Shown here: positions 1 through 64,000 of the stretch, piece after piece | Numbering within the stretch: position 1 is the stretch's first letter | Layout: each line of letters opens with the position of its first letter | Source: Chromatiales bacterium | Lineage (GTDB): Bacteria > Pseudomonadota > Gammaproteobacteria > RBG-16-57-12 | NCBI GenBank assembly: GCA_026989455.1 | Contig: JALSJH010000059.1 | Location: 784-64,783, forward strand | DNA length: 64,000 nt | Direction: 5' to 3' | Program-made: the position numbers and the translations under genes | Notes under the pieces: model-generated | Databases searched by the model: none | Seen by the model: the letters and a program-made list of their open reading frames with translations, nothing else | What the model was told of the DNA's origin: nothing

Positions 1-332
1 AAGATTTACAAGAATCTTTTCGTCACCTGGAATCTATATTTCAAGCAGAAAATGGGGCTCCAGAATCTGATGAAATGGAAATTCTTGTTACATTAATTGA
101 GGCCTATGAAAATAAACATTATTCGATTAGTCCGCCTGATCCTATTGAAGCCATTAAATTTAGAATGGATCAACAGGGACTAAAAGCTAGAGATCTAGAA
201 GCTTTTATTGGTGGCAGTGGAAGAGTTTCTGAGGTATTGAATCGTAAACGTCCTCTAAGTTTGCGAATGATAAAACGCTTACATAATGGTTTGAAAATTC
301 CCTACGAAAGTTTGTTAGCTGATGTTGTCTAA
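1..332 (+). CDS. higA: HigA-type antitoxin, XRE-family HTH (5' end truncated by window edge)
   Basis: The reading frame is open from position 3 with no stop. The C-terminal HTH segment LKARDLEAFIGGSGRVSEVLNRKRPLSLRMIKRLHNGLKIPYESLL resembles E. coli HigA. The cognate toxin would lie upstream, outside the window. Confidence 0.6.
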   Translation, partial: DLQESFRHLESIFQAENGAPESDEMEILVTLIEAYENKHYSISPPDPIEAIKFRMDQQGLKARDLEAFIGGSGRVSEVLNRKRPLSLRMIKRLHNGLKIPYESLLADVV

Positions 333-380
333 ATTTGTAAATCGTAGAGGAAATTATGCAGAAACACATAACGAATAAGA

Positions 381-821
381 TTATATCGCGCGAAGCCGCG
401 ATATGAATCGGTTTGTTGGACAAGCCCGGGGAGTCCTGCGCTCATGATCAGTGCAGGTGACGGCACTCAGATCTTCACCGCAAATCTTGCAGGTGGTTGC
501 AGATGTCACCGTGACACTTTCGTTAACACGGGTATTTCCCGCCACCTTCCCATTCTCGTGCTTGCCTTTGCCATGTTGGCCCGAGTGACCGAGAGCGGTT
601 TCATCCTTTTCCGTTTGAGAGGACGGTATGCTTGAGTTCTTGTTGTTTTTCTTGGTGGAGGGTTCGAGAAAAGTAGCCAAGATCAGCTCAATGATCATCA
701 TCATGCTGTTCATGAGCAACTTAACCTCACCGGTCACTTTGCCGTCATCGCACAACCGGCGGAAGTCAGCTCTTAGCTTGGCTACTTCATTTCGAACTCT
801 GTTTTTATCTGCAATGGCCAT
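381..821 (-). pseudogene. Possible transposase N-terminal remnant (IS66-like architecture)
   Basis: The 146-aa ORF has a coiled N-terminus, a Lys/Gly-rich linker (GHSGQHGKGKHENGK) and a CKICGEDLS zinc-finger-like motif reminiscent of the IS66 TnpC N-terminus. No catalytic domain follows, a perfect palindrome lies inside its 3' end, and the 333-1256 region is otherwise non-coding. Family assignment is uncertain. Confidence 0.3.
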
Positions 822-1256
822 AGGGTATTAACAGGGTGTTGGGTAATGAAGCCTATTATGCCCCCTGTTTTTATGGGCTCACTGGGTGGCGTATCAGGCG
901 AGAATAGGATTCGATGAATCAAATCAGCATCATGAAGTGGAGATAAGGCGTGAGTGGCTGCCTTACTTGGAATGAGGGCGGGTTATTTTGAAAGGCAGGT
1001 GCTTCGCTATTTTAACCCCCCAAAACGTGTCAAGAAAATTATCAACTTTTTTATGGAGGTGAGCAGTTACGTAATTTCATTAAATAAGACTTCCAAATTA
1101 TTTTAGTGATGTGATGCAATAAAATCACCATGAAGGAAATGGCGATGCCAGATGCTAATATAACCACACTATCAAAAAGGCCACTTGAAATCAAAAACCA
1201 GCCTTCTTACGGCAAACTTAATCAAAGCAGCGCCTGATTCCGTCGAAATGCTTGGT

Positions 1257-2990
1257 CTAGCTTCCTGATTGCCGGGTGACGTCAACGTAGAGCGTGATGC
1301 GCTGTCCCGGTTGTAGATATTTTTGGGTGTTGAGGCTGTTCCAGCGTTTTAAGTCGGCCACGGTGACGCTGAATTTTTGTGCGATCCGCGAGAGGGAGTC
1401 CCCTTGGCGGACTCGGTATTTTATGTTTTGTAAGGGAGTACTGGGCCCGTTGTTGAACTGTTTTGTCAGCGGTGGTTTGCTACTCCAGATGACCAGCTGT
1501 TGACCTGGTTTTAAGGGGTCTCTTGGTGCCATGGCGTTCCACTTTGCCAGCTCCTTGACTCCAACTTTATGTTTTCTTGAAAGATCCCATAACGTATCTC
1601 CCCCTTTTACGGTATGAGTGATTTTATGGCCATCCCGCTTGCGTTGCTGAATGGTTTTTTTGCGACTTTCAGCCGTTTGTCGGTAACTGTTTAGGCTGCG
1701 CGTTGCGGTGGGCACTAGAAGGTGTTTTCCGGCACGAATCATGCTGCCACTGATCTTGTTGCTCTCTTTTAATAAATCGACACTGGTTTGATATTTTTTG
1801 GCGATCAACAGCAGGCTCTCTCCCGGCTGAATGACATGGCGTACCCATTTGACGCGTCTGTTTTCGGGTAGTTGCGCTAAAGCCTGGGTGAATGTTTCAG
1901 CATTCTCTTTGGGTAGTAGTAGGTAGTGTGGGCCATCGGGGTCTGTTGCCCAGCGGTTGAAGCCTGGGTTGAGGTTGTAGAGGTGATCGGTGCTGAGTTC
2001 GGCCAGTTCGGCGGCGAGGGCAAGATCAATTTGGCCGCCGGTTTCGACTTTTTCAAAGTAGTGCTCATCCGGAATGGGGGTGAATTTGACATTGAAAGTC
2101 TCTGGCTTGGCGACAAGGTTGCTCAGTGCCAGCAGTTTTGGAACATAGCCCTTGGTCTCTTTGGGTAGGTCTAAGTTCCAGTAGTCAGTGGGTTTTCCAC
2201 GGCTCTTGTTTTTTCGAATGGCGCGTGAAACGGTGCCTGAGCCTGAGTTATAGGCGGCGAGGGCGAGCAGCCAATCACCATCAAAGGTTTTATGTAGCCG
2301 TTGCAGGTAGGTGAGTGCCGCTTTGGTGGATGCGTAAACATCGCGTCGACCGTCATACCACCAGTTTTGTTTTAGTCCAAAGTACTCCCCGGTGCTGGGT
2401 ATGAATTGCCAGATACCTGCGGCACGCCCGTGGGAGTAGGCGAAGGGAAGGAAGGCGCTTTCTACAATGGGCAGCAGGGCGATTTCGCTGGGCATACCAC
2501 GCGCCTCGACCTCTTCGAGAATAAAGTGCAGGTAGGGGTGTGCACGCTCAGTAACCCGTAGTAGATAGCCCGGATGTTTTGCATACCACGCTTGGTCAGC
2601 CTTTACACCGGGGTGGTCGTTGTCGGGTAGTCCATAGTTTTGGCGCAAGCGGTGCCAAAGGTCGGTGGGTTCGGTGGCGGCAGGTGCCTGCTCTACGATG
2701 GCTTCGTCTGGTGTGGTGGGTGGGGTGAGCTGGCTCTGCTCTACGTCAGCCACATCGGGAATCAGAGGTTCCAGTGGCTCACGTAGCGCCTCACTTCCCT
2801 GTTGTCTGTTGATGTAGTGAATGGATTCAATGTTGCTCTCTTCGGGTTGCTCGGTTTGAGCTGTCTCTTCGATGGGGTTCAGGGGGGTGTCGCTCACTTT
2901 TTCAGGCTGTGTTACGCACCCATTGAGTAGTAGCAGAGTACTGAAAAGGGCGAGTAATTTGAACGAATTGTTATTTGTGATCTGTGGCAA
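1257..2990 (-). CDS. mltD: Membrane-bound lytic murein transglycosylase D (lipoprotein, SLT domain plus two C-terminal LysM repeats)
   Basis: Signal peptide with lipobox LLNGC. Central lytic transglycosylase domain (AIWQFIPSTG, AAYNSG). Two LysM-like repeats at the C-terminus. Sits in the enteric position next to gloB. Confidence 0.85.
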   Translation of the reverse strand: MPQITNNNSFKLLALFSTLLLLNGCVTQPEKVSDTPLNPIEETAQTEQPEESNIESIHYINRQQGSEALREPLEPLIPDVADVEQSQLTPPTTPDEAIVEQAPAATEPTDLWHRLRQNYGLPDNDHPGVKADQAWYAKHPGYLLRVTERAHPYLHFILEEVEARGMPSEIALLPIVESAFLPFAYSHGRAAGIWQFIPSTGEYFGLKQNWWYDGRRDVYASTKAALTYLQRLHKTFDGDWLLALAAYNSGSGTVSRAIRKNKSRGKPTDYWNLDLPKETKGYVPKLLALSNLVAKPETFNVKFTPIPDEHYFEKVETGGQIDLALAAELAELSTDHLYNLNPGFNRWATDPDGPHYLLLPKENAETFTQALAQLPENRRVKWVRHVIQPGESLLLIAKKYQTSVDLLKESNKISGSMIRAGKHLLVPTATRSLNSYRQTAESRKKTIQQRKRDGHKITHTVKGGDTLWDLSRKHKVGVKELAKWNAMAPRDPLKPGQQLVIWSSKPPLTKQFNNGPSTPLQNIKYRVRQGDSLSRIAQKFSVTVADLKRWNSLNTQKYLQPGQRITLYVDVTRQSGS

Positions 2991-3027
2991 GGCGCTATTC
3001 CATCAATATGAATCGGGGGTGTTGTGT

Positions 3028-3801
3028 TCAGTCTAAATCGTCTTTCCATTTGCGTACAGTGGCAAATACGTCGACTGGGTTGCTTAGCACACTTTTACTG
3101 TAGTTTGATGCGGCTTTAATCAGTGCTGGGTTGTCCCAGCGGAGAAAAGGGTTGGTCTGCTTTTCAACGCTTAGCAGGCTGGGTACGGTGGCTTTTTTTT
3201 CAGCGCGGAGCTGCTGTACTTGCTGCTGTCGCTGGGTGATGGCATCATTTTTTGGTTCGGCAACCCGTGCAAAGGCAAGATTGGCGAGGGTGTATTCATG
3301 GGCGCAATAGATCAGCGTTTTTTCGGGTAAGGCTCGAATGGTCTCCATCGCATGTTGCATCTGTGCGGCGCTGCCTTCAAACAATCGCCCGCAACCCCCG
3401 GCAAACAGTGTGTCGCCGCAAAAAAGCAGCTGGTGACCGTAATAAATGACGTGCCCGGCGGTGTGGCCGGGGGTGTCAATGACTTGGAATTTAGCCTCTA
3501 TTTCGCTGATTGTAATCTGCTCTCCCCCTTTTAGCGGGTGAGTGACTCCACGGATATTTTCGCGGGCCGGGCCATATACCGGGATCTCATAGTGTTGTGT
3601 AATGGCAGCAATGCCGCCGGTATGGTCACTGTGGTGGTGAGTGATCAAAATAGCCGCCGGGATTAAACCATGTGATTGGCAATAGGCGACCACACGCTCA
3701 CCATCACCCGGATCTACAATGGCCACTTGTGAATGCTGCTGATTGCCAATTAACCAGATATAATTATCGTCAAAGGCGGTAATAGGGTAAACCGTGAGCA
3801 T
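3028..3801 (-). CDS. gloB: Hydroxyacylglutathione hydrolase (glyoxalase II)
   Basis: Metallo-beta-lactamase motif THHHSDHTGG, 257 aa, conserved position between mltD and yafS. Confidence 0.85.
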   Translation of the reverse strand: MLTVYPITAFDDNYIWLIGNQQHSQVAIVDPGDGERVVAYCQSHGLIPAAILITHHHSDHTGGIAAITQHYEIPVYGPARENIRGVTHPLKGGEQITISEIEAKFQVIDTPGHTAGHVIYYGHQLLFCGDTLFAGGCGRLFEGSAAQMQHAMETIRALPEKTLIYCAHEYTLANLAFARVAEPKNDAITQRQQQVQQLRAEKKATVPSLLSVEKQTNPFLRWDNPALIKAASNYSKSVLSNPVDVFATVRKWKDDLD

Positions 3802-3847
3802 AAGGGTGCAAAGCTCTCTAATTAATTAAAGAGATGAATTTTACGCA

Positions 3848-4648
3848 ATGTATAACGCAATCAGCAAGCTAAAGCACCAAAAGAGAAGCTACTCGCAGCG
3901 GCGTGATGCGCTGAATCACTGGTATTGTGGTTATACCGGGCAGCAATTTTTGGCACTGGCGCAGCCTCGTCTGGAGGCGCTGCTGGCGGATCTTTTTGGT
4001 TATTATCTGCTCCAGGTCGGTGAGTTGGGTAGTGTGGATCTGCTGGGTCAGAGCCGCATTAAACAGCGGGTTATCCTTGATGACAGTGGCAGAGTACACC
4101 CCCAACCTCATCCACTATTACCCTGTGAGGTTGATAAGCTCTCCATTGTAACCGACAGTGTCGATGTGGTGGTTTTGCCGCATACCCTTGAAATTCATGA
4201 TAATGCTCATCAGATATTGCGTGAGGTGGATCGAATTCTGGTGCCTGAAGGGCATGTGTTGGTGATGGGGTTTAACCCTTATAGTCTTTGGGGGGGCACG
4301 ATGTGGCTGCAAAAAAGTGTGGGCCGTTTACCGTGGCAGGGCCATTTTTTATCACCAGGGCGGGTGAAAGATTGGTTGAAGCTGCTGGGGTATGAGATCG
4401 AACATATGGAGAGCTATTTTTACCGCCCGGCGCTTCGCCACCCGGCATTGATGGATAAATTGATGTGGTTGGAGCGCTGGGGTGCTCGCTACTGGCCTAT
4501 TTTGGGTGGAGGCTATATCCTTGTGGCGAGAAAGCAGGTATCAACATTGACCCCGATTCGTCCCCGCTGGCAGGTGCGCCGTCGTCTTGGATCGTTAGGG
4601 GTCGCCCAATCATCCATGCAAAGAGATCATGATAGTGAAGAGAGTTGA
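3848..4648 (+). CDS. SAM-dependent methyltransferase, YafS-like
   Basis: Similar to E. coli YafS over its length, including the GFNPYSLWG and ILVARK segments. Conserved gloB-yafS-rnhA-dnaQ context. Confidence 0.7.
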
Positions 4649-5075
4649 GTTATTTACTGATGGTGCCTGTAAAGGCAACCCTGGCCCTGGCGGGTGGGGG
4701 GCGCTGTTGCGATATGATGGCCATGAAAAGCCGCTGTATGGTGGCGAAAAGCTGACAACTAATAACCGCATGGAGTTGATGGCGGCCATTATGGGGCTGG
4801 AGAGCTTGAGTGAGGGGTGTGAGGTTTCACTGACTACCGATTCACAATATGTGAAAAAAGGCATTAGTGAGTGGATCATAAACTGGAAAAAACGCGGCTG
4901 GAAAACAGCCAGCAAGAAACCAGTAAAAAACGTCGATCTGTGGCAGCGCCTCGACGCGGCAGTGACGCGTCACCAAGTGGAGTGGCACTGGGTGCGCGGC
5001 CATACCGGTCATCGTGAAAATGAGATCGCCGATGAGCTGGCAAACAGGGGAATAGCTGAGCTCTCTTCTTCTTAG
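4629..5075 (+). CDS. rnhA: Ribonuclease HI
   Basis: [30 protein letters not shown] and the C-terminal [14 protein letters not shown] are hallmarks of RNase H. Confidence 0.9.
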
Positions 5076-5093
5076 AATCAGGACTTAATTGTT

Positions 5094-5837
5094 ATGCGCC
5101 AAATCATATTGGATACAGAGACTACCGGTATAGAGCCGAAGTCGGGTCATCGTATTATTGAAATCGGCTGTGTGGAGATGATTAACCGCCGTCTAACGGG
5201 GAATAATTACCACCAATATATACAGCCTGAGCGGGAAGTGCCGCAGGAGGCGATTGAAATTCATGGTATTACCAATGAATTTCTGGCAGACAAGCCGCTC
5301 TATGGGGCGATTGCTGATGACTTTCTTCAATTCATTAAAGGAGCGGAGTTAATCATCCACAACGCGGCATTTGATATTGGCTTTATTAACCATGAGTTCA
5401 AATTGCTGAACACTCAATTTACTGATATTCGTGACCACTGCGCGGTTGTTGACACCTTGGCAATGGCGCGCAAAAAACATCCAGGGCAGAGAAACAGTCT
5501 GGATGCTCTCTGTAAGCGCTACTTTATCGATAATACCAAGCGCGAGTTGCACGGTGCGCTGTTAGATTCGGAAATTCTCGCTGATGTCTATTTGGCGATG
5601 ACCGGCGGGCAGCGCAATCTCTTGCTGGATAGCGGTGATGATAATGCCGGTGCGGTGGCCACCACTGATATCCAGCGTCTAAAGTCTGACCGGATACCGC
5701 TAAAAGTGATCACTGCGACGGCAAGTGAGCTTGAGGCCCATGATAAGCAGCTGCAATTGATCGATAAAAAAAGTGGTGGTCAGGCAATCTGGTTTCAATC
5801 AGCGGGGGATGGTGCCGATAGTAAGGTGGTTCACTGA
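5094..5837 (+). CDS. dnaQ: DNA polymerase III epsilon subunit (3'-5' exonuclease)
   Basis: Exo I motif ILDTETTGI, Exo II and Exo III motifs (HNAAFDIGF, HGALLDSEILADVY), 247 aa. Confidence 0.9.
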   Translation: MRQIILDTETTGIEPKSGHRIIEIGCVEMINRRLTGNNYHQYIQPEREVPQEAIEIHGITNEFLADKPLYGAIADDFLQFIKGAELIIHNAAFDIGFINHEFKLLNTQFTDIRDHCAVVDTLAMARKKHPGQRNSLDALCKRYFIDNTKRELHGALLDSEILADVYLAMTGGQRNLLLDSGDDNAGAVATTDIQRLKSDRIPLKVITATASELEAHDKQLQLIDKKSGGQAIWFQSAGDGADSKVVH

Positions 5838-5854
5838 TTGAGGATGAAATAAGC

Positions 5855-6610
5855 ATGAAACTGCCCGCTACACTGCCCGCCCGATTACGGGCGAGTGCCA
5901 TTCACTTTGCGCTCAGCTTGGCTGTTTTTCTGGTACTGCTCAGTTTGATTGTCTACATCTGGTATCCCGGGGCGCTGTTTTGGGTTGACGGTGGGGTTAG
6001 CGGAGTGAAAATCCTGATCGCAGTTGACTTGGTTTTGGGGCCGCTGTTAACCCTGATTATTTACAATCCCACCAAAACCCGACGTCATATTGTGATGGAC
6101 TTCATGCTGATAGCAGCCATCCAGGTGGCTGCTTTGGCTTGGGGTGTCAACACCATCTATGATCAAAAGCCACTGGCAGTGGTGTTTGATGGCAGTGCCT
6201 TTCAGATAGTGGATAAGGATTATCTGGAGAAACAGGCGATTGATATCACCGCTTTGAACAGCGAGGGCGCTCCGCTGCCGCTGATCTACTACTCCCGAAA
6301 ACCTCAAACCACAGAAGAGAGTGTAGGGGCGATCACGCAGCTGTTTATTAACTCAATTCCCGAATGGGCTGTGGTGACACTTTTTGATCCGCTTGATCTT
6401 CACCTGGCGGCGCTGAAAGAAGCGTCTGATAAGACAAAACGCCGACATCGTGAAAATGAGTTAGTCATGGCACGCTACCGCTCACTTTTATCAGAAAAAC
6501 AGTTAACTGAAGCGGATTCACTGTTATTGCCACTCAGTGGTCGTTTCGGTGACGGCTTGATGGTATTAGATCCATCGGGTGCGCTGCTGGGCAGTTTTCG
6601 GGTTGAGTGA
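5855..6610 (+). CDS. Hypothetical membrane protein (two N-terminal TM helices)
   Basis: Hydrophobic N-terminus with no recognisable catalytic motifs. Sits where tRNA-Asp follows dnaQ in enterics. Confidence 0.45.
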   Translation: MKLPATLPARLRASAIHFALSLAVFLVLLSLIVYIWYPGALFWVDGGVSGVKILIAVDLVLGPLLTLIIYNPTKTRRHIVMDFMLIAAIQVAALAWGVNTIYDQKPLAVVFDGSAFQIVDKDYLEKQAIDITALNSEGAPLPLIYYSRKPQTTEESVGAITQLFINSIPEWAVVTLFDPLDLHLAALKEASDKTKRRHRENELVMARYRSLLSEKQLTEADSLLLPLSGRFGDGLMVLDPSGALLGSFRVE

Positions 6611-6745
6611 GCTGTGGTTAATCAGAGCTTCCTTAATAAAATGCCAAAAATGAAAAACAGGATGCGTTAAGCGGCGTATCCTGCTACTGTTTGTGCCTCA
6701 TTTTTTAGCTGAACTTATCAAAAAACCAGAGAATAAAGCATCCTA

Positions 6746-7813
6746 ATGGATAATCGCGTCGAAAATTTGCACATCATCTCCGAAGTTCCTCTGATTCGCC
6801 CAGATCAGGTGAAAGCGATGTATCCGCTTACTCCGGAGAGCATTGATACGGTCATGCAAGGGCAACAGCAGATTCGCAACATTCTGGATGGAAAAGATAA
6901 ACGTCTGTTTGTGGTGGTTGGCCCCTGTTCCATCCACGATGTTGAGCTGGCACTTGACTACGCCAAGCGGCTTAAAACATTGGCAGATGAGCTAAAAGAG
7001 AGCCTCTGTATTGTGATGCGGGTCTATTTTGAAAAACCTCGCACCAGCATCGGCTGGCAGGGGTTGATTAACGATCCTGATATGGATGGCAGTTGTGATA
7101 TCGCCAAAGGGTTGTTGATGTCGCGAAAGCTGCTATTAAAAATTGCCGAGCTGGGGCTGCCTGCTGCCGGTGAGGCGCTGGATTTGATTACACCACAATA
7201 TGTTCAGGATCTCTTCTCCTGGACAGCCATCGGCGCGCGCACCACAGAGTCACAAACCCACCGTAAAATGGCCAGTGGCTTCTCAGCACCTGTTGGGTTT
7301 AAAAATGGTACCAATGGTGATTATGACGTCGCCATCAACGCCATCATCTGTGCGGCTCATAAAAATGATTTTGTCAGCATTGACCCTTTGGGTCAGGTGG
7401 CGGTTATTCGTACCAAAGGCAACCCCTACACGCACATGGTGTTGCGTGGCGGAAGCGACGGCCCCAACTACGATGAAAAGCATATCTCAGCCTGTGAAAA
7501 GCAGCTGGCCCATGGCGGGTTGCCACTTAATATTATGGTGGATTGCAGCCATGCCAATGCGCAGAAAAACCACCTGAAGCAGCGGGCAGTATTGGATGAT
7601 ATTGCCCAGCAGATTATTGATGGTAACCAATCCATCAAAGGGGTGATGGTTGAAAGTAATATCAAGGCGGGTAATCAGCCCATTCCTGCAGATCATGGGC
7701 AGTTGGCGTATGGTGTATCGGTTACCGACAAGTGTATTGATTGGCAGATGACTGAAGATGCACTGCGAGAGCTGGCACAAAAAACCGCAGTAGCACTTAA
7801 GAGTCGAGGTTAA
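6746..7813 (+). CDS. 3-deoxy-7-phosphoheptulonate (DAHP) synthase, class I
   Basis: 355 aa with class-I AroF/G/H motifs (KRLFVVVGPCSIHD, GARTTESQ, HMVLRGG). The isozyme cannot be assigned. Confidence 0.85.
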   Translation: MDNRVENLHIISEVPLIRPDQVKAMYPLTPESIDTVMQGQQQIRNILDGKDKRLFVVVGPCSIHDVELALDYAKRLKTLADELKESLCIVMRVYFEKPRTSIGWQGLINDPDMDGSCDIAKGLLMSRKLLLKIAELGLPAAGEALDLITPQYVQDLFSWTAIGARTTESQTHRKMASGFSAPVGFKNGTNGDYDVAINAIICAAHKNDFVSIDPLGQVAVIRTKGNPYTHMVLRGGSDGPNYDEKHISACEKQLAHGGLPLNIMVDCSHANAQKNHLKQRAVLDDIAQQIIDGNQSIKGVMVESNIKAGNQPIPADHGQLAYGVSVTDKCIDWQMTEDALRELAQKTAVALKSRG

Positions 7814-7854
7814 ACCCCCTCAATCCTGCCTCCGTCTGATTCGATGAGCTAAAA

Positions 7855-8772
7855 TCACTTGGTATGACAGGTGAGACACAAGGCGCTTTCGGCGTTTGAG
7901 ATCCGTAAAAAACTTGGAATGAACTCACTGGTTGGCCCTGCCGATGGCACACCATGGGGGTCATGACAAGAGGCACACTCCACCTCATAGCCCTCCCCCG
8001 TATTGTACATGCGAATTTCGTTGGTATCACTCCGGCCATTTCCATTGATATCAAAAAAGCTTAATTTCCCAGCCTGAATGCCCGTAGGTATCCTAAAGTC
8101 GACGCCCGCGCCAAGGGTGGTGGGATATTCCACGCCGATGGGGTGGTCATTACGTAGATCAGTACTGATGAAAAAGGCTGAAAAATCGGCCATTCCCAGC
8201 GAAGGAAACATCGGTGGTGTGCCATGGCAGCGGTTGCAGTCTGAGGCGGTGCTACCAAACATAACCGCGTGGTTGCCACCGCTAGGGCCTGGCCCACTCC
8301 AGCTATCGAGAAAGGCCATATCAACACTGCTCTCCTGAGCGGGGTTATAACCACCCGAGCCGGGCATGTTGATCACCGAGTCTATGGCGATGGTGCCATC
8401 GTGACAAGAGAGGCAGGTTAACGAATTAGCCCCAGGGTCGGTGATAGTCTGGCCTAGGGTGGTGGGCATGTCGTAGAGTGTATAGGGATCCGACGGGCGG
8501 GTTCTGTTCCAAAGTGGTATCGCCCCCATCTGGCCGCTGGCTCCATGGGGGGTGTGGCAGTAGACACATACGGCATCATAGTCGTTGCGATAGGCGTTCA
8601 TGAACCCTTCCATGTCTGAGTAGCGCTGGGTCAGGTTATGCCCGGTGTTGGCTACCGTGGTATGGTTGGGTGCCTTGGAGGCCGCACGCCAGCCATCAGC
8701 AGAGGCTACTGAAATCAATAGCAGAGTGCTGATTGTAACGAGCAGTACCAAAGAGCTACGGGTGAATCGCAT
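7855..8772 (-). CDS. Secreted pentaheme c-type cytochrome
   Basis: Signal peptide followed by five CxxCH motifs (CVYCH, CLSCH, CNRCH, CASCH, CLTCH). Paralogous to the ORF at 32782-33633. Monocistronic and divergent from the histidine kinase gene. Confidence 0.8.
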   Translation of the reverse strand: MRFTRSSLVLLVTISTLLLISVASADGWRAASKAPNHTTVANTGHNLTQRYSDMEGFMNAYRNDYDAVCVYCHTPHGASGQMGAIPLWNRTRPSDPYTLYDMPTTLGQTITDPGANSLTCLSCHDGTIAIDSVINMPGSGGYNPAQESSVDMAFLDSWSGPGPSGGNHAVMFGSTASDCNRCHGTPPMFPSLGMADFSAFFISTDLRNDHPIGVEYPTTLGAGVDFRIPTGIQAGKLSFFDINGNGRSDTNEIRMYNTGEGYEVECASCHDPHGVPSAGPTSEFIPSFLRISNAESALCLTCHTK

Positions 8773-9049
8773 ACAACCTCCACGGCCAAGCGTAAATATT
8801 AATTAGTGTATTATAGTTGTTATTTTTTGGTTAATAAAGTTTATAAGTGAAGCGACCTTCTAGGTGAGAGACTATTGGTTGGGTGCGGTTACGATCGCTA
8901 CTCTCTACTTGTATAGTGTCGACCAATCACGACAAACCTTTTGTTTTTTGTTGGATTGGGTGAGGGTTTTCTGCGATGGCCCCAAGAGTGGACGTTTTGG
9001 GTGGGTTGAAAATTACCGAAGAGCCGAAGATGGTGGATCCGTAAGCGCT

Positions 9050-10810
9050 ATGAAAAAACTAATCGATAAATTTGATACGCCGATCCATCACGAGCAGATA
9101 CGCGCCCTGTATCAGCAGTCACCCTTTGTGCTCTTCAGTGTGTTGGCAGTAACTTTCATCGTTGCCATCTTTTTTTGGGAGCAGGTTGATCACCAGCTGC
9201 TGATCTCCTGGGTGGTGGTCAATTTGTCACTCACTTTTGCTAGGGTAGTGCTGGTTAAATCTTTTCAACGTGTTAACCCACAGGGGTCCACGCTGGTGAA
9301 GTGGGGGTTGCTGTTCTCATTTTCATCGCTGCTTTCCGGGGTTATCTGGGGGCAGATCGCGGTTCTGTTTATGGATACGGGGGATTTGATCAATACCCTG
9401 TTTTCGGTGCTGGTAATTATTGGCATGGCATCGGGAAGCCAGGTTTCACTCTCCACTTTCTTGCCAGCCTACTTTGGTTTTGGTGTGCCAACGCTGCTGC
9501 CACTGGCGGTTGTTTTATTCAATCAGCCTGAAAACACCTTTGTATTGATTGGTTATATGGCGATGGTGTTCATCATCGCCAGTCTGGCCTTCTCGCTCAT
9601 TATGAATCGCAATGTTTCGGAGTCGATACGGCTGCGATTCGAAAATCTGGATCTGCTGGAGAGCCTTGAACTGCAAAAAGATATTGCTGAAAAAGCCAAT
9701 ACAGATAAATCACGGTTCCTTGCGGCGACCAGCCATGACCTACGCCAACCGCTGCACGCCATGGACCTTTACCTGGGTGCCTTAAAAAATATACTGAGTG
9801 AACAGGAGCAGGTTGAGCTGTTAAATAAGGGGCTGCAATCCAGTGCCGCGCTGGGTGAACTATTGGCGGCGTTGATGGATGTATCACGTCTGGATGCGGG
9901 GGATGTGGTGGTTGATTTCAGCGTGGTTAACCTCGATAGCTTGTTGCAGACTATCTGTGATGAGTATCAGGAGAAGGCGAGTTGCCAGAAGATGGTGCTT
10001 GAGTTTAAGCCATCGAAGTTGCTAGTGGAGAGTGACGAGTTAATGTTGGGGCGGATGCTGCGTAATTTGGTTAATAATGCGTGTACCCATAGCGCCGGAA
10101 CTCATATTTTACTTAAGGCTGAAAAGAGTGGAGAGCGAGTATGTCTTACGGTATTTGATAATGGTAAAGGTATCCCTAAGTCGCAACAGCAACAGGTGTT
10201 TTCCGAGTTTTATCAGTTGAATAATCCTGAGCGTGACAGAAATAAAGGGCTGGGTCTAGGGTTGGCTATTGTTAAGCGCCTTGCCACTCTTTTGCACCAT
10301 GATCTGCAGCTGGAGAGTGCGGCAGGAGAGGGCTGCTCTTTTAAGTTGTGTTTGCCCTTTATCGGGGTGGCTGATAACGCGGTGATCGATGCGGTGGATA
10401 CCACTAGCCTGGATGTCTCTGGGCTGTTTGTCATTCTTGTTGATGATGAAGCGGATATCAGAAATGCCATGCGCACCTTGTTGTTGCAATGGGGGTGTGA
10501 GTTGCTGGTGGCGGACAGTTTGCAATCATTGCAGCGGGAGCTGGCCGAAATTAACTATCCACAGCCCGATGTGTTGCTGTGTGACTATCGTCTGCGGGAG
10601 AATAAAAATGGTTTGGAGGTGGTTGTCGCCATGCGGCAATATTTTAATGAAGAACTTCCGGCGGTTATTATCAGTGGCGATACTGACAAAGCGATAGAGG
10701 CGGAGGCCCTGGAGCAGGGGTGTGATGTTTTACACAAGCCGATCCGCCCCGAGCTATTGCGTACAGCGATTTATAACCTTGCTAGGAAGTCTCTGATTAA
10801 GCCAGCATAA
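9050..10810 (+). CDS. Hybrid sensor histidine kinase (6-TM N-terminal sensor, HisKA, HATPase, C-terminal receiver)
   Basis: Six predicted TM helices. H-box ATSHDLRQPLHAM, N/G boxes (LVNNACTHS, DNGKGIP, GLGLGLAIV). C-terminal REC domain (ILVDDE ... LCDYRL). The track ORF begins at 8864, but the likely start is the ATG at 9050 (MKKLIDKF), so the start is approximate. Confidence 0.75.
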   Translation: MKKLIDKFDTPIHHEQIRALYQQSPFVLFSVLAVTFIVAIFFWEQVDHQLLISWVVVNLSLTFARVVLVKSFQRVNPQGSTLVKWGLLFSFSSLLSGVIWGQIAVLFMDTGDLINTLFSVLVIIGMASGSQVSLSTFLPAYFGFGVPTLLPLAVVLFNQPENTFVLIGYMAMVFIIASLAFSLIMNRNVSESIRLRFENLDLLESLELQKDIAEKANTDKSRFLAATSHDLRQPLHAMDLYLGALKNILSEQEQVELLNKGLQSSAALGELLAALMDVSRLDAGDVVVDFSVVNLDSLLQTICDEYQEKASCQKMVLEFKPSKLLVESDELMLGRMLRNLVNNACTHSAGTHILLKAEKSGERVCLTVFDNGKGIPKSQQQQVFSEFYQLNNPERDRNKGLGLGLAIVKRLATLLHHDLQLESAAGEGCSFKLCLPFIGVADNAVIDAVDTTSLDVSGLFVILVDDEADIRNAMRTLLLQWGCELLVADSLQSLQRELAEINYPQPDVLLCDYRLRENKNGLEVVVAMRQYFNEELPAVIISGDTDKAIEAEALEQGCDVLHKPIRPELLRTAIYNLARKSLIKPA

Positions 10811-10842
10811 AGTATTCATGAGCTGTTCAGAGCTTCCCTAGA

Positions 10843-11442
10843 TTATGAAGGACTGATACCTAAAAGTTCACGCGCTTTCAAGCCGGCCTGCATGCGATTA
10901 TCTACCTTCAGCAAGCGCAGCAGTACCGTGATGTACTGCTTGATAGTACCTTCCGATAGATACATCTTTTCTGCAATGTCCTTGTTGCTTAGCCCTTCGG
11001 CAAGATGAGCGAGAATCTGCTTCTGTTTATCTGAAAGGTCAACGGTGTTGGCTTTATCCAGATTAATAGGCAGATAACGTACACCCAATAAAACCTGCTT
11101 CACCGCCAGTAAAATGGTATCCCCTGAGGATGATTTTGTGACATAACCGGCAGCACCTGCATCAATACAACTGCGAATGGTCTGGCTATTTTCATCGGCA
11201 GAAACAATCAGCAGGGGGGGGCTTTTTAGTTGTGAGCAGAGCTGTTTGATGCTGACCGCGCCTTGCATTCCCGGCATCCCTAAATCCATCATCAATAGAC
11301 CGTAATCCGCGTGATGCAGGCGCTCTCTGACGCTATCCAGCGTATCAGCAAAATCAATAACCAGATCTTCATCGAGTTGTTTCAACCAGACCGCCATGCT
11401 GTCGCGGAACAGACCATGGTCATCGGCAAGTAATAGATGCAA
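10843..11442 (-). CDS. Response regulator, NarL/FixJ (LuxR-HTH) family
   Basis: N-terminal REC domain (LLLADDHGLFRD ... LLMMDLGMPG) and C-terminal LuxR HTH (LSDKQKQILAHLAEGLSNKDIAEKMYLSEGTIKQYITVLLRKL). Confidence 0.85.
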   Translation of the reverse strand: MHLLLADDHGLFRDSMAVWLKQLDEDLVIDFADTLDSVRERLHHADYGLLMMDLGMPGMQGAVSIKQLCSQLKSPPLLIVSADENSQTIRSCIDAGAAGYVTKSSSGDTILLAVKQVLLGVRYLPINLDKANTVDLSDKQKQILAHLAEGLSNKDIAEKMYLSEGTIKQYITVLLRLLKVDNRMQAGLKARELLGISPS

Positions 11443-11502
11443 AACGGAGCCGCCTCTGAGATAGAAAAAGAGTGGAAGACCCTATCCTATTTTTTGTCGT
11501 AA

Positions 11503-11540
11503 TACTAACCAAAGTTAGTCTGAATTACTAACCAAAGTTA
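11503..11540. promoter_or_regulatory. Direct repeat pair TACTAACCAAAGTTA (2 copies, 23 bp centre-to-centre) in the divergent promoter region
   Basis: Exact 15-bp direct repeats at 11503-11517 and 11526-11540, between the LuxR regulator start (11442) and the lipoprotein start (11601). Candidate operator for the adjacent regulator. Confidence 0.35.
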
Positions 11541-11600
11541 ATATTGGGTGGGGGCTGTTTAGGTGATAATGAGCACACTAACATATCAGCATTAAAAAGG

Positions 11601-14453
11601 ATGTTACACATGTATAACCCGCGAAAAGGTACCTTGTTTTACCCGTTTTTAATCGCTGCGCTACTGCTCTCCATAACCCTGCTTAGTGGCTGTGGTGGGG
11701 GTGAAGAGAGTGTTGCTGAGGGTGCGCCGGAGACGTTGCAGGAGGAGGCCATCATCGCAACATCCAAGATTTCTGGTTATGTTCTGGTAGCGAGTCTCCC
11801 GGTCAATGACACAACAGTGCAATACACATACCAGGCTTCTTTTGATAATGGTGACTTTCCAGCAAGCCAGGTGACGGCTCGCATTACCGAAACTCCGGAT
11901 GGCATCATCCTCATTGATGGTACCTTGAGCTTCAGTAATGTGGAAGCCAGTGGTCGCCAAGTGAGTAACAAGCACTTTGTTATTCAACGTGATCTTAGTA
12001 AGCCATTTCATGTTAATGACCTGATTTGGGCTATTGAGGCTCAGCGTGAAGCCAGCCTAAGTTTTGATGCTGAACAGTATGAGCTGCGGATGGGGGTTGG
12101 CGAGACCCGCGATGTCAGTTACCAGCTATTGGCGTTCAATCCGGATACGGTGGCTACTGGGCTGAGTTTGCGGGAAGAGGTTGATGCGGCTGTGCAGCTG
12201 AGCAGCCGTAATAGCGGCGTAATTAGTTTGACCCCAGGTAGTAGTCGTTTTCGGCTTAGCCAGAGCATCACCTCCCTGACTACCGGTCGTTTTGAATTGA
12301 CCCTTACCGCTACTTTGCCAAGTACTGGCTTGGAGCAGAGCGTGCGCATCAATATTATTGTTGAAGCCGATTTGGATGGCGATGGTGTGCCTGATGAGAT
12401 TGATCTGTGTGCCTTTAGTATCTTGGGTGACTCCGTCGATAACAGTGGTTGTGCGGCAACCGATGTGGTTGATAGCAGCGCCTTTCGTGACTTGCAGATA
12501 GGTGAGACCACCTTTCGTGTGCAAGAGAATAATCTCGAAGAGCAATACTCAAACGGCATACTCACCGGGTTGCAGGCCAGTGGCTCACTCTTACTACTGA
12601 CCCCTCTCGGTGATATTGTATTGAAAGAGGCTGAGCTTGTTTTTGAGTATGGTACATCCGGGATGGGTGGTATCGAGCGTCTACGGGGTACTGCACAAGT
12701 CCCCTTTCCTGATGTGGGTATGCTGGCTGATGCAGAGGTTGGTACACCGGTGATAGCGGATGTGGGCCTCGATTATGGCCGTAACTTGTCTGATCTTGAA
12801 GCACCGTTGGTAGATGATCGCCAATATCTGTTTTTCAACTTTAGTGCTGGCTTTGAGGCGAGTGTTGGCCCTATCAGTTTCGAAGCGCCGGGTGGCAAGG
12901 CGATTACCTTTGTTCTCGATCCGCTGGACCCCTTCTTTTTCTTCACCGGCGACCTGCCAGGGCTGTCTGATATCGGAGTAGAAGATCTTGGTATTGCCAT
13001 GTCACTGCGGGGGCTGATTCCCTTCACACCTGATACGACTTGGGGTATCGGTGATGATATCGGTAATTTTGATGCCAACCTCTATCTGCAAGGTGTCATT
13101 CCCTTTGCTCGTTGGCCGTTAAATCTTGATGGTTCGCTGGTGGTTGATGTGGATGCCAATGACGATGGGCAGACGCTGTTTAACAGCTTTACGCCAGATG
13201 TAGAGTATGGGGGCAATGGTACGCTCAATGTGGGTGTCGATTTCCTTAAGTTTTTCGGTTTTAGTTTCGAATTGGGCAGTGCCAGTCTGGGTATTAAAAT
13301 GACCAATGGTGAGCAGAATGCCTATTTTAGCGGCATGCTTGATCCCGACACCGATTTTTTGCCGCAAGAGTTGGTGCCAATTCGCCCCAGTGCCACGGTT
13401 AACATGGCGGGCCTTATCAGTGACGATATCGCCAAATCATTTTTACGTGGTGAGGGTGAGTTTAATCTCGATGCTTCAACACTAGGGCGCTTGGTGGGCA
13501 TCAATCTTAATAACCTCAGTACGACAAGCGCAACATTCAGCGCTGACCGTGATGGTATAAACCTGACGGGCTATACACGCACCAGCATCTACCCTGATGT
13601 GGGTTTTGATGGGGATGCTCGGCTCAATGCCAATTTTACGGGGTCATTGACTAGCTGGAGTATCGATCTCAGCGGTGAGATGTCAATTGCCAATACCCCA
13701 ATCAGTGAAGGTCGGCTAGAGGTCAGTACAGCGGGCATGTTGGTGAGTGGTGAGTTTGTCACACCGTTGACCCGCATCGGGATGAACGGGCAGATTGATG
13801 CCAGTGGCATTGAAATGCGCGGTAATACAGGCATTACTATTCCGATCAGCGTGGTGGAGAGCGTGGTTGAGTGGGTGGTAGATGCCGCTATCTGCGGTAC
13901 TGAACGGGTGACTGATGCCGCACGGTGCGGCTTGGATTCAGTGACCAGCAGTGCAATTTGTGGCTACCAGGCCGTGACCAGCGCGGCTCAATGTGGTACC
14001 CGCACCGTGACCAGTGCGGTTCACTGTGGTACGAGCACCATTACCAGTGCCGCCAGATGTGGAACCAATTGGGTGACCGACATCGCAACGTGTGGCTGGA
14101 GTGTCATTACTGGGCAAGGGGGTTGCAGTGTTGCTAGGTCTTGCAGTGTTGCCAATAGCTGTAGTATCGCTAACACCTGTGATATTGCGAATACCTGCTC
14201 GATACCCGCAAGCTGTGATATTCCCCGTGGTTGTAACAACAGCACCAATGTCACGCTTCCAAAGGGTGAATTCCGTGGTGACATCGAACTGTTATTGGGT
14301 AATCAGGGTATCGGTGGTGAAGTGAGTGGTGACTACTGCTTTGCGGGTGACTGCACCACCCTTACTGGGGGACGAGTCAAGGCCGGTAGTAGTGGTCTGG
14401 AGGCATGTATAACCATCCCTGCGGGTATTGGTGAGGTGTGCGCGCCTATCTAA
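11601..14453 (+). CDS. Large lipoprotein with C-terminal Cys-Gly tandem repeat module
   Basis: Likely start at 11601 (MLHMYNPRKG, AAGGA RBS); the track ORF starts at 11544. Lipobox LLSGC. One TSP3-like Ca loop (DLDGDGVPDEID). The C-terminus has 7 x 11-aa repeats (AxCGxxxVTSA) followed by 6 x 6-aa repeats ([ST]C[SD][IV][AP][NR]). No recognisable enzymatic motif. Confidence 0.7.
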   Translation: MLHMYNPRKGTLFYPFLIAALLLSITLLSGCGGGEESVAEGAPETLQEEAIIATSKISGYVLVASLPVNDTTVQYTYQASFDNGDFPASQVTARITETPDGIILIDGTLSFSNVEASGRQVSNKHFVIQRDLSKPFHVNDLIWAIEAQREASLSFDAEQYELRMGVGETRDVSYQLLAFNPDTVATGLSLREEVDAAVQLSSRNSGVISLTPGSSRFRLSQSITSLTTGRFELTLTATLPSTGLEQSVRINIIVEADLDGDGVPDEIDLCAFSILGDSVDNSGCAATDVVDSSAFRDLQIGETTFRVQENNLEEQYSNGILTGLQASGSLLLLTPLGDIVLKEAELVFEYGTSGMGGIERLRGTAQVPFPDVGMLADAEVGTPVIADVGLDYGRNLSDLEAPLVDDRQYLFFNFSAGFEASVGPISFEAPGGKAITFVLDPLDPFFFFTGDLPGLSDIGVEDLGIAMSLRGLIPFTPDTTWGIGDDIGNFDANLYLQGVIPFARWPLNLDGSLVVDVDANDDGQTLFNSFTPDVEYGGNGTLNVGVDFLKFFGFSFELGSASLGIKMTNGEQNAYFSGMLDPDTDFLPQELVPIRPSATVNMAGLISDDIAKSFLRGEGEFNLDASTLGRLVGINLNNLSTTSATFSADRDGINLTGYTRTSIYPDVGFDGDARLNANFTGSLTSWSIDLSGEMSIANTPISEGRLEVSTAGMLVSGEFVTPLTRIGMNGQIDASGIEMRGNTGITIPISVVESVVEWVVDAAICGTERVTDAARCGLDSVTSSAICGYQAVTSAAQCGTRTVTSAVHCGTSTITSAARCGTNWVTDIATCGWSVITGQGGCSVARSCSVANSCSIANTCDIANTCSIPASCDIPRGCNNSTNVTLPKGEFRGDIELLLGNQGIGGEVSGDYCFAGDCTTLTGGRVKAGSSGLEACITIPAGIGEVCAPI
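13880..14240 (+). repeat. Coding tandem repeats (33-bp then 18-bp units) encoding Cys-containing peptide repeats
   Basis: Periodic protein sequence ICGTERVTDAA / RCGLDSVTSSA / ICGYQAVTSAA / QCGTRTVTSAV / HCGTSTITSAA / RCGTNWVTDIA / TCGWSVITGQG, then SCSVAN / SCSIAN / TCDIAN / TCSIPA / SCDIPR. Confidence 0.7.
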
Positions 14454-14567
14454 ATCAAACCATAGCAAGGGTGCCGCACTTTTCGTTTGAAAAAAGGCAC
14501 CTTTGAACCACAGGATGATTAGCCTAATCCCCCGGTAGCGGCCTGTATGCTGCCGGGGGGTTAGGCT

Positions 14568-15644
14568 TTATGGGATATGCCGGTGCTGTGCCAATGCCCA
14601 GGCAACGTGCTCTCTGATCAGTTCATTTTTATCATGCGCTCTCTCTTGTAGTGCCTTGATGACGCGCTCACTTCCTTGTGCGTTTCCTAGCGCCACCGCA
14701 ATGTTGCGTATCCAGCTAGTGTGACCAATACGACGAATCGGTGAGCCTGCCATGTTGTCGAGGAAGGTTGCTTCACTCCATAAAAATAATTCGGCCAGTT
14801 GCGGCTCTGCCAGTCCATGGCGTGGCAGGAAGTCCTGTTCACGGCTATAGCGGGCGAAGCGGTTCCACGGGCAGGCGAGTTGGCAATCATCACAGCCATA
14901 TATTCTGTTACCCATCGCCTTGCGGAATTCGATGGGGATCGATCCTCGCAGTTCAATAGTGAGGTAAGAGATGCAGCGTCGACCATCCACTTGGTAGGGG
15001 GCGACAATGGCTTGGGTAGGGCAGAGGTCGATACAGGCCGTGCAGCGCCCACAATGATTAGTCGTCGTGTTTTGTGCATCTATGGGAAGCGGTAGATCGG
15101 TGTAAAGCTCACCCAGAAAAAACCAAGAGCCAGCTTGTCGGTTGATTAGATTGCTGTGTTTGCCAATCCAGCCAAGCCCCGCTTTTTCGGCCAACGCCTT
15201 TTCCAATACCGGCGCACTATCCACAAAGGCGCGATAGCCAAATTCACCCACCTGCTGTTGGATGAAATCGGCCAGCTGTTGCAGCCGTTTACGCACTACT
15301 TTGTGGTAATCCCGCCCGAGGGCGTAGCGTGAGATGTAGCCTTTGCTTGATTGTTGTAATAGCTTGCCCGCAACCACGCCATCGGGTGGCAGGTAGTCCA
15401 TGCGCACCGAGATAATGCGCAGTGTGCCCGGCGCTAGCTCGGCGGGGCGGCTACGCTTGTTGCCGTGGCGCGCCATATATTCCATCTCACCGTGATAGCC
15501 CTTTTTTAGCCAGCGATTCAAGTGCTGCTCGGCATCCTCCAGCTGACAGTCGGCGACACCTAACTGCTGAAAGCCGAGTTGGCGCGATTTTTCTCTAATT
15601 TTTGCCAGCAGTGCTTGATTATCATTATGTTTTTTTTCGGGCAT
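14568..15644 (-). CDS. queG: Epoxyqueuosine reductase
   Basis: Two 4Fe-4S ferredoxin motifs (CGRCTACIDLCP, CDDCQLACPW) plus a C-terminal HEAT-like tail. Divergent from nnr as in E. coli (yjeS/yjeF). Confidence 0.85.
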   Translation of the reverse strand: MPEKKHNDNQALLAKIREKSRQLGFQQLGVADCQLEDAEQHLNRWLKKGYHGEMEYMARHGNKRSRPAELAPGTLRIISVRMDYLPPDGVVAGKLLQQSSKGYISRYALGRDYHKVVRKRLQQLADFIQQQVGEFGYRAFVDSAPVLEKALAEKAGLGWIGKHSNLINRQAGSWFFLGELYTDLPLPIDAQNTTTNHCGRCTACIDLCPTQAIVAPYQVDGRRCISYLTIELRGSIPIEFRKAMGNRIYGCDDCQLACPWNRFARYSREQDFLPRHGLAEPQLAELFLWSEATFLDNMAGSPIRRIGHTSWIRNIAVALGNAQGSERVIKALQERAHDKNELIREHVAWALAQHRHIP

Positions 15645-15662
15645 AGTGGTTATGATAGCGCT

Positions 15663-17147
15663 ATGAGCTCACTTCCTCACACACTTTATTCTGCACAGCA
15701 GACCCGGGTACTGGATGCTATGGCAATTGAGCGTGGTACTCCCGGTATTGAGCTGATGGAGCGCGCCGGAGCAGCGGCGTTTAAGCTGCTTAAGGCGTGC
15801 TGGCCTAATGCACAAAAAATTGCGGTGGTTTGTGGTGGTGGCAATAATGGTGGTGATGGTTTTGTAGTGGCACGTCTAGCGCAGCAGGCCGGGGGTTCGG
15901 TAACGCTTTTTTTACTGCAAAATCCAAAGCGACTGAAGGGTGAGGCGGCTGAGGCGTTCGAGAAGCTTAAGCAGGCATCCGTTACACAGGTATACGGCCT
16001 GCCAGAAGGGCTTGAAGGTTTTGATCTGGTGGTTGACGCACTGCTGGGTAGCGGCTTGACAGCAGCGGTGCGCGGTGAAGTTGTCGATGCCATTGAGCGG
16101 ATAAATCAGGCGGCAAGGCCGGTTTTATCGCTGGATCTCCCCTCCGGATTAAATGCCGATAGCGGCCAGGTGATGGGGTGTGGGGTCAAGGCTTCGGCAA
16201 CAATCAGCTTCATCGGCTTGAAGCGCGGCCTGTTGACGGGCATGGGGCCAGGGTTTAGTGGTGAACTCTACTTCTCTGATCTGGCTCTTCCCGAGGCTCT
16301 ATTTTCACAGCTAAGCGGTACGGTCGAGCGGGTCGATTACGCCTCTCTAAAGCATCTAATTAAACCTAGGCCAGCTTATGCCCACAAGGGCGTGTGTGGG
16401 CATCTGCTATTGGTGGGGGGTGATCAAGGAATGAGCGGTGCGATTCGTCTGGCGGGTGAGGCGGCATTGCGTAGTGGCAGTGGCTTGGTCTCTATTGCGA
16501 CCCGCAAAGTGCATGCATCGCTGATTACGGCACAGCGCCCTGAGTTAATGAGTCATGGGGTTGAAAATGAAGCAGATCTGTTGCCACTCTTCGCCCGCGC
16601 GGGAGTGATCGCTTGTGGCCCTGGCCTAGGTGTGGATAGTTGGGGGCGGCGAATGTTGGCGCAGGTTTTGGTGCAACCCCAGCCGTTGGTGTTGGATGCA
16701 GATGCTCTCAACCTATTGGCTAAAAGCCCGTACAGGCGAGATAACTGGCTGCTCACCCCCCACCCTGCTGAAGCGGCACGGCTGCTTGCTATCTCAACTG
16801 CTGAGGTAAATACGGATCGTTTTGCTGCCGTTGCCGCACTACAGCAACGCTATGGTGGTTATGTGCTGCTTAAAGGGGCGGGTACGCTGATGTGTGACCC
16901 TTCGGGTGAAATAAAGCTGTGTAGTGATGGCAATCCCGGTATGGCCAGTGGAGGCATGGGGGACTTGTTAGGCGGGTTGTTAGCGGCGCTGATCGCACAG
17001 GGCATGACGCTGGCTCAGGCGCTTCCTTTAGGGGTTGCAATTCATGCTGCCGCGGGTGATGGTGCGGCGGGTCAGACACCGCGTGGATTATTGGCCAGTG
17101 ATCTGCTTCCCCACCTTCGCCAATTGGTTAACCCCTACAATGAATGA
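15663..17147 (+). CDS. nnr: Bifunctional NAD(P)H-hydrate repair enzyme (epimerase/dehydratase)
   Basis: YjeF N-terminal domain ([12 protein letters not shown]) and C-terminal carbohydrate-kinase-like domain (GPGLG, GDLLGG). The track ORF starts at 15579, but the likely start is the ATG at 15663. Confidence 0.85.
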
Positions 17148-17601
17148 GAAAAATATTTTTCTGGCAGATGAGAAAGCGACCCTTAACTTAGGGAGTGAGC
17201 TGTCAGCTGTCTGTGCTTCGGGTGCGATTATTTACCTGCACGGTGATCTGGGGGCAGGTAAAACGACACTGGTTCGTGGTATTTTGCAGGCGTTGGGTCA
17301 CTCGGGGCCGGTGAAAAGTCCTACCTACACGCTGGTTGAACCCTATGAGCTGGCGGGGCAGCCAATCTATCATTTTGATCTCTATCGATTGGCAGACCCC
17401 GAAGAGTTGGAGTATATGGGGATTCGCGACTATTTTTCAGACTGTGGTGAGCTTTGTCTGGTGGAGTGGCCAGCGTGTGGTCAGGGTATTTTGCCCGCTG
17501 CTGACCTAGATATTTACCTCGATTATCAGCTTCCCGCACGTAGTGCTAGGCTGTTGGCGCGGAGCGAAAAGGGACGGGCGATTCTTGATCGGCTGGGTTG
17601 A
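17140..17601 (+). CDS. tsaE: tRNA threonylcarbamoyladenosine biosynthesis protein TsaE
   Basis: P-loop [13 protein letters not shown], 153 aa. The ATG at 17140 overlaps the nnr stop by 8 nt. The track ORF's 5' extension (17035-17139) is read-through. Confidence 0.85.
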
Positions 17602-17734
17602 AAGTGGGTGTTTTTAGTGGTTGCTTAATGGTGTTTGAGAGCTTTCTTTTTTAACTTGCTGATTTTTAATGAATTTAAAATCTTGAAAAGTTGTCGATCT
17701 CGGTTCAGAATTTAGAGTGATTAACTCTTTCTGA

Positions 17735-19084
17735 ATGCGAGGCGTGATGACCCGATTTTTATTACTGCTTTTGTTGCTCTGTTCACCACTCGCTGCTTTT
17801 GCTGGGCAGCAGGTGGAAGAGTTGCGTGCCAGTGCCGATCACAACTCCACCCGCATGGTTATCGAGCTGAGCAATCGCGTCGACTATCACGTTTTTACCC
17901 TAGGCAACCCTCACCGCGTGGTGGTGGATATTGCCGATACGACCCTCGATACCACAATTAACCAGAACGCTCTGGCCCACGGTCCTATTCAGCATGTGCG
18001 CTTTGGTACCCGTAAAGGAGATGATCTGCGTTTGGTGTTAGACGTGAATCAGAAGGTGGTACCCAAAGCCTTCCTCCTAGAGCCTCAGCAGGGGGTCGGT
18101 TATCGTTTGGTGATTGATTTTCCGGGGGTAGGGGAGTCGGCAGAACAGCGTAAGGTAAAGCAGAAGGCGGACACCACGGCTAAACCAAAGCATATATCAA
18201 AAACAGCGCCGCAAAGTTATCGTGATGTGGTGGTAGTGATCGATGCCGGTCATGGCGGTAAGGATGTGGGGGCGATTGGTGCAACCGGCAGCTACGAGAA
18301 GACCATTGTCTTGGCGGTCTCGAAAAAGCTGGCCAAATTAATCAATGCACAACCCGGTATGCGGGCTGTTTTAACCCGTGAGGACGACCACTTTTTAACC
18401 CTGCGTGAGCGCACTCGGATTGCCCGAGACAATCATGCTGATCTGTTTGTCTCCATTCATGCGGACTCTTTCAAGTCTCATCGTGCCAAAGGCTCATCGG
18501 TTTATGCCCTCTCTCAGCGGGGGGCCAGTAGTGAAGCTGCACGTCTGCTTGCCGAAAAAGAGAATGCCGCTGACTTGATTGCGGGTACCGATGCGGATGA
18601 AGACAATGAGATGCTGCGTTCGGTTCTATTAGATCTCTCCCAGACCGGGGCTATTAAGGAGAGTATCGCAGTGGGTGAGCGGGTGTTACGCAATATGGGT
18701 CGAGTTAATAAACTGCATAAAGAGCAGGTGGAGCAAGCGGGTTTTGCGGTGCTTAAATCACACGATGTGCCCTCCATATTGATTGAGCTGGCTTTCCTCT
18801 CTAACCCGGCTGAAGAGCGTCGCCTAAAAACCCACCAGCATCAAGACAAGCTAGCACGCTCCATCTGGGCGGGGGTGCATGACTATTTTATTGATACCCC
18901 GCCGCCGGGTACTCTGCTGGCGCTTAATGACGCTAAGCATATTATTCGCTCAGGTGAGACGCTCAGTGGTTTGGCGCATCGCTATCAGGTGAGTATGGAT
19001 GCGATCCGCTCTGCAAATGCCCTGCGTAGTGACCGACTACGCATCGGGCAGTCCATTCTTATTCCAGTACATGTTGGTGGCTGA
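17735..19084 (+). CDS. amiB: N-acetylmuramoyl-L-alanine amidase (AMIN + Amidase_3 + C-terminal LysM)
   Basis: Signal peptide, AMIN-like N-terminus, amidase_3 core (VVIDAGHGGKD, SIHADS), C-terminal LysM (IRSGETLSGLAHRYQV). Sits at the enteric amiB position between tsaE and mutL. Confidence 0.8.
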   Translation: MRGVMTRFLLLLLLLCSPLAAFAGQQVEELRASADHNSTRMVIELSNRVDYHVFTLGNPHRVVVDIADTTLDTTINQNALAHGPIQHVRFGTRKGDDLRLVLDVNQKVVPKAFLLEPQQGVGYRLVIDFPGVGESAEQRKVKQKADTTAKPKHISKTAPQSYRDVVVVIDAGHGGKDVGAIGATGSYEKTIVLAVSKKLAKLINAQPGMRAVLTREDDHFLTLRERTRIARDNHADLFVSIHADSFKSHRAKGSSVYALSQRGASSEAARLLAEKENAADLIAGTDADEDNEMLRSVLLDLSQTGAIKESIAVGERVLRNMGRVNKLHKEQVEQAGFAVLKSHDVPSILIELAFLSNPAEERRLKTHQHQDKLARSIWAGVHDYFIDTPPPGTLLALNDAKHIIRSGETLSGLAHRYQVSMDAIRSANALRSDRLRIGQSILIPVHVGG

Positions 19085-19140
19085 TTAGGGTTATGCGGTG
19101 TGTTAGAATCCCGTGCCCATCCATTGTGTGAGCTTTCCCC

Positions 19141-20985
19141 GTGAAACAGAGTCAGACTCCCCCCCGCATCCACCCCTTATCCACCCAGGTTTCGAACCAA
19201 ATTGCGGCGGGCGAAGTGGTCGAGCGTCCAGCTTCTGTGGTTAAGGAGCTTATGGAGAATGCGCTGGATGCCGGTGCCGATAAAATCGAGCTGGAAGTGG
19301 AGCAGGGTGGCGTTAAGCTGATTCGCATTCGCGATAATGGCTGTGGTATCCATAAAGATGACTTGGCACTGGCGTTGTGTCGACATGCGACCAGTAAAAT
19401 TAGTCGAGCCGAAGACCTTGAGCAGGTGGCAACGCTGGGTTTTCGCGGTGAAGCACTGCCCAGTATCAGCTCAGTGTCGCGCCTTAAAATTGATTCTCGC
19501 ACCGCAGTGGAAGAGTGCGGGTGGAGTGTTCAGGGTGATGGCAGTGAAGTCAGCAGTGCGCCGGAGCCAGTGGCTCATCCACCTGGGACAACACTAGAAA
19601 TTCGAGATCTTTTTTACAACTTACCGGCTCGGCGTAAATTCTTACGCACCGAAAAGACAGAGTTTAATCATCTGGATGAAGTAGTCAGGCGCATTGCGCT
19701 GAGTCGTCACGATGTGGCGATTACCGTTCACCACAACAACAAGTTGGTAAAGGGGTACCGTGCGGCGAGTGATGCCGCTTCGCATCGCCAGCGTATCGCT
19801 GCAATTTGCGGTTCAGGCTTTGTTGATCATGCGATCACTATCGATTTTGAAGCAGCAGGTCTGCGTCTGACTGGCTGGATAGCGGAGCCTGCGTTTTCTC
19901 GCAGCCAAGCGGATCAGCAATACTTCTTTGTCAATGGTCGGGTGGTGCGGGATAAATTGATCACCCACGCGATCCGCCAAGCCTATAAAGATGTGCTTTA
20001 TCAGGGGCGACACCCGGCTTATATCCTCTATTTGGAGATCGATCCGATATTAGTGGATGTCAATGTCCACCCGACCAAGCATGAAGTACGTTTTCGTGAA
20101 GGGCGCTTGGTGCATGATTTTCTGTTTCGATCCATTCACCAGGGGCTGGCTGCCGTCCGTCCCGGTGATCGCCCCGAGGTTGTTGAACACCCGGTGGGTG
20201 AGGCTGCGCCGCCGCTGAATCTGGCCGCAGTGGGTGAAAGTATGACACCACAAAACACAACATTTAACCCGCAAAGCCAGCAACGAATGCCGCTCAAGGT
20301 GATGGAGCAGGTCGCCATTTATGGCAAGCTGCACTCGGGTTCGGCATCGCCTGGTGCAGTGCCAACTCAGCCTTTCAGCGGCCATCAAGCGGGTGAAGAG
20401 GCACCACCTTTGGGTTATGCGGTGGCACAGATACACGGTGTCTATATTATTGCCCAAAACAGCCTAGGAATGGTGATTGTTGATATGCACGCCGCCCATG
20501 AGCGAATCACTTATGAGCGAATGAAATGCTCGATGCAGAGTGACGGTATAAAATCTCAGCCACTGCTGGTTCCCATAAATATTGCCGTCAGTGAACGTGA
20601 GGCGCGTCTGGTTGAGGAGCGTAGTGAGCTGTTCAGTGGTCTTGGTTTTGAGCTTTCACCTGCCGGGCCGCAAAGCCTTGTGATACGCCAGGTGCCAACT
20701 ATTTTGAAAGATGCAAATGCAGAGCAACTGGTAAGGGATTTACTCTCTGATGTGATCGTGCATGGCAGCTCGCGGCGCGTTGAGCAGGAGGTGAATGAGA
20801 TTCTAGGCACCATGGCGTGCCATGGTTCCGTGCGTGCTAACCGGCAGCTGGCACTGCCTGAGATGAATGCACTGCTGCGGGATATGGAACAGACTGAGCG
20901 CAGTGGCCAGTGTAATCACGGCAGACCCACCTGGACTCAGCTCTCTATGGCTGATCTGGATAAACTCTTTATGCGCGGTCAGTAG
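19141..20985 (+). CDS. mutL: DNA mismatch repair protein MutL
   Basis: GHKL ATPase motifs (ELMENALDAGA, RDNGCGI), 614 aa. Confidence 0.9.
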   Translation: MKQSQTPPRIHPLSTQVSNQIAAGEVVERPASVVKELMENALDAGADKIELEVEQGGVKLIRIRDNGCGIHKDDLALALCRHATSKISRAEDLEQVATLGFRGEALPSISSVSRLKIDSRTAVEECGWSVQGDGSEVSSAPEPVAHPPGTTLEIRDLFYNLPARRKFLRTEKTEFNHLDEVVRRIALSRHDVAITVHHNNKLVKGYRAASDAASHRQRIAAICGSGFVDHAITIDFEAAGLRLTGWIAEPAFSRSQADQQYFFVNGRVVRDKLITHAIRQAYKDVLYQGRHPAYILYLEIDPILVDVNVHPTKHEVRFREGRLVHDFLFRSIHQGLAAVRPGDRPEVVEHPVGEAAPPLNLAAVGESMTPQNTTFNPQSQQRMPLKVMEQVAIYGKLHSGSASPGAVPTQPFSGHQAGEEAPPLGYAVAQIHGVYIIAQNSLGMVIVDMHAAHERITYERMKCSMQSDGIKSQPLLVPINIAVSEREARLVEERSELFSGLGFELSPAGPQSLVIRQVPTILKDANAEQLVRDLLSDVIVHGSSRRVEQEVNEILGTMACHGSVRANRQLALPEMNALLRDMEQTERSGQCNHGRPTWTQLSMADLDKLFMRGQ

Positions 20986-21055
20986 TCGCCCTAATCTCTG
21001 GGGAATTAGAGTATAATGGGCGAGTTTAATTAATATTTTTCGATTTGGAGTTTTC

Positions 21056-22270
21056 ATGTCTGATATCAAAAAGGTTGTCTTGGCTTACTCTGGTGGCTTG
21101 GATACATCGATTATTCTCAAGTGGCTACAAGATGAGTATCAATGTGAAGTGGTCACTTTTACCGCAGATATCGGCCAGGGCGAAGAGGTAGAGCCTGCGC
21201 GTGCTAAGGCTGAGGCGTTAGGTATCAAAGAGATCTACATCGATGATCTGCGTGAAGAGTACGCCCGTGATTTTGTCTTTCCGATGTTTCGTGCCAATAC
21301 GGTTTATGAGGGTGAATATCTGCTGGGTACCTCGATTGCCCGGCCACTGATTGCGAAACGCCAAATTGAAATTGCAAAAGAGACCGGGGCAGATGCCGTC
21401 TCACATGGTGCTACGGGTAAGGGCAACGATCAGGTGCGTTTCGAGTTGGGCTACTACGGCCTCAAGCCAGATGTACATGTGATTGCCCCTTGGCGTGAGT
21501 GGGATCTTAACTCACGCAAAAAACTGCTGGCCTACGCTGAAGAGCATGGCATTGCGGTTGAAAACAAAAAAGGCAAAAAATCCCCTTACTCTATGGATGC
21601 CAATCTACTGCATATCTCCTACGAAGGTGGAATTTTGGAGGACCCTTGGGCGGAGCCAGAAGAGGAGATGTGGCGTTGGAGTGTCTCCCCTGAGCAGGCA
21701 CCCGATGTGGCAACCTATATCGAGCTGACCTACCTGCAAGGCGATATTATTGCGATCGACAATGCAGGAATGACCCCCGCTCAGGTGATGGAGCATCTGA
21801 ATAAAGTGGGCGGCGATAACGGTATCGGTCGATTGGATATTGTTGAAAACCGTTATGTGGGCATGAAGTCCCGTGGTTGTTACGAAACCCCAGCCGGAAC
21901 CATTATGCTGAAAGGGCATCGTGCCATTGAATCCATTACTCTGGATCGTGAAGTGGCGCACTTGAAAGATGAGCTGATGCCGCGCTATGCCCAGATGATC
22001 TATAACGGTTACTGGTGGGCACCCGAGCGGCAGATGATGCAGGAGATGATCGATGCCTCGCAGGTGACCGTGAACGGTAAGGTGCGCCTGAAGCTCTACA
22101 AGGGTAATGTGACCGTAGTGGGGCGTGAGTCTAAGAGTGATAGCCTGTTTGATGCCAATATTGCAACCTTTGAAGATGATGAAGGTGCTTATAATCAAGC
22201 CGATGCCGAAGGGTTTATTAAACTGAATGCATTGCGTTTGCGGATTGCTGGAAATAAAAGAAAGTGGTAA
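21056..22270 (+). CDS. argG: Argininosuccinate synthase
   Basis: PP-loop AYSGGLDTS, 404 aa. Confidence 0.9.
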
Positions 22271-22292
22271 CCGGTTCGCTGTTTGCTGGGCT

Positions 22293-22733
22293 TTAGAGTT
22301 TCCTCACCAACTCCTGTAGTTGCGTGAGGTAAGCTTGCTCATCGGGTAACACATTGTAGCGTTGTGAGCGCCACATCTCTTCCGCTAGCTGCTCCATCAT
22401 AAGGTGTTCCGCATCGTGAGCAACCTTCTGTTTTTCTAGTAGCTGGCGCGCTACATCACGGATGCCAGTAGGGCGATCGGTTGATATCTGCTCATGCAGG
22501 GCGATGTGCATCGCCATATGCAAAAAGGGGTTGGTTTCACCCAGTTCTGGGGGGTACTCACGCTCTGCATGCTGGTCTTTTTGTGTGACCAGTTTTTGAT
22601 ATTCGGGGTGCATTTTGATAACCCCCGCGATGATCTCTTCCAGCGGAGTGAGTGGCTGCTGTTGTTGTTGCTTATCCCAAGCGGAAAAAAAACCTTCACG
22701 AAGCTGCTTGCGGTCTTGACTGAAAAACATCAC
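22293..22733 (-). CDS. DUF1841-like hypothetical protein
   Basis: 146-aa acidic, helical protein with the NPFLHMAMH motif. Its start overlaps the nth stop, suggesting co-transcription with nth. Confidence 0.55.
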   Translation of the reverse strand: MMFFSQDRKQLREGFFSAWDKQQQQQPLTPLEEIIAGVIKMHPEYQKLVTQKDQHAEREYPPELGETNPFLHMAMHIALHEQISTDRPTGIRDVARQLLEKQKVAHDAEHLMMEQLAEEMWRSQRYNVLPDEQAYLTQLQELVRKL

Positions 22734-23423
22734 TTATATCTCCGTCTTTTCGTTGTACTCGCATAAATCTTCAATCAGGCAGGAACCACAACGTGGCTTA
22801 CGCGCAATACAGCTGTAGCGGCCATGTAGAATTAGCCAGTGGTGAGCATCAACCAAAAACTCTTTGGGAATCACTTTCATCAGTTTTTCCTCTACGGTTA
22901 ATACATTTTTACCCGGCGCGATTTTGGTTCGATTGGAGACACGAAATATGTGTGTATCCACCGCCATTACCGGATGACCAAAGGCAGTATTGAGCACCAC
23001 ATTGGCCGTTTTTCGTCCCACGCCGGGCAGTGCCTCCAACGCTTCACGGTTTTCAGGTACCTCACCCTGGTGTTGGTTGACCAGCAGAGCGCAGGTTTTG
23101 ATGATATTGGCCGCTTTGGTATTGAAGAGGCCGATACTTTTAATGTGTTGTTTGAGCTCCTCTTCACCCAGCTCAAAAATTGCCTGTGGGGTGTTGGCGA
23201 GAGGGAATAGTTTATCTGTTGCCCTGTTCACCCCTTTGTCCGTTGCTTGTGCCGAGAGAATGACGGCAATTAACAGCTCGAAAGGGCTTGAGTAGTGAAG
23301 CTCTGTCACCGGGTTCGGATTCTCTTCGCGCCAGCGCGAAAAAATCTCATATCGTTTTTCTCTGTTCATCGGGCTAGAAACCGGTTTTTGAGCTGAAAAT
23401 GAAAAAAGTGCCGATGGGCACAC
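22734..23423 (-). CDS. nth: Endonuclease III
   Basis: HhH-GPD domain (LPGVGRKTANVVL) and a C-terminal 4Fe-4S cluster loop (CIARKPRCGSCLIEDLC). Confidence 0.9.
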   Translation of the reverse strand: MCPSALFSFSAQKPVSSPMNREKRYEIFSRWREENPNPVTELHYSSPFELLIAVILSAQATDKGVNRATDKLFPLANTPQAIFELGEEELKQHIKSIGLFNTKAANIIKTCALLVNQHQGEVPENREALEALPGVGRKTANVVLNTAFGHPVMAVDTHIFRVSNRTKIAPGKNVLTVEEKLMKVIPKEFLVDAHHWLILHGRYSCIARKPRCGSCLIEDLCEYNEKTEI

Positions 23424-23588
23424 ATGTTTGGCTGGATTATGCCGTTACAATCAAGTAGCTTGTTAAAGAATTGATGGAAGCTTGCAATTATTAAAGGAAT
23501 TGTACATATTCCAGTGTATAAAGTCATGGGCTCTGAAATGTTCGAAGCGGCCAGATGTATGGCAAAAGTAAAGAGTGGGAGTAGATAG

Positions 23589-26426
23589 ATGCGCGATTGG
23601 ATTAATTTATTACTGGTTATTACCTTTTCATTGGTATTGGCCGCCTGTGGTGGCGATGGTTTGGGAACCTCCGGAACGACAGCCCAAGATCCGCCACCAG
23701 TGGCTGACCCAGATGCACCTGTTCCCACCTCAGATGCAACCAATATAACGCTATTGGTCAGTAGTCCGCAAATGCCATCAGACGGCTCAAATACAGTTAC
23801 CTTGACGGCGGTGGCACGAGATAACAGCAACAGGTATGTAGAAAACACTACCATTGAGTTCTCGGCATCATCCGGTGGTATTTTAACCGGTGAGCGCACT
23901 GCAACTAACTCTTCAGGGCGAGTCTCTGCAACGCTGGATATTGGTGGCGACCCCGCTAACAGAACAATTGTGGTTACTGCGGTTGATAGTGTAACCGGCC
24001 AGAGTGCTAATCGGTCAGTTGAAGTGAGGGACACGCGGTTTATCTTTTCCGGTCCTCAGCGTATTGAGGTGGGTGAGAGTGCTGAGTTAGTGGTGCAGTT
24101 AGTGGATGCTGGTGGTAACCCAATCACCTTTCAAAATATCACCTTGACCTCCTCTCAGGGTAATACCATACAAGCACCTACTGGGCTGGTTACTGATAGT
24201 ACCGGTCGTATTACAGTGACAGTACTTGGCGGGGTCGCGGGTTCTGATTTCATTACCGCCAGCGCTTTTGGTCTGAATGCTGATAACAGTACCTTTTCAC
24301 TGGATATTATCACTGCGGATGCCATTTCATTTTACTTCGACTTGCCGGTCGATAATGCTGAGATTGCATTGGGCACGAACGCTGCTTTTCGTGTCTGCTT
24401 GACGGATGGCGCAGCCGCTGTAGCGGCGGGAACCACCATTCAAATTTCATCTACCCGCGGAACCTTTGGTTCAAGTGGTGGAGCTGTTGCCTCTTACAGC
24501 TCGGATGGATTGGCAACTTGTTGGGATGATACGCTGTCCAACCAAGGAGCGGGCTTCGCTCAGGTATTGGCGACTACCTCCAGTGCTACAGTCGCTTATG
24601 ATGAGCTGAGTGCCTCAAAATTACTTGAGTTTATTTCAACCACTGTCAGCTTAGTTAATATACAAGCTGCGAAATCCATTTTGGAGCGCGGAGAGCAGAC
24701 TCAAATTGTCGCTACATTGCGTGATAGTCACTATAATTTGGTGAAAAATAGAACGGTCAGTTTTTCCATTGATGCCGATGCCAGTAATGGCAATCTTAAC
24801 CCCCCCACAGCGACCACCAACAGTAATGGGGAGGCAACAGTTGTCTATACTGCGGGGATGGCTAGCTCTGGGCTGTATGATGTTATTATCAAAGCAGAAG
24901 ATTATGAGTCGGGGCTTTTTTCAACCACAGAGCTTACGGTTCAAAATAGAGCATTGCATGTAGCGCTGGGTCGCGGTAATACTATGGCTAATTATGATGA
25001 TGGGTCCTTAACCTCCTACGCGCTACCTTATAGTGCCATCGTAACTGATTCTGCTGGGCAACCTGTTGCTAATCAGCCGATAAGCCTCTCCATCTGGTCG
25101 CATCGATATTTCAAAGGTAGTTACTACCCCACATACTCTCCAACCGGCGGTTTTATTCTCTATAGCAATGCACCAGTTGATGAGTATGAGTGGGATGTGC
25201 CCGGTGACGGTGTAATTAGTTGGGGGCGCGTGCTCAGTTGTGGTAATGAAGATACTGATTTTAACGGCATCGCAGACTTTAATGAGGACCTCAATAGAAA
25301 TAGAACTTTTGACCGGACAAATGAAGATCTGAATGGTAATGGTGTTATCGATTTAAGTGAGGATACCAATGCAAATGGTATTTTGGATATTCTTGAGGAT
25401 GCGAATCGAAATGGTATTTTAGATCCGGGTGAGGATCTTAATGGTAATGGTAAATTGGATGCCACTGAAGATATCAACCTCAATGGGGTGTTGGATGGTA
25501 GTGAAGATGTCAATGAAAATGGTATTTTGGATGTGCTCGAAGATACCAACCTCAATGGTCGATTGGATCCAGGCGAGGATTTGAATTTCAATGGTGTGCT
25601 AGATGCTACGGAGGATCTGGACGGCGATGGTTTCTTGACCTCGGAAGATATTAATCGCAACGGTATTTTGGACCCGGGTGAAGATACCAATGGTGATGGT
25701 GTGTTGACCACAGAAGATCTTAACGGCAACGGGGTGCTGGATGTCAGTGAAGATCTTAACCTCAACGGTGTGCTGGATTTTGGTGAAGACCTGAACGGTA
25801 ACGGTATCATTGATGTGAGTGAAGACCGTAATTTGAATGGTTTTCTGGATGTGCTTGAAGATGCCAATAGAAATGGCGTGTTAGACCCGGGTGAAGACCT
25901 CAATGGTAATGGTCTTTTAGATCTTAGCGAAGATATTAATGGTAATGGTGTGCTGGATGTTGATGAAGACATTAATGGTGATGGCGTATTCTATGCCTAC
26001 GAGGATAGTAACCAAAATGGTATTTTAGACCCGGGTGAAGATCTGAATGGTGACGGTATTCTCAACCTTCCAGTAGATGTAGATGTGAATGGTAATGGCC
26101 GTCTTGACCCAGGCAATGTTGCGACAATTTCGGTAGATGACACTATTGGTGCCTTCTCAATCAACACCACCACTGATGAAAATGGTGTGGCTATCTTTGC
26201 AGTGATTTATGCTGAAAGTTTTGCAGGTTGGTTGGAGGTGTCACTTGAAGCGAGAGTGATCGTTGATGGTACTGAAAACTCGGACCGGACTCGCTTTATT
26301 TTACCGGCACTGGCCGATGACCTTAATCAGGAGGATACTCCCCCGGCAGGCTATGTTAGCCCCTTTGGTCGTGGTTATGATGTGCGTACTGGCCTGATTC
26401 AGGGTTGTACGGTGGACGAGATTTAG
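23589..26426 (+). CDS. Large lipoprotein with bacterial Ig-like domains and about 25 tandem EF-hand/TSP3-like calcium-binding loops
   Basis: Lipobox LVLAACGG. Several roughly 90-aa Ig-like (Big-type) repeats (TIVVTAVDSVTGQSANRSVEV and similar). From about residue 545 to 850, back-to-back 11-13 aa loops match D-x-N-x-N-G-x-L-D-x-x-E-D. Confidence 0.75.
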   Translation: MRDWINLLLVITFSLVLAACGGDGLGTSGTTAQDPPPVADPDAPVPTSDATNITLLVSSPQMPSDGSNTVTLTAVARDNSNRYVENTTIEFSASSGGILTGERTATNSSGRVSATLDIGGDPANRTIVVTAVDSVTGQSANRSVEVRDTRFIFSGPQRIEVGESAELVVQLVDAGGNPITFQNITLTSSQGNTIQAPTGLVTDSTGRITVTVLGGVAGSDFITASAFGLNADNSTFSLDIITADAISFYFDLPVDNAEIALGTNAAFRVCLTDGAAAVAAGTTIQISSTRGTFGSSGGAVASYSSDGLATCWDDTLSNQGAGFAQVLATTSSATVAYDELSASKLLEFISTTVSLVNIQAAKSILERGEQTQIVATLRDSHYNLVKNRTVSFSIDADASNGNLNPPTATTNSNGEATVVYTAGMASSGLYDVIIKAEDYESGLFSTTELTVQNRALHVALGRGNTMANYDDGSLTSYALPYSAIVTDSAGQPVANQPISLSIWSHRYFKGSYYPTYSPTGGFILYSNAPVDEYEWDVPGDGVISWGRVLSCGNEDTDFNGIADFNEDLNRNRTFDRTNEDLNGNGVIDLSEDTNANGILDILEDANRNGILDPGEDLNGNGKLDATEDINLNGVLDGSEDVNENGILDVLEDTNLNGRLDPGEDLNFNGVLDATEDLDGDGFLTSEDINRNGILDPGEDTNGDGVLTTEDLNGNGVLDVSEDLNLNGVLDFGEDLNGNGIIDVSEDRNLNGFLDVLEDANRNGVLDPGEDLNGNGLLDLSEDINGNGVLDVDEDINGDGVFYAYEDSNQNGILDPGEDLNGDGILNLPVDVDVNGNGRLDPGNVATISVDDTIGAFSINTTTDENGVAIFAVIYAESFAGWLEVSLEARVIVDGTENSDRTRFILPALADDLNQEDTPPAGYVSPFGRGYDVRTGLIQGCTVDEI
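25224..26139 (+). repeat. Coding tandem repeat (roughly 36-39 bp units) encoding the Ca-binding loop array
   Basis: Visible periodicity of GATxTxAATGGxAATGGTGTGCTGGAT-like units. The antisense ORF 25160-25972 is an artefact of this repeat. Confidence 0.7.
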
Positions 26427-26453
26427 CCTCTCTACTGTGCGGTATGTTTAGTT

Positions 26454-26483
26454 AAAAAGGGTGGCATTGCCACCCTTTTTTAA
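26454..26483 (+). terminator. Rho-independent terminator after the repeat lipoprotein gene
   Basis: Hairpin AAAGGGTGGC-ATTG-CCACCCTTT followed by a T-run. Confidence 0.55.
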
Positions 26484-26533
26484 TGGGTTAAATAGCTTTA
26501 TTTAGCTGTAAAAGAGATGGCAATATTCATTTT

Positions 26534-28735
26534 ATGTCGAGTCGTCAACCTATCTGGTCAGTAGCTGTTCCTTCGCCTCTGCGTCGCCGTTTTGACTATC
26601 TGCTGCCCGATGATTTTACAGCAGTGCCTAGGCCGGGGCAGCGGGTAGAGGTTCCTTTCGGTGGTCGCCAATTAGTGGGGGTGCTACTTCAATCGTTGAA
26701 TAAGGGCAGTGCCACGCCCCATAATAAGCTTAAAAGTATGGTCAGGGTGTTGGATGAGGAGGCATTGCTAGGTGGTACGCTGTTTCGTTTGTTGGAGTGG
26801 AGCAGTCGCTATTACCACCATCCCATTGGCGAGGTTTTTTCCGTAGCACTGCCGACTCTGCTACGCAAAGGGGGCGATTTGGCATATCGCGGGCAGCGCT
26901 GTTGGCAGCTGAGTGATGCAGCTCTCGAAGTTGATCCAGAGCAGCTTAAACGGGCACCCAAGCAGCGCCAGCTGCTGTCACTGTTGATCGAGCATAGGGT
27001 GTTGAGTGACCGGCAACTAAATCAACACGCCAAGGGGTGGCAAGCGGCGATGCGCCTGTTACGCGAGAAGGGGTTGGTGGTCATCGAGCAGCAACCTGAG
27101 ATAGGCCAAGTCGCTGCGGAAGAGGTGAAAGAACTCAACTCGGAGCAATCGATAGCGGTTAATGATGTGGTTTCAGGTTTATCGGCTTTTCACCCCTTTT
27201 TGTTGAATGGGGTGACGGGTTCGGGCAAAACAGAAGTCTATCTCTCCATTGCTGAAAAGGTGATTGAGCAGGGTCGTCAGGTGTTGATTTTGGTGCCTGA
27301 GATAGGGCTCACCCCCCAGTTAGTGACACGTTTTCAGCAGCGCTTTGCGGTGCCCATTGCCTTGATGCACTCAGGATTAAGTGATCAAGAGCGCCTCGAT
27401 AGCTGGATGATTGCCCGTGATGGTCGCGCTCCGCTGGTGATCGGTACCCGTTCAGCGGTCTTTGCACAGATGAAAAATCTGGGTCTGATTATTGTTGATG
27501 AGGAGCATGACGGCTCGCTTAAACAGCAGGATGGTTTTCGTTACTCCGCCCGTGATGTGGCGGTGATGCGTGCGCGCCTTGAAAAAGTAGCCATTGTTTT
27601 GGGTTCAGCAACCCCCTCGCTGGAGACGTTGTATAACGTGGCTCAGGGGCGGTATCGGGAGCTTAAGTTGACCCAGCGGGCGGGCGGTGCCAAGCCACCG
27701 AAGATCGAGGCACTGGATGTGCGGGGGCAATATATGGAGCATGGCATCTCCAATGCGCTGATCACTCGAATGCGCCAGCACCTGGGAAAATCGGGGCAGG
27801 TATTGCTGTTTCTGAATCGTCGAGGCTACTCACCCACTCTGCTGTGCCACGATTGTGGCTGGTCTGCCGAGTGTCAGCGCTGTGATAGTCACATGGTGTT
27901 GCATCAGCGCGAACAGCGGCTTCGTTGCCACCACTGCGGTAAAGATGAACGCATGGTGCGGGTTTGCCCACAATGTAAAAGTGAGCAGTTGCGCTCCATA
28001 GGCCAGGGAACGGAGCGTATTGAAGAGGCGTTGCAACACCATTTCCCCGAGTACAGCATTGTTAGGATTGATCGTGATAGCACCCGGCGCAAGGGTTCAC
28101 TTCAGGCGATGATTGATGGGGTTCATGAGGGTAAACACCAGATTTTACTGGGCACGCAAATGCTGGCAAAAGGGCATCACTTTCCGAATGTGACGCTGGT
28201 GGGGATTCTCGATGCAGAGCAGGGGCTGTTCAGTGCTGATTACCGTGCCGTGGAGCGTATGGCGCAACAGATCCTGCAAGTGGCTGGGCGAGCAGGCCGG
28301 GCGCAGCGCCCGGGTACGGTTATCATTCAAACCCACCACCCTGAACACCCGATGTTGCGCGAGCTGTTGGAGCAGGGTTACACAAAGTTTTCCAGTGCGC
28401 TGATGCGTGAACGAAAAGAGACCGAGATGCCGCCTTTTACTGCATTAGCCCTGCTGCGGGCGGAGTCCACCGACCAAGCATTGCCGCAATGCTTTTTGAG
28501 TGAGGTTTATCAGTTAGCTGCGGCGCACCAGTTGCCCGATGTTCTTCTATTAGGCCCGGTGCCCTCTCCCATGGAGCGTCGGGCGGGTCGTTACCGTGCG
28601 CAGCTGTTAATTCAGACCCCCCAACGAGGTGCTTTGCATCGCCTTTTGGAGCGACTGCTGCCGCAACTGGAAAAAAGCAAGTTGGGGCGCAAGGTGCGTT
28701 GGTCGCTGGATATCGATCCCATCGAAATGTATTAG
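26534..28735 (+). CDS. priA: Primosomal protein N' (replication restart helicase)
   Basis: Walker A GVTGSGKTEVY, DEEH box, and a Cys-rich zinc-binding region (CHDCGWSAECQRCD ... CHHCG ... CPQC). Confidence 0.9.
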   Translation: MSSRQPIWSVAVPSPLRRRFDYLLPDDFTAVPRPGQRVEVPFGGRQLVGVLLQSLNKGSATPHNKLKSMVRVLDEEALLGGTLFRLLEWSSRYYHHPIGEVFSVALPTLLRKGGDLAYRGQRCWQLSDAALEVDPEQLKRAPKQRQLLSLLIEHRVLSDRQLNQHAKGWQAAMRLLREKGLVVIEQQPEIGQVAAEEVKELNSEQSIAVNDVVSGLSAFHPFLLNGVTGSGKTEVYLSIAEKVIEQGRQVLILVPEIGLTPQLVTRFQQRFAVPIALMHSGLSDQERLDSWMIARDGRAPLVIGTRSAVFAQMKNLGLIIVDEEHDGSLKQQDGFRYSARDVAVMRARLEKVAIVLGSATPSLETLYNVAQGRYRELKLTQRAGGAKPPKIEALDVRGQYMEHGISNALITRMRQHLGKSGQVLLFLNRRGYSPTLLCHDCGWSAECQRCDSHMVLHQREQRLRCHHCGKDERMVRVCPQCKSEQLRSIGQGTERIEEALQHHFPEYSIVRIDRDSTRRKGSLQAMIDGVHEGKHQILLGTQMLAKGHHFPNVTLVGILDAEQGLFSADYRAVERMAQQILQVAGRAGRAQRPGTVIIQTHHPEHPMLRELLEQGYTKFSSALMRERKETEMPPFTALALLRAESTDQALPQCFLSEVYQLAAAHQLPDVLLLGPVPSPMERRAGRYRAQLLIQTPQRGALHRLLERLLPQLEKSKLGRKVRWSLDIDPIEMY

Positions 28736-28997
28736 TGTAGTGTCCTAAACTGTATGCGTATTAAGACGAGACGAAACAGGTTAGCTGGTAGGCGCGCCCT
28801 CGCAGGGGTAGCCACTCTACCTCAAGAGGACGCAACACCCCAGGTGGCCTGTTTCGTCTCGCCCGAAGGGAAGCCATTAAATACACGATTGCGGCGTTGC
28901 AGACCTTGGAAAGGGAGCGGCCATTCCCTGCGGTCTGCGTCTGGCACTCGCGTATTTACTGGCTTTCTTAATATGCATACAGTTTAGGACACTACAC
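28735..28997. mobile_element. MITE-like palindromic element with 31-bp terminal inverted repeats (30/31 identical) and nested internal hairpins
   Basis: The left TIR GTGTAGTGTCCTAAACTGTATGCGTATTAAG (28735-28765) is the reverse complement of the right TIR at 28967-28997 except for one mismatch. An internal 16-bp inverted repeat (GACGAGACGAAACAGG / CCTGTTTCGTCTCGCC) and further stems are present. No ORF of substance lies inside. The element starts on the last base of the priA stop codon. Confidence 0.5.
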
Positions 28998-29120
28998 TAG
29001 CCCAACCCCTTTCCATCTGGTTTCACCGAAATAATCGTACCGCTCCATTTTGCATCCCGTCAGGATGCGTTAAAATAGCGTCAACAATTAGACACGCTGG
29101 CTACTCTCTGGAGAATTTAC

Positions 29121-30893
29121 TTGAAAGATCATCTACATGGCTTGATTTTGGATGCTGTCGCACAACTTCGCAAAGAGGGGCTTCTTGCCGAAGAGGCGGA
29201 TGTTGATGTGAAAGTCGAGCGCACACGGGACTCCTCACATGGTGATTTTGCCACCAATGTTGCCATGGTGATGGCTAAGCACGCGCGTCGTAAACCACGT
29301 GACTTAGCTGAGATGGTTATCGAGCGACTGCCGAGTTCGGCGAGTGTGAGTAAGGTTGAAGTGGCAGGACCTGGCTTTATAAATTTCTATATTACTGATG
29401 ATGTGCTGCAATCGGTTGTTAAGCGGATTGCCGCAGCGGGTGAGCGCTATGGCCATAGCACGATGGGTGAGGGCAAGCTGGTTCAGGTTGAATTTGTCTC
29501 GGCTAATCCTACTGGGCCGCTGCATGTGGGGCATGGCCGTGGGGCGGCTTATGGCGCAGCGGTGGCTGATCTGTTGGCTGCTGTGGGTTATCGTGTTCAC
29601 CGCGAATATTATGTGAACGATGCGGGTCGACAGATGGATATATTGGCCGCTTCAGTCTGGTTACGTTATTTACAGGTTTGTGGTGAAGAGATTGTTTTTC
29701 CGACGAATGGTTATAAAGGTGATTATGTCTCGGATATTGCCCGTTTATTGAAAGAGCGTGAGGGTGATCGATTCAAACAGGCAGCAGATGACGTGTTATC
29801 GGGCCACCCACTGGATGCGCAGCCAGATGGTAGCGGCGATAAAGAGGCCTATATTGATTCTGTTATCAGCCGCGCAAAGCAGCTGTTAGGCGTAGATGGC
29901 TACCGTACTGTTTTTGACCATGGTCTGGATTTGATACTGGATGATATTCGGCAAGATTTGCAAGAGTTTGGTGTTACCTATGATGATTGGTATTCCGAGC
30001 GCTCATTAACAGAAGGTAGCAGTGATAAGGTTCAGCAGGCACTCGACCGCCTGGAGTCCAATGGCCACATTTACTTGAAAGAGGGTGCCAAGTGGTTTAA
30101 GTCCAGTGAATTTGGTGATGAGAAGGATCGGGTTGTGGTGCGTGATAATGGCCAGACAACCTATTTTGCCTCTGATATCGCCTACCATATGGAGAAGCTT
30201 GAACGCGGTTACGAGCGGGTTATCGATGTCTGGGGTGCGGACCACCATGGTTACATTCCTCGGGTTAAAGCCGCACTACAGGCGCTGGGTGATGATGTGA
30301 GCAAGCTGGATGTGTTGTTGGTGCAGTTTGCAATACTTTATCGTGGCGGTGAAAGAGTGCCGATGTCGACCCGTAGTGGCTCCTTTGTGACGCTACGTGA
30401 GCTGCGTAATGAGGTGGGGAACGATGCTGCGCGGTTTTTCTATGTGATGCGTAAAAGCGAACAGCACCTTGATTTTGACCTTGATCTGGCGAAATCGAAG
30501 TCCAATGAAAACCCCATCTATTATATTCAATATGCCCATGCGCGGGTTTGTAGTGTTATGCGCCAATTAGAAGAGAAGGGCCTAAGCTACGACCAAAAGA
30601 GTGCATTTAGTGGGTTGGAGCTGTTGAGTGAAGAGTGTGAGCAGGCACTGCTGGTTGCACTTGCCAAGTTTCCGGAAATTGTTGAGGCGGCAGCGCTTAA
30701 TCATGAGCCTCATCAAATTGCACACTATCTGCGCGACACGGCAAATAAATTTCATACTTACTATAATGCCCATCAATTTATCGTTGAGAGTGGAACGCGG
30801 AGAAATGCACGCCTGGCACTGATTTTAGCGGTTAAACAGGTGTTGGCAAACGGGCTGAGGCTGCTTGGGGTGAGTGCGCCGGAGTCGATGTAA
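29121..30893 (+). CDS. argS: Arginine--tRNA ligase
   Basis: HIGH motif region [14 protein letters not shown] and a C-terminal anticodon-binding domain. TTG start per the ORF track. Confidence 0.9.
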
Positions 30894-31570
30894 TGGTGCA
30901 TGACTATAAAAACAGTCGTCACTCAAAAGCGGCTGGTTCGAGCGGTTCCAGTACAGCGAAAAAGCGCGGAGCTGTTAGCGCGAAGAGTAAGCCTGAGAGT
31001 GCTGTGGCGGCATCTCGTGCGGGAATGTCCCCGGCAGTGGCGTTGAGCTTGGGGCTAGGCATTGGCTTGAGCGTTGCCGCTTATCTCTATTTTGTTCTTT
31101 TGCCTGCTTCGGTAGAGGAGGCAGCTGCACCGAAAATTGAAGTGGTTGTGAAAGAGAGTCTCCCCGCTCCGCCAGTGAAAAAAGTAGCTGATGTTGAGGC
31201 AGCGCGTTTCGATTTTTATTCAATTCTTCCTAAGCTTGAAGTGATCATTCCGGATCAGGAGATCTACGAACAGAAAAAAGATTCACAGGGGAATGAGACA
31301 CAAAAAACAATTAAGCCAATTAAAAAACCAGGTCGCTATCTATTGCAAGCAGGCTCATTCCGTAAGGCGGCTGATGCGGAGCGGGTTAAGGCTGAGCTGG
31401 CATTTTTGGGTGTTGAATCGTATGTTGAGCCGGTTGTTATCGATAATCTAAATACTTGGCATCGTGTGCGAGTAGGTCCTTTTGACAATAATAAGTCTCT
31501 AGATAAAATTCGCAACCGACTGCTGGATAATCAAATTGAGGTGATGGTGCTTAAGGTGAAAGGGGGCTGA
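30893..31570 (+). CDS. SPOR-domain cell-division protein (FtsN/DedD-like)
   Basis: Cytoplasmic N-terminus, one TM helix (AVALSLGLGIGLSVAAYLYFVLL), a Pro/Lys-rich linker and a C-terminal SPOR domain (RYLLQAGSFRKAADAERVKAELAFLG ... WHRVRVGPF). Abuts the argS stop. Confidence 0.75.
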   Translation: MVHDYKNSRHSKAAGSSGSSTAKKRGAVSAKSKPESAVAASRAGMSPAVALSLGLGIGLSVAAYLYFVLLPASVEEAAAPKIEVVVKESLPAPPVKKVADVEAARFDFYSILPKLEVIIPDQEIYEQKKDSQGNETQKTIKPIKKPGRYLLQAGSFRKAADAERVKAELAFLGVESYVEPVVIDNLNTWHRVRVGPFDNNKSLDKIRNRLLDNQIEVMVLKVKGG

Positions 31571-31675
31571 ATGCCTCTATCTGCTGAATAGTTACGATTG
31601 CTTCTGGATAGGGTGGCCAAGGGTGTGAAAAGAGTTAGCCCTCACTTGAGGGCTAATCTACGAGCCGATCAGTGA

Positions 31676-32806
31676 CTACTGCTCTTTCTCTTTCATCTCT
31701 TTGCGGATTTTATCTCTATATTTCACGCCTAAATAACCATCTTGTGCTGTGATTGAGGCTGGCCTGAAGATGTCAATCTTTCGAAAAAACTGATCGGCAT
31801 AATAGATGCGACCATCTTCATCAACTTCTAACCCGGAAGGGAGCATGAAAGTACCTGGTCTACCATCGTTGCTGCGGCTGCCAATGAACAGAAGTAGCTG
31901 ACCCTCGGGGTTGAATATCTGGAAGTTGCCAAATGCCGAGTCACCAACATAGACGTTGTTATCTTTGTCTGTCGCAATTCCTTTTGGCCGTGAAAAGTTG
32001 CCACTGTAGCGTCCGGCAACACCGAATGTAGATATGAAGTCACCCTCTGCGGTGAAAGACTGGACACGGAAGTTGCCGCCATCCACAACGTAAACGGTTC
32101 CATCGGGTGCGGTGCTGACCTGAATGGGTAGATTGAAATCACCCGGTTTTTTACCACGCTCTCCGACAACTCTTTTGATTTCAAATGTCTCAGCATCGAT
32201 GACATACATGTGATGACGGGTGCTGCTAATGCCCCCGCTATCGATCACATAGAGGGTTTTTCCATCAGGGCTGACGGCGACACCCGATGGGCGGTCAAAG
32301 AGGGTTCGTCCTTCCAGCTTGCGCTGGTATTCACCCTCTTCATTGTATACTTTTATACTTTTATCTGTGATGTCAGCTACATATAGATTGCCATCCGCGT
32401 CGATGTCGATTCCTAGCGGTTTTAGCAGCATGCCAGGCCCCTCTTTTACACCGATAAAAGAGGTCTTCCCTCTGGGTACATCGAATAAAATGACGGCACG
32501 CTGAACGGTGTCAGTTACATATATTTTCCCTTTTCTGACTGCGATACCAAAAGGTTTTGCCAAGCCTGTTGTGCTTTCAGTGGAACCGGTTGCCAGAAAC
32601 TTGAATTTCATTGCGGCCGTTACATCTGCAATGCTGGCACCGCTGTAGATGGTTCGTTCATATATGAATCTAGGGTCTTCTGGAGGGTATTGCGGTGGTT
32701 TGAATTCGGGGCGGTTCTCGCTTGAGCAGCCCGTGAGGGCGGCCATGACGAACAGCAGTGAGAGCGCAAGGGTTGTTGTTATTATTTTGTGTGGCAAGTG
32801 TTGCAT
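31676..32806 (-). CDS. NHL-repeat beta-propeller lipoprotein
   Basis: Lipobox LTGC. Six NHL-like repeats (GIAVRKGKIYVTD, GIDIDADGNLYVAD, GVAVSPDGKTLYVID and others). Its start overlaps the upstream cytochrome gene by about 25 bp, indicating an operon. Confidence 0.75.
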   Translation of the reverse strand: MQHLPHKIITTTLALSLLFVMAALTGCSSENRPEFKPPQYPPEDPRFIYERTIYSGASIADVTAAMKFKFLATGSTESTTGLAKPFGIAVRKGKIYVTDTVQRAVILFDVPRGKTSFIGVKEGPGMLLKPLGIDIDADGNLYVADITDKSIKVYNEEGEYQRKLEGRTLFDRPSGVAVSPDGKTLYVIDSGGISSTRHHMYVIDAETFEIKRVVGERGKKPGDFNLPIQVSTAPDGTVYVVDGGNFRVQSFTAEGDFISTFGVAGRYSGNFSRPKGIATDKDNNVYVGDSAFGNFQIFNPEGQLLLFIGSRSNDGRPGTFMLPSGLEVDEDGRIYYADQFFRKIDIFRPASITAQDGYLGVKYRDKIRKEMKEKEQ

Positions 32807-33633
32807 AAAATTTCTCTTCTCACCGTTAGTAGAAGTTCGTTGGTTGAGTTGTGTACATCATGGCAAGATGCACACTCTATATTTCCATCGTAAAGGCGAA
32901 CACCATTGCTGAAACCTGCTGGATCCAATGGGAGCTTAAAGTCGCGATCTCGCCAGTTGAACCCGCCATACTGAATGGATATCGGGTGTTCATCTGAGAG
33001 GTCGGTGCCCAATACTTTCGGGGAAATATCGTGTGCGGCCTCTCCATCATGACATGTGCCGCAGCTGTCTAAATCTTTCGCGCTGTTCATGCGCATGTGC
33101 ATCGCAGCATCATCTTCACTCCTAAAGCTGCCAGGTGTGAAGAGCACCATATCCATTGCCATGGTGCCATCGTGGCATGAGAGGCAGAGCAAACTAATGC
33201 TGGACGGGGTGCGCAGCGGCGCATCGAGGCTGGGTGATGTGTAGGGTGTGTATTGATCGGCTGCGGGTGCAAAACGGTTCCAGCCTGCAATGCCCCCCAA
33301 TAGCTCACTGTCGGTATCGGCCTCTTCTGGCGGCAAGTGGCAGTAGACGCAGGGGTTTCCGTAGTCAGAAAAAGCAACCCCTGCCATTGCATTAACCCCG
33401 GCACGCTCATTGAGGCCAGTGAAGTCATGCTTTGAACCCATGATCGGATCATTCAGGCCAATGACCGGGTCAGCTATAATACCGACTGTCGCCAAAGCCT
33501 GTGATAGCCCGAAGGCTGATGCAATGACAGCAGAGAACAGTAGCAAATGCTTTCTACCCAAGGGCATATGAAATTTTAGAGAGTCTTTTAAGTTCATTTT
33601 GTTCCATTTTTTTTTGGGCATAATTAGCCGCAA
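32782..33633 (-). CDS. Secreted pentaheme c-type cytochrome (paralog of 7855-8772)
   Basis: Five CxxCH motifs (CVYCH, CLSCH, CGTCH, CASCH, CNTCH) in the same order, with the same flanking residues (LxCLSCHDGT, DHPI, ECASCHDxH, C-terminal CxTCHTK) as the other copy. The signal peptide suggests the real start may be the internal Met at about 33567. Confidence 0.8.
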   Translation of the reverse strand: MRLIMPKKKWNKMNLKDSLKFHMPLGRKHLLLFSAVIASAFGLSQALATVGIIADPVIGLNDPIMGSKHDFTGLNERAGVNAMAGVAFSDYGNPCVYCHLPPEEADTDSELLGGIAGWNRFAPAADQYTPYTSPSLDAPLRTPSSISLLCLSCHDGTMAMDMVLFTPGSFRSEDDAAMHMRMNSAKDLDSCGTCHDGEAAHDISPKVLGTDLSDEHPISIQYGGFNWRDRDFKLPLDPAGFSNGVRLYDGNIECASCHDVHNSTNELLLTVRREILCNTCHTK

Positions 33634-34021
33634 CCTTATCCCTCTTTATCGGCAAATTGCGCCAATATTGAAGCATCTTAATAAATTGGTGCGCCATAGT
33701 CTATGCCCAGCATTAAACTAACGTAAAAATGGGTGCTAATTTTGGGTTGAGTGTCCTTCATTTATTAGACTTTTTTCAAGTAGAGGCCGTTATGTTACCC
33801 TGTCCGCGTGGTGGTTCATCACATTGTGATTTTTCAAGAATCTGTGGATATTTCAGGGTGCGAAAAGGATTGAAAATGAGAGATAGCCGACGTTTTTTAT
33901 TGCTGAGCCGAGTACAGCGCCTCTACTATCCTGTCGGATCAGTTGGCCTGACCGGCCAACCCTTCGGACAACTCCGTGGTATTCCACTTTGGCGTTATAG
34001 CCCTTGCCAAGGGAGTAACCA

Positions 34022-34987
34022 TTGCCTGCGAGCTATGCCTTGATGCTAAATACCACAAAATCGCTGATCCAACAGTATAGTAGGGTCGCTGTACTAGCCT
34101 GGCTCACGTTGTTAGCTCCGGCCATTGCAGCAGAACCCAGTAAAAATATTTTAGAGCTGCCCGCAGAAGTTCAATTAAACACTCTTACACATATACCTTT
34201 GAGTGAAAGTGAGGTGCGCACCAAGGTGGAGTATGCGCATCGTCTTTTTGATATGAGTCTCGCTAAACGAATTTCTAGCAGTCATCATGAGCAGGCAATA
34301 ATGTTGCTGGAACAAGCGCATGCGCAGGCTGATGCTGCACAACAAGCGCTTGCTAACGGTGCACTGTCTGAGGCTGATGATTTGGTGAATCAGTGCTATC
34401 GCAGCATAGCCATCGCTTCGACGCTGGTGCCCAGCGAGCACCAGCGTGCTCTTGCAAAAACAACGCACTCGAGCATGGTTGAAGGGTTGGCTCACGCCAA
34501 GGAACTCCATGCAAAGGCTTACCAGCGAGTGGCTGAAATCAGTCAGCATGTTAAGTTTGACGCGGAAGCCGTTTATCAACTTGAACAGTTGGCGATGAGT
34601 GAGGTGGTTGATAATAATTACCAAGAGGCCAATCGACATTTGCGGCAAGCTCGAATGCTGGTAGACCTTGCTACCATGAAGATGCTAGATAATCAGACCG
34701 TTACCTATCACGTTGATGTCAGCACACCAGCGCTGGAGTATCAATATGAGGTGGGGCGTTTTCGCAGTTACGAAGAGCTTATTCCGGTAGCCATTGAGAT
34801 GAAAAAGCCCAATAAAATGCAGTTGATGTTGATTACTCGAAAGGTGGATGAAGGCTTGTGGAAGGCTGAGCAGGCACAAATCACGGCAGATGCGGGGGAT
34901 TACCCCAAGGCCATCCGTATGGTGATGGATGCCTCTGTTGATATTCGCAGGGGCTTGAAGCTGATGAAAGTAAAGCTCTATGAATAG
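34022..34987 (+). CDS. Hypothetical secreted alpha-helical protein
   Basis: A signal-peptide-like segment (VAVLAWLTLLAPAIAA) after an internal Met at about 34043. The remainder is helical and rich in A/E/Q, with no known motif. Confidence 0.5.
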   Translation: MPASYALMLNTTKSLIQQYSRVAVLAWLTLLAPAIAAEPSKNILELPAEVQLNTLTHIPLSESEVRTKVEYAHRLFDMSLAKRISSSHHEQAIMLLEQAHAQADAAQQALANGALSEADDLVNQCYRSIAIASTLVPSEHQRALAKTTHSSMVEGLAHAKELHAKAYQRVAEISQHVKFDAEAVYQLEQLAMSEVVDNNYQEANRHLRQARMLVDLATMKMLDNQTVTYHVDVSTPALEYQYEVGRFRSYEELIPVAIEMKKPNKMQLMLITRKVDEGLWKAEQAQITADAGDYPKAIRMVMDASVDIRRGLKLMKVKLYE

Positions 34988-35008
34988 TTGAGCCTTCGAG
35001 CAAGTCGT

Positions 35009-35776
35009 CTATAAGCACTTACCCACAGATTGTGGCTTGCAGCGTTTCCGGTTTGGCCAGATGGCATTGCCAAGGATCGCATCATCGAGAATGACATCGC
35101 TCAGGTCAGCAGTGCTGAAATCAGCACCCGTTAAATTTGCACCGGTCAGATTGGCATCCATGAGTGAGGCGCCTTGAAACTTGGCTTTGGTAAAATCACT
35201 GTAGCTGAGGTCGGCACCGTCTAGCTTGGCTTTATTGAAGTTGGCAAGCTTTGCTTGGCTGTTATTTAACTTGACCCTCTTTAGGTTGGCCTGTTCTAGG
35301 TTGGCCTCTGTTAGGTTTGCGCCGCTGAGCGTGGCTTGGCTAAGATTGGCGCTATAGAGGCGGGCCTTTTGCAGACGAGCATTTTCTAGATTAGCCTTTT
35401 TTAAAACAGCCCGATCAAGTCGTGCTTTCTGTAGTTTGGCACCGCTAAGATTGGCACCCGTAAAATCAGCACGTACAGCGTGGCTGTAACGCATGGCAGC
35501 ATTGCTAAGGTTACTGCCGCTGAGATTGGCGCGATCAAGGTCTGCACCTGTGAGATCGGCATCAGCAAGGTTGCTGTTTTTTAGGTTGCTGTTGAGTAGC
35601 AGGGCTTCGCTGAGGTCGACACCCGCTAAATCACGGCCACTGTGATCGCAGTCCATCCAGTTGACACCCGCTTGTGGTGGGTCATCACAACTGGCTACAG
35701 CAAGGTTAGTTGCCAATAACAGGAGAAGGGTAAGAGTGAGTCGCTGTTTAATTTTGTTATTCATTCCACCGCACAA
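35009..35776 (-). CDS. Secreted pentapeptide-repeat protein
   Basis: Signal peptide followed by about 35 consecutive pentapeptide repeats (A[DN]L[ST]x pattern such as ANLSGADLSEALLLNSNLKNSNLADADLTGADL). Confidence 0.75.
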   Translation of the reverse strand: MCGGMNNKIKQRLTLTLLLLLATNLAVASCDDPPQAGVNWMDCDHSGRDLAGVDLSEALLLNSNLKNSNLADADLTGADLDRANLSGSNLSNAAMRYSHAVRADFTGANLSGAKLQKARLDRAVLKKANLENARLQKARLYSANLSQATLSGANLTEANLEQANLKRVKLNNSQAKLANFNKAKLDGADLSYSDFTKAKFQGASLMDANLTGANLTGADFSTADLSDVILDDAILGNAIWPNRKRCKPQSVGKCL

Positions 35777-35835
35777 AGGTTGCTAGAGTTGGGTCGTCAC
35801 TCTATTACTCGAAGCGAATCAGTACAAGAGGTTCC

Positions 35836-36336
35836 TTGATGAACAAGTGCATTTTGGCAAAAAAAATGGGGCATGCACTTAAAGTGCGCGGCGTAATGGT
35901 GGCAGCTGCGGAGTCCTGTACGGGAGGGGGTGTCGCCTATGCTATTACCGCGATTGCAGGTAGTTCAGCATGGTTTGATCGTGGCTTTGTAACTTACACC
36001 AACCGGGCTAAGCAAGAGATGCTGGGTGTCTCTGGGCAAACACTGGCCAAATATGGTGCGGTTAGTGAGGCGGTAGTAATTGAAATGGCGCTGGGTGCGC
36101 GACGAAATAGCACCGCTGAGTTGACACTGGCGATTAGCGGTATCGCGGGGCCAGGTGGTGCAACGCTGGATAAGCCCGTGGGAACGGTCTGTTTTGCCTG
36201 GAGTTATGGCGAGGATGAGTTACGATCCGAAGTGAAGCAGTTCAGTGGTGAGCGCGAAGCTGTTCGCGAGCAATCCATTGTTCATGCCCTGCACGGGGTA
36301 TTACGTATTTTGGATGAGCCTGCTGATGTGGTTTGA
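35836..36336 (+). CDS. pncC: Nicotinamide-nucleotide amidohydrolase (CinA C-terminal domain family)
   Basis: CinA C-terminal domain, 166 aa. Sits at the conserved position immediately upstream of recA, as ygaD/pncC does in E. coli. Confidence 0.8.
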   Translation: MMNKCILAKKMGHALKVRGVMVAAAESCTGGGVAYAITAIAGSSAWFDRGFVTYTNRAKQEMLGVSGQTLAKYGAVSEAVVIEMALGARRNSTAELTLAISGIAGPGGATLDKPVGTVCFAWSYGEDELRSEVKQFSGEREAVREQSIVHALHGVLRILDEPADVV

Positions 36337-36347
36337 AGATTAAAAAA

Positions 36348-36367
36348 TAGTGTATAAATGTACATGT
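36348..36367. promoter_or_regulatory. Candidate LexA/SOS box upstream of recA (degenerate CTGT-N8-ACAG)
   Basis: GTGTATAAATGTACAT matches 6 of 8 conserved positions of the gamma LexA box. It lies about 300 bp upstream of the recA GTG, with a long leader in between. Confidence 0.3.
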
Positions 36368-36658
36368 TGTGTATAATTCATTTCAAGCAGGCATTGCTTT
36401 AGGAGGCTCTGATCAAGTCATGAATGTTTTATGTTGGCTGAAATCGTCCTCATTTATCCCGAAAATTGCACCAATAGAGCAACTATTACTGCGTATTTCG
36501 GAGCAAATGAGAGCAATTTCCTCTCAGCCTAAATTAATCCAGACTTAACCAGAGACTCCTTTGGAGTTATTCCGAATAACATCCATTATTGTGAAGTGTT
36601 CGGAACCGCTATTGGCAATGACCAACAACATTAAAAGCAGTCGTCAGGAGAGACTCTC

Positions 36659-37675
36659 GTGGATGCAAACAAACAGAAAGCGCTACAAGCGGCATTGAGT
36701 CAAATTGAAAAGCAATTTGGTAAAGGCTCCGTTATGCGTATGGGTGATGCCGGTGCATTGCGCGATATCGAGGTAATATCGACGGGTTCACTGACACTGG
36801 ACGTTGCGCTAGGTGTCGGTGGTCTACCCAAAGGACGGGTGGTTGAAATTTACGGCCCGGAGTCATCGGGTAAAACAACGCTAACGCTGCAGGTGATTGC
36901 AGAGGCACAAAAGGCGGGGGGTACCTGTGCCTTTGTTGATGCAGAGCATGCATTGGATCCTCAATATGCCGAAAAAATCGGGGTCAATGTTGATGAGTTG
37001 CTGGTATCGCAGCCCGACACGGGTGAGCAGGCGCTGGAGATAACAGATATGTTGGTGCGCTCGGCGGCAGTGGATGTCGTTGTGGTCGATTCGGTGGCTG
37101 CCTTGACACCAAAGGCAGAAATTGAGGGTGACATGGGTGATACACATGTTGGTTTGCAAGCACGATTAATGTCACAGGCGCTGCGTAAGTTAACGGCTAA
37201 TATTAAACGCTCTAATACCTTGGTTATTTTTATTAATCAGATTCGTATTAAAATTGGTGTGATGTTTGGTAATCCTGAGACAACTACGGGGGGTAATGCG
37301 CTGAAGTTTTACTCCTCTGTTCGTCTGGATATTCGCCGTATTGGCGCGATCAAGAAGGGCGACGAGGTGGTGGGTAATGAAACCCGCGTTAAAGTGGTCA
37401 AAAATAAAGTGGCTCCTCCCTTCAAGCAGGCTGAATTTGAGATTATGTATGGACACGGGATCTCACGCCAAGGTGAAATTATTGATTTGGGTGTCAAGCT
37501 GGGCTTGGTGGATAAAGCAGGTGCCTGGTATAGCTACAACGGCGATCGTATCGGCCAAGGTAAGGATAATGTGCGCAACTTCTTGAGGGAGAATCCAAAA
37601 ATTGCGGCGACCATTGAGGCGGCTATTCGTGCGGAACTACTACCAGTCACTGCTGCTGAAGAGGCAAAGAGTTAG
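36659..37675 (+). CDS. recA: Recombinase A
   Basis: Walker [13 protein letters not shown] plus L1 and L2 loops, 338 aa. GTG start with a GGAG RBS. Confidence 0.95.
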
Positions 37676-37689
37676 GCTTTTCGCTTATG

Positions 37690-37741
37690 GCGAATAAAAT
37701 AGACAAAGGGAGCTTAGGCTCCCTTTGTCTGTTTTATTCGC
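37690..37741 (+). terminator. Strong hairpin between recA and recX (24-bp perfect stem, 4-nt loop)
   Basis: GCGAATAAAATAGACAAAGGGAGC-TTAG-GCTCCCTTTGTCTGTTTTATTCGC, followed by CTCTCTATTG. Likely the recA terminator/attenuator controlling recX read-through. Confidence 0.6.
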
Positions 37742-38047
37742 TCTCTATTGTGGGTATAACTCGTTGGCGATAAATTCACTTTATTAGGGGGATTTGCACG
37801 ATACAGATACGATGGTATACTTCGCGGCCTGTTATTTAGATGAAGTCTAAAAAGTAGGTCTCAGAGTGTTGGTTCTCTTTGGTTTGAGGTCGCGCCATCC
37901 GTGTTTCGAGTCTCTCTGAAGATTGAGTGGGGGGTTTACGAGAAATAGTTTTCGTTCCAGCAAAGAAAAAATATTCGAAAAGCTGGTGTTTTTTTCGAGT
38001 AAATTAAGGTTTTTTATGTCATTTTTAACGCAGCTGGAGCGAAAAAT

Positions 38048-38533
38048 ATGAATCGTGAAAAGCGCTCAGAAGGATATTTAAATAGAAAGCCCCAGCCGTG
38101 TGCTGAGGTTCGCCAGTATGCGATGTTGCTATTAGCCCGCCGTGAACATGCGCGTTTTGAGCTGACGGCAAAGTTGTCGGCAAAAGGTTTTGAGTCGCCG
38201 CACGTAGAGTCTGTTTTGAATAGTCTTGAGGCTGAAAATTTATTGAGTGATAAACGTTTTGCAGAGTGCTACATTCGTTCCCGAGTTAATAGGGGGTATG
38301 GGCCATATCGCATCCGCATGGAGTTGCAGGTACGCCAAGTTGATGATGAAATTGTAAATGAACTTTTGCACCACCGCTGGGACTGGAATGAGCGGGTTAT
38401 CGAGGTGCGTAGGAAGCGCTTTGGTGACGTGCCAGTGACAGACATGAAGGTGCGGGCGAAACAGCAGCGTTTTTTGCAATATCGTGGCTTTAGTTCAGAG
38501 CAGATAAACGCCGCGATGCGGCAAGATGATTAG
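38048..38533 (+). CDS. recX: Regulatory protein RecX
   Basis: 161-aa three-helix-repeat protein in the conserved position after recA. Confidence 0.8.
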   Translation: MNREKRSEGYLNRKPQPCAEVRQYAMLLLARREHARFELTAKLSAKGFESPHVESVLNSLEAENLLSDKRFAECYIRSRVNRGYGPYRIRMELQVRQVDDEIVNELLHHRWDWNERVIEVRRKRFGDVPVTDMKVRAKQQRFLQYRGFSSEQINAAMRQDD

Positions 38534-38566
38534 GCATGATGCGCCGCAAACCAAGAGAGTTGTGAA

Positions 38567-41197
38567 ATGAAGAGTGCAGCAATACGTAAGGCATTCCTGG
38601 AGTTTTTCCATGAGCGTGGGCACAAGCATGTGGCGAGTAGCTCATTGGTGCCGGGTAATGATCCCACACTGCTTTTTACCAATGCGGGTATGGTGCAGTT
38701 TAAAGAGACTTTTTTAGGTCTAGAGGATAGAGCCTATCACCGTGCGGTCTCCTCGCAACGGTGTGTTCGCGCAGGCGGCAAGCACAATGATCTAGAAAAT
38801 GTGGGTTATACCGCGCGCCACCACACCTTTTTTGAGATGCTGGGTAATTTCAGTTTTGGCGACTACTTTAAGGAAGAGGCGATACGGTATGCGTGGGAAT
38901 TCCTAACGGAGGAGCTGCAGCTGCCCAAAGAGAAGCTTTGGGTGACCGTTTATGACGAAGATAGTGAAGCGGCTGATATCTGGATTAAAAAAATGGGTAT
39001 TAGTGAAGAGCGGCTGAGTCGAATCGGTGATAAGCCTGGCGGAAAAAAATACGAATCGGACAACTTTTGGTCAATGGGCGATACCGGGCCTTGTGGTCCT
39101 TGCTCGGAAATATTTTATGACCATGGTCCTAGCGTTGCCGGTGGCCCACCAGGAACACCAGAAGAGGATGGTGATCGCTACATTGAAATATGGAACCTAG
39201 TCTTCATGCAGTATGACCGCGACGCGGAGGGTACTATGCGCCCGCTGCCCAAGCCCTCAATCGATACCGGTATGGGGCTTGAGCGCCTTGCAGCGATTAT
39301 GCAGGGTGAGCATAACAATTATGACATCGACCTGTTTCGCAATCTCATTCATGCGGCTGCAAAGTTGACCGGTACCAAAGACCATAACAACAAGTCACTC
39401 CGTGTCATTGCAGATCATATTCGTGCTTGCTCATTTTTGGTGGTTGATGGGGTGGTGCCTTCCAATGAAGGGCGTGGCTATGTGTTGCGCCGGATTATTC
39501 GCCGAGCCATTCGCCACGGTAATAAACTGGGCACCAAAGATCCCTTTTTTCACAAGCTGGTGGGTCCGCTCTGTGAGGAGATGGGAGAGGCGTATCCTGA
39601 GCTGAATAAACTTCGCGAACATATTGAGCGTATCTTGAGTCGGGAGGAGGCGCGCTTTGCAGAGACTCTAGAGCAAGGGTTGCAAATTCTCGAGTCGGAA
39701 ATAAGCAAGCTGAATGGCGATACTATTACGGGTGATGTGCTGTTTCGTCTCTATGATACCTATGGTTTTCCGGTGGATTTAACCGCTGATATTGCACGAG
39801 AACACCAGTTGGGTGTCGATGAGGCGGGGTTTGAGGTTGCGATGGCGGCCCAGCGTGAGCGTGCCCGAGCTGCCAGTTCATTTGAAGGCGATTTTGGCAA
39901 AAAAATTGAACTGAAAGGTCATACTGAGTTTTTGGGTTATGACTCTTTAAGTGCAGAGGCCAAGGTACTCTCCATCTACAAGTCGGGAAGGTCAGTTGAT
40001 ACGCTCGATGAAGGCGAGCAGGGGATGGTGGTGTTGGATAGAACCCCATTTTATGCAGAGTCGGGTGGGCAAGCGGGTGATGCAGGTCTGCTGGCTCGAA
40101 ATGGTGGACACTTCGAAGTGATTGATACCCAAAAACAGGGTGCTGCTGTATTTGGGCACTTGGGTAAGCAGCTTAGCGGCTCGCTTAAAATAGGTGACAG
40201 AGTAGATGCCAACGTCAATGCGGCCACTCGCCGTCGTGTTGAGTGTAATCACACCTCAACTCACCTGTTGCATGCGGCGCTACGTAAAGTTTTGGGCGAA
40301 CATGTCACACAGAAAGGGTCACTGGTTGAGGCGGAGCGGCTACGTTTTGATTTTTCACACTTTGAATCGATCAATACAGAACAGCTGGCGGCTATTGAAG
40401 CGCTAGTGAATAGTCAGATTCGTGCAAATTCCCCCATCGAAACCAAAGTGATGACACCCGATGATGCAGTTGCTGAAGGTGCGATGGCGCTCTTTGGTGA
40501 AAAATATGGCGACTCGGTGCGTGTTTTACGGATAAATGACTTCTCAATGGAGCTATGCGGCGGTACGCATGTAGAGCGTGCCGGTGATATTGGTTTTTTC
40601 AAAATCACCTCAGAAGGCGGCGTTGCGGCGGGCGTTCGCCGAATCGAAGCGGTAGCTGCAGAGGCTGCTCTGCAGTGGGCAAACGAAAGTGATGCCAAGC
40701 TGGCTGAAGTTGCGATGCGGGTAAAAGCAGCGGGTCGTGATGATGTGGTTACAAAAGTAGAGCAGCTGCTGGAGCGTACTCGGGGTCTGGAGAAGAGCCT
40801 CGCCGCAGTGAAGGCCAAACTGGCAAGCGCGGCGGGTTCTGATTTGGCCTCACAGGCCGTTGATGTTGGTGGGGTTAAGGTGTTGGCCGCAAAGCTCGAA
40901 GGGGCAGATGCAAAAGGGTTGCGCGAAATCGTTGATCAATTAAAAAACAAACTCGGTTGTGCGGCGGTGGTGGTGGCTTGTGTTAATGGTGAGAAAATTA
41001 GTTTGGCAGCGGGTGTTACAAAAAATGCGACAGACCGCATTAAGGCCGGTGAGCTGGTAAATCAGGTGGCTCAACAGGTGGGTGGCAAGGGCGGTGGTCG
41101 TCCTGATATGGCCATGGCGGGTGGAAATCAGCCCGAAAACCTAGAGCAAGCGCTATTATCTGTTCAAAATTGGGCAAAACAACAAATTAACTCGTGA
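38567..41197 (+). CDS. alaS: Alanine--tRNA ligase
   Basis: 876 aa, class II motifs, editing domain HxxxH/CxxxH ([11 protein letters not shown]; CGGTHV) and a C-terminal DHHA1 domain. Confidence 0.95.
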
Positions 41198-41269
41198 AAT
41201 TATGTAGGAAATTTCCTACAATACCGACAAAGGATGGAAGGGAAGCCCCTTACCATGTGAAAACAGATC

Positions 41270-42490
41270 ATGGCTCTGATAGTTCAAAAATATGGCGGTA
41301 CCTCGGTTGGCACCACTGAACGCATCGTAAGTGTTGCGGATAAGGTGATTCAAGCCAAGATGCAAGGGAATGATGTCGTGGTTGTGGTCTCCGCTATGAG
41401 TGGGGAGACAAACCGATTGATTGAGCTTGCCAGTGAAATATCTGCGCAGCCTGCAGCGCGAGAGATGGATGTGCTGGTCTCCACGGGTGAGCAAGTCACT
41501 ATTGCACTGTTGACCATGGCGTTGAATGCCCGTGGTTGCCCCGCAATATCATATACAGGTTCACAAGTGCGTATCTTGACCGATAGCATGCACAGCAAAG
41601 CGAGAATCAAAGAGATCGATGGTACTCGTATTAGTCGCGACTTATCGTCAGGTCGGGTAGTGGTTGTTGCCGGTTTTCAGGGCATGGATGGCAACGGTAA
41701 TATTACAACACTCGGCCGTGGCGGTTCAGACACTTCGGCTGTTGCCATTGCCGCCGCGTTAAAGGCCAATGAGTGTCAAATATATACCGACGTGGATGGT
41801 GTCTATACCACCGACCCCCGAGTCGAACCGCGAGCGCGGCGACTTGAGCGCATCACCTTTGAAGAGATGCTTGAAATGGCGAGTCTTGGTTCAAAGGTGT
41901 TGCAGATTCGTGCGGTAGAGTTTGCCGGGAAATATAATGTACCGTTACGCGTGCTTTCAAGCTTTACTGAAGGCGAGGGCACCTTGATCACCTACGAGGA
42001 AGATGGCGTGGAAGAAGCACGAATTGCAGGAATTGCATTTAATCGGGATGAGGCGAAGTTAACTGTACTGGGCGTGCCAGATCATCCCGGTGCCGCCCAC
42101 CAAATATTGGGGCCGATTGGCGAAGCCAATATTGAAGTGGATATGATTATTCAAAATGTTGGTCGAGATGGAACCACAGACTTCACCTTTACCGTGCACC
42201 GCAATGATGTACAGAGAGCAGTTGAAGTACTTAACAAAGTGGCCAATGATCTTGGGGCGCGGGAAGTGAATAGTGATGACTCAATTATTAAGCTTTCGCT
42301 GGTGGGCGTTGGTATGCGCTCACACGCAGGCATTGCGAGTAATATGTTTGAAATCCTAGCAAAAGAGGGTATCAACATAAAGATGATTTCGACCTCTGAA
42401 ATTAAAATTTCAGTGGTTATCGATGAGAAATATCTGGAGCTGGGCGTTCGTGCATTGCACGACGGCTTTGGTCTGGAAAAAACAGCCTAG
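41270..42490 (+). CDS. lysC: Aspartate kinase (monofunctional, two ACT domains)
   Basis: KYGGTSV kinase N-terminus and C-terminal tandem ACT domains, 406 aa. Confidence 0.85.
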   Translation: MALIVQKYGGTSVGTTERIVSVADKVIQAKMQGNDVVVVVSAMSGETNRLIELASEISAQPAAREMDVLVSTGEQVTIALLTMALNARGCPAISYTGSQVRILTDSMHSKARIKEIDGTRISRDLSSGRVVVVAGFQGMDGNGNITTLGRGGSDTSAVAIAAALKANECQIYTDVDGVYTTDPRVEPRARRLERITFEEMLEMASLGSKVLQIRAVEFAGKYNVPLRVLSSFTEGEGTLITYEEDGVEEARIAGIAFNRDEAKLTVLGVPDHPGAAHQILGPIGEANIEVDMIIQNVGRDGTTDFTFTVHRNDVQRAVEVLNKVANDLGAREVNSDDSIIKLSLVGVGMRSHAGIASNMFEILAKEGINIKMISTSEIKISVVIDEKYLELGVRALHDGFGLEKTA

Positions 42491-42719
42491 GAGTGGCTGT
42501 ATCAGGGTGGCGGGTGTCTTTTTATATTAATTCACCTATAATTTGTAAGGCACTAAGATGGAGCTAGTATTAGGATGATGGTGTCCCTAAATTTTAATGT
42601 TAACAATTGTTGACAATGAAGCTGTGATATTAAGCTCGAAAATGAGCTATATTAGTTGATAGTAATATTGCGTTTGGTGATATCACAGTTTTGGATGTAG
42701 TTGTAAAGGAGAGATGTAA

Positions 42720-42920
42720 ATGTTGATTTTAACCCGTCGAGTGGGCGAGACCCTGATTATTGGTGATGATGTTACCGTGACTGTACTCGGTGTAAAAGGT
42801 AATCAAGTGCGGATTGGTGTGAATGCTCCAAAGGATGTATCAGTACATCGTGAGGAGATCTATGAGCGCATTCAGCAAGAGAAAGCACAGCAGGCGGCTG
42901 CTGCCGCTGAGCAAGATTAA
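42720..42920 (+). CDS. csrA: Carbon storage regulator CsrA
   Basis: [48 protein letters not shown] is a near-canonical CsrA. A sigma70-like promoter TTGACA-N17-TATTAA lies upstream. Confidence 0.9.
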
Positions 42921-43065
42921 TTTTTATCGCTGGTTTTCATGGTAACAAGTAGGTAGTTTGAATGGCGGAGTCGAAAGGCTCTGCTTTTTTTATGAATAAA
43001 TATCAAATAAATGCGAGATTTAGCTTTTCTCTTGGTGCTTTTTTTGCGAGAATACGCCGCATGTT

Positions 43066-43155
43066 GGAGAGCTGGCCGAGTGGCTGAAGGCGCACCCCTG
43101 CTAAGGGTGTATAGGGGTAACTCTATCGAGGGTTCGAATCCCTCGCTCTCCGCCA
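43066..43155 (+). tRNA. tRNA-Ser (anticodon GCU)
   Basis: Cloverleaf starting GGAGAGCTGGCCGAGTGG with a long variable arm, anticodon loop CTGCTAA, TpsiC GGTTCGAATCC, and 3' CCA encoded. Confidence 0.85.
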
Positions 43156-43255
43156 TTATTTATTGATTTTATTGGAAAAACTCCTCCGGTAAATAGAAGA
43201 GATAATGAGTTGACATGTGTTAGTTAAATTAGCATAATGCGCACCTCAGAACAAT

Positions 43256-43332
43256 GCGCTCGTAGCTCAGCTGGATAGAGTACCTGGCTACGAACCAGGG
43301 GGTCGCAGGTTCGAATCCTGCCGAGCGCACCA
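43256..43332 (+). tRNA. tRNA-Arg (anticodon ACG)
   Basis: GCGCTCGTAGCTCAGCTGGATAGAGTA ... anticodon loop CTACGAA ... GGTTCGAATCC ... CGAGCGCACCA. An upstream promoter TTGACA-N17-CATAAT is visible. Confidence 0.85.
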
Positions 43333-43340
43333 TATAGAAT

Positions 43341-43369
43341 AAAAAAACCAGCAAATTGCTGGTTTTTTT
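43341..43369 (+). terminator. Rho-independent terminator after tRNA-Arg
   Basis: AAAAAAACCAGCAAATTGCTGGTTTTTTT is a perfect hairpin flanked by A and T runs, so it may act bidirectionally. Confidence 0.6.
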
Positions 43370-43768
43370 ATGCCTGTGTATCTCTCCTGCTCTCACCAAT
43401 AGCGCTTTCTTAGGGGATCACTGACTAAGTCTGGATGAGTTTAGGCTGAGAGGGGGTTGCTCTCATTTGTTCCGAAATGCGCAGTAATGGTCGTTCTATT
43501 GGGGTGGTTTTCAGTAAAAATGAGGGTGGCTTCAGCTAGCATAAGATATTCATGACTTGATCAGAGCTTCCTTGGTGAAGCGTCTTCAGGCTTTTGATTG
43601 TCCATGCTTGCATGGTCTGTAATCATTGGGTGTTGGTGTAAGCCGTTGTTTCACGCTCCACAAGTGGAGTGGTCATGGCCGGCGTTAGGCAGTGTGGTGA
43701 GAGTCAAAGTGTGAAAGCTGTTAAGGCGTAGTGCGGGGTTTGTGATTGTCTAGTGTGGTTTGAAAATA

Positions 43769-43855
43769 TGGTGCCTGGGAGAGGACTTGAACCTCCACGG
43801 GGTTGCCCCCACTAGCACCTGAAGCTAGCGTGTCTACCAATTTCACCACCCAGGC
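43769..43855 (-). tRNA. tRNA-Leu (anticodon CAG)
   Basis: The reverse complement reads GCCTGGGTGGTGAAATTGGTAGACACGCTAGCTTCAGGTGCTAGTGGGGGCAACCCCGTGGAGGTTCAAGTCCTCTCCCAGGCACCA. It has a long variable arm and anticodon loop TTCAGGT. Confidence 0.8.
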
Positions 43856-43945
43856 ATGTGCAATGAATTCGAGCAGGGTGCCCGATGAGGGCGAACTATA
43901 CAGAGGCGTTTTTTTTCTGTCAATACTTTCAATTGTCGGGCGGTA

Positions 43946-44296
43946 CTATTTTTTATGGCAAGCCTGGCAACTGGCTGAGCCGGGGAATGCGATGATTGAG
44001 TGGTTGTGATGTTCAGTGCCCTGATCTTCTGCTGTGCTGTTGTGGCAGTCCAAGCAACTTACCCCAGCTCTGGTGTGCGCATCATCGACGATACGGGTGA
44101 GTGGTTGAAGATGTGCTTGTTGATGGCACTCTATGCAGGGTGCGCTCTGTTGAGTGGTGTCTGCGTAAGCGAGTGGTGCGTTGATAAAAACGAGTGCGGC
44201 TGTAGCTAGCCAGTAGTAAGTATGTGAAATTGCTCTGCATGGCTGTTGTTCGTGCTGTTTGTTTAGGTTTGGTGTGGTTGTTTGGTTGGAAATCAT
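43946..44296 (-). CDS. Small secreted tri-heme c-type cytochrome
   Basis: Three CxxCH motifs (CIECH, CLDCH, CQACH) after a hydrophobic signal-like segment. The start codon is uncertain. Confidence 0.55.
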   Translation of the reverse strand: MISNQTTTPNLNKQHEQQPCRAISHTYYWLATAALVFINAPLAYADTTQQSAPCIECHQQAHLQPLTRIVDDAHTRAGVSCLDCHNSTAEDQGTEHHNHSIIAFPGSASCQACHKK

Positions 44297-44490
44297 TTTG
44301 TATCCCCTGAAAGTGGTTGAGGATGGTCACTTTTTTCATTGTAGCCTCGGCCTGAAAAAAGTGTAACTTTGCGCGTCCCGAATTTAACTGGGTTCATTCA
44401 GATGCTGCATAAATTTTCAAGATTAATTGCGCCTAACAGGTTAGAATACCCGGATCATATAAGTAAGATAGCAGAGTAAACTGAGAATTC

Positions 44491-46878
44491 ATGACTAAAC
44501 AGCCGCAGAGTGACCCACACGCTGACCGCGAGGCCTGCAAATACGATAACCCTATTCCCAGCCGTGAGTTCATCATGGAGATCATCGCTGAGGCCGGTAA
44601 ACCGCTCACCCGTAACTACTTGATCGAGAAGCTTGATCTGCAAGAGCCTGAGCAGATCGAGGCGCTGCGTCGTCGGCTTCGCGCCATGGAGCGTGACGGG
44701 CAGTTACTGTACAACCGTCGCGGTGCCTATTGTCTTATTGATCAGACAGATTTGGTGCGTGGGCGTGTTGCTGGGCATCCGGATGGCTTCGGTTTTCTGA
44801 TTCCTGATGAAGGCGGGGATGACCTGTTTCTTTCCGATCGTCAAATGCGCCAGGTTTTTCATGGTGACCGAGTGGTGGCTTATGTTTCCGGCGTGGATCG
44901 GCGCGGTCGTCGTGAGGGCTCAATCGTTGAAGTGTTGGAGCGCAGTCACACGCATGTAGTGGGTCGTTTTTATGTGGAGGATGGGATTGGCTTTATTCGC
45001 CCAGACAATAAACGTATTGCGCAGGATATTCTGGTGCCGGTCGATCAATATGGCGGTGCTAAGCATGGTCAGTTCGTCACTCTGGAAGTGTTGTCATACC
45101 CTACGGTTAAACGTGAAGCGGTTGGCAAAGTTACCGAGGTTTTGGGTGATCATATGGCGCCGGGAATGGAGATTGATGTCGCCATTCGCTCCTATGGGTT
45201 GCCTGAGAAGTGGCCGCAGTCAGTTTTAGATGAAATTAAGAAGTTTGGTGAGCAGGTGCCTGAAGAGGCTAAGCAGGGTCGAGAGGATATCCGCGAGCTG
45301 CCTTTGGTGACCATCGATGGCGAAGATGCGCGGGATTTTGATGACGCTGTTTTTTGTGAATCTCACGGCAAAGGGTGGCGTCTATTGGTCGCAATTGCCG
45401 ATGTCTCTGCCTACGTTGAAAATAACGCCCCGCTGGATGTTGAGGCGCGTGAGCGGGGTAACTCAGTCTACTTCCCGGAGCGTGTGGTGCCGATGTTGCC
45501 GGAGGTGCTCTCCAATGGTCTCTGTTCAATTAACCCCAAGGTCGATCGTCTCTGCATGGTTTGCGAGATGTTTATTACGGCGCAGGGTGCGGTGCGTAAA
45601 TATCGCTTCTTTGAAGGTGTGATGCGCTCACATGCCCGCCTCACCTATAATAAAGTGGCTGCGATGTTAGTGGATCAAGATAAGGATCTTCGCGCCGAAT
45701 ATGCGAATGTTTTGCCGCATGTCGAGGAGTTACACCGACTCTATGGTGCGCTGGATAGTCGTCGTAAAAAACGGGGTGCGATTGAGTTTGATACCACCGA
45801 AACACGCATTGTCTTTGCTGAGGATCGCAAGATCGAGAAGATTGTGCCCACGACACGCAATGTCGCACACATGATGATTGAAGAGTGTATGTTGGCGGCG
45901 AATGTTTCGGCGGCGGATTATATGTTGACCGGTAAGATTGCCACGCTCTATCGCATACATGAAGAGCCGCAGGAGAAGAAGATTGAGAAGCTCAAGGAGT
46001 TTCTTGCCGAGCTGGGTCTTAGTTTGCGTTGCCGCACCAAACCAACGGCAGGCCACTACACCAAGTTATTGACCGATATTCAGGATCGGGCGGATAAACA
46101 CCTGATCCAAACAGTGATGTTGCGCAGTATGAGTCAAGCGGTTTATCACCCGGATAATGTGGGCCACTTTGGTCTTGCATATGAAAGTTACGCACACTTC
46201 ACCTCGCCTATTCGCCGTTATCCGGATCTGTTGGTTCATCGCGCAATTAAGCATCTCATCTCGGGTAAGTCGCTAAACGAGTTTGTTTACTCAAAAAGTG
46301 ACATGGCTAACTTGGGTGAGCACTGCTCCATGACGGAGCGCCGTGCCGATGAAGCGACGCGTGATGCAACCGATTGGCTGAAATGTGAGTATATGCTGGA
46401 TAAGGTCGAGCAGGAGTTCGATGGTATTGTGACCAGCGTAACCGGTTTCGGGCTCTTTGTTGAGATGAAGGATATCTATATAGAGGGGTTGATTCATATC
46501 ACCTCACTTGCCGATGACTATTTTCACTTCGATCCAGCCAAGCATCGCCTGCAAGGTGAGCGGAGCGGAATTTCATATCGCTTGGCTGATCCTGTTCGTG
46601 TGCGAGTTACAAGAGTCGACCTAGATGACCGCAAAGTTGATTTTGAACTTGTGCCCTCTGAGGCGGATCAAAAAGCATTGGCTGATGCGCCAGCGCCTAA
46701 GCCAAAGCGCCCGCGTAAGCCACGTAAACCTCGCCATCATCAAGCCGAAGCAGCGGCAGTCAAGTCAGATGAGAGCAAGCCAGCAGCATCTGTAGAGGAA
46801 GGTGACAAGCCGCAGGGCAAGGGTCGGCCAAAACGCAAGCGCAAACCTAAGCCGAGAAAGGCAAAGCCTCAGGATTAG
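44491..46878 (+). CDS. rnr: Ribonuclease R
   Basis: Cold-shock, RNB and S1 domains, plus a Lys/Arg/Pro-rich C-terminal tail (KPKRPRKPRKPR ... KGRPKRKRKPKPRKAKPQD). Confidence 0.9.
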   Translation: MTKQPQSDPHADREACKYDNPIPSREFIMEIIAEAGKPLTRNYLIEKLDLQEPEQIEALRRRLRAMERDGQLLYNRRGAYCLIDQTDLVRGRVAGHPDGFGFLIPDEGGDDLFLSDRQMRQVFHGDRVVAYVSGVDRRGRREGSIVEVLERSHTHVVGRFYVEDGIGFIRPDNKRIAQDILVPVDQYGGAKHGQFVTLEVLSYPTVKREAVGKVTEVLGDHMAPGMEIDVAIRSYGLPEKWPQSVLDEIKKFGEQVPEEAKQGREDIRELPLVTIDGEDARDFDDAVFCESHGKGWRLLVAIADVSAYVENNAPLDVEARERGNSVYFPERVVPMLPEVLSNGLCSINPKVDRLCMVCEMFITAQGAVRKYRFFEGVMRSHARLTYNKVAAMLVDQDKDLRAEYANVLPHVEELHRLYGALDSRRKKRGAIEFDTTETRIVFAEDRKIEKIVPTTRNVAHMMIEECMLAANVSAADYMLTGKIATLYRIHEEPQEKKIEKLKEFLAELGLSLRCRTKPTAGHYTKLLTDIQDRADKHLIQTVMLRSMSQAVYHPDNVGHFGLAYESYAHFTSPIRRYPDLLVHRAIKHLISGKSLNEFVYSKSDMANLGEHCSMTERRADEATRDATDWLKCEYMLDKVEQEFDGIVTSVTGFGLFVEMKDIYIEGLIHITSLADDYFHFDPAKHRLQGERSGISYRLADPVRVRVTRVDLDDRKVDFELVPSEADQKALADAPAPKPKRPRKPRKPRHHQAEAAAVKSDESKPAASVEEGDKPQGKGRPKRKRKPKPRKAKPQD

Positions 46879-47625
46879 GTGACAGTGGCTGATCAGGTTA
46901 TATTTGGATTGCACGCGGTGCACTCGCTACTTCAATACAACGGCAAGCTGGTTGTTGAGTTGCAGGTGGCAGATCAACGCCGTGACTCTCGTTTGGCTGA
47001 AATTGTGGCGCTGGCTGAAAATAGTGGGATTGCGGTTCGCCAAGTTTCGCGAGAGGTGTTGGATAGTGGCAGTAGTGGTGCGCGTCACCAAGGGGTGTTG
47101 GCGCTGTGTAAGCAGAGCCCCAGCTACCATGAAAAAGATCTGCCTTACCTGCTGGATGCTGTTGAAACTGCGCCACTACTGCTGATTCTTGACGGCGTGA
47201 CAGACCCACATAACCTAGGTGCCTGCCTTCGCAGTGCAGATGCCGCGGGTGTTCATGCGGTGATAGCCCCAAAGGATAAGGCGGCTGGGCTGAATGCCAC
47301 GGTTCGCAAAGTGGCGTGTGGTGCGGCTGAGCATGTTCCCTTCTTTCAAGTAACCAATCTGGCACGTACCTTGCGGCTGTTACAGGCGCGTGGTATTTGG
47401 TTGGTCGGTGCCGCAGGTGAGGCTCAAAGCACTCTGCACCAAGCTGATCTTAAAGGCCCTCTTGGGCTGGTGATGGGGAGTGAGGGTAAAGGTATGCGCC
47501 GATTGACCCGCGAACACTGCGATCTGTTGGTTAATATTCCAATGCACGGTTCGGTCTCCAGTCTTAACGTCTCTGTGGCGACGGGGGTCTGCCTGTTTGA
47601 GGCGGTGCGCCAGCGCCACGCTTGA
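46879..47625 (+). CDS. rlmB: 23S rRNA (guanosine-2'-O)-methyltransferase RlmB (SpoU family)
   Basis: SpoU/TrmH motifs (LILDGVTDPHNLGACLRSADAAG, LVMGSEGKGM). Immediately follows rnr as in E. coli. Confidence 0.85.
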   Translation: MTVADQVIFGLHAVHSLLQYNGKLVVELQVADQRRDSRLAEIVALAENSGIAVRQVSREVLDSGSSGARHQGVLALCKQSPSYHEKDLPYLLDAVETAPLLLILDGVTDPHNLGACLRSADAAGVHAVIAPKDKAAGLNATVRKVACGAAEHVPFFQVTNLARTLRLLQARGIWLVGAAGEAQSTLHQADLKGPLGLVMGSEGKGMRRLTREHCDLLVNIPMHGSVSSLNVSVATGVCLFEAVRQRHA

Positions 47626-47848
47626 TTTTCTATTTGATTAAGCCCCCACGCTTCACAACCTATTGATTCCACACTGAAACGACTCTCTAGTCTAAAATGT
47701 CTGCTGTTGGTGTGTGTTTCTTGATTGCATTATTTGCCGAGCTTAAGTAGAATGCGCGTTCCCGTGCTTGTGTGCGCGGGTTTTTTGTATTAACTCCTTG
47801 CCTTTCGCGCTATGCCGAAGGCCAGAAAAAGTCCGAAGGGAGCTTTTA

Positions 47849-48211
47849 ATGAAACATTATGAAATCGTATTTCTGGTTCACCCGGATCAGAGCGAGCAGG
47901 TCTCTGCAATGATCGAGCGTTACCGTGGAATCATCGAGGCGGATGAAGGTAAAATTCATCGTCTAGAAGATTGGGGTCGCCGCCAGTTGGCCTATCCTAT
48001 TAACAAAATTCATAAGGCACACTATGTTCTGATGAATGTTGAGTGCTCAAAAAATGCATTGGATGAGTTGACCAGTATGTTCCGCTTTAATGACGCAGTG
48101 CTGCGTAATATGGTTGTCAGCATGAAGGGCCCAGTGGTTGAAGCTTCACCACAAGCACGTCGTGAAGAGAGTCAAGGGCGTACTGAAGAGACTAAAGCGG
48201 CTGCAGAATAG
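47849..48211 (+). CDS. rpsF: 30S ribosomal protein S6
   Basis: [19 protein letters not shown]-terminus with an acidic C-terminal tail. The track ORF's 5' extension from 47768 is read-through. A TTGCAT-N17-TAGAAT promoter and a leader hairpin lie upstream. Confidence 0.9.
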
Positions 48212-48251
48212 GCACCGTTTGTTATTTGAATTGTAAAGATAGGATATAGAG

Positions 48252-48482
48252 ATGGCTCGTTATTTTCGTCGTAGAAAGTTCTGCCGCTTCACGGCAGAGG
48301 GTGTTACAGAAATCGATTACAAAGATCTCGCTACCCTGAAAAATTATGTTACTGAAACCGGTAAAATTGTACCTAGTCGTATTACAGGCACAAAAGCGCG
48401 CTATCAGCGTCAGCTCTCTACCGCTATCAAACGTGCTCGTTTTCTTGCGCTATTGCCTTACTGTGATGCGCACGAAAACTAA
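48252..48482 (+). CDS. rpsR: 30S ribosomal protein S18
   Basis: [26 protein letters not shown] is a canonical S18 N-terminus. Confidence 0.9.
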
Positions 48483-48518
48483 GCCGTTTATGCACAAAGT
48501 ATAAGGTAGGTATAGGTT

Positions 48519-49457
48519 ATGCGGTCTTTGGCATCATTTATTATGCGTGGCCGCATGCAGGCAGTTCTGATTACAATACTGTTTGCTGGACTGTCGTTGC
48601 CGCTCGCGCCCTTTATCTACCTAAGTGGCGGTGCGGTGGCGTTAGTGACACTGCGCTTGGGTGCGGTGAGTGGTTTTTCGGTCGTTCTCATGTCCGGTGC
48701 AGTGATTTCACTGTTAGCGATGATTGCCATGGGGAGTCTGCTTCCCGGCATCGTATTCATGGCTATGATTTGGCTGCCCGTTTGGGCGCTATCAGTACAG
48801 TTGCGGCAGAGCGGCTCACTCAATTACGTGATCGCCATTACGTGTGGGATCGGGTTGTTATTGACTCTAGTGGCCCACTTGCTACTGGGCGATCCGGTGG
48901 TTTGGTGGCAGCAGGTATTGGAGCCGCTCTTGGCAACCATGGGTGACGCGGCTGGTGGTGTCGAAATGGCCGCTTTTACCGAGCAGTTGTCTCGGTTGAT
49001 GACGGCGATTGTTGTGGTTGCCTTGACGCTGAATATACTATTTGGCCTTTTTATTGGGCGATGGTGGCAGTCGCAGCTCTATAATCCGGGTGGGTTTCAG
49101 CTGGAGTTTCATCAGCTGCGTCTACCAAAAGCACTCGCATGGGTAACCCTTGTGGTGATGTTAGTATCTATGTTTGCCCAACAGGGCGCAGGGATGCTGG
49201 CCGGCAATCTGATGATTGTTTTGGTCTTTTTCTACCTCCTGCAGGGGGTGGCGATTATCCATGGTGTGGTTGCTGAACGAAAAATGAGTGTGGGCTGGTT
49301 GATCGGCCTCTATTTTTTGATGGTGTTTGCACTGCCACAAGTGGCAGCACTGTTGATGCTGCTGGGGCTTGGCGATACATGGCTTGATATACGCCGGCGC
49401 CTCTCCCGCCCCGAGAAAGATCAGCAAAAGAGTGATGATCAGGACAGCGTTGATTGA
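48519..49457 (+). CDS. Polytopic inner-membrane protein (DUF2232-like) between rpsR and rplI
   Basis: About eight TM helices. It replaces priB, which is absent here, as in Pseudomonas-type gammaproteobacteria. Confidence 0.6.
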   Translation: MRSLASFIMRGRMQAVLITILFAGLSLPLAPFIYLSGGAVALVTLRLGAVSGFSVVLMSGAVISLLAMIAMGSLLPGIVFMAMIWLPVWALSVQLRQSGSLNYVIAITCGIGLLLTLVAHLLLGDPVVWWQQVLEPLLATMGDAAGGVEMAAFTEQLSRLMTAIVVVALTLNILFGLFIGRWWQSQLYNPGGFQLEFHQLRLPKALAWVTLVVMLVSMFAQQGAGMLAGNLMIVLVFFYLLQGVAIIHGVVAERKMSVGWLIGLYFLMVFALPQVAALLMLLGLGDTWLDIRRRLSRPEKDQQKSDDQDSVD

Positions 49458-49487
49458 ATTTAATGATTAAACAAGAGGTGTATTGGG

Positions 49488-49937
49488 ATGGATGTGATTC
49501 TTCTCGAGAAAGTTCGTAACCTGGGAAGCCTGGGTGATAAAGTTTCTGTAAAATCGGGCTATGGCCGTAATTTTTTGATTCCACAAAGTAAGGCAGTGCC
49601 GGCAACAGCATCAAACATTGCCTCTTTTGAAGCGCGTCGTGCTGAGCTTGAAAAGGAAGCATCTGAGCTGCTGGTAGCCGCTCAAGTGCGTGCGGAAAAG
49701 CTGGAAGGATTGGCTGCGGTGACCATCGTGGGTAATGCAGGTGATGAAGGTAAACTGTTTGGCTCTATCGGCACAGCTGATATTGCAGCAGCGGTAACAG
49801 CGGCGGGTGTTGAGCTTAGCAAAGCCGAAGTGCGTATGCCTGAAGGGGCTATTCGTGCGGTAGGCGAATACAGCGTTACAGTTCACCTGCACGTTGATGT
49901 TGATAGCCAAGTGAGTGTCAGCGTAACGGCTGAGTAA
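49488..49937 (+). CDS. rplI: 50S ribosomal protein L9
   Basis: [33 protein letters not shown] is a canonical L9. Confidence 0.9.
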
Positions 49938-49952
49938 CACAGCGGCAAAAGA

Positions 49953-49987
49953 GGGCGGGTACTCGACACGGGTGCCCGCCTTTTTTC
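49953..49987 (+). terminator. Rho-independent terminator after rplI
   Basis: GGGCGGGTACTCGACACGGGTGCCCGCC followed by TTTTTT. Confidence 0.6.
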
Positions 49988-50081
49988 GTTGTGCTATCTG
50001 TGCCCTGTAGGAGTGCAGATGCTGCATGCCCTTCTATTATGATAACCTCCCTGCTAACTCTCTATTCTGAATAAAGCGATT

Positions 50082-51482
50082 ATGTCCCCAAAAACAAACT
50101 CGGGTAATCCGGTCGATGAGTCGACAGCCTCCTTAAAGATTCCACCGCACTCAATTGAAGCGGAGCAGTCGGTACTCGGCGGCCTTATGCTAGATAATAA
50201 CGCCTGGGATCAGGTGCTTGACCTAGTCGCCGAGGAGGACTTTTATCGTCATGATCATCGGATGATTTTTGCGGCAATTGCCGTTCTCGCAGGACGAAAC
50301 GATCCGTGTGATGTAATCACACTCTCTGAACAGCTGGATAAAATGAAAGAGCTAGAGGGTGTTGGGGGGCTGAGTCAACTGGGGATGTTGGCAAAAAACA
50401 CCCCGAGTGCCGCCAATATTCGTGCCTATGCTGAAATAGTGCGCGAAAAATCAGTGCTGCGGCAGTTGATTGATGTGGGAACAACGATTGCCAATAGTGG
50501 CTATCAGCCCGATGGGCGCAATAGTAGTGAGCTGCTTGATCTTGCGGAGAGTCTGGTTTTCAAAATTGCCGAGCAGGGGTCGAAAAGTAAACAGGGCTTT
50601 CAGGATATTAACGAGCTGTTGGTCAAGGCGGTTGATAAAATTGACACGCTCTACAACAGTGACTCACCGATTACCGGTATCACCACCGGTTTTGTCGACT
50701 TTGATAAACAGACCTCGGGGATGCAGCCTTCCGATTTAATTATTGTTGCGGGTCGACCCTCCATGGGTAAAACAACTTTTTCAATGAATATTGCTGAAAA
50801 TGCAGCATTGAAAACCAAAAAACCAGTGGCTATTTTCAGCATGGAGATGCCAGGTGAGCAGTTGGTGATGCGGATGCTCTCCTCCTTTGGTCGTATTGAT
50901 CAGACTAGGCTGCGTAGTGGTAATCTCGAGGATGAAGATTGGCCGCGCCTTACCTCGGCTGTTTCACTGCTACAACAGACGCAGATTTTTATTGATGATA
51001 CCCCCAGCCTAAGCCCCAACGATCTGCGTGCACGCTCTCGTCGGTTGGTGCGTGAACATGGTGATCTGGCGCTGATCGTCATTGATTATTTACAGCTGAT
51101 GCAGGTGCCGGGGTCAAAAGAGAATCGTACCGCTGAAATATCTGAAATTTCACGCTCGTTGAAAGCGTTGGCCAAAGAGTTGAATGTGCCGGTTGTGGCG
51201 CTCTCTCAGCTCAATCGTAGCTTGGAGAGCCGCCCCAATAAACGTCCGATTAACTCTGATTTGCGTGAATCCGGGGCGATTGAGCAGGATGCAGATGTGA
51301 TTGTCTTTATCTATCGTGATGAGGTCTATAACGAAGATAGCCCAGATAAAGGCGTGGCGGAGATAATCATCGGCAAGCAGCGTAATGGGCCCATTGGCAC
51401 TACCCGCCTGACATTTTTGGGTAAATATACCAAGTTCGAAAACTACGCCGGCCCAGCTTATGATGAGGATGGACTGACGTGA
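50082..51482 (+). CDS. dnaB: Replicative DNA helicase DnaB
   Basis: Walker A GRPSMGKTTF and the other DnaB family motifs, 466 aa. Confidence 0.95.
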   Translation: MSPKTNSGNPVDESTASLKIPPHSIEAEQSVLGGLMLDNNAWDQVLDLVAEEDFYRHDHRMIFAAIAVLAGRNDPCDVITLSEQLDKMKELEGVGGLSQLGMLAKNTPSAANIRAYAEIVREKSVLRQLIDVGTTIANSGYQPDGRNSSELLDLAESLVFKIAEQGSKSKQGFQDINELLVKAVDKIDTLYNSDSPITGITTGFVDFDKQTSGMQPSDLIIVAGRPSMGKTTFSMNIAENAALKTKKPVAIFSMEMPGEQLVMRMLSSFGRIDQTRLRSGNLEDEDWPRLTSAVSLLQQTQIFIDDTPSLSPNDLRARSRRLVREHGDLALIVIDYLQLMQVPGSKENRTAEISEISRSLKALAKELNVPVVALSQLNRSLESRPNKRPINSDLRESGAIEQDADVIVFIYRDEVYNEDSPDKGVAEIIIGKQRNGPIGTTRLTFLGKYTKFENYAGPAYDEDGLT

Positions 51483-52576
51483 TGCAACGAGCCTGGGCTA
51501 GCATCGATCTGGTCGCGCTACAGCGTAATCTATCGATTGCAAAACAGGCCGCGCCACAAAGTAAACTGTTGGCAGTAATCAAGGCGGACGGCTATGGTCA
51601 TGGTCTCTGCCAAGTCGCCGAGGCGTTGCAAGCTGCCGATGGTTTTGGTGTGGCTTGCCTACAAGAGGCGATCAAGCTGCGCGAGGCGGGTATTCAAAAA
51701 ACGATTTTACTGCTGGAAGGGGTTTTCAGCCCTGAAGAGCTTAAATGGGTAGAGCGCTATAAATTATCGATGGTTGTTCATCAGGTTCAGCAGCTCGAGT
51801 GGCTAGAGCAGTTAGCTGATAGCCGTGATTGCTTGATCTCTACCTGGTTGAAGCTTGACACAGGGATGCACCGCTTGGGTTTTTCTGCCGCTCAGTTTGT
51901 TGAGGCCGAAGCGCGTCTGAAAAGTTGCGCAGCGGTTGATGGTGATATTACCGTGATGAGCCATTTTGCAAATGCGGATTTGCCGACTCACCCTGCTAAT
52001 CAGCAGCAACTCTCTCTGTTGAATGCGTTATCGAAAACATCACCAAAAAGCATGGCAAACTCCGCAGCACTGCTTGCGCTGCCGCAGAGCCATTTTGACT
52101 GGGTGCGTCCGGGTATCATGCTTTTTGGCTGCTCCCCGTTTGCCGAGTGGCCAGCTGAAGGGTGTGAGCTGCACCCTGTGATGACGTTAAAGGCGAGGCT
52201 GTTTGAGATAAAGTCGCTTAAAAAGGGTGATGCTATCGGCTATGGTGGTGGCTGGGTCTCTCCTGAGGATATGAAGGTGGGCGTGGTCTCAATCGGCTAC
52301 GGTGATGGTTACCCGCGTCATGCTGCCAATGGCACGCCGGTCTGGATTAATGGCTATGAGTGCTCACTGGCGGGGCGAGTCTCTATGGATATGATCTGTG
52401 TGGATCTGCGTAACTATCCCGACGCCCAATGTGGTGATGAAGCTGTTTTATGGGGTGCTGGGCTTGCCATAGAGCGCGTTGCCGCAGCGGCAGGAACAAT
52501 TGGCTATGAGTTGCTGTGCGGGATTACCCCACGGGTTAAATTGGAATATTTGCGGGTGAGCGATGGCCAAGGTTAA
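51479..52576 (+). CDS. alr: Alanine racemase
   Basis: PLP-lysine motif AVIKADGYGHG, 365 aa. The ATGA overlap with the dnaB stop matches the dnaB-alr arrangement in E. coli. Confidence 0.9.
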   Translation: MMQRAWASIDLVALQRNLSIAKQAAPQSKLLAVIKADGYGHGLCQVAEALQAADGFGVACLQEAIKLREAGIQKTILLLEGVFSPEELKWVERYKLSMVVHQVQQLEWLEQLADSRDCLISTWLKLDTGMHRLGFSAAQFVEAEARLKSCAAVDGDITVMSHFANADLPTHPANQQQLSLLNALSKTSPKSMANSAALLALPQSHFDWVRPGIMLFGCSPFAEWPAEGCELHPVMTLKARLFEIKSLKKGDAIGYGGGWVSPEDMKVGVVSIGYGDGYPRHAANGTPVWINGYECSLAGRVSMDMICVDLRNYPDAQCGDEAVLWGAGLAIERVAAAAGTIGYELLCGITPRVKLEYLRVSDGQG

Positions 52577-53930
52577 AACAGTTTTTGCCTGTACCGAGTG
52601 CGGTGCTCAGGCAGGTAAGTGGGCGGGTCAATGTGCCGACTGTGGGGTTTGGAACTCACTGGTTGAGCAGAAGCTGGAGTCGGCATCGCCGGCCAATGTT
52701 CACCCCCGTTTTGCAGGTTATAGTGGTGGGGTTCGTGCACAGATACAGATGCTCTCCGATGTGGAACGCCGCACCGATCTGAAAACACGCACGGGCATTA
52801 ATGAGCTGGATCGAGTATTGGGCGATGGCTTGGTGCATGGTGCGGTTGTGATGCTGGGCGGTGACCCCGGTATCGGTAAGTCTACTCTATTACTACAAGC
52901 GATCGCCGCGTTGAGTGACCGGCTACCTTGCCTCTATATTACTGGTGAGGAGTCACTGTATCAGGTGAGTGCGCGTGCTCAGCGGCTCGGCCTGCAACTG
53001 GATCGCCTTCAGTTACTGGCAGAGACCTGTGTTGAGCGTATCTTGGAAATTGCTCAACAAGCCAAACCTAAAGTGATGGTTATCGACTCCATTCAGACGG
53101 TTTATACCGAAGTGCTTCAGTCAGCACCCGGTGGGGTCTCTCAGTTGCGCGAAAGCGCGGCGATGCTGGTGCGTTATGCTAAACAGAGTGATACCGCGAT
53201 TTTTCTGGTTGGGCATGTCACAAAAGAGGGGACGCTGGCAGGGCCAAGAGTGTTAGAGCACATGGTCGACACGGTGCTCTATTTCGAAGGTGATGCCAGT
53301 AGCTCATTTCGTGCTATACGAGCCATTAAAAACCGCTTTGGTGCGGTAAACGAGCTAGGTATGTTTGCCATGACCGAAAAGGGGCTGCGCGCCGTTACCA
53401 ACCCCTCGGCGATGTTTCTTTCACGGCACCCCGAGCCAGTCCCGGGTAGTGTGGTGATGGTTACCCGCGAGGGAACTCGGCCGCTGCTGGTAGAGGTTCA
53501 GGCGCTGGTGGATGAGAGTCATCTAGCCAATCCGCGACGTGTCAGCATTGGCCTGGAACACAACCGTTTGGCGATGTTGCTGGCGGTACTGCATCGGCAT
53601 GGCGGTATACCCACCTTTGACCAGGATGTGTTTGTGAATGTGGTTGGTGGTGTTCGGGTCACCGAAACAGCGGCCGATCTGGCAGTGATTCTGGCGGTAC
53701 TCTCCAGTTTGCGTAATCGGCCACTGGATAATGGGACGATTGTGTTTGGTGAGGTTGGGCTATCCGGTGAAGTGCGACCGGTACAGAGTGGGCTTGATCG
53801 CTTGAAAGAGGCAGCAAAGCACGGTCTTAAACGTGCAATCATACCAAAAGAGAATGCCCCCAAAGGTGGAGTTGAGGGGTTAGAGGTTATAGCTGTCAGC
53901 CGATTGAGTGATGCCTTAGGCTATTTGTAG
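52563..53930 (+). CDS. radA: DNA repair protein RadA (Sms)
   Basis: N-terminal zinc finger CTECGAQAGKWAGQCADCGVWNS, Walker A GDPGIGKST, and a C-terminal Lon-protease-like domain. The start overlaps the alr end by 14 nt. Confidence 0.9.
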   Translation: MAKVKTVFACTECGAQAGKWAGQCADCGVWNSLVEQKLESASPANVHPRFAGYSGGVRAQIQMLSDVERRTDLKTRTGINELDRVLGDGLVHGAVVMLGGDPGIGKSTLLLQAIAALSDRLPCLYITGEESLYQVSARAQRLGLQLDRLQLLAETCVERILEIAQQAKPKVMVIDSIQTVYTEVLQSAPGGVSQLRESAAMLVRYAKQSDTAIFLVGHVTKEGTLAGPRVLEHMVDTVLYFEGDASSSFRAIRAIKNRFGAVNELGMFAMTEKGLRAVTNPSAMFLSRHPEPVPGSVVMVTREGTRPLLVEVQALVDESHLANPRRVSIGLEHNRLAMLLAVLHRHGGIPTFDQDVFVNVVGGVRVTETAADLAVILAVLSSLRNRPLDNGTIVFGEVGLSGEVRPVQSGLDRLKEAAKHGLKRAIIPKENAPKGGVEGLEVIAVSRLSDALGYL

Positions 53931-53940
53931 CCGCCAGAAC

Positions 53941-54315
53941 TTATTGATCTTTGCTCTCAATCAGGGCGGCAAGTTCACGATCGAGAATGCTCTCATCGCC
54001 TAAATTCAACTCAATTAAGCGGCGCAGGTGAGTGATGCTCTCCAAACCGATGTGCAGGCAGTTGAAGCCGATATGCTGATCATCCAGGTGTGTCACCTCA
54101 GCCTCCATTCTGATTGAGATAGTATTCTCACCCCCGTCAAGATCAAGCTCAATCAGGAACTTCTCTCCCAGTGCACCTTCCCAGTCGCGGGGTCGCTCCA
54201 GCAGTGCTCCCTTTAATGAAATATCGACAAGCGGACTGCTCCAGCTGCCCATAACATTGACCATGTTGGCCGTCGCCTCAAATGGTATGCGTGTAAAGCG
54301 TCTCTTCTCTATCAT
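53941..54315 (-). CDS. PilZ-domain protein (putative c-di-GMP receptor)
   Basis: 124 aa with RxxxR-like (RRFTRIP) and D/NxSxxG-like (DISLKG) PilZ signature segments. Confidence 0.65.
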   Translation of the reverse strand: MIEKRRFTRIPFEATANMVNVMGSWSSPLVDISLKGALLERPRDWEGALGEKFLIELDLDGGENTISIRMEAEVTHLDDQHIGFNCLHIGLESITHLRRLIELNLGDESILDRELAALIESKDQ

Positions 54316-54382
54316 ATTCTCCCCCGGGTAGGCTTAGTATTAAACTACTGCATTAAAAGCCGATGATGCAATCTTTTTCTGG

Positions 54383-55519
54383 CTACTTGGTGAGTAGTAG
54401 ATTCTTTAGGATACGTTGATATATCGAGCTAAGAAGGTCAAGGTCACTACTGCGTACACACTCGTTTACCTTGTGAATGGTTGCGTTGATCGGTCCTAAT
54501 TCCACCACTTGTGAGCCGGTTGGTGCAATAAAGCGCCCATCCGAGGTGCCGCCGGATGTGGAGAGTTCGGCACGGTAGCCGGTGACTGACTCAATGGCAT
54601 CACCTGTGGCCTCGACTAATGCGCCCGCCTTGGTTAGAAAGGCGAGCCCTGACAAATTCCACTCTATTTGATAATTGAGCTGATGGCGATCAAGCAGTGA
54701 CTCCACCTGTTGCTGGAGCTTTTGGTGAGTGGTTTCAGTTGAGTATCTGAAGTTGAAAATAACCTCGCACTCACCAGGGATCACATTGGTCGCCCCGGTG
54801 CCGCTGTTAATATTGGATATTTGAAAGGAGGTGGCAGGGAAAAATTCATTCCCATTGTCCCACTCAATGGCACAGAGTTCGGTGAGTGCGGGCATCGCCT
54901 TGTGTATCGGGTTTTCCGCCAGATGGGGGTAGGCAACATGCCCCTGAATCCCTTTGATCACTAGACGGCACCCCAGCGAGCCGCGCCGCCCATTTTTGAT
55001 AACATCGCCCAGTTTTGTGGTGCTTGACGGTTCACCCACCAAACAGTAATCCATCTTTATATTGTTTTTCTCAAGGTAGTCGACAACTTTGACCGTGCCA
55101 TTGATTGAGGGGCCCTCCTCATCACTGGTGATCAAGAAGCCAATGGTTCCAAGGTGATCAGGGTGCTGTGCTACAAATGCTTCACAGGCCGTTATCATCG
55201 CCGCAAGACTGCCTTTCATATCGGCTGCGCCACGTCCGTAGAGGTAGCCATCGCGCTCTGTCGCCTCAAAAGGCGGCGAGTCCCACTCACTTATGGGGCC
55301 TGTTGGCACCACATCAGTATGCCCTGCAAATGCAAATAGAGGCTTAGATTCGCCACGATGCGCCCAAAAATTATCGACTTCACCGAAGGGGAGCCGAGTG
55401 ATGGTAAAGCCAATCGCTTCAAGCCGCTCAATCATTAAATTATGACACCCCCCATCGGAAGGGGTAACCGAGGGTCGGTTGATCAACTGTTTGGCGAGGG
55501 TTAGGGTTGCTGAACTCAT
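54383..55519 (-). CDS. dapE: Succinyl-diaminopimelate desuccinylase
   Basis: M20 peptidase metal ligands (GHTDVVP, SDEEG, the [11 protein letters not shown] dimerisation domain), about 375 aa. Confidence 0.85.
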
Positions 55520-55738
55520 TGAATATCAATTCTTTATTGTTGTGATACGGTTGTGTTAATCATAGCAGAAAAGAGGGTTGGGGCGTTACTTGCTGAGCTG
55601 TTCAATACGACAATGATCCCAAGGGTGGGCTTTCGATAGGCTTAGTGTGTTAATTGCAGTATAATGTGACGACTTTTTAGTGTGTATTTAAAAGAACGGG
55701 CGTTGTCAGCGCTACCGTTCGGCATCCGAGGATGGAAA

Positions 55739-56254
55739 ATGACAAAACAATCAAGTTACTCCTACGAAGATTTGATTCGTTGTGGGCAAGGTGAAGTTTT
55801 TGGCCCTGGTAACGCACAACTGCCTGCACCGCCCATGCTGATGTTGGATCGCATTATGACGATCTCTGAGGAGGGTGGGGAGCACGGTAAAGGACAGATT
55901 ATTGCCGAGCTGGATATCAACCCCGATATGTGGTTTTTTGAGTGTCATTTTAATAATGATCCGGTGATGCCGGGTTGTTTAGGGCTGGATGCCATGTGGC
56001 AGTTAGTTGGTTTTTATCTGGGTTGGATGGGTGGGCCGGGTCGTGGTCGTGCCTTGGGATCCGGCGAGGTGAAGTTTACAGGCCAGGTAACCCCTGAGTG
56101 CAAAAAAGTCACTTATTATATTGATATCAAACGGTTAATTATGCGTCGATTGGTGATGGGTATTGCCGATGCTCGCATGGAGGTGGATGGTCGTGAGATT
56201 TACACCGCCAAAGATCTGCGAGTAGGTCTTTTTACCTCAACAGAAAATTTTTAG
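55739..56254 (+). CDS. fabA: 3-hydroxydecanoyl-ACP dehydratase/isomerase
   Basis: 171 aa with active-site region [24 protein letters not shown]. The ATG at 55739 has an AGGA RBS; the track ORF's extension from 55682 is read-through. Confidence 0.9.
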
Positions 56255-56257
56255 GGG

Positions 56258-57478
56258 GTGCTCTTGAAACGCGTCGTTATTACCGGTTTAGGCATTGTTT
56301 CCAGCATTGGCAACAATAGACAAGAAGTGGCCGACTCATTGCGACAAGGAAAGTCGGGCATTGAGTACGCCGCTGAATATGCAGAAAGAGGCTTTCGCTC
56401 TCATGTTTACGGCTCGATCAATATCGATATTGAAGCGCTGATTGAGCGAAAAATCCGCCGCTTTATGGGCACGGCAGCCGCCTACAACTATATCGCAATG
56501 CAGCAAGCGGTTGAGATGTCAGGTTTGACAGAAGCGCAGATATCCCACCCGCGTACTGGTCTAATCGTGGGGTCCGGTGGCGCATCCCATGCCAACTCCG
56601 TTGCCGCTGCAGACATTCTGCGTGAGCGTGGAATTCGCCGTGTTGGGCCTTACATGGTGCCAAAAACCATGGGTTCAACCACTTCGGCTAATTTGGCAAC
56701 TGCCTTTAAAATCAAAGGCATCAACTACTCAATCAGCTCAGCCTGTTCGACCAGCGCCCACTGTATTGGTAATGCTTGTGAGCAGATTCAAATGGGCAAA
56801 CAGGATGTTGTCTTTGCCGGTGGTGGTGAGGAGCTGAGCTGGGAAAGCTCCTTGATGTTTGATGCCATGGGCGCGCTCTCAAAAAAATATAACGAAACCC
56901 CTGGCAAGGCCTCCCGTGCTTACGATGCCCACCGCGATGGTTTTGTCATCTCCGGTGGTGGTGGTCTGGTGGTGTTGGAGTCATTGGAGCATGCCGAAGC
57001 GCGTGGTGCCAAAATCTATGCCGAGATCGTAGGCTATGGCGCAACATCCGATGGTTTTGATATGGTGCAGCCATCCGGAGAAGGCGCAGTGCGCTGTATG
57101 CAGCTGGCGATGTCGACGGTTGATGGGGAAATTGACTATATCAACGCCCACGGAACCAGTACCCCAGCGGGTGATGTGAAAGAGCTGGGTGCGATTCGTG
57201 AAGTGTTTGGTAATGATATGCCCAAAATCAACTCGACTAAATCACTCACCGGACACGCACTGGGAGCGGCGGGTGTGAATGAAGCGATCTATTCACTCAT
57301 TATGATGGAAGAGGGCTTTGTGGCTGCATCCGCCAATATTGACGAGCTTGATGAAGCCGCGCATGGGATGCCGATTGTGCGCGAACTTGAAGAGCTGCGT
57401 CTGGACAGAGTGATGAGTAACAGCTTTGGTTTTGGTGGTACTAACGCAACACTGGTGATGCAGCGTTACGCGGGGTAG
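56258..57478 (+). CDS. fabB: 3-oxoacyl-ACP synthase I
   Basis: 406 aa with active-site Cys ([10 protein letters not shown]) and the His/His elongating-KAS pattern. Immediately downstream of fabA. Confidence 0.9.
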
Positions 57479-57493
57479 TATCCACCTCTATAT

Positions 57494-57523
57494 AAAGGGC
57501 GCTCTGTGGAGTGCCCTTTATTC
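57494..57523 (+). terminator. Rho-independent terminator after fabB
   Basis: AAAGGGCGCTCTGTGGAGTGCCCTTTATTCT. Confidence 0.55.
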
Positions 57524-57574
57524 TACACGCCGTTTCCCTTGCCATGAAAAACCTCACCTTATCTCGACCTTCCG

Positions 57575-58237
57575 ATGAATGACTTCTGTTACGCCCCTCC
57601 TGTAGATGATGGCCTGGATGTTATCTACCAGGATGAGCAGCTAATTGTTGTCAGCAAACCGAGCGGGCTGCTCTCCGTGCCGGGACGGGGAGCAGACAAA
57701 CAAGATTGTATGATCCACCGAGTTCAACGTAGTTTTGCAGATGCGTTGATCGTGCACCGTCTGGATATGTCGACATCCGGTATTCTACTTTTGGCGCGCA
57801 GTAAAGAGGTACATCGGCTGCTCAGTTACGCCTTCCAGGTGCGGCGAGTCGAAAAACAGTACACAGCGCTCGTTGCGGGCAGACCGGGTATTGAGAGTGG
57901 TGAAATTAATTGGCCACTTATTTGTGATTGGCCCAATCGCCCGCGACAGAAAGTTGACCATGAAGTGGGCAAACCCAGCTTAACCCGTTACCACTGCCTA
58001 TCCTATGATGAAATCTTAGACGCGACACGTGTTGCGCTGTCGCCCGTCACGGGGCGCTCTCATCAGCTGCGGGTGCACATGTTATCCCTAGGCCACCCAA
58101 TTCTGGGGGACTCCCTCTACGCCCCGCCTGATATTAAGATAAAAGCACCGCGCCTCCAACTACATGCCAACGAAATGGTTATTCAACACCCCACTTCGGG
58201 TGAATTACTGCGGCTCTATTCTGAACCGCCGTTTTAA
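57575..58237 (+). CDS. rluA: Pseudouridine synthase, RluA family
   Basis: Near-collinear with E. coli RluA. Catalytic HRLDMSTSG and the LICDWPNRPRQKV segment match the E. coli DLPLICDWPNRPKQKV segment. Confidence 0.8.
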   Translation: MNDFCYAPPVDDGLDVIYQDEQLIVVSKPSGLLSVPGRGADKQDCMIHRVQRSFADALIVHRLDMSTSGILLLARSKEVHRLLSYAFQVRRVEKQYTALVAGRPGIESGEINWPLICDWPNRPRQKVDHEVGKPSLTRYHCLSYDEILDATRVALSPVTGRSHQLRVHMLSLGHPILGDSLYAPPDIKIKAPRLQLHANEMVIQHPTSGELLRLYSEPPF

Positions 58238-58269
58238 TGGGTCAAGATAATAAATTGTGATAATGTGAA

Positions 58270-59511
58270 GTGATGAGAGTAAAACGATATAAAAATCCAA
58301 TAATCCCAATGGTGCTATTTTTTATCGCGCTAATTTTCAGCAGCGTGGCGCACAGCGAATCCGACGAGAATAGCGAAATATCTTTTGAGGCGTGGCTTGC
58401 TGATTTGCGTGATGAGGCGCTGCGCGAGGGTATTTCAGCAGAAACCGTCAGGTTGGCTTTAACTGACTTGGAGGTGGTGGAGAGAGTGGTGGCACTTGAT
58501 CGTCGCCAACCAGAGTTCACCCAGACTTTTTGGTCTTACTTCGATGCCCGTATAACAGATTGGCGTATCCAACGTGGCAAGCGCATGTTGAAAAAACATG
58601 CCAAACTGCTTGCGGAGATAGAGAAGCAGTACGGTGTCCCGGCACGTTATCTGGTCGCCTTTTGGGGTATGGAGACCAACTACGGAAACTATCTTGGCAA
58701 ACACTCAACGATCGCTTCACTGGCAACCTTGGCATACGACCCCCGGCGCAGCACCTTCTTTCGCAAACAGTTGATTAATGCGCTGCGGATTATCGATCAG
58801 GGGCATGTGAAAACGGAAGATATGGTGGGTTCATGGGCGGGTGCCATGGGCCACCTACAATTTATGCCGAGCACTTTTTTGCAGTATGCCGCCGATGGCG
58901 ACAATGATAAACGTATTGACCTATGGGAAAGTCTGCCCGATGTTTTTGCCTCAGGGGGGCACTATCTAAAAAGTATCGGCTGGCGTTATGGCGAGCTTTG
59001 GGGGCGCGAAGTACGCCTGCCTTCGGATTTTGATTGGCAACAAGCCACGCTGAAAAATCGCCAAACGGTTGATTACTGGCGTTCACGAGGTGTCACCAAA
59101 GCGGATGGGCGTTCACTGGCAAAAGATAAGACATTAGGTTCGATTATCCTCCCCCAGGGTGCCGCTGGCCCGGCTTTTCTGGTTTATGAAAACTTTGACG
59201 TGATTATGGATTGGAACCGATCAATTAAATATGCCATTGCGGTCGGGCACCTGGCTGATCGTCTCATTGAACTGCCCGAGTTGAAAGGAGGCCGAAATGC
59301 CGATAATCGCCCCTTGAGCTTTGATGCGGCAAAAGAGATGCAGCAACGCCTTAATGAATTAGGCTTTGATGCCGGCACACCCGACGGCATCGCAGGACGC
59401 AAAACCCGTGAAGCGGTACGCAGTTACCAAGCTTCTATTGGCTTAGTGGCAGATGGATTTCCTTCGGTTTCGATTCTGGAAAAGCTACAGCAACAGCAAG
59501 GTGCGGATTAG
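58270..59511 (+). CDS. Lytic murein transglycosylase (MltB/Slt35-like) with C-terminal peptidoglycan-binding domain
   Basis: Signal peptide, MltB-family core (GMETNYGNY, ... QFMPSTF) and a C-terminal PG_binding_1-like domain (LNELGFDAGTPDGIAGRKTREAVRSYQ). Confidence 0.75.
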   Translation: MMRVKRYKNPIIPMVLFFIALIFSSVAHSESDENSEISFEAWLADLRDEALREGISAETVRLALTDLEVVERVVALDRRQPEFTQTFWSYFDARITDWRIQRGKRMLKKHAKLLAEIEKQYGVPARYLVAFWGMETNYGNYLGKHSTIASLATLAYDPRRSTFFRKQLINALRIIDQGHVKTEDMVGSWAGAMGHLQFMPSTFLQYAADGDNDKRIDLWESLPDVFASGGHYLKSIGWRYGELWGREVRLPSDFDWQQATLKNRQTVDYWRSRGVTKADGRSLAKDKTLGSIILPQGAAGPAFLVYENFDVIMDWNRSIKYAIAVGHLADRLIELPELKGGRNADNRPLSFDAAKEMQQRLNELGFDAGTPDGIAGRKTREAVRSYQASIGLVADGFPSVSILEKLQQQQGAD

Positions 59512-59600
59512 TTGAAAGAGTGGCAGAATGTTTTTTTATAAAAAACTAAAGGAACTTATTGCCCGGGACGTTAGGTGAACTGGGAGCGGTAAATATCTTC

Positions 59601-59627
59601 GAAAATGTTGAAAGATATATCCGCTAA
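59601..59627 (+). promoter_or_regulatory. Candidate sigma-28 (FliA) promoter for fliC
   Basis: GAAAATGT-N11-TCCGCTAA compared with the consensus TAAAGTTT-N11-GCCGATAA. The spacer length is right, the -10 matches 6 of 8 and the -35 matches 5 of 8. It lies about 60 bp upstream of the fliC ATG. Confidence 0.4.
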
Positions 59628-59686
59628 GCACAATCTAGATGAGGCGATACCCGTGGATGTTTGGGTGGGTCTTGGGAGATACTAAA

Positions 59687-60517
59687 ATGGCTCTATCAGT
59701 TCAAACCAACGTAATGTCACTTTCCGCACAGCGTGCACTTGCCAATACCGACAGCATGCTGAGTACCTCGATGACGCGCCTTTCAACTGGCTTGCGTGTA
59801 AACAGTGCAATGGATGATGCAGCAGGACTTGCGATTGCTGAACGTATGAATGCCCAGGTTAAGGGTATGAATGTGGGTATTCGAAATGCATCGGATGGCA
59901 TCTCCATGGCGCAAACCGCTGAGGGTGCGCTGGGTTCAATTGGTGATTTAATGCAGCGTATGCGTGAGTTGTCTGTGCAGTCTGCCAACGGCACCAACTC
60001 CGTAAGTGACCGCGCTAACCTAGACGCTGAATTTCAGGAGCTCGCCTCTGAGGTGACGCGTGTAATTACTTCTACCGAATTCAATGGACAAGCCATTTTG
60101 GGTGGAGATGCTGGGGCGTTTAACTTCCAAGTAGGCGCTAACAATCAGGCGGATAACCGGATTACAGTCACCACCTCTAACTATACGACAGCAACAACGA
60201 TTACTGCGGTAACGGGTGGCGACATCACCACCTCTGGGAATGCGGCGACCGCGATGGATAATATTGATGCAGCGATTGATACCATTACCAGTACACGGGC
60301 AAATCTGGGTGCGGCGCAGAGTCGAATGGAGTCTGCGATTAATGTTTTGCGCATTAATGCTGAAAATCAAGAGGCGGCGCGTGGTCGTATAATGGATGCG
60401 GATTTTGCGACAGAAACAGCAACTTTGACTAAAGGTCAGGTGTTACAGCAAGCGGGTATTGCGATGTTGTCACAGGCCAATCAATCCTCACAAAATGTGT
60501 TGAGCTTGTTACGGTAG
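59687..60517 (+). CDS. fliC: Flagellin (short, 276 aa; D0/D1 domains only)
   Basis: Conserved flagellin N-terminus (MALSVQTNVMSLSAQRALANT ... LSTGLRVNSAMDDAAGLAIAERM) and C-terminus (GQVLQQAGIAMLSQANQSSQNVLSLLR). The track ORF's 5' extension from 59639 is read-through. Confidence 0.85.
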   Translation: MALSVQTNVMSLSAQRALANTDSMLSTSMTRLSTGLRVNSAMDDAAGLAIAERMNAQVKGMNVGIRNASDGISMAQTAEGALGSIGDLMQRMRELSVQSANGTNSVSDRANLDAEFQELASEVTRVITSTEFNGQAILGGDAGAFNFQVGANNQADNRITVTTSNYTTATTITAVTGGDITTSGNAATAMDNIDAAIDTITSTRANLGAAQSRMESAINVLRINAENQEAARGRIMDADFATETATLTKGQVLQQAGIAMLSQANQSSQNVLSLLR

Positions 60518-60579
60518 CTAATGGGTCGATCCTCCCCCTCATTTGGGGGGGGCGTTAGTTTCAATGTGAAAAAAGGACA

Positions 60580-60963
60580 ATGAGCATGAATATACCTACG
60601 CAGTTGCCATTGGACCCATCAAAAGTTGCAATTACACCTCAACCTAGCCAACGCGTTCAGAACACCGAGCCTACTCAGGTAGAAATGCTGCCCTTAGCAC
60701 CATCAGATGAAGCAGAAAAGGCAGAAGAGGTAGATAAGCGTCGTGATGCGCTCGATGATGTGGTTAAAAATTTAAATGATCATGTCCAGCAATATCGTCG
60801 TGAATTACAGTTTCAGATTGACGATGAGAGTGGGCGTACGGTTGTTAAGGTGATGAATGTTGAGAATGGTGAGGTGATTCGCCAGATGCCCTCGGAGCAG
60901 GTTTTGGCAATGTCTCACCAGCTATCTGAGATAACTGGAACAATGTTCCAGGAGAAAGCCTGA
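60580..60963 (+). CDS. flaG: Flagellar protein FlaG
   Basis: 127-aa FlaG-family protein located between fliC and fliD. Confidence 0.65.
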   Translation: MSMNIPTQLPLDPSKVAITPQPSQRVQNTEPTQVEMLPLAPSDEAEKAEEVDKRRDALDDVVKNLNDHVQQYRRELQFQIDDESGRTVVKVMNVENGEVIRQMPSEQVLAMSHQLSEITGTMFQEKA

Positions 60964-61007
60964 ATGTTCTGTATGATTCAGGCTTTCTGCTGTGGAGGTA
61001 AAATGTC

Positions 61008-62387
61008 ATGATTAGCGCTCCAGGTATAGGCTCCGGCCTCGACGTGACGGCCATTGTTAATGCGATGATGGGGGTTGAGCGGATTCCGCTGCTACGCCTT
61101 GAAGATCGAAAGCAGAGTTTTGAAGATCAAATTAGCGGCTACGGCACACTTCGCAGCGCTTTGGATGATTTTAAAACCGCAATGGATGATCTCTCCAGCC
61201 TGGATAAATTTGAAATCTATAAAGCAAGCTCCGGTGATGAAGGGGTTGTTACCGCCACGACTGATAGTGATGCGGCGGCAGGTAGTTATCAGCTGACGGT
61301 GGATCGTTTGGCGCAGGCGCATAAAATGGGCTCTGCGGGTATGGTCGCACCCACAACTACCTTTGGTGGTGCCGACCCAGCGGATGCGCTTAATATAACT
61401 GCAGGCAGTAGCAGCTTCTCCATCAATACCTATAATGGCGGTGCCGGAATGACCCTGGCCGAGATAAGCGATGCAATTAATGCAAATGCCGATAACGACG
61501 CCGTGTCGGCAACTATTATTACCGGCAACAACGGTGAGCAGCAACTGAGTCTCACGTCAAAAAGTAGTGGTTACGATGAGCGTATTCAGGCCAGTTATGC
61601 GGGTGCTGGAGACACCTCTGCACTCGGCTTAGCTACACTAAACGATGACCCTGATCTTCCAGGTACTCCCTTGGCTGATTTGAGCAAGCTTGACGCGCTG
61701 TTCTCGGTTGATGGTGTTACGGGCATCACTCGAGCCTCCAACGCTATTAATGATGTCATTGGTGGTGTCACCTTAGAGCTGGTCGGTGTGGGTAGCAGCC
61801 GGATCGACATCGCAAATGATAAGGATGAGGTTAAAAAATCGATTGAGGGATTTGTCTCTGGTTACAATGACCTTCTGACCAAAATTGACCAGTTGGCTGC
61901 GGTTAATACCGGCAAGTTGGCGGGTGATAGCTCGCTGCGCAGAATCGTTTCTGAGTTTCGTAGTGAAATTAATACTGCGGTCGCAGGTGGCAACTTAACC
62001 ATGTTGTCCGAGGTGGGGGTTACCACCAATAAAGATACCGGAAAGCTGGAGCTGGATGCTGCGGATTTTGATGCGGCTATTGCAAATAACTTTCCTGATG
62101 TGGCGCATCTGTTTGGAAATGCCACCGATGGTATCGCCATGCGGCTTGCCGATTCTGCGGATCTGATGCTGAAATCCAGCACGGGCCTTATCGATATTCG
62201 CTCAAATGGTTTGCAAGAGAGTGTGAAGCGACTGGATGATAATATTCTCCGTTTGGAGGCGTTGCTCGAGACTCGAGAGGAGAACTACTTCAAACAATTC
62301 AGCATGCTGGATGGGTTGGTTTCGAGAATGAATTCAACAGGTGCTTACCTGACTGCTCAGTTGAGTGCAATGTCGAATAATAATTAG
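61008..62387 (+). CDS. fliD: Flagellar filament cap protein FliD
   Basis: N-terminal GIGSGLDVTAIVNAMMGVERIPLLRL with heptad-repeat N- and C-terminal regions, 459 aa. Confidence 0.8.
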   Translation: MISAPGIGSGLDVTAIVNAMMGVERIPLLRLEDRKQSFEDQISGYGTLRSALDDFKTAMDDLSSLDKFEIYKASSGDEGVVTATTDSDAAAGSYQLTVDRLAQAHKMGSAGMVAPTTTFGGADPADALNITAGSSSFSINTYNGGAGMTLAEISDAINANADNDAVSATIITGNNGEQQLSLTSKSSGYDERIQASYAGAGDTSALGLATLNDDPDLPGTPLADLSKLDALFSVDGVTGITRASNAINDVIGGVTLELVGVGSSRIDIANDKDEVKKSIEGFVSGYNDLLTKIDQLAAVNTGKLAGDSSLRRIVSEFRSEINTAVAGGNLTMLSEVGVTTNKDTGKLELDAADFDAAIANNFPDVAHLFGNATDGIAMRLADSADLMLKSSTGLIDIRSNGLQESVKRLDDNILRLEALLETREENYFKQFSMLDGLVSRMNSTGAYLTAQLSAMSNNN

Positions 62388-62569
62388 CACCTTGAGTTAT
62401 TATATTGAGCAAAAAACCAGCCTTTTGACTAACGAGTTTCGAGAGGGCTGCTATCCTGAACAGTGCATGTTTTTCTGGGTAAAACAAAAGCTCATATTAG
62501 AGTTGCTGGGAATCACCAGAGTGAATGGATTCTCTTTCTTGATTAAAAATAACTTACTGGGGAAGTTTA

Positions 62570-62998
62570 ATGTCATTTCCAAATGCAAGAAAAGGGATCA
62601 ATCAATATAGTCAGGTTGGCACCTCTTCGGGGGTCGAGTCCGCATCTCCCCACCGCCTTATCCAGTTGCTGATGGAGGGGGCTCTGGATAAATTGGCCGC
62701 CGCAAAAGGGTTTGTCGAACGTGGCGATATCGCAGAGAAAGGGCGATTCATCTTTTGGGCAATCTCGATTATTGGTGGCTTGCGGGGTAGCTTGGATATG
62801 GATAAAGGGGGTGAAATCTCTCAGAATCTTTACTCCCTTTATGACTATATGGAAAGGCGACTGGTCGAAGCCAATCGCAATGATGATATTGCGATGATTG
62901 ATGAGGTGATTGATCTGCTACGTGAGGTAAAAGTAGGGTGGGATGAGGTTCCTATGGCGCTAAGAGGTGGTTCCACGCAGGCAGCTCACGGTGAGTGA
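62570..62998 (+). CDS. fliS: Flagellin-specific chaperone FliS
   Basis: 142-aa four-helix FliS family protein (YSQVGTSSGVESASPHRLIQLLMEGAL ...). Confidence 0.85.
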   Translation: MSFPNARKGINQYSQVGTSSGVESASPHRLIQLLMEGALDKLAAAKGFVERGDIAEKGRFIFWAISIIGGLRGSLDMDKGGEISQNLYSLYDYMERRLVEANRNDDIAMIDEVIDLLREVKVGWDEVPMALRGGSTQAAHGE

Positions 62999-63308
62999 AA
63001 AGTTACAGCGGTTGCTCGATGCAGAGAAAGTGACCGAAAAGATGTATGCGTTGGTGGCTGATAAAGATTGGTCGGCAATGGCGTTATTGCAAGATGAGCG
63101 CGATGAAAACTTAAAAGAATACGATCTGCTGCCGGTTGTTGATGCAGAGCAACAGGAGCTACAGGCCGCGCTTCAGCGCATTGTGATGCTAGATGAAAAA
63201 TTGCGTGAGTTAACTGAAAACTCTCTGCAGCACCTTTCTGAGAGGATTGGTGATTTCAACACCTACCGCCGAGCACAAAAGGCCTACCTGCAAAATTCGG
63301 GTAGCTGA
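62991..63308 (+). CDS. Putative FliT-like flagellar chaperone
   Basis: Small helical acidic protein whose GTG start overlaps the fliS stop. The position matches fliT in fliDST operons. Sequence evidence is weak, and the track ORF starts at 62967. Confidence 0.4.
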   Translation: MSEKLQRLLDAEKVTEKMYALVADKDWSAMALLQDERDENLKEYDLLPVVDAEQQELQAALQRIVMLDEKLRELTENSLQHLSERIGDFNTYRRAQKAYLQNSGS

Positions 63309-63319
63309 CCGCTCTCTTT

Positions 63320-63703
63320 TTACTCCACCCTTTCAATAGCGTGCTCTGGTATTTTTGCTACGGTAGCCGCAATCAGCTCCATCAATTTTGACTGAGTGCA
63401 GGGTTTCTCAATAAAAGTATCCTGGGGTCGATGGAGGCAGTAATTTCGGTGCGTCACTCCGCTGGATGTAAATATAAATGCGATATGTGGTTGGTGGGAG
63501 CGAATCAGGTCAGCGGCGGCGATGCCGTTGAGCTCAGGCATCTCAATATCGATAATTCCGAGATGATAGTGGTTGCTCTGGTAGGCCAGTGTGACCGCCT
63601 CCAGGCCATCGCGTGCGCAGTCAAATGTAAAACCAGCCTCTGCCAGCCAGTGGCTAAGCAGTGTTAGTGTAAGGCAGTCATCTTCTACGAGTAGTATTTT
63701 CAT
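63320..63703 (-). CDS. Single-domain CheY-like response regulator
   Basis: 127-aa REC domain only (ILLVEDD ... IIDIEMPELNG ... FIFTSS ... K). Confidence 0.75.
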   Translation of the reverse strand: MKILLVEDDCLTLTLLSHWLAEAGFTFDCARDGLEAVTLAYQSNHYHLGIIDIEMPELNGIAAADLIRSHQPHIAFIFTSSGVTHRNYCLHRPQDTFIEKPCTQSKLMELIAATVAKIPEHAIERVE

Positions 63704-64000
63704 GAACTTCCCTTATAGGTCGCATCTAGAGTAAAGTACCCGTCGACCAGTATTGCCAACAAAAGGCAGGGCCGATAATCATGGCTTGTTTAGAGACCCA
63801 CTAAAGATAGCATGAGCCGTAACTCTATACACTTGCTGATAACTTCTATTTTTTTGGTGGAAGTTCGTTCTCTTCACAACTTATTGATTTTACAGTCATA
63901 TAAGAAATTCACCAAGCTTGTGGCTACAGCTAATCTCTTTTGTTTAGCTTAGGCGTCTGTCTGTTTTACGTGGTTTTCTGCTTTTTTATCACTACCATAA

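Follow-up and report, generated by a model that had tools for sequence, protein, structure and literature searches.

A five-heme cytochrome of the OmcE fold and a two-component system with a cysteine-rich lipoprotein are probably independent neighbours in an uncultured gammaproteobacterium

Introduction

When genes for a multiheme cytochrome, a sensor kinase, a response regulator and a large lipoprotein stand side by side, do they form one system? We examined this question for a locus in a gammaproteobacterial MAG, using a 64-kb stretch of DNA (hereafter, the window). The original prediction, arguing from proximity, took the four genes to be inserted between aroG and queG and to form a probable self-contained unit for redox sensing or for extracellular electron transfer/adhesion. 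We consider it probable that the locus instead holds two independent units, which are neighbours in one narrow lineage: an OmcE-fold cytochrome (unit A) and a two-component system with its lipoprotein target (unit B).

Results and Discussion

Organization of the locus

The four genes and their flanks are arranged as follows.

6746–7813, (+), class I DAHP synthase gene (aroG-type; aroFGH model), flank
7855–8772, (−), secreted c-type cytochrome gene, unit A; 305-aa ORF with five CXXCH motifs
9050–10810, (+), hybrid sensor histidine kinase gene, unit B; 586 aa, Pfam domains
10843–11442, (−), NarL/LuxR-type response regulator gene, unit B; 199 aa, Pfam REC and GerE HTH
11503–11540, no strand, tandem TACTAACCAAAGTTA box, candidate operator, unit B; direct repeat D15
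11610–14453, (+), lipoprotein gene, unit B; 947 aa
13881–14249, (+), lipoprotein Cys-repeat region; residues about 758–880
14568–15644, (−), queG, flank

The reading frames and domains agree with the original description (five CXXCH motifs, a 6-TM hybrid kinase without an HPt domain, a REC-LuxR regulator and a Cys-repeat lipoprotein), and so does the position between an aroG-type gene and queG, beyond which lie nnr, tsaE, amiB and mutL. The DAHP synthase passed the aroFGH model and missed the AroG-specific cut-off. The cytochrome and kinase genes are divergent across a common 277-bp intergenic region, and the regulator gene is convergent with the kinase gene and divergent from the lipoprotein gene.

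A five-heme cytochrome related to OmcE

The cytochrome has one hydrophobic segment at its N-terminus (residues 7–25), which resembles a signal sequence (...VASA/DG). In phmmer searches of the PDB, it matched 9YUQ (2.4e-20) and 7TFS (3.2e-16), and a profile of its family matched 7TFS (1.9e-28) and 9YUQ (5.9e-28), with homology spanning both halves of the protein. These entries are the filament subunits OmcE of Geobacter sulfurreducens (7TFS) and Desulfuromonas soudanensis (9YUQ) (PMC12954529; bioRxiv 10.1101/2025.10.22.684050). The original prediction, which did not recognise the locus as a named system, missed this homology to nanowire subunits.

Like OmcE, the cytochrome is small, Sec-exported and mostly coil, and it has four CXXCH motifs with four further axial histidines (T-x-H-x-L, CH-T-P-H, N-D-H-P and CH-D-x-H), so that all eight heme-ligand histidines of OmcE are kept. 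Unlike OmcE, it binds one heme more, through a fifth CXXCH motif and a conserved histidine (C179-x-x-C182-H183 and H168) in an insert of roughly 65 residues (about residues 135–202). Ten histidines and five invariant CXXCH motifs are conserved among 37 members of the family. Judged from these features, the cytochrome is a Sec-exported, five-heme protein of the OmcE fold, in which the insert would add a putative fifth bis-His heme to the four-heme core. It most likely transfers electrons at a site beyond the inner membrane. That it polymerises into a filament like that of OmcE, with the fifth heme exposed at the side, is a tentative proposal that we hold to be possible, though doubtful; the predicted structure (pLDDT 50) was too poor for placing this heme.

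The cytochrome has more than 7,341 homologues, whose hosts include Gallionella, Burkholderiaceae, Chromatiales, Thiohalophilus and Nitrospinota. Petersen et al. (2025) reported proteins similar to OmcE that contain five CxxCH motifs and come mainly from uncultured bacteria belonging to diverse phyla. They proposed that such OmcE-like proteins with five hemes make up a nanowire family, as yet uncharacterised, whose extra heme is exposed to the solvent (bioRxiv 10.1101/2025.10.22.684050). By description, the window cytochrome fits this family. In Desulfuromonadia, omcE is always accompanied by a porin, beta-propeller lipoproteins and multiheme partners, whereas the cytochrome at 7855–8772 has none of them and belongs to a gammaproteobacterium.

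A paralogous cytochrome with an NHL-repeat partner

A second cytochrome, overlooked in the original prediction, lies in the same window beside a beta-propeller lipoprotein gene.

31676–32806, (−), NHL-repeat beta-propeller lipoprotein gene; 376 aa, Pfam NHL 6.1e-25
32782–33633, (−), second, paralogous five-heme OmcE-like cytochrome gene; 283 aa, five CXXCH motifs

It is 32% identical to the first cytochrome (E 1e-25) and matches 7TFS with an E-value of 8.7e-13. The product of the NHL gene immediately downstream is 40–50% identical to the propeller lipoproteins that adjoin the cytochrome at 7 of the 24 genome loci, where such a lipoprotein is the commonest neighbour of the cytochrome family. 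This neighbourhood and the presence of two paralogues in one genome are new with respect to the preprint on 5-heme OmcE-like proteins. In Ca. Tenderia electrophaga, the "secondary cytochrome cluster" likewise contains a pentaheme cytochrome and an NHL-domain protein (bioRxiv 10.1101/2022.05.06.490989). By gene content, this gammaproteobacterial pairing resembles the second copy (31676–33633), in contrast to the cytochrome at 7855–8772, which has no NHL partner.

Co-occurrence of the four genes in related genomes

Most of the contigs compared are short MAG fragments, and the absence of a gene refers to the 10 kb around each locus, not to the whole genome. On this scale, all four genes occur together only in close relatives, namely L002, in which the proteins are 86–89% identical, and L048–L050, whose cytochrome falls into the 90% cluster. 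The synteny is complete in these loci: queG-nnr-tsaE-amiB borders the four genes at one end, and aroG-tfpZ-dnaQ-rnhA borders them at the opposite end. At 80% cytochrome identity (L005 and L013), aroG-tfpZ-dnaQ-rnhA is kept beside the cytochrome gene, the kinase, regulator and lipoprotein genes are not adjacent, and the other neighbour is HSP15/LexA in L005 and RNase E in L013. The junction between the cytochrome and aroG is older than the arrival of the other three genes. In the other 23 genome loci (cytochrome 40–56% identical), none of these three genes adjoins the cytochrome gene: the regulator and the lipoprotein are absent, and the kinase has weak matches only (25–30% identity), located 3–8 kb away.

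The kinase, regulator and lipoprotein genes do form a recurrent unit. Homologues of the lipoprotein at 63–73% identity keep a hybrid kinase (583–587 aa) and a LuxR-type regulator at two other chromosomal sites, one trkH-linked (L006/7 and L038–40) and one beside a radical-SAM gene (L010), and the cytochrome is absent from these loci. Counting all lipoprotein loci with at least 63% identity, a kinase and a regulator of the same architecture are directly adjacent in six of the six distinct loci, which represent three chromosomal sites and two gene orders. The kinases beside the 63–73% homologues are only 38–40% identical to the window kinase, and the regulator of the trkH-type loci is 35% identical to the window regulator. 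Because these identities are low, the grouping is an association of the lipoprotein with members of one kinase family rather than strict co-inheritance. Among more distant homologues, the lipoprotein gene has an ECF sigma factor gene as its neighbour in L041 and no neighbouring regulator gene in L008, L037 and L046.

According to the four-gene reading, the kinase senses redox state, the cytochrome and the lipoprotein are both under the control of the regulator, and these two proteins cooperate on the cell surface, either in extracellular electron transfer or in adhesion. The contiguity and gene order kept in the window, L002 and L048–L050 agree with it, as do the intergenic region common to the cytochrome and kinase genes and the presence of lipoproteins in OmcE clusters of Desulfuromonadia. 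However, the genes part company at 80% cytochrome identity and again at 63–73% lipoprotein identity, and in the 23 more distant loci none of the three partners adjoins the cytochrome gene. Moreover, the lipoproteins that OmcE clusters contain are of the beta-propeller kind, and in this genome the propeller partner sits with the paralogue at 31.7 kb. We regard the four-gene reading as unlikely. The original prediction had proposed co-occurrence as its own check, and this is where its redox unit breaks down: three of the genes recur together, and the cytochrome separates from them beyond relatives that are 86–89% identical or closer. Within the closest group, the four genes stand together in three or more independent assemblies, so that a functional link specific to this lineage may exist.

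The three-gene group stands at chromosomal sites that differ between lineages, which implies that it has moved at some time, as expected if a horizontally acquired island had been inserted between aroG and queG. The interval itself argues against this origin. Its GC content (0.47–0.53) matches the flanks, the GC skew is also continuous with them, no tRNA lies within 28 kb, neither an integrase nor a transposase is present, and the interval is not flanked by direct or inverted repeats. The cytochrome/aroG junction predates the three-gene group, and aroG directly adjoined queG in none of the relatives compared, an adjacency that the original prediction had suggested looking for. We consider an island improbable, and the word "inserted" in that prediction is not confirmed for the locus.

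The kinase and the response regulator

The mechanically called kinase ORF (8864–10810, +) begins with GTG at 8864. Its start is most likely the ATG at 9050, giving 586 aa, because the relatives are called at 584–587 aa. Six hydrophobic helices within residues ~26–184 are followed by HisKA, HATPase_c and Response_reg domains, which leave no room for an HPt domain. The kinase core scored 330 bits against the NCBIfam NahK/ErcS-type model (cut-off 400). The regulator consists of Response_reg (7.6e-20) and GerE (1.7e-14) domains, and its best NCBIfam match, ErdR, reached 96 bits, far under the cut-off of 390.

ErcS'(NahK)/ErdR and CrbS(MxtR)/CrbR(ErdR) likewise combine a HisKA-HATPase-REC kinase lacking HPt with a REC/LuxR-HTH regulator, and ErcS'(NahK)/ErdR-type models score best in NCBIfam for the window pair, yet below the family cut-offs for both proteins. 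The compact 6-TM sensor, which has no Pfam match and no assigned family, differs from the PAS/NosP-associated or SLC5/STAC sensors of the ErcS'/CrbS type, and the adjoining gene encodes a lipoprotein instead of acs/actP or alcohol-oxidation functions.

A tandem box in the lipoprotein promoter

The 167-bp divergent promoter region between the regulator and lipoprotein genes contains two exact copies of a 15-nt box, TACTAACCAAAGTTA, with a start-to-start spacing of 23 bp and a palindromic core (ACTAAC-CAAA-GTTAGT). They are the sole matches in the 64 kb with up to two mismatches. Both copies are kept in L002, and one copy, ACTAACTAAAGTTA, is kept in L010, whose regulator shows 61% identity. The trkH-type loci have their own conserved imperfect palindrome, TAGACYTYTGGCTAATACCC, at the same position upstream of the lipoprotein gene or of an FG-GAP/PKD gene that precedes it. 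Among the 47 loci fetched, the TACTAACCAAAGTTA pattern was absent outside these regulator/lipoprotein intergenic regions, and the TAGACYTYTGGCTAATACCC pattern is likewise unique. The tandem TACTAACCAAAGTTA is a candidate operator of the regulator. Even with three mismatches allowed, no such box was found near the cytochrome gene or in the cytochrome/kinase intergenic region, which argues further against common control of the four genes.

Under the reading with two independent units, the regulator pair most likely controls the large cysteine-rich surface lipoprotein. We infer that the 6-TM kinase would sense a membrane or periplasmic cue and pass phosphate to the NarL/LuxR-type regulator, directly or by way of an Hpt protein whose gene lies elsewhere. 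Once phosphorylated, the regulator would bind the tandem TACTAACCAAAGTTA boxes, whose centres lie about 44 and 67 bp upstream of a likely start point (estimated from a GATAAT hexamer at 11565–11570), and would turn on the lipoprotein gene and probably also its own divergent gene.

Alternatively, the two-component system may stand beside the lipoprotein gene incidentally and control genes elsewhere, as CrbS/CrbR and ErcS'/ErdR control carbon-source genes, with the lipoprotein otherwise regulated or constitutive. This would fit the much wider distribution of the kinase family (at least 120 full-length clusters versus 12 for the lipoprotein), the distant lipoprotein homologues that have no neighbouring two-component system, and the closeness of the kinase core and regulator to the NahK/ErcS and ErdR families. 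It sits poorly with the six of six adjacent loci at three sites in two orders, and with conserved palindromic boxes that face the lipoprotein gene in both locus types and are absent from the rest of the roughly 600 kb examined. We give this alternative little weight, although marginally more than the four-gene reading.

Architecture of the lipoprotein

The mechanical ORF spans 11544–14453 (+). The ATG at 11610 is the most likely start because the resulting 947 aa match the relatives. The lipobox (LLSG-C28) suggests lipidation at Cys28, and the Gly at residue +2 predicts outer-membrane sorting by the E. coli rule. Two Ig-like beta-sandwich domains (residues about 40–255) are followed by an Asp-rich, TSP3-like motif that includes a Cys pair (residues 254–281) and by an all-beta core of roughly 450 residues (about 290–750) whose fold is unassigned. 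Then come seven 11-residue "AAxCGxxxVTS" repeats (Cys 762, 773 ... 828), six 6-residue "CS[VI]AN[ST]" repeats (Cys 839, 845 ... 875) and a small C-terminal beta domain. The model confidence of the Cys-repeat region is very low.

Pfam and NCBIfam model searches assigned the lipoprotein to no sequence family; its own family is tiny, and the homologue alignment of the conserved core contains no invariant His, Lys or Cys. The architecture suggests an inducible surface or adhesion protein more than an enzyme. It would display the Ig-like domains, the Ca-binding-type motif and the novel beta-rich core on a disulfide-rich Cys-ladder stalk. Among known systems, the nearest are large bacterial surface or adhesin lipoproteins in which Ig-like domains (macroglobulin-like, S-layer SbsC, RbmA and pilin domains) stand in tandem; for the beta-rich core and the 11-/6-residue Cys ladder there is no characterised counterpart. 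The copy number of the Cys repeats differs among the aligned homologues. In L038, an FG-GAP/PKD/TSP3 surface protein has its promoter region in common with the lipoprotein, and in L038–40 genes for a CcdA/DsbD-type protein and a thioredoxin adjoin the lipoprotein gene.

Gene content and setting of the interval

The interval is bounded by a class I DAHP synthase gene on one side and by queG on the other, with nnr, tsaE, amiB, and mutL beyond queG. It holds four open reading frames at the positions predicted originally, and their assignment as a pentaheme cytochrome, a 6-TM hybrid kinase without an HPt domain, a LuxR-type regulator, and a Cys-repeat lipoprotein was confirmed as follows.

7855–8772, minus strand: secreted cytochrome of 305 aa, with five CXXCH motifs and one N-terminal hydrophobic segment ending ...VASA/DG
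9050–10810, plus strand: hybrid kinase of 586 aa (HisKA, HATPase_c, and receiver); the ORF is open from GTG 8864, with a likely start at ATG 9050
10843–11442, minus strand: regulator of 199 aa (REC and GerE/LuxR)
11610–14453, plus strand: lipoprotein of 947 aa with the lipobox LLSG-C28; likely start at ATG 11610, which gives the same length as in all close relatives

ATG 9050 was chosen as the likely kinase start because the proteins of relatives are called at 584–587 aa. The DAHP synthase passed the aroFGH model and missed the AroG-specific cut-off; we refer to its gene as aroG. The four genes had been described as inserted between aroG and queG, but the interval bears no mark of insertion: its base composition is continuous with the flanks, and neither flanking repeats nor mobility genes were found at it. 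The nearest tRNA is 28 kb away. Between aroG and dnaQ lies a gene (5855–6610, plus strand) whose product resembles the TfpX/TfpZ type IV pilin accessory family but scores below the cut-off (126 bits versus 200); its position is kept in all close relatives.

Separate distributions of the cytochrome and the other three genes

The order amiB-tsaE-nnr-queG-lipoprotein-regulator-kinase-cytochrome-aroG-tfpZ-dnaQ-rnhA is identical in three independent assemblies. All four proteins of one relative (locus L002) are 86–89% identical to those of the window, and the cytochromes of loci L048–L050 belong to the same 90%-identity cluster. Among the loci compared, the four genes occur together in these closest relatives only. 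At 80% cytochrome identity, the order cytochrome-aroG-tfpZ-dnaQ-rnhA is kept, the far side is occupied by HSP15/LexA (L005) or RNase E (L013), and no kinase-regulator-lipoprotein triad lies beside the cytochrome in either locus. The other 23 genome loci with a cytochrome homologue (40–56% identity) are all from MAGs except one Ramlibacter isolate, and are labelled Chromatiales, Thiohalophilus, Ectothiorhodospiraceae, Burkholderiaceae, Rhodocyclaceae, and Gallionella. The regulator, the lipoprotein, and the aroG-type synteny are near the cytochrome in none of them, and the kinase matches that they contain are weak (25–30% identity) and 3–8 kb from the cytochrome.

The lipoprotein is rare, with 12 homologues in 5.8 billion sequences. 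All six lipoprotein loci at 63% identity or above have an adjoining hybrid kinase (583–587 aa) and LuxR regulator (198–216 aa), and in three of the six the triad is at a different chromosomal place and the cytochrome is absent. The relocated triads lie between trkH and TauE or CcdA/thioredoxin genes (L006/7, L038, and L039/40) or beside a radical-SAM gene (L010). More distant lipoprotein homologues (L008, 48%; L037, 33%; L046, 27%) have no visible regulator, and a metagenome scan with the lipoprotein alignment returned six loci, four of them already known, with no dedicated regulator at the distant ones (L046). In another locus, an ECF sigma factor gene (L041, 2011–2598) is divergent from a 51%-identical lipoprotein homologue, in place of the two-component system; here a target of the same kind has a dedicated regulator of a different type.

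The kinases beside the 63–73% lipoprotein homologues are only 38–40% identical to the kinase of the window, although the alignment spans the whole protein and takes in the membrane domain; the regulators of L010 and of the trkH-type loci share 61% and 35% identity, respectively, with that of the window. Because of these identities, and because the kinase family is widespread, the lipoprotein is associated with members of one kinase/regulator family and not strictly co-inherited with one orthologue.

The best reading is therefore that two units are juxtaposed here: a lone five-heme OmcE-like cytochrome, and a two-component system with a candidate operator controlling a rare Cys-ladder lipoprotein. 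The original prediction had treated the four genes as one unit for redox sensing, electron transfer, or adhesion. Co-occurrence holds for the kinase, regulator, and lipoprotein, and the locus comparisons remove the cytochrome from the group. The chief practical outcome is a negative one: a four-gene "system" suggested by adjacency in one lineage is split in two by its comparative context.

The five-heme cytochrome is a homologue of OmcE

In a phmmer search of the PDB sequences, the cytochrome gave only two good cytochrome matches, 9YUQ (2.4e-20) and 7TFS (3.2e-16). These are the OmcE nanowire bundle of D. soudanensis (bioRxiv 10.1101/2025.10.22.684050) and the OmcE nanowire of G. sulfurreducens (PMC12954529), respectively. 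A profile of 37 cytochrome family members matched the same entries (7TFS, 1.9e-28; 9YUQ, 5.9e-28), with both halves of OmcE aligned. OmcE homologues are defined by four CXXCH motifs and four further ligand histidines (bioRxiv 10.1101/2025.10.22.684050), and all eight ligand positions (H45, H73, H76, H124, H210, H270, H273, and H303) are invariant or nearly so in the 37 members. OmcE is tetraheme, whereas the window cytochrome is pentaheme. An insert of ~65 residues between OmcE hemes 2 and 3 carries a fifth CXXCH (C179/C182/H183), invariant across the family, and the nearly invariant His168; together with the eight core positions, these provide ten conserved histidines for five bis-His hemes. 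The insert also explains why the window cytochrome is longer than OmcE (305 aa with the signal peptide versus 232 aa for mature OmcE).

A PSI-BLAST search with OmcE has returned many proteins with extra CxxCH motifs from uncultured bacteria of diverse phyla, and those with five motifs were modelled; their extra heme was predicted to be solvent-exposed, and an uncharacterised nanowire family was proposed (bioRxiv 10.1101/2025.10.22.684050). With its similarity to OmcE and its five CxxCH motifs, the window cytochrome fits this description by Petersen et al. (2025). An AlphaFold2 model of the monomer, built without hemes from the 37-sequence alignment, had a pLDDT of 49.7 and was too poor for a fold search. 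The family is very large, with more than 7,341 matches, and identity is 50–60% even to members from Nitrospinota and Gallionella. In Desulfuromonadia, omcE is always accompanied by an outer-membrane beta-barrel, two beta-propeller lipoproteins, and other multiheme cytochromes. In contrast, the window cytochrome is a lone gene convergent with aroG, and its other neighbour is the hybrid kinase; there is no porin, propeller, or multiheme gene beside it within the interval. Alignment of the cytochrome upstream regions across relatives revealed only a conserved ribosome-binding site.

A far-reaching reading, which we consider rather unlikely, has this five-heme OmcE homologue forming extracellular "leaky" nanowires in its host, an uncultured gammaproteobacterium that is probably chemolithotrophic. 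In this lineage, the wire gene would adjoin that of a sensor-controlled Cys-ladder surface lipoprotein, which could be the anchor or contact partner of the wire. On this reading, OmcE-type wires would extend to a very large family (more than 7,000 members, found in Gallionella, Chromatiales, Burkholderiaceae, and Nitrospinota), and might serve electron uptake and not metal reduction. Filament formation by the five-heme OmcE-like family would make cytochrome nanowires common in aerobic and microaerophilic chemolithotrophs (iron and sulfur oxidisers), and would bear on how such organisms take up electrons from solids. Whether the family forms nanowires, a question already raised in the literature, is the most interesting point of this locus, and the triad matters less than the cytochrome family.

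A second cytochrome with an NHL-repeat partner

The window encodes a paralogue of the cytochrome in an apparent operon with a propeller lipoprotein.

32782–33633, minus strand: paralogous five-heme cytochrome of 283 aa, 32% identical to the first (E 1e-25) and matching 7TFS at 8.7e-13
31676–32806, minus strand: NHL-repeat beta-propeller lipoprotein of 376 aa, directly downstream of the paralogue

An NHL beta-propeller lipoprotein of ~370 aa is the commonest neighbour of the cytochrome family (seven of the 24 genome loci), and the NHL lipoprotein of the window is 40–50% identical to these neighbours. Further multiheme genes are beside the cytochrome in a few of the 24 loci. The paralogue/NHL pair resembles the omcE clusters of Desulfuromonadia in their propeller lipoproteins, and a pairing of a pentaheme cytochrome with an NHL protein has been noted in Ca. 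Tenderia electrophaga (bioRxiv 10.1101/2022.05.06.490989). For the nanowire question, the window is a compact test case: only one of its two paralogues has an NHL propeller partner, and the other stands bare.

Just upstream of this pair are genes for a 321-aa secreted protein without a family (34022–34987, plus strand) and a pentapeptide-repeat protein with a lipoprotein-like N-terminus (35009–35776, minus strand). Elsewhere, some six- or five-heme family members adjoin diheme ORFs or very heme-rich ones (12 and 23 CXXCH in L019, 12732–15580); these neighbourhoods, in L019, L017, and L033, are probably larger electron-transfer clusters. The window also encodes an exported 116-aa protein with three CXXCH motifs (43946–44296, minus strand), adjoining a tRNA-Leu gene. 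This triheme protein has weak Pfam cytochrome c7 and c3 matches below the cut-offs and no convincing c7 match among the PDB sequences, and is possibly a periplasmic carrier.

Hybrid kinase and regulator

The kinase has six hydrophobic helices within residues 26–184, and the Pfam core HisKA-HATPase_c-REC covers residues 282–346, 391–499, and 523–636 of the 648-aa ORF. An HPt domain is lacking, since only 12 residues follow the receiver. The membrane part (residues 1–217 of the 586-aa protein) matched no Pfam family at E up to 0.01. Homologues of the kinase form at least 120 clusters at 38–89% identity, with 82–100% of the query aligned (nearly all above 90%), and include entries from Methylophaga, Mariprofundaceae, Oceanospirillaceae, and hydrothermal-vent metagenomes. 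The 6-TM sensor (9050–9700, plus strand; homologous kinases P0289–P0407, ~575–590 aa) is conserved at full length across these clusters, and seems to represent a widespread family of membrane sensors that has no name yet.

The kinase shares the HisKA-HATPase_c-REC core without HPt with the NahK/ErcS family, but misses the cut-offs of the two models (NF041832 and NF041831; 330.4 bits versus 400, and 234.5 versus 1500). The regulator likewise has the REC and GerE architecture of ErdR/CrbR but reaches only 96 of the 390 bits required (NF041830). The pair is thus alike in output architecture to the ErcS'(NahK)/ErdR and CrbS/CrbR class and different in its 6-TM sensor. Nothing found here ties the sensor to redox.

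A candidate operator upstream of the lipoprotein gene

Within the 167-bp region between the divergent regulator and lipoprotein genes, TACTAACCAAAGTTA occurs twice without mismatch at a distance of 23 bp, and its first copy extends to the perfect palindrome ACTAAC-CAAA-GTTAGT. At up to two mismatches, these are the only copies in the 64-kb window. Both are kept in L002, one copy (ACTAACTAAAGTTA) is present in L010, and the pattern was found nowhere else among the 47 fetched loci. The region between the cytochrome and kinase genes contains no such box, even at three mismatches.

In the trkH-type loci, where the regulator is divergent, a different but similar imperfect palindrome, TAGACYTYTGGCTAATACCC, occupies the corresponding position before the lipoprotein gene, or, in L038, before the FG-GAP/PKD/TSP3 surface-protein gene that precedes it. 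Its centre is related to that of the window's box, reading CCAAA(A)G on the other strand, and this palindrome is also unique among the fetched loci. In the window, the second box ends ~25 bp upstream of a GATAAT hexamer (11565–11570), and a good −35 hexamer is absent; this layout would be typical of an activator-dependent promoter. A scan for consensus promoters and terminators gave nothing above shuffled sequences. For the unannotated 6-TM kinases, with at least 120 clusters from marine Gammaproteobacteria and Mariprofundaceae, a candidate operator and a concrete candidate for the target gene are thereby available.

The Cys-ladder lipoprotein

The lipobox L-x-[GA]-C of the 947-aa protein (...ITLLSG-C28-GGG) follows a hydrophobic segment at residues 7–25; in 11 full-length homologues, L25, C28, and G29 hardly vary. 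This lipobox marks the protein as a predicted Lgt/LspA substrate. The repeats comprise seven 11-residue units, AAxCGxxxVTS, and after them six 6-residue units, CS[VI]AN[ST], and the number of Cys repeats varies between homologues. There are 20 cysteines besides the predicted lipidation site, and this even count would allow a disulfide ladder.

The protein has no match in Pfam, NCBIfam, or the PDB sequences, and a profile of its family found nothing in the PDB sequences at E up to 1. In the AlphaFold2 model (pLDDT 60), only two Ig-like sandwiches at the N-terminus (residues 40–255) are predicted with confidence; confidence is medium to low in the beta-rich core (290–750) and very low in the Cys repeats. 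A profile search indicated that the core is common to 2,116 unannotated proteins, mostly of 450–900 aa, and in ten distant members of this wider family Pfam detected only TSP3/dockerin-type Ca motifs. No His, Lys, or Cys is invariant in the conserved core, and this speaks against an enzymatic function.

In three of the trkH-type loci, genes for a CcdA/DsbD_TM protein and a thioredoxin-like protein lie 3′ of the lipoprotein gene (L038, 12874–13985; L039, 10897–11990; L040, 5759–6852) and may encode a thiol/disulfide system devoted to the Cys ladder; the locus in the window has neither gene. Taken together, these features and the Gly at +2 point to a putative outer-membrane-anchored, disulfide-stabilised surface or adhesion protein.

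Another lipoprotein of similar size (945 aa; 23589–26426, plus strand) was considered as a paralogue and found to be unrelated (E 0.66). Its Ig-like domains are of the Big_1/invasin type, and it also carries long DLNGNG repeats rich in Asp, Asn, and Gly.

Follow-up and report, generated by a model that had tools for sequence, protein, structure and literature searches.

Analysis of a 64 000-nucleotide stretch of DNA from an uncultured gammaproteobacterium (hereafter the window) identifies two pentaheme proteins, CytA and CytB, which by their alignments are true, ancient paralogues and secreted c-type cytochromes of the OmcE/UetA superfamily, with the four-heme OmcE core supplemented by a fifth heme. 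Comparison with their relatives places each in an old group of its own, A or B, both of them conserved separately; judging from the aligned histidines, a distal heme ligand has been exchanged in group B. Both groups have the same conserved gene partner, an NHL beta-propeller lipoprotein. We consider it probable that CytA and CytB are cell-envelope electron-transfer cytochromes that work together with this propeller lipoprotein at the outer membrane.

CytA, CytB and their relation to OmcE

CytA (7855..8772, minus strand) is a 305-aa secreted pentaheme c-type cytochrome, assigned to group A of the five-heme OmcE-like branch, and its N-terminus resembles a Sec signal peptide (...SVASA↓DG). The gene is solitary in this genome, lying ~24 kb from the pair formed by CytB and the NHL gene. 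CytB (32782..33633, minus strand), a pentaheme c-type cytochrome of group B, has 283 aa when read from the TTG at 33633. Its start is probably Met13 (ATG, coordinate 33597), which gives 271 aa, because three relatives of 80-90% identity (P0121-P0123) each have 271 aa and the closer relatives among the matches listed are mostly 258-271 aa long. Both ORFs are present as an initial sequence-only reading of the window had reported them, each with five CxxCH motifs in the same order, namely CVYCH, CLSCH, CNRCH, CASCH and CLTCH in CytA and CVYCH, CLSCH, CGTCH, CASCH and CNTCH in CytB. The flanks which that reading had described as shared were found for L[TL]CLSCHDGT, ECASCHD[PV]H and LC[LN]TCHTK, but its 'DHPI' segment is literal in CytA only (NDHPI), the equivalent in CytB being DEHPI.

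The same reading had proposed that the two proteins are paralogues, with the reservation that their likeness might be confined to CxxCH spacing, an outcome that did not occur when the pair was aligned. The two proteins are 32% identical across 248 aa by BLASTP (E=1e-25), and with all CxxCH motifs masked the alignment still reaches E=2e-8 across 157 aa. The real pair scores 90 bits, whereas CytB shuffles that keep the motifs (n=300) average 25 bits and reach 43.5 bits at most, and the non-heme segments WNR, GTDLxN/DEHP and an N-terminal KH/GH motif are common to both proteins. The similarity thus extends beyond the heme motifs and bears out the proposed paralogy. An explanation in terms of generic CxxCH spacing among unrelated multiheme cytochromes could point to Pfam, where the curated cut-off is passed only by the C-terminal two-heme domain Paired_CXXCH_1 (PF09699; 40.5 bits for CytA and 42.8 bits for CytB versus a cut-off of 20.6), which spans the last two hemes only. 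Set against the masked alignment, the far lower scores of the shuffles and the conservation of the non-heme segments, however, the probability of such an explanation is negligible.

Sequence matches in the PDB connect both proteins with OmcE, from which Geobacter makes conductive nanowires and which the initial reading had not named, CytA matching entries 9YUQ (E=2.4e-20) and 7TFS (E=3.2e-16) and CytB matching 7TFS (E=7.7e-13) and 9YUQ (E=2.7e-9); according to the papers describing them, 7TFS is OmcE of Geobacter sulfurreducens and 9YUQ is OmcE of Desulfuromonas soudanensis (DSOUD_2954). The heme ligand positions of OmcE are kept at eight of eight sites in CytA and at seven of eight in CytB, where the histidine of the TPH motif is replaced by proline. 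The fifth CxxCH and a new histidine occupy a loop that is longer than its OmcE counterpart, with the second heme motif (CLSCHDG) before it and the GTDLxNDHP segment after it. This loop, between OmcE hemes 2 and 3, measures ~25 residues in OmcE versus ~55-75 in CytA/CytB, and the mature proteins are ~235-280 aa long compared to ~200-210 aa for OmcE. The additions to the loop are His168 and CNRCH in CytA, while CytB, which is without the TPH histidine, has an invariant loop histidine at position 189 (His189). AlphaFold2 models were mediocre for CytA (pLDDT 67) and poor for CytB (pLDDT 55), and Foldseek did not recover OmcE with them, so that the relation to OmcE is one of sequence.

Membership of the NrfB, NrfH, NapC, c3, c7 or MtrA type was considered and rejected, the matches in Pfam and NCBIfam being generic or below cut-off. 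Proteins of the NrfB/NrfH/NapC, c3, c7 and MtrA/DmsE families are also multiheme with bis-histidine ligation, and give weak profile matches to CytA and CytB. Against the NCBIfam models for NrfB, NrfH, NapC, DmsE and OmcA-MtrC, both proteins fall far below every curated cut-off (NrfH, 20-22 bits versus 134; DmsE, 25 versus 192; NrfB, 13 versus 167). Most of the Pfam models for these families are likewise below cut-off; scores just above the Pfam whole-protein cut-off were obtained with Cytochrome_C7 for CytB (35.0 versus 24.8) and CytA (27.2 versus 24.8) and with Cytochrom_c3_2 for CytB (25.5 versus 25.0), in matches that span short two-heme stretches only.

The ligand difference between the two proteins recurs among their relatives. 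Of 61 A-type proteins, 60 retain the TPH histidine, whose place is taken by proline in all eight B-type proteins; these have the loop histidine instead, and forms from Nitrospirota carry both histidines. Exactly ten histidines are invariant in group A and exactly ten in group B, and each group has relatives of 50-60% identity across distant taxa. A rough neighbour-joining tree recovered group A in 60 of 60 bootstraps, group B together with the Nitrospirota forms in 41/60 and the whole five-heme clade in only 29/60, so that the tree is no more than suggestive of one common origin for the fifth heme. With a profile of groups A and B, 5,621 cluster representatives were retrieved at a threshold of E<=1e-3, of which 512 remained at E<=1e-30. 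The relatives come from Nitrospinota, Nitrospirota and Proteobacteria, the last including iron and sulfur oxidisers as well as ordinary aerobes or denitrifiers.

The NHL propeller lipoprotein and the gene neighbourhoods

The gene that follows CytB (31676..32806, minus strand) encodes an NHL-repeat six-bladed beta-propeller lipoprotein (Pfam NHL E=6e-25, four repeats), with the lipobox LTGC and Ser at +2. The coupling of CytB to such a lipoprotein, seen in the initial reading, was confirmed by this lipobox and by a 25-nt gene overlap, as the NHL gene starts inside the 3' end of CytB to form an overlapping two-gene unit. A terminator-like hairpin (31635..31656, minus strand), with a nine-pair stem containing five G-C pairs and a T-rich tail, lies 20 nt past the NHL stop and may close the unit; it is a pattern match only, with two such sites in the region versus 2.3 expected from shuffles. 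From the overlap and the hairpin we infer that the lipoprotein would be the co-transcribed partner of CytB.

Neighbour genes in the fetched loci were taken as stop-to-stop ORFs and scored by family HMMs. In the genome scan an NHL gene adjoins the group A gene in 46 of 53 cases, and one lies directly downstream of the group B gene in all 17 true B cases (7/7 genomes, 10/10 metagenomes). Tetraheme relatives also have an adjoining NHL gene (20 of 21), as do 45 of the 51 four- to five-heme superfamily members in metagenome loci. The three genes form a single B-NHL-A string, with one NHL gene between the cytochromes, in six genomes (L018, L019, L029, L037, L047, L054), and an NHL-A pair sits beside a tetraheme-NHL cluster in 12 loci. 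As the loci had been ranked on CytA similarity, which enriched the six strings, we take the strings as evidence of linkage and not of ancestry. The proposal that B-NHL-A is the ancestral operon was dropped after B-centred sampling, which gave B-NHL with no A downstream in five of five assessable loci (L003, L088, L089, L090, L094).

These neighbourhoods bear on the proposal, made in the sequence-only reading, that the two copies are sub-functionalised duplicates with distinct partners, possibly one that senses and one that delivers electrons. CytA does stand beside a kinase gene, which encodes a hybrid histidine kinase and is divergent from CytA. Distinct partners are contradicted by the adjacency of NHL genes to group A as well and by the B-NHL-A strings, so that of sub-functionalisation the divergence into two separately conserved groups holds and the difference in partners does not. 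A model in which CytA is a redox sensor acting with the adjacent histidine kinase, while CytB delivers electrons to the NHL protein, could draw on the divergent CytA-kinase arrangement being kept in a relative with an 87% identical CytA (L006), and on the occurrence of signalling proteins beside CytB clusters in other loci, a one-heme PAS-GGDEF-EAL protein being one example. We judge it very unlikely nonetheless, given that the NHL partner is shared and that the genes for the kinase, the regulator and a 969-aa protein (a lipoprotein-like repeat protein) recur next to CytA only in L006 and in L007, a shorter contig with the same CytA protein, with homologues near group A in none of 79 genome-scan loci. 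The kinase itself has ~6-7 closely spaced hydrophobic segments in a crude hydropathy scan, with no large periplasmic loop to dock a cytochrome, and none of the family models nearest to it (NahK/ErcS type) reaches its cut-off.

Divergent from CytB, at 34022..34987 on the plus strand, is the gene for a 321-aa secreted helical protein that has no Pfam or NCBIfam match and no assigned family. This protein shows 36% identity over 267 aa (E=6e-42) to the C-terminal half of the UetF-position protein in a Uet-like cluster (L086), with weaker homologues in seven other loci that have tetraheme OmcE/UetA-like clusters, and is possibly an accessory component. A third small cytochrome ORF, with three CxxCH motifs, is present at 43946-44296 and had gone unmentioned in the initial reading. 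This triheme ORF was rejected as a Uet-type partner, having no homologue (E<=1e-5) in the ORFs of the first 86 fetched loci. Family scans of most window ORFs of at least 150 aa gave no porin-family match to indicate a large outer-membrane beta-barrel, nearly all of the scanned ORFs having housekeeping or other assignments. The PPIase and class-I tri-heme genes of the relatives are likewise absent from the window by family scans and CxxCH count. The module here would therefore be minimal or dispersed.

Comparison with the OmcE, Tenderiales and Uet clusters

CytA and CytB are like OmcE in their significant sequence homology, in the Sec signal peptide and in the order of motifs (K/G-H, CxxCH-TPH, WNR, CLSCHDG, NDHP, ECxSCHDxH, LCxxCHxK). 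A beta-propeller lipoprotein gene alongside is a further likeness, which applies to CytB; in the window it does not extend to CytA, although it does to group A elsewhere. The differences are that OmcE has four hemes and CytA and CytB five each, which places them outside a strict tetraheme definition, and that the TPH ligand is absent from CytB. Near CytA and CytB there is no large beta-barrel, second propeller gene or glycosylation cluster, while minimal omcE clusters have beta-propeller lipoproteins and a large beta-barrel. The host here, moreover, is an uncultured gammaproteobacterium and not one of the Desulfuromonadia. Structures of cytochrome nanowires come from Geobacter, Desulfuromonas soudanensis and two archaea.

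In the accessible text of their preprint, Petersen et al. draw attention to '5-heme OmcE-like proteins', which come mostly from uncultured bacteria in several phyla and might constitute a new family of nanowires, and use a nearby gene for a large outer-membrane beta-barrel as the criterion for nanowire-competent homologues (bioRxiv 10.1101/2025.10.22.684050). Their AlphaFold3 models of the five-heme proteins keep the insulated four-heme chain and have a solvent-exposed heme in addition. CytA and CytB match these proteins by description (OmcE similarity, five CxxCH motifs and similar length). The five-heme proteins are presented in that text without subdivision, gene context or ligand analysis, and the A/B split with its ligand switch, the near-universal NHL adjacency and the occasional B-NHL-A strings go beyond it.

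A pentaheme cytochrome next to an NHL-domain protein is also found in the 'secondary c-type cytochrome cluster' of Tenderiales, where the neighbours are two triheme cytochromes, thioredoxin, periplasmic sensor proteins and a heme-containing c-di-GMP phosphodiesterase (bioRxiv 10.1101/2022.05.06.490989). By description, this gene content matches that of the CytB-family loci L003 and L087-L094, whereas the window has the pentaheme-NHL pair only, the triheme and phosphodiesterase genes being absent nearby. The Uet cluster (uetABCDEFGHIJ) of 'Ca. Tenderia electrophaga' and Gallionella encodes the tetraheme UetA, a PPIase, a porin, three c7 trihemes, a cupredoxin protein, two NHL proteins (UetH and UetI) and an undecaheme. 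The tetraheme in the UetA position of L086 matches OmcE with E=1e-24, and its gene has a PPIase gene, a gene of porin size and c7 triheme genes as neighbours. The UetA-position tetraheme, an OmcE homologue, is sister to the five-heme branch in the rough tree, and it is beside clusters of this kind that the 12 NHL-A pairs sit. The window shares with the Uet cluster only the NHL gene and the 321-aa protein, similar to the UetF-position protein over the latter's C-terminal half, with no PPIase, porin, c7 triheme string or undecaheme next to CytA or CytB, and with five hemes in place of four.

A possible role at the cell envelope

We infer the cellular location of the five-heme members and the direction of their electrons along the following lines. 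With Ser at +2 of its lipobox, the propeller lipoprotein is predicted to be anchored in the outer membrane and would hold or assemble the cytochrome(s) at the outer envelope. There the cytochromes would connect the periplasmic cytochrome pool with a donor or acceptor that is external or part of the envelope, passing electrons between the two; in relatives, a pair of class-I multi-heme cytochromes with genes adjoining B may represent that pool. The related Uet and OmcE clusters would fulfil this function with the help of a porin. CytA is likely to use the propeller of CytB, as suggested by the B-NHL-A order in other genomes only, and the kinase next to CytA would be at most a lineage-specific regulator of CytA expression. 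The NHL-A pair occurs in the cultured strains Hydrogenophaga spp., Ramlibacter monticola, Aromatoleum toluvorans and A. tolulyticum; many of the NHL-A hosts (Hydrogenophaga, Aromatoleum, Ramlibacter) are not known for extracellular electron transfer. Hosts of this kind, the B-NHL pairs that occur without A in the B-centred loci, and the absence from the window of the large beta-barrel, PPIase and class-I tri-heme genes speak against this reading.

CytA and/or CytB might alternatively be nanowire subunits that polymerise outside the cell in the manner of OmcE, through inter-subunit histidine-heme ligation, with the fifth, exposed heme making a 'leaky' wire and the propeller serving as an assembly or anchoring factor. 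The complete OmcE ligand set of CytA, which includes whichever histidine is donated across subunits, is consistent with this, as are the two histidines per heme found also in OmcE, although a closed monomer would account for that number just as well and CytB is without one of the eight ligands. AlphaFold3 models of five-heme OmcE-like proteins, in the accessible preprint text, fit the filament heme chain (bioRxiv 10.1101/2025.10.22.684050), and beta-propeller lipoproteins are a hallmark of omcE clusters; yet the nearby large beta-barrel gene that the same text uses as a criterion is absent from the window and usually also from the surroundings of NHL-A and B-NHL pairs elsewhere. No five-heme filaments have been observed to date, and we regard nanowire formation as possible but doubtful. 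It is improbable, if conceivable, that A and B complement each other within a single five-heme wire or conduit for which the propeller lipoprotein is the foundation. The propeller-bound base or cap would then be B, because its TPH ligand is replaced by the loop histidine and its gene is always directly upstream of NHL, and A, which retains every OmcE ligand, would be the polymerising or extending subunit.

Lyases, lactonases and arylesterases are found among propellers of this type, and the NHL propeller could itself be catalytic, forming a periplasmic redox enzyme for which the pentaheme is a dedicated electron relay with no trans-envelope role. The tight, near-universal pairing of cytochrome and propeller genes would suit such an enzyme, as would the presence of the pair in many bacteria that are not known for extracellular electron transfer. 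The propeller weakly matches SGL/arylesterase-type families and, distantly, the hydrazine synthase beta subunit, but its best matches are plain protein-binding NHL repeats (TRIM71, Thin, Brat), and no catalytic family in Pfam or NCBIfam was above cut-off. The same propellers, moreover, accompany OmcE, a structurally proven nanowire subunit, and the Uet porin-cytochrome cluster, and the lipoprotein anchor suggests a scaffold role. A catalytic propeller is therefore unlikely, and electron transfer at the cell envelope is the reading that we prefer.

CytA and CytB belong to a large, widespread five-heme relative of the OmcE family. The near-obligatory NHL pairing makes the propeller lipoprotein a candidate for the conserved assembly or anchoring partner, here without a porin, and the ligand switch between A and B, together with the Nitrospirota forms that have both histidines, provides a neat case of evolutionary heme-ligand replacement. 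If A and B do form one conduit, the result would be a porin-independent 'leaky' cytochrome filament for electron uptake or exchange in Gammaproteobacteria, Betaproteobacteria and Nitrospinota.

CytA, CytB and their relation to OmcE

CytA (7855-8772, minus strand; 305 aa) and CytB (32782-33633, minus strand) carry five heme motifs in the same order, as the sequence-only reading had noted (CVYCH, CLSCH, CNRCH, CASCH and CLTCH in CytA; CVYCH, CLSCH, CGTCH, CASCH and CNTCH in CytB). Both have a matching histidine count and a signal-peptide-like N-terminus, and the most likely start codon of CytB is Met13 (33597), which makes the protein 271 aa long, as in its closest relatives. BLASTP aligned the two proteins at 32% identity over 248 aa (E=1e-25). 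Because the alignment retained E=2e-8 when every CxxCH was masked, and 300 motif-preserving shuffles of CytB reached at most 43.5 bits where the true pair scores 90, we conclude from sequence comparison that the proposed paralogy is real and extends beyond generic CxxCH spacing. The divergence of the two is ancient. Third-position GC is 0.605 in CytA, compared with 0.522 +/- 0.035 in ten housekeeping genes, and is ordinary in CytB (0.529) and in the NHL-repeat beta-propeller lipoprotein gene beside it (NHL; 0.491), a hint that the lone CytA copy was gained or relocated independently.

Curated family libraries recognised only a C-terminal two-heme Paired_CXXCH_1 domain in either protein, while Pfam's generic models for c7 and c3 barely pass, over short two-heme stretches. 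Membership of NrfB, NrfH, DmsE or MtrC was rejected, with scores far under the family cut-offs. A PDB sequence search matched both proteins to the tetraheme nanowire cytochrome OmcE, as the nanowire bundle of Desulfuromonas soudanensis (9YUQ; E=2.4e-20 for CytA and 2.7e-9 for CytB) and the filament of Geobacter sulfurreducens (7TFS; 3.2e-16 and 7.7e-13). Both OmcE sequences were rebuilt from the printed search alignments and aligned with CytA and CytB. CytA retains all heme motifs and distal histidines of OmcE (N-terminal K/G-H, CxxCH-TPH, CLSCHDG, NDHP, ECxSCHDxH and LCxxCHxK), and both CytA and CytB differ from OmcE in the loop that joins CLSCHDG to GTDLxNDHP, which is enlarged and holds a fifth CxxCH and an additional histidine. 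At the sequence level these alignments show homology of both proteins to OmcE, and we regard CytA and CytB as further members of an already known, uncharacterised kind. Structure predictions made here were too weak to inform on either protein.

Ligand sets and branching of groups A and B

Large numbers of relatives fall with CytA (group A) and, separately, with CytB (group B), and remain 50-60% identical even between distant taxa. Among 1.84 billion cluster representatives, a profile built on the two groups retrieved 5,621 at E<=1e-3 and 512 at E<=1e-30. Ten histidines are invariant in group A (45, 73, 76, 124, 168, 183, 210, 270, 273 and 303) and ten also in group B, although the two sets differ. 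The 'TPH' histidine is present in 60 of 61 A-type proteins and replaced by proline in all eight B-type proteins, while the loop histidine (His189 of CytB) occurs in 8/8 B-type and 0/61 A-type proteins. This pattern constitutes a distal-ligand switch, for which intermediates are plausible: three Nitrospirota five-heme OmcE-like proteins (L072 8618-9487, L073 9935-10723 and L084 9749-10630, in fetched homologue-bearing loci) carry both histidines, 11 in total, and look like such intermediates. Three members of group A have CxxxCH instead of CxxCH at their third heme motif, the fifth-heme site (CTDRCH in L008 832-1743, CASYCH in L020 679-1737 and CAAYCH in L031 2600-3613).

In a rough neighbour-joining tree OmcE branches outermost, followed by tetraheme proteins of the type of UetA, from the Uet cytochrome/porin cluster (uetA-J), and then by a five-heme clade that divides into group A (bootstrap 60/60) and group B with the Nitrospirota forms (41/60). 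Since the entire five-heme clade was recovered in 29/60 replicates, the tree does no more than suggest that the fifth heme arose once.

Gene neighbourhoods and the NHL partner

In the window the NHL gene (31676-32806, minus strand; lipobox LTGC) starts 25 nt inside the CytB end and is followed 3' by a terminator-like hairpin. Stop-to-stop ORFs of 79 genome and 80 metagenome loci were scored with group HMMs and the window's NHL protein, counting an NHL gene within 800 bp as a neighbour. Such a neighbour accompanies group A in 46/53 cases (35 upstream in the same orientation, 10 convergent), group B in all cases (7/7 in genomes, 10/10 in metagenomes), where it lies directly downstream, tetraheme relatives in 20/21, and 45 of the 51 four- to five-heme members of metagenome loci. 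Six gammaproteobacterial loci have the three genes in a single B-NHL-A string, and under B-centred sampling B-NHL without A proved no less common. The canonical B locus comprises two divergent 2-3-heme class-I cytochrome genes, B, NHL and a convergent one-heme PAS-GGDEF-EAL protein, and matches the Tenderiales 'secondary c-type cytochrome cluster' (bioRxiv 10.1101/2022.05.06.490989). The window's CytB-NHL pair is without the two class-I cytochromes, which an 82%-identical relative (L087) has, and the solitary CytA belongs to the minority of group A genes lacking an NHL neighbour.

The idea of duplicated, sub-functionalised cytochromes with distinct partners stands as far as anciently diverged paralogues are concerned, but the distinct partners do not, as group A is itself usually NHL-adjacent. 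The suggestion that one cytochrome acts as a sensor fares no better. CytA neighbours a hybrid histidine kinase (8864-10810, plus strand), itself next to a LuxR-type response regulator (10843-11442, minus strand), and this arrangement, with a 969-aa protein, recurs among the fetched loci only in L006/L007, whose CytA is 87% identical. Relatives of the kinase begin at Met64 (585 aa); its C-terminal region resembles NahK/ErcS at 330 bits, below the cut-off of 400, and the regulator resembles ErdR at 96 bits, below 390. Six or seven hydrophobic segments appear to lie close together in the kinase, apparently with no large loop in the periplasm, and its sensor part appears wholly membrane-embedded. 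The lipoprotein-like 969-aa protein (11544-14453, plus strand; …LLSGC) matches no family, and its sole homologue found lies in the near-identical relative L006. Its C-terminus bears about seven 11-residue 'CGxxxVTxxAx' repeats, then Cys-containing 'CSxANx' hexads.

The remainder of the window, from an uncultured gammaproteobacterial MAG, is housekeeping (dnaQ, aroG-type DAHP synthase, mutL, argG, priA, argS, recA, alaS, RNase R). Amid these genes lies a 945-aa adhesin-like surface protein (23589-26426, plus strand) that carries immunoglobulin-like domains of the Big_1 and invasin-D3 types. A 116-aa ORF (43946-44296, minus strand), flanked by tRNA-Leu and the RNase R gene, has a signal-peptide-like N-terminus and CIECH, CLDCH and CQACH in ~70 mature residues; it scores 22.3 bits against Pfam Cytochrome_C7, slightly under the 24.8 cut-off, had no homologue among ORFs in the first 86 of the fetched loci, and could encode a small periplasmic triheme carrier.

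Uet-like clusters and a proposed role at the envelope

In twelve loci the NHL-A pair adjoins a tetraheme-NHL cluster. One of these clusters (L086) reads NHL, tetraheme (E=1e-24 to OmcE), PPIase, porin-sized gene, two trihemes, UetF-position protein, triheme and two NHL, which is the Uet order. Divergent from CytB, a 321-aa protein that fits no known family (34022-34987, plus strand) shares 36% identity over 267 aa with the C-terminal half of the UetF-position protein (L086 14670-16301) and has weaker homologues in seven further loci with tetraheme clusters. The protein may be left over from a Uet-like toolkit or an accessory of it. A minimal omcE cluster comprises OmcE, a large beta-barrel and two each of multiheme cytochromes and beta-propeller lipoproteins, and five-heme OmcE-like proteins have been proposed as a possible 'leaky' nanowire family (Petersen et al., bioRxiv 10.1101/2025.10.22.684050).

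The conserved genetic coupling of cytochromes to a propeller lipoprotein is shown by gene order. We postulate that the propeller, probably anchored in the outer membrane given Ser at +2, would hold or assemble the cytochromes at the envelope, where they would serve as electron relays linking carriers in the periplasm to an outer donor or acceptor, with CytA sharing CytB's propeller. Filament formation is possible, although the window lacks the beta-barrel of the nanowire criterion of Petersen et al. (bioRxiv 10.1101/2025.10.22.684050), and neither a porin-like nor a PPIase gene lies near CytA or CytB.

The NHL and group A pair also occurs in the isolates Hydrogenophaga sp. RWCD_12 and MI9, Ramlibacter monticola KACC 19175, Aromatoleum toluvorans Td21 and A. 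tolulyticum ATCC 51758 (loci L014, L016, L017, L051 and L055), none of which is, to our knowledge, known for extracellular electron transfer. New here are the A/B split with its ligand switch, the near-universal NHL pairing throughout the superfamily with its occasional B-NHL-A strings, and the pinpointing of cultured strains in which the cytochrome-NHL module is testable.

Follow-up and report, generated by a model that had tools for sequence, protein, structure and literature searches.

The locus analysed here, within a window of 64,000 nucleotides from a Chromatiales bacterium, raises the question of what is built by two successive cysteine repeat arrays of different period at the C-terminus of a predicted lipoprotein. 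A sequence-only reading of this DNA had placed the arrays at 13880-14240, counted seven 11-residue units followed by six hexapeptides, recognised no known repeat family in them and suggested either a disulfide ladder or a metal-binding or redox-active module. The arrays proved to be real, with spacings and units confirmed and those coordinates correct within a few bases, and the seven 11-mers were recovered, whereas the hexads numbered seven and not six (Table 1). Between the suggested structures, the first is favoured by the agreement in copy number between the arrays, by covariation confined to one register and by a ladder that AlphaFold2 models with confidence, and it is fairly probable that the arrays form the paired arms of a single long, disulfide-laddered beta-hairpin spike.

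Table 1. Positions of the lipoprotein gene, its parts and its neighbours in the 64,000-nucleotide window
Feature	Position	Strand	Residues and remarks	Basis
Multihaem cytochrome c gene	7855-8772		3 kb upstream of the lipoprotein gene	Pfam
Hybrid histidine kinase	8864..10810	+	HisKA, HATPase_c, receiver	Pfam
LuxR/GerE-type response regulator	10843..11442	-		Pfam
Lipoprotein gene	11610..14453	+	947 aa; stop codon 14451-14453	ORF list, translation
Signal peptide and lipobox	11610..11693	+	LLSG-C28	Read off sequence
Two N-terminal beta-sandwich (Ig-like) domains	11727..12365	+	aa 40-252	AlphaFold2, pLDDT 84-92
DGDGVPDEIDLC...GC loop	12363..12452	+	C267 and C281; resembles a thrombospondin type 3 calcium-binding repeat	
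Large beta-rich central domain	12483..13883	+	~aa 292-758; final strand runs into the putative ladder	
Putative up-arm	13884..14114	+	aa 759-835; seven 11-residue units A-A-x-C-G-x-x-x-V-T-[SD]	Unit table
Predicted hairpin tip	14091..14126	+	C828-GWSVITGQGG-C839; predicted innermost rung closing a 10-residue loop	
Putative down-arm	14124..14249	+	aa 839-880; seven hexads C-[SDN]-[VI]-[AP]-x-[ST]	Unit table
C-terminal tail	14250..14450	+	~67 aa; long beta-hairpins; Cys 910, 915, 933, 944	

The lipoprotein gene is enclosed by an open reading frame at 11544-14453 (+), and the ATG at 11610, with an AGGA upstream, is likely its start codon. The N-terminus reads MYNPRKG...LLSGC, where MYNPRKGTLFYPFLIAALLLSITLLSG-C28 agrees, as far as the sequence alone can tell, with the lipobox pattern [LVI][ASTVI][GAS]-C of signal peptidase II substrates, and C28 was nearly invariant across the alignment of the 11 full-length orthologues (48-100% identity). 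The protein is accordingly predicted to be exported and lipid-anchored, and hence to lie in oxidising surroundings; since Gly and not Asp follows the lipobox cysteine, the E. coli rule would sort it to the outer membrane. In Foldseek, the Ig-like pair matched tandem beta-sandwiches such as transglutaminase C-terminal domains and RbmA (E ~1e-5 to 1e-4). The thrombospondin-like stretch (aa 252-269) scored 16 bits with Pfam TSP_3, where the cut-off is 25 (E = 0.0097), and lies outside the cysteine module, and C267 and C281 were nearly invariant in the orthologues. The central domain, for which Pfam gave no match, belongs to no named family; it carries the conserved motifs RGTAQVPFP and DPxDPFFF and was also found without the cysteine module in P0012 and in MAGs of Bryobacterales, Vicinamibacterales and Chloroflexia. 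A homologue of the histidine kinase (~40% identity) adjoins the orthologous lipoprotein gene in L003-L007 and L009, and the LuxR/GerE-type regulator is conserved beside it in the same loci. Promoter and terminator scans around the lipoprotein gene gave nothing exceeding shuffle expectation.

The 11-mers read, in order, AAICGTERVTD, AARCGLDSVTS, SAICGYQAVTS, AAQCGTRTVTS, AVHCGTSTITS, AARCGTNWVTD and IATCGWSVITG, and are separated by the linker QGG from the hexads CSVARS, CSVANS, CSIANT, CDIANT, CSIPAS, CDIPRG and CNNSTN. Their cysteines stand at an exact 11-residue spacing (762, 773, 784, 795, 806, 817, 828, 839) and then at an exact six-residue spacing (839, 845, 851, 857, 863, 869, 875), with the switch from 11 to 6 at the predicted hairpin tip. 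When the C-terminal 193 aa were shuffled 100,000 times, no shuffle gave a run of seven equal cysteine spacings. The last 186 residues hold 18 cysteines, the four of the tail included. This tail, modelled at pLDDT 66-78 in the first AlphaFold2 model and at 89-93 in the second run, is conserved within the subfamily having the C-terminal module, and its last residue is hydrophobic (I, F or L among relatives).

At the DNA level, Tandem Repeats Finder reported 3.3 copies of a 33-bp repeat at 13959-14067 (76% matches) and 2.7 copies of an 18-bp repeat at 14149-14197 (70%). Identity between units was only ~52%. Inter-unit identity was 0.34-0.40 at third codon positions compared with 0.50-0.66 at positions 1 and 2, which marks the units as old and held by selection on the protein. 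The cysteine columns were nearly invariant in the 11 orthologues. A collapsed simple repeat, a danger that the sequence-only reading had itself raised, was ruled out by the divergence of the units and by the identity of the gene in three assemblies, the copies in ENA ERZ27262642 and Logan SRR7968108 being byte-identical to it. Copy-number variation, which the sequence-only reading had thought possible between strains, exists among relatives (7+7 versus 5+5 units). Variation between strains by slippage is unlikely, given the three identical assemblies and the age of the units, and hypervariability at strain level found no support.

Relatives of the module were gathered by an exhaustive HMMER profile search, which yielded 208 representative clusters. 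None of these is named, most have signal peptides, and the module is joined in them to many different partner domains, including unrelated proteases, lectins and glycosidases. By comparison, a word-indexed homologue search gave two matches with the C-terminus alone and 11 with a 59-sequence profile. The relatives came from hydrothermal and sediment MAGs, a hydrophobic N-terminus was present in 65 of the 82 full-length members, and the two arms were always adjacent within one chain and in constant order. The 11+6 module is a widespread mobile module, not peculiar to this lipoprotein, and metagenomes contain at least about 100 families of secreted proteins, all without a name, that share it. The neighbourhoods of two other module proteins contained ordinary bacterial housekeeping genes and no common partner.

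The absence of a known repeat family was borne out by the searches. The module alone matched no Pfam family at E<=10, the whole protein at E<=1 gave no Pfam match over the module, and in 68 diverse members compared with Pfam and NCBIfam the module was covered by no family, two weak NCBIfam LpxD matches (E = 0.005) apart. The PDB sequence profile search (best E 0.41) and Foldseek against the PDB (best E 0.017, probability 0.13) likewise returned no family, and no account of this repeat was found in literature on cysteine or disulfide ladders, 11-residue or hexapeptide repeats and polyproline-II (PPII) stalks. The repeat is undescribed, and none of the module's families is named or present in Pfam, NCBIfam or the PDB.

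One indication that the two arrays belong together is their copy number, as the number of 11-mers tracked that of hexads over the family, from 4/4 to 15/15. The orthologues carried either 7+7 or 5+5 units, never mixed counts, with 18 or 14 C-terminal cysteines. In strict spacing counts of 103 representatives, which like all automated counts are noisy for short arrays, the Pearson correlation was 0.78, the arms being equal in 45 and within one unit in 81; a second parser found equal arms in 38 of 106 proteins against 13 expected, a number reached in 0 of 20,000 permutations. A tolerant cysteine-chain parser took in cysteines of downstream domains and blurred the counts, and the strict and hand counts are more reliable. 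Hand counts including irregular end units were equal in P0017 (11/11), P0018 (9/9), P0024 (8/8), P0030 (9/9), P0117 (8/8), P0139 (8/8), P0056 (5/5), P0059 (6/6), P0136 (9/9) and P0032, which stays at 15/15 even though its down-arm spacing alternates between 6 and 10. Cysteine totals were even in most members checked, with uneven counts in the stretch examined for P0130 (13) and the P0075 group (17). L003 has 7+7 units among 5+5 relatives and shows recent duplications in both arrays, a coupled expansion: its 11-mer array carries a 66-bp tandem duplication (88% identity) and its hexad array an 18-bp x3.3 repeat (80%). The picture of consecutive, independent repeats given by the sequence-only reading was consequently abandoned, the evidence pointing to two hairpin arms that must change copy number together.

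Covariation between the arrays was computed from 96 proteins, with ~600 units per arm, against a null in which hexads were shuffled within each protein; within-protein shuffles were made per register, since smaller samples inflate mutual information. Summed mutual information reached z = 13.1 in one antiparallel register and at most 4.9 in 13 others, with a null that controls within-protein composition but, as the representatives share ancestry, only part of the phylogenetic structure. The pair responsible for the signal was position 7 of the 11-mer with position 5 of the hexad (x7-x5; z = 10.9, reached in 0 of 500 shuffles), which stayed below 2 in the 13 other registers, and after removal of the end units x7-x5 still gave z = 8.6 and V9-V3 z = 3.1. 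At the x7-x5 pair, acidic residues met basic ones, with D/E opposite K/R in 139 of 217 cases (odds ratio 4.2, p = 3e-14). The x7-x5 and V9-V3 pattern, an i/i+2 alternation, is that of cross-strand neighbours in a beta ladder.

Structure prediction agreed with this register. The first AlphaFold2 run, on the full-length protein with 12 sequences, gave pLDDT <50 at aa 749-882; the module with 35 natural sequences reached a mean pLDDT of 92.3 with no residue <70, although three of the five models of that run were lower (84.9, 75.9 and 70.4) and pTM was only 0.48. In the numbering of this model, where residue n corresponds to protein residue n+740, the up-arm ran from H19-22/E24-27 through H74-77/E79-82 at pLDDT 87-95, each 11-mer being predicted as a four-residue helical turn ending in Cys, a Gly and a beta-strand of 4-5 residues. 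The down-arm (E99-102, 104-108, 110-114, 116-120, 122-126 and 129-132) was predicted as a single long extended strand broken at position 5 of each hexad, and the hairpin tip had pLDDT 82-87. The units of helical turn plus strand thus face the hexad strands as the covariation register has them. What computation shows is how the repeats are patterned, that their numbers match, that their register is antiparallel and which secondary structure is predicted.

On the hairpin ladder model, the chain would leave the protein body as seven 11-mers, each a one-turn helix (A-A-x-C), a Gly and a short strand (x-x-x-V-T), would reverse at the tip and would return as seven hexads in one extended strand, each 11-mer contributing its short strand to an antiparallel pairing with one hexad strand. 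The cysteine closing the helical turn of a unit would bond the cysteine opening the next hexad, giving the nested series C828-C839, C817-C845, C806-C851, C795-C857, C784-C863, C773-C869 and C762-C875, in which the tip pair is assigned because of the covariation register. One disulfide per rung would probably staple the rod, and the equal cysteine numbers on both arms and the implied geometry are compatible with such cross-strand rungs. The disulfide would lie on one face of the ribbon together with V9 and V3, and on this face position 7 of the 11-mer would also meet position 5 of the hexad in a cross-strand polar contact or salt bridge, E765-R873 being among the pairs predicted for this protein. 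The result would be a thin, covalently braced spike of ~2 nm per rung, ~14 nm here, with both ends at its base on the protein body and its length set by the number of rungs. Since each rung takes one unit per arm, the 33-bp and 18-bp DNA arrays could expand or contract only together. From these features we infer that the cysteine pairs are oxidised, that the rod has about these dimensions and that it serves an exported protein as a stiff projection.

A near precedent for a disulfide ladder is the cystine ladder of theta-defensins (2013, PMC3624463, as cited in PMC13408038). These are 18-residue cyclic primate peptides in which an antiparallel strand pair is held by a rung-like series of cross-strand disulfides, three in number, with cysteines directly opposite on both strands, and the ladder serves stability and not catalysis. 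Two facing antiparallel strands are likewise supported in the module, by prediction and statistics. In contrast to theta-defensins, the module would combine repeats of two periods, 11 and 6, into 4 to 15 rungs, with one cysteine of each rung on a helical-turn excursion; it shows no sequence relationship to them, and it is no head-to-tail cyclic peptide, being a 120-residue segment of the 947-aa protein and a domain of large exported microbial proteins.

Among the alternatives to the hairpin ladder, an array of reduced thiols that bind metal ions, conceivably one ion per cysteine pair of a rung, or shuttle electrons at the cell surface is unlikely. It would account for 14 regularly spaced cysteines in proteins of metal-rich settings, pairwise cysteine matching would also suit two-coordinate metal sites, and a multihaem cytochrome c gene lies upstream; however, that gene is not conserved beside the orthologues, export puts the protein in an oxidising compartment, and the unrelated partner domains suit a structural element better. 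Moreover, the module has a single cysteine per unit, no conserved His or Met partners and only spacings of 11 and 6, in place of the dense CxxC, CxC and CC motifs of metallothionein-like proteins, and ~2 nm between rungs would be too far for electron hopping. The metal-binding or redox role entertained by the sequence-only reading hence gained no positive evidence.

It is distinctly unlikely that the pairing is intermolecular, the 11-mer arm of one molecule cross-linking the hexad arm of another into covalent dimers or polymers such as a sheath or fibre. Matched numbers and an antiparallel register are compatible with pairing within or between molecules, and the free edges of two-stranded ribbons favour association, but the turn is short (10 residues here) and flanked by the two innermost cysteines, the arms keep their adjacency and order in the same chain, and AlphaFold2 confidently folds the monomer into a hairpin.

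Very unlikely is a continuous alpha-helix, with the 11-mers as hendecads of 16.5 A per unit, stapled to a PPII or extended hexad strand as a miniature antigen I/II stalk. Three turns of helix take up 11 residues, the positions A, C, G and V share one face on the helical wheel, hexad position 4 is often Pro, 11 x 1.5 A is near 6 x 3 A, and a weak PDB match (E = 0.41) was to a helical RIFIN region that also has CG...11...CG. Against this, AlphaFold2 yields only four-residue helical turns with strands between them, the i/i+2 alternation marks a beta ladder and not a helix face, and the units contain N-cap-like [ST][SD], a helix-terminating Gly and beta-branched V/T/I. This was the initial structural model, and it was dropped on the second AlphaFold2 run and the i/i+2 covariation.

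The antigen I/II architecture is a known system close to the module. Its 82-residue alanine-rich helices (A repeats) and 39-residue proline-rich PPII segments (P repeats) correspond in number. The adhesin stalk of oral streptococci combines alpha-helix and PPII in a hybrid (Larson et al. 2010, as described in PMC3707005). As in the module, a long thin projection is formed by one repeat array folded back on a second of different period, with one repeat per arm per length increment, and here too arrays of different period appear to pair antiparallel with corresponding repeat numbers. The antigen I/II arms are, however, joined non-covalently and carry a globular V domain at the tip, whereas the module has 11- and 6-residue units, predicted as strands with four-residue helical turns in place of helix and PPII, is probably covalently stapled and has a bare 10-residue loop as its tip; no Pfam or sequence similarity was found between the two.

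Two independent solenoids, with the hexads as a left-handed beta-helix or a beetle-antifreeze-like coil, the 11-mers separate and disulfides within each array, are hardly credible, for although V-A-N-T-C-S can be read as the hexapeptide pattern [LIV]-[GAED]-x-x-[STAV]-x and 2 of the 68 members had the weak LpxD matches, Pfam gave no Hexapep or antifreeze match even at E<=10, equal copy numbers, coupled duplication and cross-array covariation would be left unexplained, P0032 keeps equal arms through its irregular down-arm spacing, and within-array pairing would leave free thiols because the arms often have an odd number of cysteines (7 or 5). The Tenebrio molitor antifreeze protein, a beta-helix of 12-residue TCTxSxxCxxAx repeats, shares with the module a cysteine at each sixth residue, a repeat rich in Thr, Ser, Ala and Asn, and a disulfide-braced regular beta structure, but it is a single solenoid with two cysteines per coil bonded inside the coil, whereas the hexads have a partner 11-mer array matched in number and covarying with them. 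Hexapep proteins (LpxA, LpxD) are cytoplasmic acyltransferases with three hexads per turn, no cysteine ladder and no partner array; Pfam found no Hexapep match in the whole protein (E<=1), the module or the 68 members, and hexad numbers followed 11-mer numbers and not multiples of three.

For the DsbA pathway no disulfide pattern is harder than a nested, first-with-last one, and an isomerase would be needed; if the model is true, up to 15 such bonds in the periplasm would make unusual demands on the oxidative folding machinery. We lean, if only slightly, towards the broader reading that the module represents a class of fold not described before, in which a covalent ladder of hetero-periodic build (11 + 6) forms a length-tunable rod of 4 to 15+ nested disulfide rungs. 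On this reading, many exported proteins in uncultured bacteria, and possibly in eukaryotes, would use it as a plug-in spike, with obligate coupled repeat evolution. The only hints of eukaryotes are astacin, fascin and FRG1 as partner domains and, in one subfamily, a polybasic RRRR tip site.

If the hairpin ladder model holds, exported proteins would gain a building block that is new, widespread and so far without annotation, with about 100 to 200 clusters at 50% identity, and "hypothetical proteins" of marine and sediment metagenomes would become a recognisable family. The number of rungs should then predict rod length, and a covalently braced two-stranded rod of modular length would be an attractive scaffold for protein design. 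A constraint that keeps two tandem repeats of unlike period at the same copy number would also offer, if true, a rare and directly observable case of obligate coupled repeat evolution.

The signal peptide of the lipoprotein, read from its translation, ends at LLSG-C28. It is followed by an N-terminal part predicted to form two Ig-like β-sandwiches, by a large β-rich central domain without a family name and by the C-terminal cysteine module, in which an array of 11-residue units (11-mers, the up-arm) is separated by a short turn from an array of six-residue units (hexads, the down-arm). The cysteines are spaced by exactly 11 residues over positions 762–839 and by exactly 6 over 839–875, and a run of such regularity was reached in 0 of 100,000 shuffles of the C-terminal 193 residues.

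Genes and repeat arrays at the lipoprotein locus (nucleotide positions in the window)
Feature	Position (nt)	Residues	Strand	Remarks
Multihaem cytochrome c	7855–8772	305 aa	–	doubled CXXCH motifs; just upstream of kinase
Hybrid histidine kinase	8864–10810		+	adjoins lipoprotein gene
LuxR/GerE response regulator	10843–11442		–	adjoins lipoprotein gene
Lipoprotein ORF	11544–14453	947 aa	+	likely start ATG 11610, AGGA ahead
11-mer array	from 13884	from aa 759	+	seven units; consensus A-A-x-C-G-x-x-x-V-T-[SD]
Hexad array	from 14124	from aa 839	+	seven units; consensus C-[SDN]-[VI]-[AP]-x-[ST]
Tail	14250–14450	aa 881–947 (~70 residues)	+	four further Cys

Tandem Repeats Finder revealed imperfect 33-bp and 18-bp periods under the arrays, from which the sequence-only reading had suggested that copy number may vary between strains. 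The repeat units are about 52% identical to each other as DNA, and inter-unit identity is only 0.34–0.40 at third codon positions versus 0.50–0.66 at positions 1 and 2, indicating that the units are old and have been maintained by protein-level selection. This divergence, with its lowest identity at third positions, makes a slippage hotspot unlikely, and the suggestion of copy-number variation between strains was not upheld. A collapsed simple repeat was rejected, since the gene is byte-identical in two further public assemblies and its units have diverged. An 87-aa ORF overlapping the repeats on the reverse strand (window 14021–14284) was rejected as a mechanical ORF without support, protein-level conservation being that of the forward frame. 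An RGD motif in the tail (KGEFRGD) is shared among close relatives only, and the tail-bearing members nearly all end in I, F or L, which recalls the signal at the C-terminus of outer-membrane proteins.

Eleven full-length orthologues were found, at 48–100% identity and none with a name. The genome loci that matched belong to metagenome-assembled genomes (MAGs) whose labels are Gammaproteobacteria, Chromatiales or Ectothiorhodospiraceae, and several of these genomes apparently come from hydrothermal or deep-sea samples. The kinase and the LuxR/GerE regulator are kept beside the orthologues in six other genomes (loci L003–L007 and L009), in differing orientation and with a kinase identity of about 40%; they may regulate the lipoprotein gene or be sensed through it. 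The cytochrome c gene is not conserved in this position, tblastn having given no match in the orthologue loci. The central domain occurs without the cysteine module in protein P0012 and in MAGs of Acidobacteriota and Chloroflexota, and therefore constitutes a separate unnamed domain family; the domain, with its motifs RGTAQVPFP and DPxDPFFF, is present in MAGs of Bryobacterales, Vicinamibacterales, Chloroflexia and Anaerolineae (L014, L016–L020). A second large putative surface protein of 945 aa, with Big_1 and invasin D3 domains and lacking the cysteine ladder, is encoded at window 23589–26426 on the forward strand.

The impression that the repeat was novel was borne out by database, structure and literature searches. 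Pfam and NCBIfam matched nothing in the whole protein, Pfam matched nothing in the module alone at E ≤ 10, a check that the sequence-only reading had proposed for the C-terminal region, and no Pfam or NCBIfam family covered the module over 68 diverse members. A profile compared with all PDB sequences gave a best E-value of 0.41, a non-significant match to the Plasmodium RIFIN 7f9k, whose segment TSCGLNSLANQAICGLRT also has two CG pairs 11 residues apart, a resemblance that is probably coincidental. No description of such a repeat was found in the literature searched. Moreover, when a C-terminal profile was run exhaustively with HMMER over 1.84 billion representatives, it recovered 208 proteins at E ≤ 1e-3, a few of which matched by the tail only or by low complexity, and 126 at E ≤ 1e-10. 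About 120 retrieved sequences carried at least three 11-spaced cysteines followed by at least three 6-spaced ones. Of 82 full-length-looking members, 51 carried the module at the C-terminus, 26 immediately after the signal peptide and 5 internally, and 65 had a hydrophobic N-terminus. The partner domains were diverse (astacin, ricin/fascin/FRG1 β-trefoils, metallophosphatase, SLH, GH16 and crystallin), and the ten diverse members checked all came from metagenomes only and had no names.

The relation between the two arms was assessed by pairing every 11-mer with every hexad in 14 registers, antiparallel or parallel with offsets from –3 to +3, and comparing the mutual information with that obtained when the hexads of each protein were shuffled among themselves. 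In one antiparallel register z reached 13.1, whereas all others gave at most 4.9. The signal came from position 7 of the 11-mer (x7, Cys+3) and position 5 of the hexad (x5, two residues ahead of the following Cys), for which z was 10.9, a value reached in 0 of 500 shuffles, and |z| was below 2 in all other registers. With the end units removed, z was 8.6 for x7–x5 and 3.1 for V9–V3. This combination, 7 with 5 and 9 with 3, is the pattern of residues that face each other across the strands along one side of an antiparallel ladder; in this protein the predicted x7–x5 contacts include E765–R873. D/E was paired with K/R in 139 of 217 cases, and S/T was paired with N; opposite-charge pairs made up 29% in this register versus 14–22% elsewhere (odds ratio 4.2, p = 3e-14). 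In this register the Cys of the first hexad faces that of the last 11-mer, and the pairing continues outward from the tip, so that both arms need equal numbers of units.

The copy numbers of the two arms were matched. The orthologues carried seven 11-mers and seven hexads (7+7) or five and five (5+5), never a mixture, with 18 or 14 C-terminal cysteines. Across 103 representatives, counting perfectly spaced cysteines only, the numbers correlated at r = 0.78, being equal in 45 and within one in 81; a second parser found them equal in 38 of 106 versus 13 expected, which none of 20,000 permutations reached. Most unequal counts are parsing artefacts at irregular end units: counts made by hand were 11/11, 9/9, 8/8, 9/9, 8/8, 8/8, 5/5, 6/6 and 9/9. 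The exceptions were P0130, with 13 cysteines, and the P0075 group, with 17, in the stretch examined. In P0032 (aa ~480–746) the down-arm spacing alternates between 6 and 10, with super-repeats of 22 residues in the up-arm (VQCGTKYVTSAAECGTDTxVKS) and 16 in the down-arm; its cysteines still numbered 15 and 15 by hand, and rung matching, a rung being one 11-mer paired with one hexad, thus tolerates bulges in the down-arm. Other members have 4 (P0060), 9 (P0018) and 11 (P0017) rungs. Furthermore, the relative at locus L003 (7+7) is nested among 5+5 relatives and carries a young 66-bp tandem duplication in the 11-mer array (10208–10352, 88% identity) and a young 18-bp ×3.3 repeat in the hexad array (10427–10486, 80%). 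Both arms therefore grew recently and by equal unit numbers, and the 7+7 state of this protein seems to have arisen from 5+5 through a coupled expansion of its own.

The sequence-only reading had proposed a structure prediction. AlphaFold2 on the whole protein with 12 sequences gave pLDDT < 50 for aa 749–882, while aa 741–947 with 34 natural homologous C-termini gave a mean pLDDT of 92.3 and at least 70 at every residue, in a run with pTM 0.48 in which three of five models scored 70–85. In the predicted model each 11-mer forms a four-residue helical turn (A-A-x-C), a Gly and a strand of four to five residues (x-x-x-V-T), each hexad forms a five-residue strand, strands before and after the module prolong the ribbon, and the tail forms more long hairpins. 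The model agrees with the covariation, which was derived independently of it. When the confident model was compared with PDB structures by Foldseek, the lowest E-value was 0.017 (probability 0.13, TM 0.12), and the matches, long hairpins of aerolysin-type pores, were read as a likeness in shape only.

The favoured reading of the module is a putative β-hairpin spike with a covalent ladder, in which nested disulfides would join C828–C839, C817–C845, C806–C851, C795–C857, C784–C863, C773–C869 and C762–C875. With six extended residues per rung, the rod would rise by ~2 nm per rung and measure ~14 nm in this protein. Intermolecular cross-linking by the cysteines and a fold of independent solenoids fit the data less well, as does a helix/PPII stalk; the first idea, in which an unbroken helix would lie along a PPII strand, was overturned by the predicted turn-plus-strand units. 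The sequence-only reading had left a disulfide ladder, a metal-binding module and a redox-active module side by side; matched numbers, covariation and the model favour the ladder, whereas a metal-binding or redox array is a less probable reading that found no positive support, metal-type motifs being absent from the module, the protein exported and the partner domains diverse.

In one subfamily (P0071, P0099, P0110 and P0130), four to five Arg lie exactly at the hairpin tip (e.g. CDSRRRRRC, CSYGRRRRW). This run looks like a proprotein-convertase-type cleavage site, and cleavage would give two disulfide-linked chains; the astacin and FRG1/fascin partners in the same broad set hint at eukaryotic members.

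In principle, the module would join two known ideas. The cystine ladder is known from θ-defensins, described with three rungs in a cyclic 18-residue peptide (PMC3624463), and the folded-back stalk of two periods from streptococcal antigen I/II, described as an α-helix wound non-covalently with a PPII helix (PMC3707005). The module has no homology to either and differs from both in periods, secondary structure and scale; it therefore belongs to neither. It represents an undescribed protein family with, on present evidence, a likewise undescribed architecture. With both ends of the hairpin at its base, it would project from the protein instead of linking domains, and the role adopted in this reading is structural: a rigid and chemically robust spike, with a length that would be set by the number of rungs.

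Follow-up and report, generated by a model that had tools for sequence, protein, structure and literature searches.

What structure is formed, and what role is served, when two dozen calcium-binding-type loops follow one another directly in a single envelope protein? The question is raised by a gene for a predicted lipoprotein within a 64-kb stretch of DNA (the whole of which was analysed and is here called the window). A sequence-only reading of this locus had proposed a calcium-dependent extended rod. The present analysis indicates that the array interrupts one beta-sandwich domain, that it is strongly conserved among orthologues, and that its probable precursor is a two-loop site found in relatives which are frequently encoded beside pilus genes.

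Gene and genomic context

The open reading frame (23589..26426, + strand) starts with ATG and encodes 945 residues with no internal stop codons. As the sequence-only reading stated, its neighbours are nth, divergent upstream, and priA, downstream. Two non-coding features delimit the gene:

23424..23588, + strand: divergent intergenic region of 165 bp between nth (- strand) and the lipoprotein gene (+ strand), presumed to hold the promoter and ribosome-binding site
26459..26481, + strand: intrinsic terminator-like hairpin, GGGTGGC-ATT-GCCACCC followed by TTTTTT

A GGGAG can be read about 9 nt 5' of the ATG; a promoter scan of 23424..23588 gave no convincing site on the + strand, and the promoter is placed there by presumption. 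The hairpin was read from the sequence and is absent from the list of the automatic scan; on its account the lipoprotein gene is likely to form a single transcription unit.

The order argG-DUF1841-nth followed by the lipoprotein gene is kept in all orthologous contigs checked, with priA next where the contig reaches that far (the window and contig L001). Synonymous divergence (dS) across the orthologues that share this order is about 1 or saturated, and orthologues are as numerous as close relatives of AlaRS, findings which speak against the earlier description of the gene as a small accessory insertion. A horizontal-transfer island was likewise rejected, given the conserved synteny and clade-wide presence, despite a GC3 that is mildly low. 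Pfam annotation of 20 further open reading frames of the window returned housekeeping genes only, and an Rfam scan of the window found three tRNAs only, far from the lipoprotein gene. Two multihaem cytochromes are also encoded within the window, with nothing tying them to the lipoprotein gene. An antisense open reading frame at 25160..25972 (270 residues, rich in Ser, Pro and Leu) was dismissed as a mirror image of the repeat.

Protein architecture

Profile searches and structure prediction with AlphaFold2 (AF2), the full-length run using a 42-sequence alignment, divide the protein into the following parts, all encoded on the + strand:

23589..23648, + strand: signal peptide with lipobox, residues 1-20 (LVLAAC, Cys20 predicted to be lipidated)
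23649..23738, + strand: Pro/Asp/Thr-rich tether, residues 21-50
23739..24944, + strand: stalk of four Ig-like domains of the Big_1 / invasin-D3 type, residues 51-452
24945..25244, + strand: N-terminal half of a beta-sandwich head, residues 453-552
25245..26117, + strand: array of 24 contiguous EF-hand-type loops, residues 553-843, consensus D-L-N-G-N-G-V-L-D-x-x-E, nested in the head domain
26118..26426, + strand: C-terminal half of the head, residues 844-945, with the stop codon

The description of the protein as a lipoprotein with Big-type Ig domains was borne out. The N-terminus reads MRDWINLLLVITFSLVLAAC followed by GGDG, with a lipobox (LAAC) ending at Cys20; the lipobox is kept in the family consensus, where an ACGG motif is present across a 42-member alignment. 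By the established E. coli rule for lipoprotein sorting, which depends on the residue at +2, the Gly at this position suggests sorting to the outer membrane, the most likely location of the protein. The tether that follows is predicted with low confidence (pLDDT <50 at residues 17-44) and differs in length among orthologues. For the stalk, Pfam matches on the whole protein comprise Big_1 over four stretches (E 1.5e-30) and Invasin_D3 (E 1.7e-11), AF2 predicts four confident beta-sandwich domains (pLDDT ~80-95), and the best Foldseek match is invasin (1CWV, E 1.8e-12), with FdeC also matching.

The loop array

Counting about 25 loops of 11-13 residues over some 300 residues, the sequence-only reading was accurate: there are 24 loops in 291 residues, starting at residues 555, 567, 580, 592 and so on to 818 and 832. 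The spacing from loop to loop is 12 residues in 19 cases, 11 in two, and 13 and 14 in one each, with no helices between them. The positions expected to bind calcium are nearly invariant. Asp occupies position 1 in all 24 loops and Asn or Asp positions 3 and 5 in all 24, while Asp stands at position 9 in 20 and Glu or Asp at position 12 in 21; Gly at position 6 and Leu, Ile or Phe at position 8 are each found in 23. Positions 1-12 of the PROSITE pattern PS00018 are matched by 14 of the 24 loops, against 0.07-0.13 in shuffled sequence, and the remaining ten fail this strict pattern mainly through Leu or Phe at position 4. The full pattern, which includes a hydrophobic residue at position 13, is matched only at two 11-residue loops; since the units abut directly, position 13 in the array falls on the Asp that opens the following loop. 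Asp, Asn, Gly and Leu predominate in the composition, the net charge is -66 and there is no Cys.

Among Pfam models, EF-hand_5 gave 13.0 bits on the whole protein and 27.8 bits, against a cut-off of 25.9, on the array alone, where the match spans profile positions 9-20 only, that is, the loop. This agrees with the earlier view of an EF-hand-type loop without flanking helices. DUF7151, too, passed its gathering cut-off when the array was scanned by itself. The only curated NCBIfam-type match on the array was CglD (NF033765; E 1.6e-14, 52.8 bits against a cut-off of 400, model positions 146-352). The proposed likeness to thrombospondin type-3 (TSP3) repeats and dockerins fared unevenly: a resemblance to the former is reasonable by way of CglD and cartilage oligomeric matrix protein (COMP), but TSP_3 and TSP3_bac had no match at E<=1 on the whole protein or E<=10 on the array alone, and neither Dockerin_1 nor the haemolysin-type calcium-binding repeat models matched protein or array. 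A sequence search of the PDB with the full protein returned no matches. With the array alone, the top match (9e5c) was discarded as a periodic low-complexity artefact, and weak matches to Z-Ca and FrpC involved single EF-type loops and were not significant. About 1,000 protein clusters contain comparable arrays of loops, for which no dedicated Pfam or curated repeat model and no solved structure were found.

An excursion from a single domain

Both head halves are predicted with confidence (residues 453-552 and 844-940, pLDDT ~85-93; mostly ~85-91 in the N-terminal half and ~86-93 in the C-terminal half) and both align with shorter relatives. The N-terminal half closes with a near-invariant Cys551 followed by N-E-D, and the C-terminal half contains a conserved GN[IV]A strand, a PPxG..SPFG motif and a near-invariant Cys940; the conservation of both Cys residues suggests that they probably form a disulfide. 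The array is modelled quite differently, with pLDDT ~27-42 and no regular secondary structure, and DSSP assigned no helices of note to residues 557-833, a region of low confidence.

The short relatives align on both flanks of the array and, in about 50 of them, carry at the array site a segment with a modal length of 26 residues comprising two loops, the counterpart of the opening loops and the final loop of the array. The head of such a short form is predicted with a mean pLDDT of 93.5 and a pTM of 0.85, the two-loop segment itself reaching 91-95. Taken together, alignments and models place the array as an insertion within a single beta-sandwich domain, not between domains. Its two ends must then meet, given that relatives bridge the same point with only ~26 residues, and an array whose ends are adjacent cannot space domains apart.

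The head has no relative in Pfam, and a search of the PDB with its profile gave nothing better than E 0.037. Foldseek matched it to generic Ig/PapD-like sandwiches only (TM <= 0.38), among them TTHA1873 at an rmsd of ~15 A, and these matches were set aside as uninformative.

Conservation among orthologues

At the DNA level, Tandem Repeats Finder (TRF) detected periods of 36 and 72 bp with matches of only 67-76%. Identity among the 36-nt units averages 56% (83% at most), and the longest stretch repeated exactly measures 17 nt. A higher-order super-repeat was rejected, as unit identity is flat against lag at 0.54-0.59 and the 72-bp period is local. Loop number and register are identical in seven of eight orthologues (70-88% identity), the other (P0003) having ~83 extra residues within the array. 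Loop-specific residues that are not ligands are conserved between orthologues, as is the exact order of the loops, including the two of 11 residues. In two pairwise comparisons the array has a dN/dS of 0.050 and 0.034, and no other part of the protein is as constrained; its amino-acid identities are 0.92 and 0.89, compared with 0.90 and 0.65 in the Big stalk. None of the orthologues is a pseudogene, a result that the sequence-only reading had named as refuting it. The array is thus under purifying selection with a stable copy number. The low unit identity, the shared loop count and the low dN/dS indicate that its expansion was rare and ancient and is not ongoing, contrary to the earlier suggestion of a repeat prone to expansion and contraction.

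Two-loop relatives and the type IV pilus

An unnamed family of Big_1 lipoproteins with a C-terminal two-loop head domain is defined here by a lipobox, a Big_1 stalk and a head of the form C-x-[NDS]-E-D ... loops ... G-N-[IV]-A ... SPFG ... C. The window protein carries these features and is, as judged from its sequence, a member; the ~50 short relatives match 55-69% of it at E 1e-72 to 1e-18. The two-loop relatives are encoded as the sixth gene of pilMNOPQ, between pilQ and aroK, in many Gammaproteobacteria and Betaproteobacteria from the environment. The end of pilQ lies <=400 bp upstream of the relative in 36 of 51 evaluable loci, a proportion not to be taken as unbiased for the family at large, because the genome survey used patterns from a 5-sequence alignment of one subfamily; adjacency was also seen in three individually inspected contigs. 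The carriers include Steroidobacteraceae, Woeseiaceae, Nevskiaceae and other Gammaproteobacteria, along with some Betaproteobacteria. Lentisalinibacter is a cultured carrier of a pilQ-adjacent homologue. Elsewhere, one relative (P0013) is encoded beside fimU-pilVWX-pilY1 and another (P0097) within a pilus/T2SS-like cluster.

The window gene and its orthologues are not located immediately 3' of pilQ, occupying the argG-DUF1841-nth locus instead, and tblastn with PilM/N/O/P/Q found no pil genes in the window or the orthologous contigs. The pilus link is consequently indirect for the window protein. Literature searches yielded nothing specific on a lipoprotein encoded after pilQ or on tandem DxDxDG arrays in Big_1 proteins.

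Expansion at the two-loop site has also taken place in other members, to ~11 loops in P0097, ~16 loops with a 14-residue period in P0099 and ~25 loops in P0080. Sequence comparison within the family shows that the site has been expanded independently at least three times.

Interpretation of the array

These findings are best accommodated by a model, to which a probability of roughly 0.55 is assigned, in which a lipid-anchored envelope protein has had a pilus-linked two-loop site amplified into a 24-loop calcium module that is compact when calcium is bound. The protein consists of a short flexible tether, four invasin-like Ig domains serving as a stalk and a distal beta-sandwich head. In the family at large, the head holds two adjacent EF-hand-type loops between two strands, after the near-invariant Cys. 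Since most relatives are the sixth gene of pilMNOPQ, the ancestral role was probably tied to the outer-membrane (secretin) complex of the pilus. In the lineage of the window, the gene lies elsewhere, between nth and priA, and the two-loop site has been multiplied into an uninterrupted run of 24 loops, mostly of 12 residues. About one calcium ion may be bound per loop, for some 20-24 ions per array. Mostly disordered without calcium, the array would condense with it into a compact lobe or hairpin projecting from the head; a linear rod is not expected because the head domain holds the ends together. The calcium-loaded form could serve a calcium-dependent interaction with a surface or matrix, by analogy with the type-3 wire of thrombospondin and COMP, which packs on a C-terminal beta-sandwich, and with the DxDxDG domain of CglD, which supports calcium-dependent gliding. 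A bolder and unlikely version would make the family a hitherto overlooked part of the type IVa pilus machine, placed in the outer membrane, whose head-domain calcium site senses or responds to external calcium; several lineages, that of the window most extremely, would each have amplified this site independently into a long module that binds many calcium ions cooperatively and works as a calcium-triggered switch or spring at the cell surface.

The sequence-only reading took the array for a calcium-rigidified rod that lengthens an adhesin or S-layer-associated protein and pushes its distal domain outward. Other bacterial adhesins do have rods stiffened by calcium, the loops are indeed EF-type and back to back, and an invasin-like Ig stalk is typical of adhesins. 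The reading is nonetheless unlikely, as the array interrupts one beta-sandwich whose conserved halves co-fold and the 26-residue relatives set its ends side by side; nor did Pfam domains or neighbouring open reading frames of the window reveal anything related to an S-layer. A high-capacity cation sink has a slightly poorer standing. Here the array would have no architectural role and would buffer, store or scavenge calcium or another metal such as a lanthanide, or offer a surface for mineral nucleation, in keeping with its ~24 potential sites, its charge of -66 over 291 residues and a host related to sulfur-oxidising, often halophilic, Gammaproteobacteria. Simple buffering would not, however, require the conserved loop order and loop-specific non-ligand residues, Asn at positions 3 and 5 probably lowers the charge density below that of Asp-rich high-capacity binders, and no genes for transport or mineral-related functions are adjacent.

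It is also improbable, to a greater degree, that the array is an acidic, intrinsically disordered spacer or brush in which the EF-like motif has no specific metal role. The absence of predicted structure and the dominance of four residues in the composition would suit such a spacer, but a strictly kept register of 12 residues in which the ligand positions, Gly6 and the hydrophobic position 8 are near-invariant would not, and so low a dN/dS is unexpected where composition alone matters. The ancestral two-loop form is moreover predicted to be ordered, and low AF2 confidence would be expected of a calcium-dependent fold because AF2 omits ions; the same was reported for CglD. Least credible of all is a contingency locus, in which rapid shifts in the copy number of the 36-bp repeat would vary the cell surface. 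The TRF periodicity, the longer array of P0003 and the several expansions at the same site in the family can be cited for it, yet they are set against the divergence of the units, the identical loop number and register kept by seven of eight orthologues at dS ~1 or more, and an array dN/dS of 0.03-0.05.

The window gene encodes a single, well-conserved protein of the envelope in a clade without cultured members, its function inferred; the family as a whole provides a natural series of 2, ~11, ~16, 24 and ~30 contiguous loops, all at the same position in a small domain that is predicted well. Such a series lends itself to studying the folding of helix-less EF arrays and the cooperativity of their calcium binding. 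The topology also illustrates that a repeat with the linear look of a rod can leave and re-enter one domain, forming a closed excursion from it. The two-loop relatives are a candidate pilus accessory protein open to genetics in cultured carriers, and should the pilus-calcium proposal be true, the array would represent a helix-less EF-loop fold class with neither a solved structure nor a dedicated repeat model.

Relation to known calcium-binding and envelope proteins

In PilY1, a helix-less EF-hand-like calcium site lies in a beta-propeller and its occupancy controls type IV pilus dynamics. The window protein resembles it as an envelope protein with helix-less, EF-hand-like loops; the two have no sequence or domain relationship, the sites in PilY1 are single, and PilY1 is encoded with pilus genes whereas the window gene lies outside a pilus cluster. 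With canonical EF-hands (EF-hand_1/5/6, PS00018) the array shares the 12-residue loop with positions 1, 3, 5, 9 and 12, Gly6 and a hydrophobic position 8, though not the entering and exiting helices or the paired-hand domain. It also differs from dockerins and the RTX beta-roll, with a period of 12 residues and not 9 (GGxGxDxUx).

As regards the scaffold, invasin, intimin and FdeC likewise have a rod of tandem Big_1 / invasin-D3 domains and a distal head. Their anchor is an N-terminal beta-barrel with LysM, in contrast to the predicted lipid-modified Cys here; NCBIfam intimin scores in the relatives are far under the cut-off and the window protein has no barrel domain. Its head is a beta-sandwich with no close solved relative, distinct from the C-type-lectin-like D5 of invasin.

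Myxococcus xanthus CglD, a surface lipoprotein of gliding motility, has a long DxDxDG dodeca-repeat region comparable to that of the window protein. According to a preprint on CglD (10.1101/2023.10.19.562135), HHpred matched its repeat region to COMP, gliding depended on calcium and AF2 left the repeat region "largely unstructured", as in the model of the array here. The match between the two proteins lies well below the CglD cut-off and covers the repeat region only. Pfam detects no VWA/beta-integrin domain and no EGF-like Cys-rich modules in the window protein, whose scaffold is a Big_1 stalk with a novel head, and its relatives are tied to type IV pili and not to the Glt gliding machine.

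With CglD, the closest studied parallel is offered by the type-3 repeats of thrombospondins and COMP, in which contiguous calcium motifs, their structure held by the bound calcium, are associated with a C-terminal beta-sandwich (cited in PMC3123361). This "calcium wire" (PDB 1UX6, 3FBY) and the present array share many 12-residue DxDxDGxxDxxD-type motifs in a row without flanking helices, the association with a C-terminal beta-sandwich and, presumably, a structure held by calcium in place of a hydrophobic core. At positions 3 and 5 the array has Asn where the wire has Asp, and at position 12 it has Glu, an EF-hand pattern which makes one ion per motif more likely than two. The repeats of thrombospondins are disulfide-bonded, whereas the array has no Cys, and the array is nested inside its beta-sandwich where the thrombospondin repeats precede theirs.

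Lipoprotein gene and putative calcium loop array

The lipoprotein gene and two further features of the same DNA are as follows.

23589-26426, plus strand: lipoprotein gene, with an ATG start and an uninterrupted ORF of 945 aa
approximately 26459-26481, plus strand: hairpin and T-run terminator, GGGTGGC-ATT-GCCACCC-TTTTTT, located 3' of the gene and absent from the output of a consensus terminator scan
25160-25972, minus strand: antisense ORF of 270 aa, rich in Ser, Pro and Leu, which mirrors the repeat and is almost certainly not a gene

The protein begins with MRDWINLLLVITFSLVLAAC followed by GGDG, which constitutes a signal peptide and lipobox, and the ACGG motif is present in the consensus of a family alignment of 42 members. 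The Gly at position +2 suggests a putative outer-membrane location. Pfam searches have matched Big_1 over four stretches (E 1.5e-30) as well as Invasin_D3 (E 1.7e-11), with four confident beta-sandwich domains detected at aa 51-452 of the AlphaFold2 (AF2) model. Invasin 1CWV was the top structural match to the whole model (E 1.8e-12), with FdeC also among the matches. An earlier sequence-only reading had described a lipoprotein with Big-type domains and about 25 EF-hand-like loops; the lipobox, the Big_1 matches and the modeled beta-sandwiches bear out the former, and the loop array is confirmed essentially as first written.

The array comprises 24 loops within aa 555-843, spaced by 12 residues in 19 cases, 11 in two, 13 in one and 14 in one, with EF-type residues conserved in a position-specific manner.

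Table. Residue conservation across the 24 loops of the array
Loop position, residue, loops
1, D, 24/24
3, N or D, 24/24
5, N or D, 24/24
6, G, 23/24
8, L, I or F, 23/24
9, D, 20/24
12, E or D, 21/24

Positions 1-12 of PROSITE PS00018 were matched by 14 of the 24 loops, where shuffled sequences lead to an expectation of 0.07-0.13. With its 291 aa, the array carries a net charge of -66 and is free of cysteine. When searched in isolation, it just passed the cut-offs of EF-hand_5 (27.8 bits vs 25.9, covering profile positions 9-20 only) and DUF7151 (29.6 vs 27.2); TSP_3, TSP3_bac and Dockerin_1 were absent even at E<=10. Among the Pfam families initially put forward, EF-hand_5 was recovered on the isolated array, while TSP_3 and Dockerin_1 were not.

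Position of the array within the head domain

A homologue search yielded two groups: seven to eight orthologues matching over the full length, at 70-88% identity and each with a long array, and about fifty shorter proteins of roughly 610-760 aa, whose coverage of the query is limited to about 57%. When read and aligned, these short relatives proved to share with the 945-aa protein the lipobox, the Big_1 stalk and both segments flanking the array. The segment preceding it (aa 453-552) closes with a near-invariant Cys and then N-E-D, and the one following it (aa 844-945) carries G-N-[IV]-A, PPxG..SPFG and a near-invariant Cys. At the array site, the short relatives typically have 26 residues, corresponding to two loops, as in the protein P0036 (CPNEDANRNGVLNPGEDFNNNTRLDPG). 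In the full-length AF2 model both flanking segments are folded confidently (pLDDT about 85-93) and the array is not (pLDDT 27-42). The head domain of a short form (P0037, aa 427-614) was predicted separately with a mean pLDDT of 93.5 and a pTM of 0.85, its two-loop segment being a predicted ordered coil between two strands (pLDDT 91-95). Since the flanks align with relatives that have two loops at this site, and since both flanks fold, the array is nested in the head domain: it is an expanded two-loop site inside one domain, which holds its ends together. A linear inter-domain spacer is therefore impossible, leaving a closed excursion in the form of a lobe or a hairpin.

No relatives of the head domain were detected in Pfam and NCBIfam scans. 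A profile of the domain searched against PDB sequences gave a best match of only E 0.037, and Foldseek returned generic Ig/PapD-like sandwiches only (TM <= 0.38). The head domain, a novel one, is without a curated or solved relative.

Conservation of the array and its locus

The array had been proposed to be a tandem repeat prone to expansion and contraction, a view that is contradicted by its sequence divergence. The 36-nt DNA units share an average identity of 56% (maximum 83%) independent of lag, exact repeats extend to 17 nt at most and TRF reported only 67-76% matches. Loop number and order are identical in 7/8 orthologues, both 11-residue loops included; comparison of repeat number among these orthologues yielded a single difference, in P0003, whose array is longer by about 83 residues. 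No orthologue presented frameshifts, and the possibility of a pseudogene raised at the outset finds no support among them. Nei-Gojobori estimates were obtained from codon alignments pairing the gene with its orthologue in contig L001 and in contig L002. Array amino acid identity was 0.92 and 0.89, respectively, with dN/dS of 0.050 and 0.034, where dS was about 1 vs L001 and saturated or nearly so vs L002. For the Big stalk, identity was 0.90 and 0.65, with a dN/dS of 0.061 vs L001 and none computable vs L002 owing to dS saturation. Because of this array identity and dN/dS relative to the stalk at a dS of about 1 or saturated, the array is the most constrained region of the protein, with loops that are orthologous one by one. 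It is an old, stable feature rather than a contingency repeat.

The order argG-DUF1841-nth followed by the lipoprotein gene is identical in the three orthologous contigs retrieved; priA-argS come next in the window and in L001, and the remaining two contigs stop at or just past the gene. For the AlaRS of the window, seven relatives show 80-85% identity, beyond which identity drops to <=72%; their count mirrors that of the lipoprotein orthologues, and the nearest named taxa by this marker are Thiohalophilus, Thioalkalispiraceae/Thiohalomonadales and Kaarinaea. As synteny is conserved and orthologue number mirrors that of AlaRS relatives, the gene appears to belong to the core genome of a small, uncultured clade of Gammaproteobacteria. 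The small accessory insertion suggested by the sequence-only reading is at odds with this gene order, with the clade-wide presence and with a GC3 (0.41) only mildly lower than that of the neighbors (0.48-0.58).

Additional features have been observed in the window.

7855-8772, 32782-33633 and 31676-32806, all minus strand: two multihaem c-type cytochromes (Paired_CXXCH_1 / Cytochrome_C7) and an NHL/SGL beta-propeller gene; one cytochrome adjoins the beta-propeller protein, a pair also kept downstream in L001
35009-35776, minus strand, and 43066-43855: respectively, the gene of a pentapeptide-repeat protein (Pfam E 1.9e-64) and a cluster of three tRNAs, both unrelated to the array
11544-14453, plus strand: ORF of 969 aa with a lipobox (LLSGC followed by GGGEES), unmatched in Pfam at E<=1e-5; within roughly the last 150 aa, an odd Cys-rich repeat with units of about 12-13 residues (..AICGTERVTDAARCGLDSVTSSAICGYQAVTSAAQCG..) gives way to 6-residue Cys repeats (CSVANSCSIANTCDIANTCSIPASC)

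Distribution of the array and of the lipoprotein family

With only the array as query, a search of 1.84 billion representative proteins gave 1,039 matching clusters at E <= 1e-3, 258 at E <= 1e-10 and 40 at E <= 1e-30. Many matches are proteins of 2,000-7,000 aa and 12-residue spacing is the commonest; among the 149 best matches, the longest unbroken loop chain outside the window clade has 19 loops, compared to 24 in the window array. Arrays of abutting 12-residue D-x-[DN]-x-[DN]-G loops occur in about 1,000 clusters; many of the proteins are giant and begin with a signal-peptide-like segment, for example P0074, P0093 and P0129 (2,900-3,800 aa; among P0062-P0209). Pfam models covered none of the arrays in seven array-bearing proteins scanned, and these contiguous arrays look like a repeat class still without a model.

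Several matches belong to the same lipoprotein family, independently expanded at the same site. P0097, with about 11 loops, is encoded at 858-3260 of contig L080 in an MSHA-like pilus cluster, having a response regulator/GGDEF gene upstream and an MshE-type ATPase, a T2SSF platform protein and pilins downstream. P0099 has about 16 loops (aa 514-754) with a 14-residue period, N-E-D-L-N-G-N-G-V-L-D-T-x-x, which shows that inter-loop linker length can vary among independent expansions, and P0080, with about 25 loops, is encoded between htpG and clpB. In a rough neighbour-joining tree, these three expansions fall on at least three separate branches.

Three short relatives inspected singly are encoded directly after pilQ, in the order pilM-N-O-P-Q-[gene]-aroK-aroB, with one locus continuing into fimU-pilV-pilW-pilX-pilY1. 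When one genome per GTDB species was scanned with sequence patterns, 68 loci were recovered, mostly from Steroidobacteraceae, Woeseiaceae, Nevskiaceae, Lentisalinibacter and other Gammaproteobacteria, as well as some Betaproteobacteria and one Syntrophaceae contig; the patterns derive from one subfamily, making proportions biased and indicative only. With these one-subfamily patterns, pilQ ends less than 400 bp upstream in 36 of the 51 loci with enough upstream sequence, and four further loci of the 51 show the same pil block with fragmented or interrupted matches. Unlinked members occur mainly in Alteromonadaceae and Marinobacter, plus Rheinheimera. The window gene is likewise unlinked, with no pil genes within the 64 kb. 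A Big_1 lipoprotein encoded after pilQ was not described in the literature searched, where the secretin partners named are PilF, TsaP, FimV and Slk proteins, and no NCBIfam model names the family gene. It lies between pilQ and aroK in many genomes of Steroidobacteraceae, Woeseiaceae, Nevskiaceae and Lentisalinibacter, the last including cultured carriers, and in some betaproteobacterial ones (L004, L007, L009-L010 and L011-L072; in L011, for example, pilQ spans 5902-7995 and the lipoprotein gene starts at 8001), and may be a type IV pilus accessory gene not described before. Such a role is plausible for the two-loop relatives and only a lead for the window protein; the structural and pilus questions raised are testable.

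Proposed function and comparison with known calcium repeats

The calcium-binding part of the sequence-only reading holds up as a prediction from loop composition. According to EF-hand and TSP type-3 chemistry, each loop would bind one Ca2+ through positions 1, 3, 5, 7 (backbone), 9 and 12, giving perhaps 20-24 ions per molecule. As it has neither a hydrophobic core nor cysteines, the array is probably disordered without calcium and would condense upon binding, presumably into a lobe or hairpin on the head given that its ends are pinned. The protein most likely functions in an interaction that depends on calcium, at the envelope or the cell surface.

The extended calcium rod first envisaged is contradicted by its nesting within a single head domain that holds both ends. 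A contingency locus would vary in copy number, which is stable, and its units are diverged. Position-specific conservation and very low dN/dS contradict a non-specific acidic spacer. A pure cation sink, for which loop-by-loop orthology would be needless, is improbable.

Among studied systems, the nearest analogues are the COMP/TSP type-3 wire and CglD, whose DxDxDG region was the sole curated model matching the array (E 1.6e-14), at a score far below the family cut-off. This region was matched to COMP by the CglD authors, left largely unstructured by AF2 and tied to calcium-dependent gliding (10.1101/2023.10.19.562135). In the window array, Asn occupies positions 3 and 5 and Glu position 12, an EF-hand pattern, whereas the TSP pattern is all-Asp. 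Helix-less EF/TSP3-type calcium repeats are already known in bacterial surface lipoproteins; what is unusual here is the length of the unbroken array, its nesting inside a domain and its membership of an unnamed, largely pilQ-linked family.
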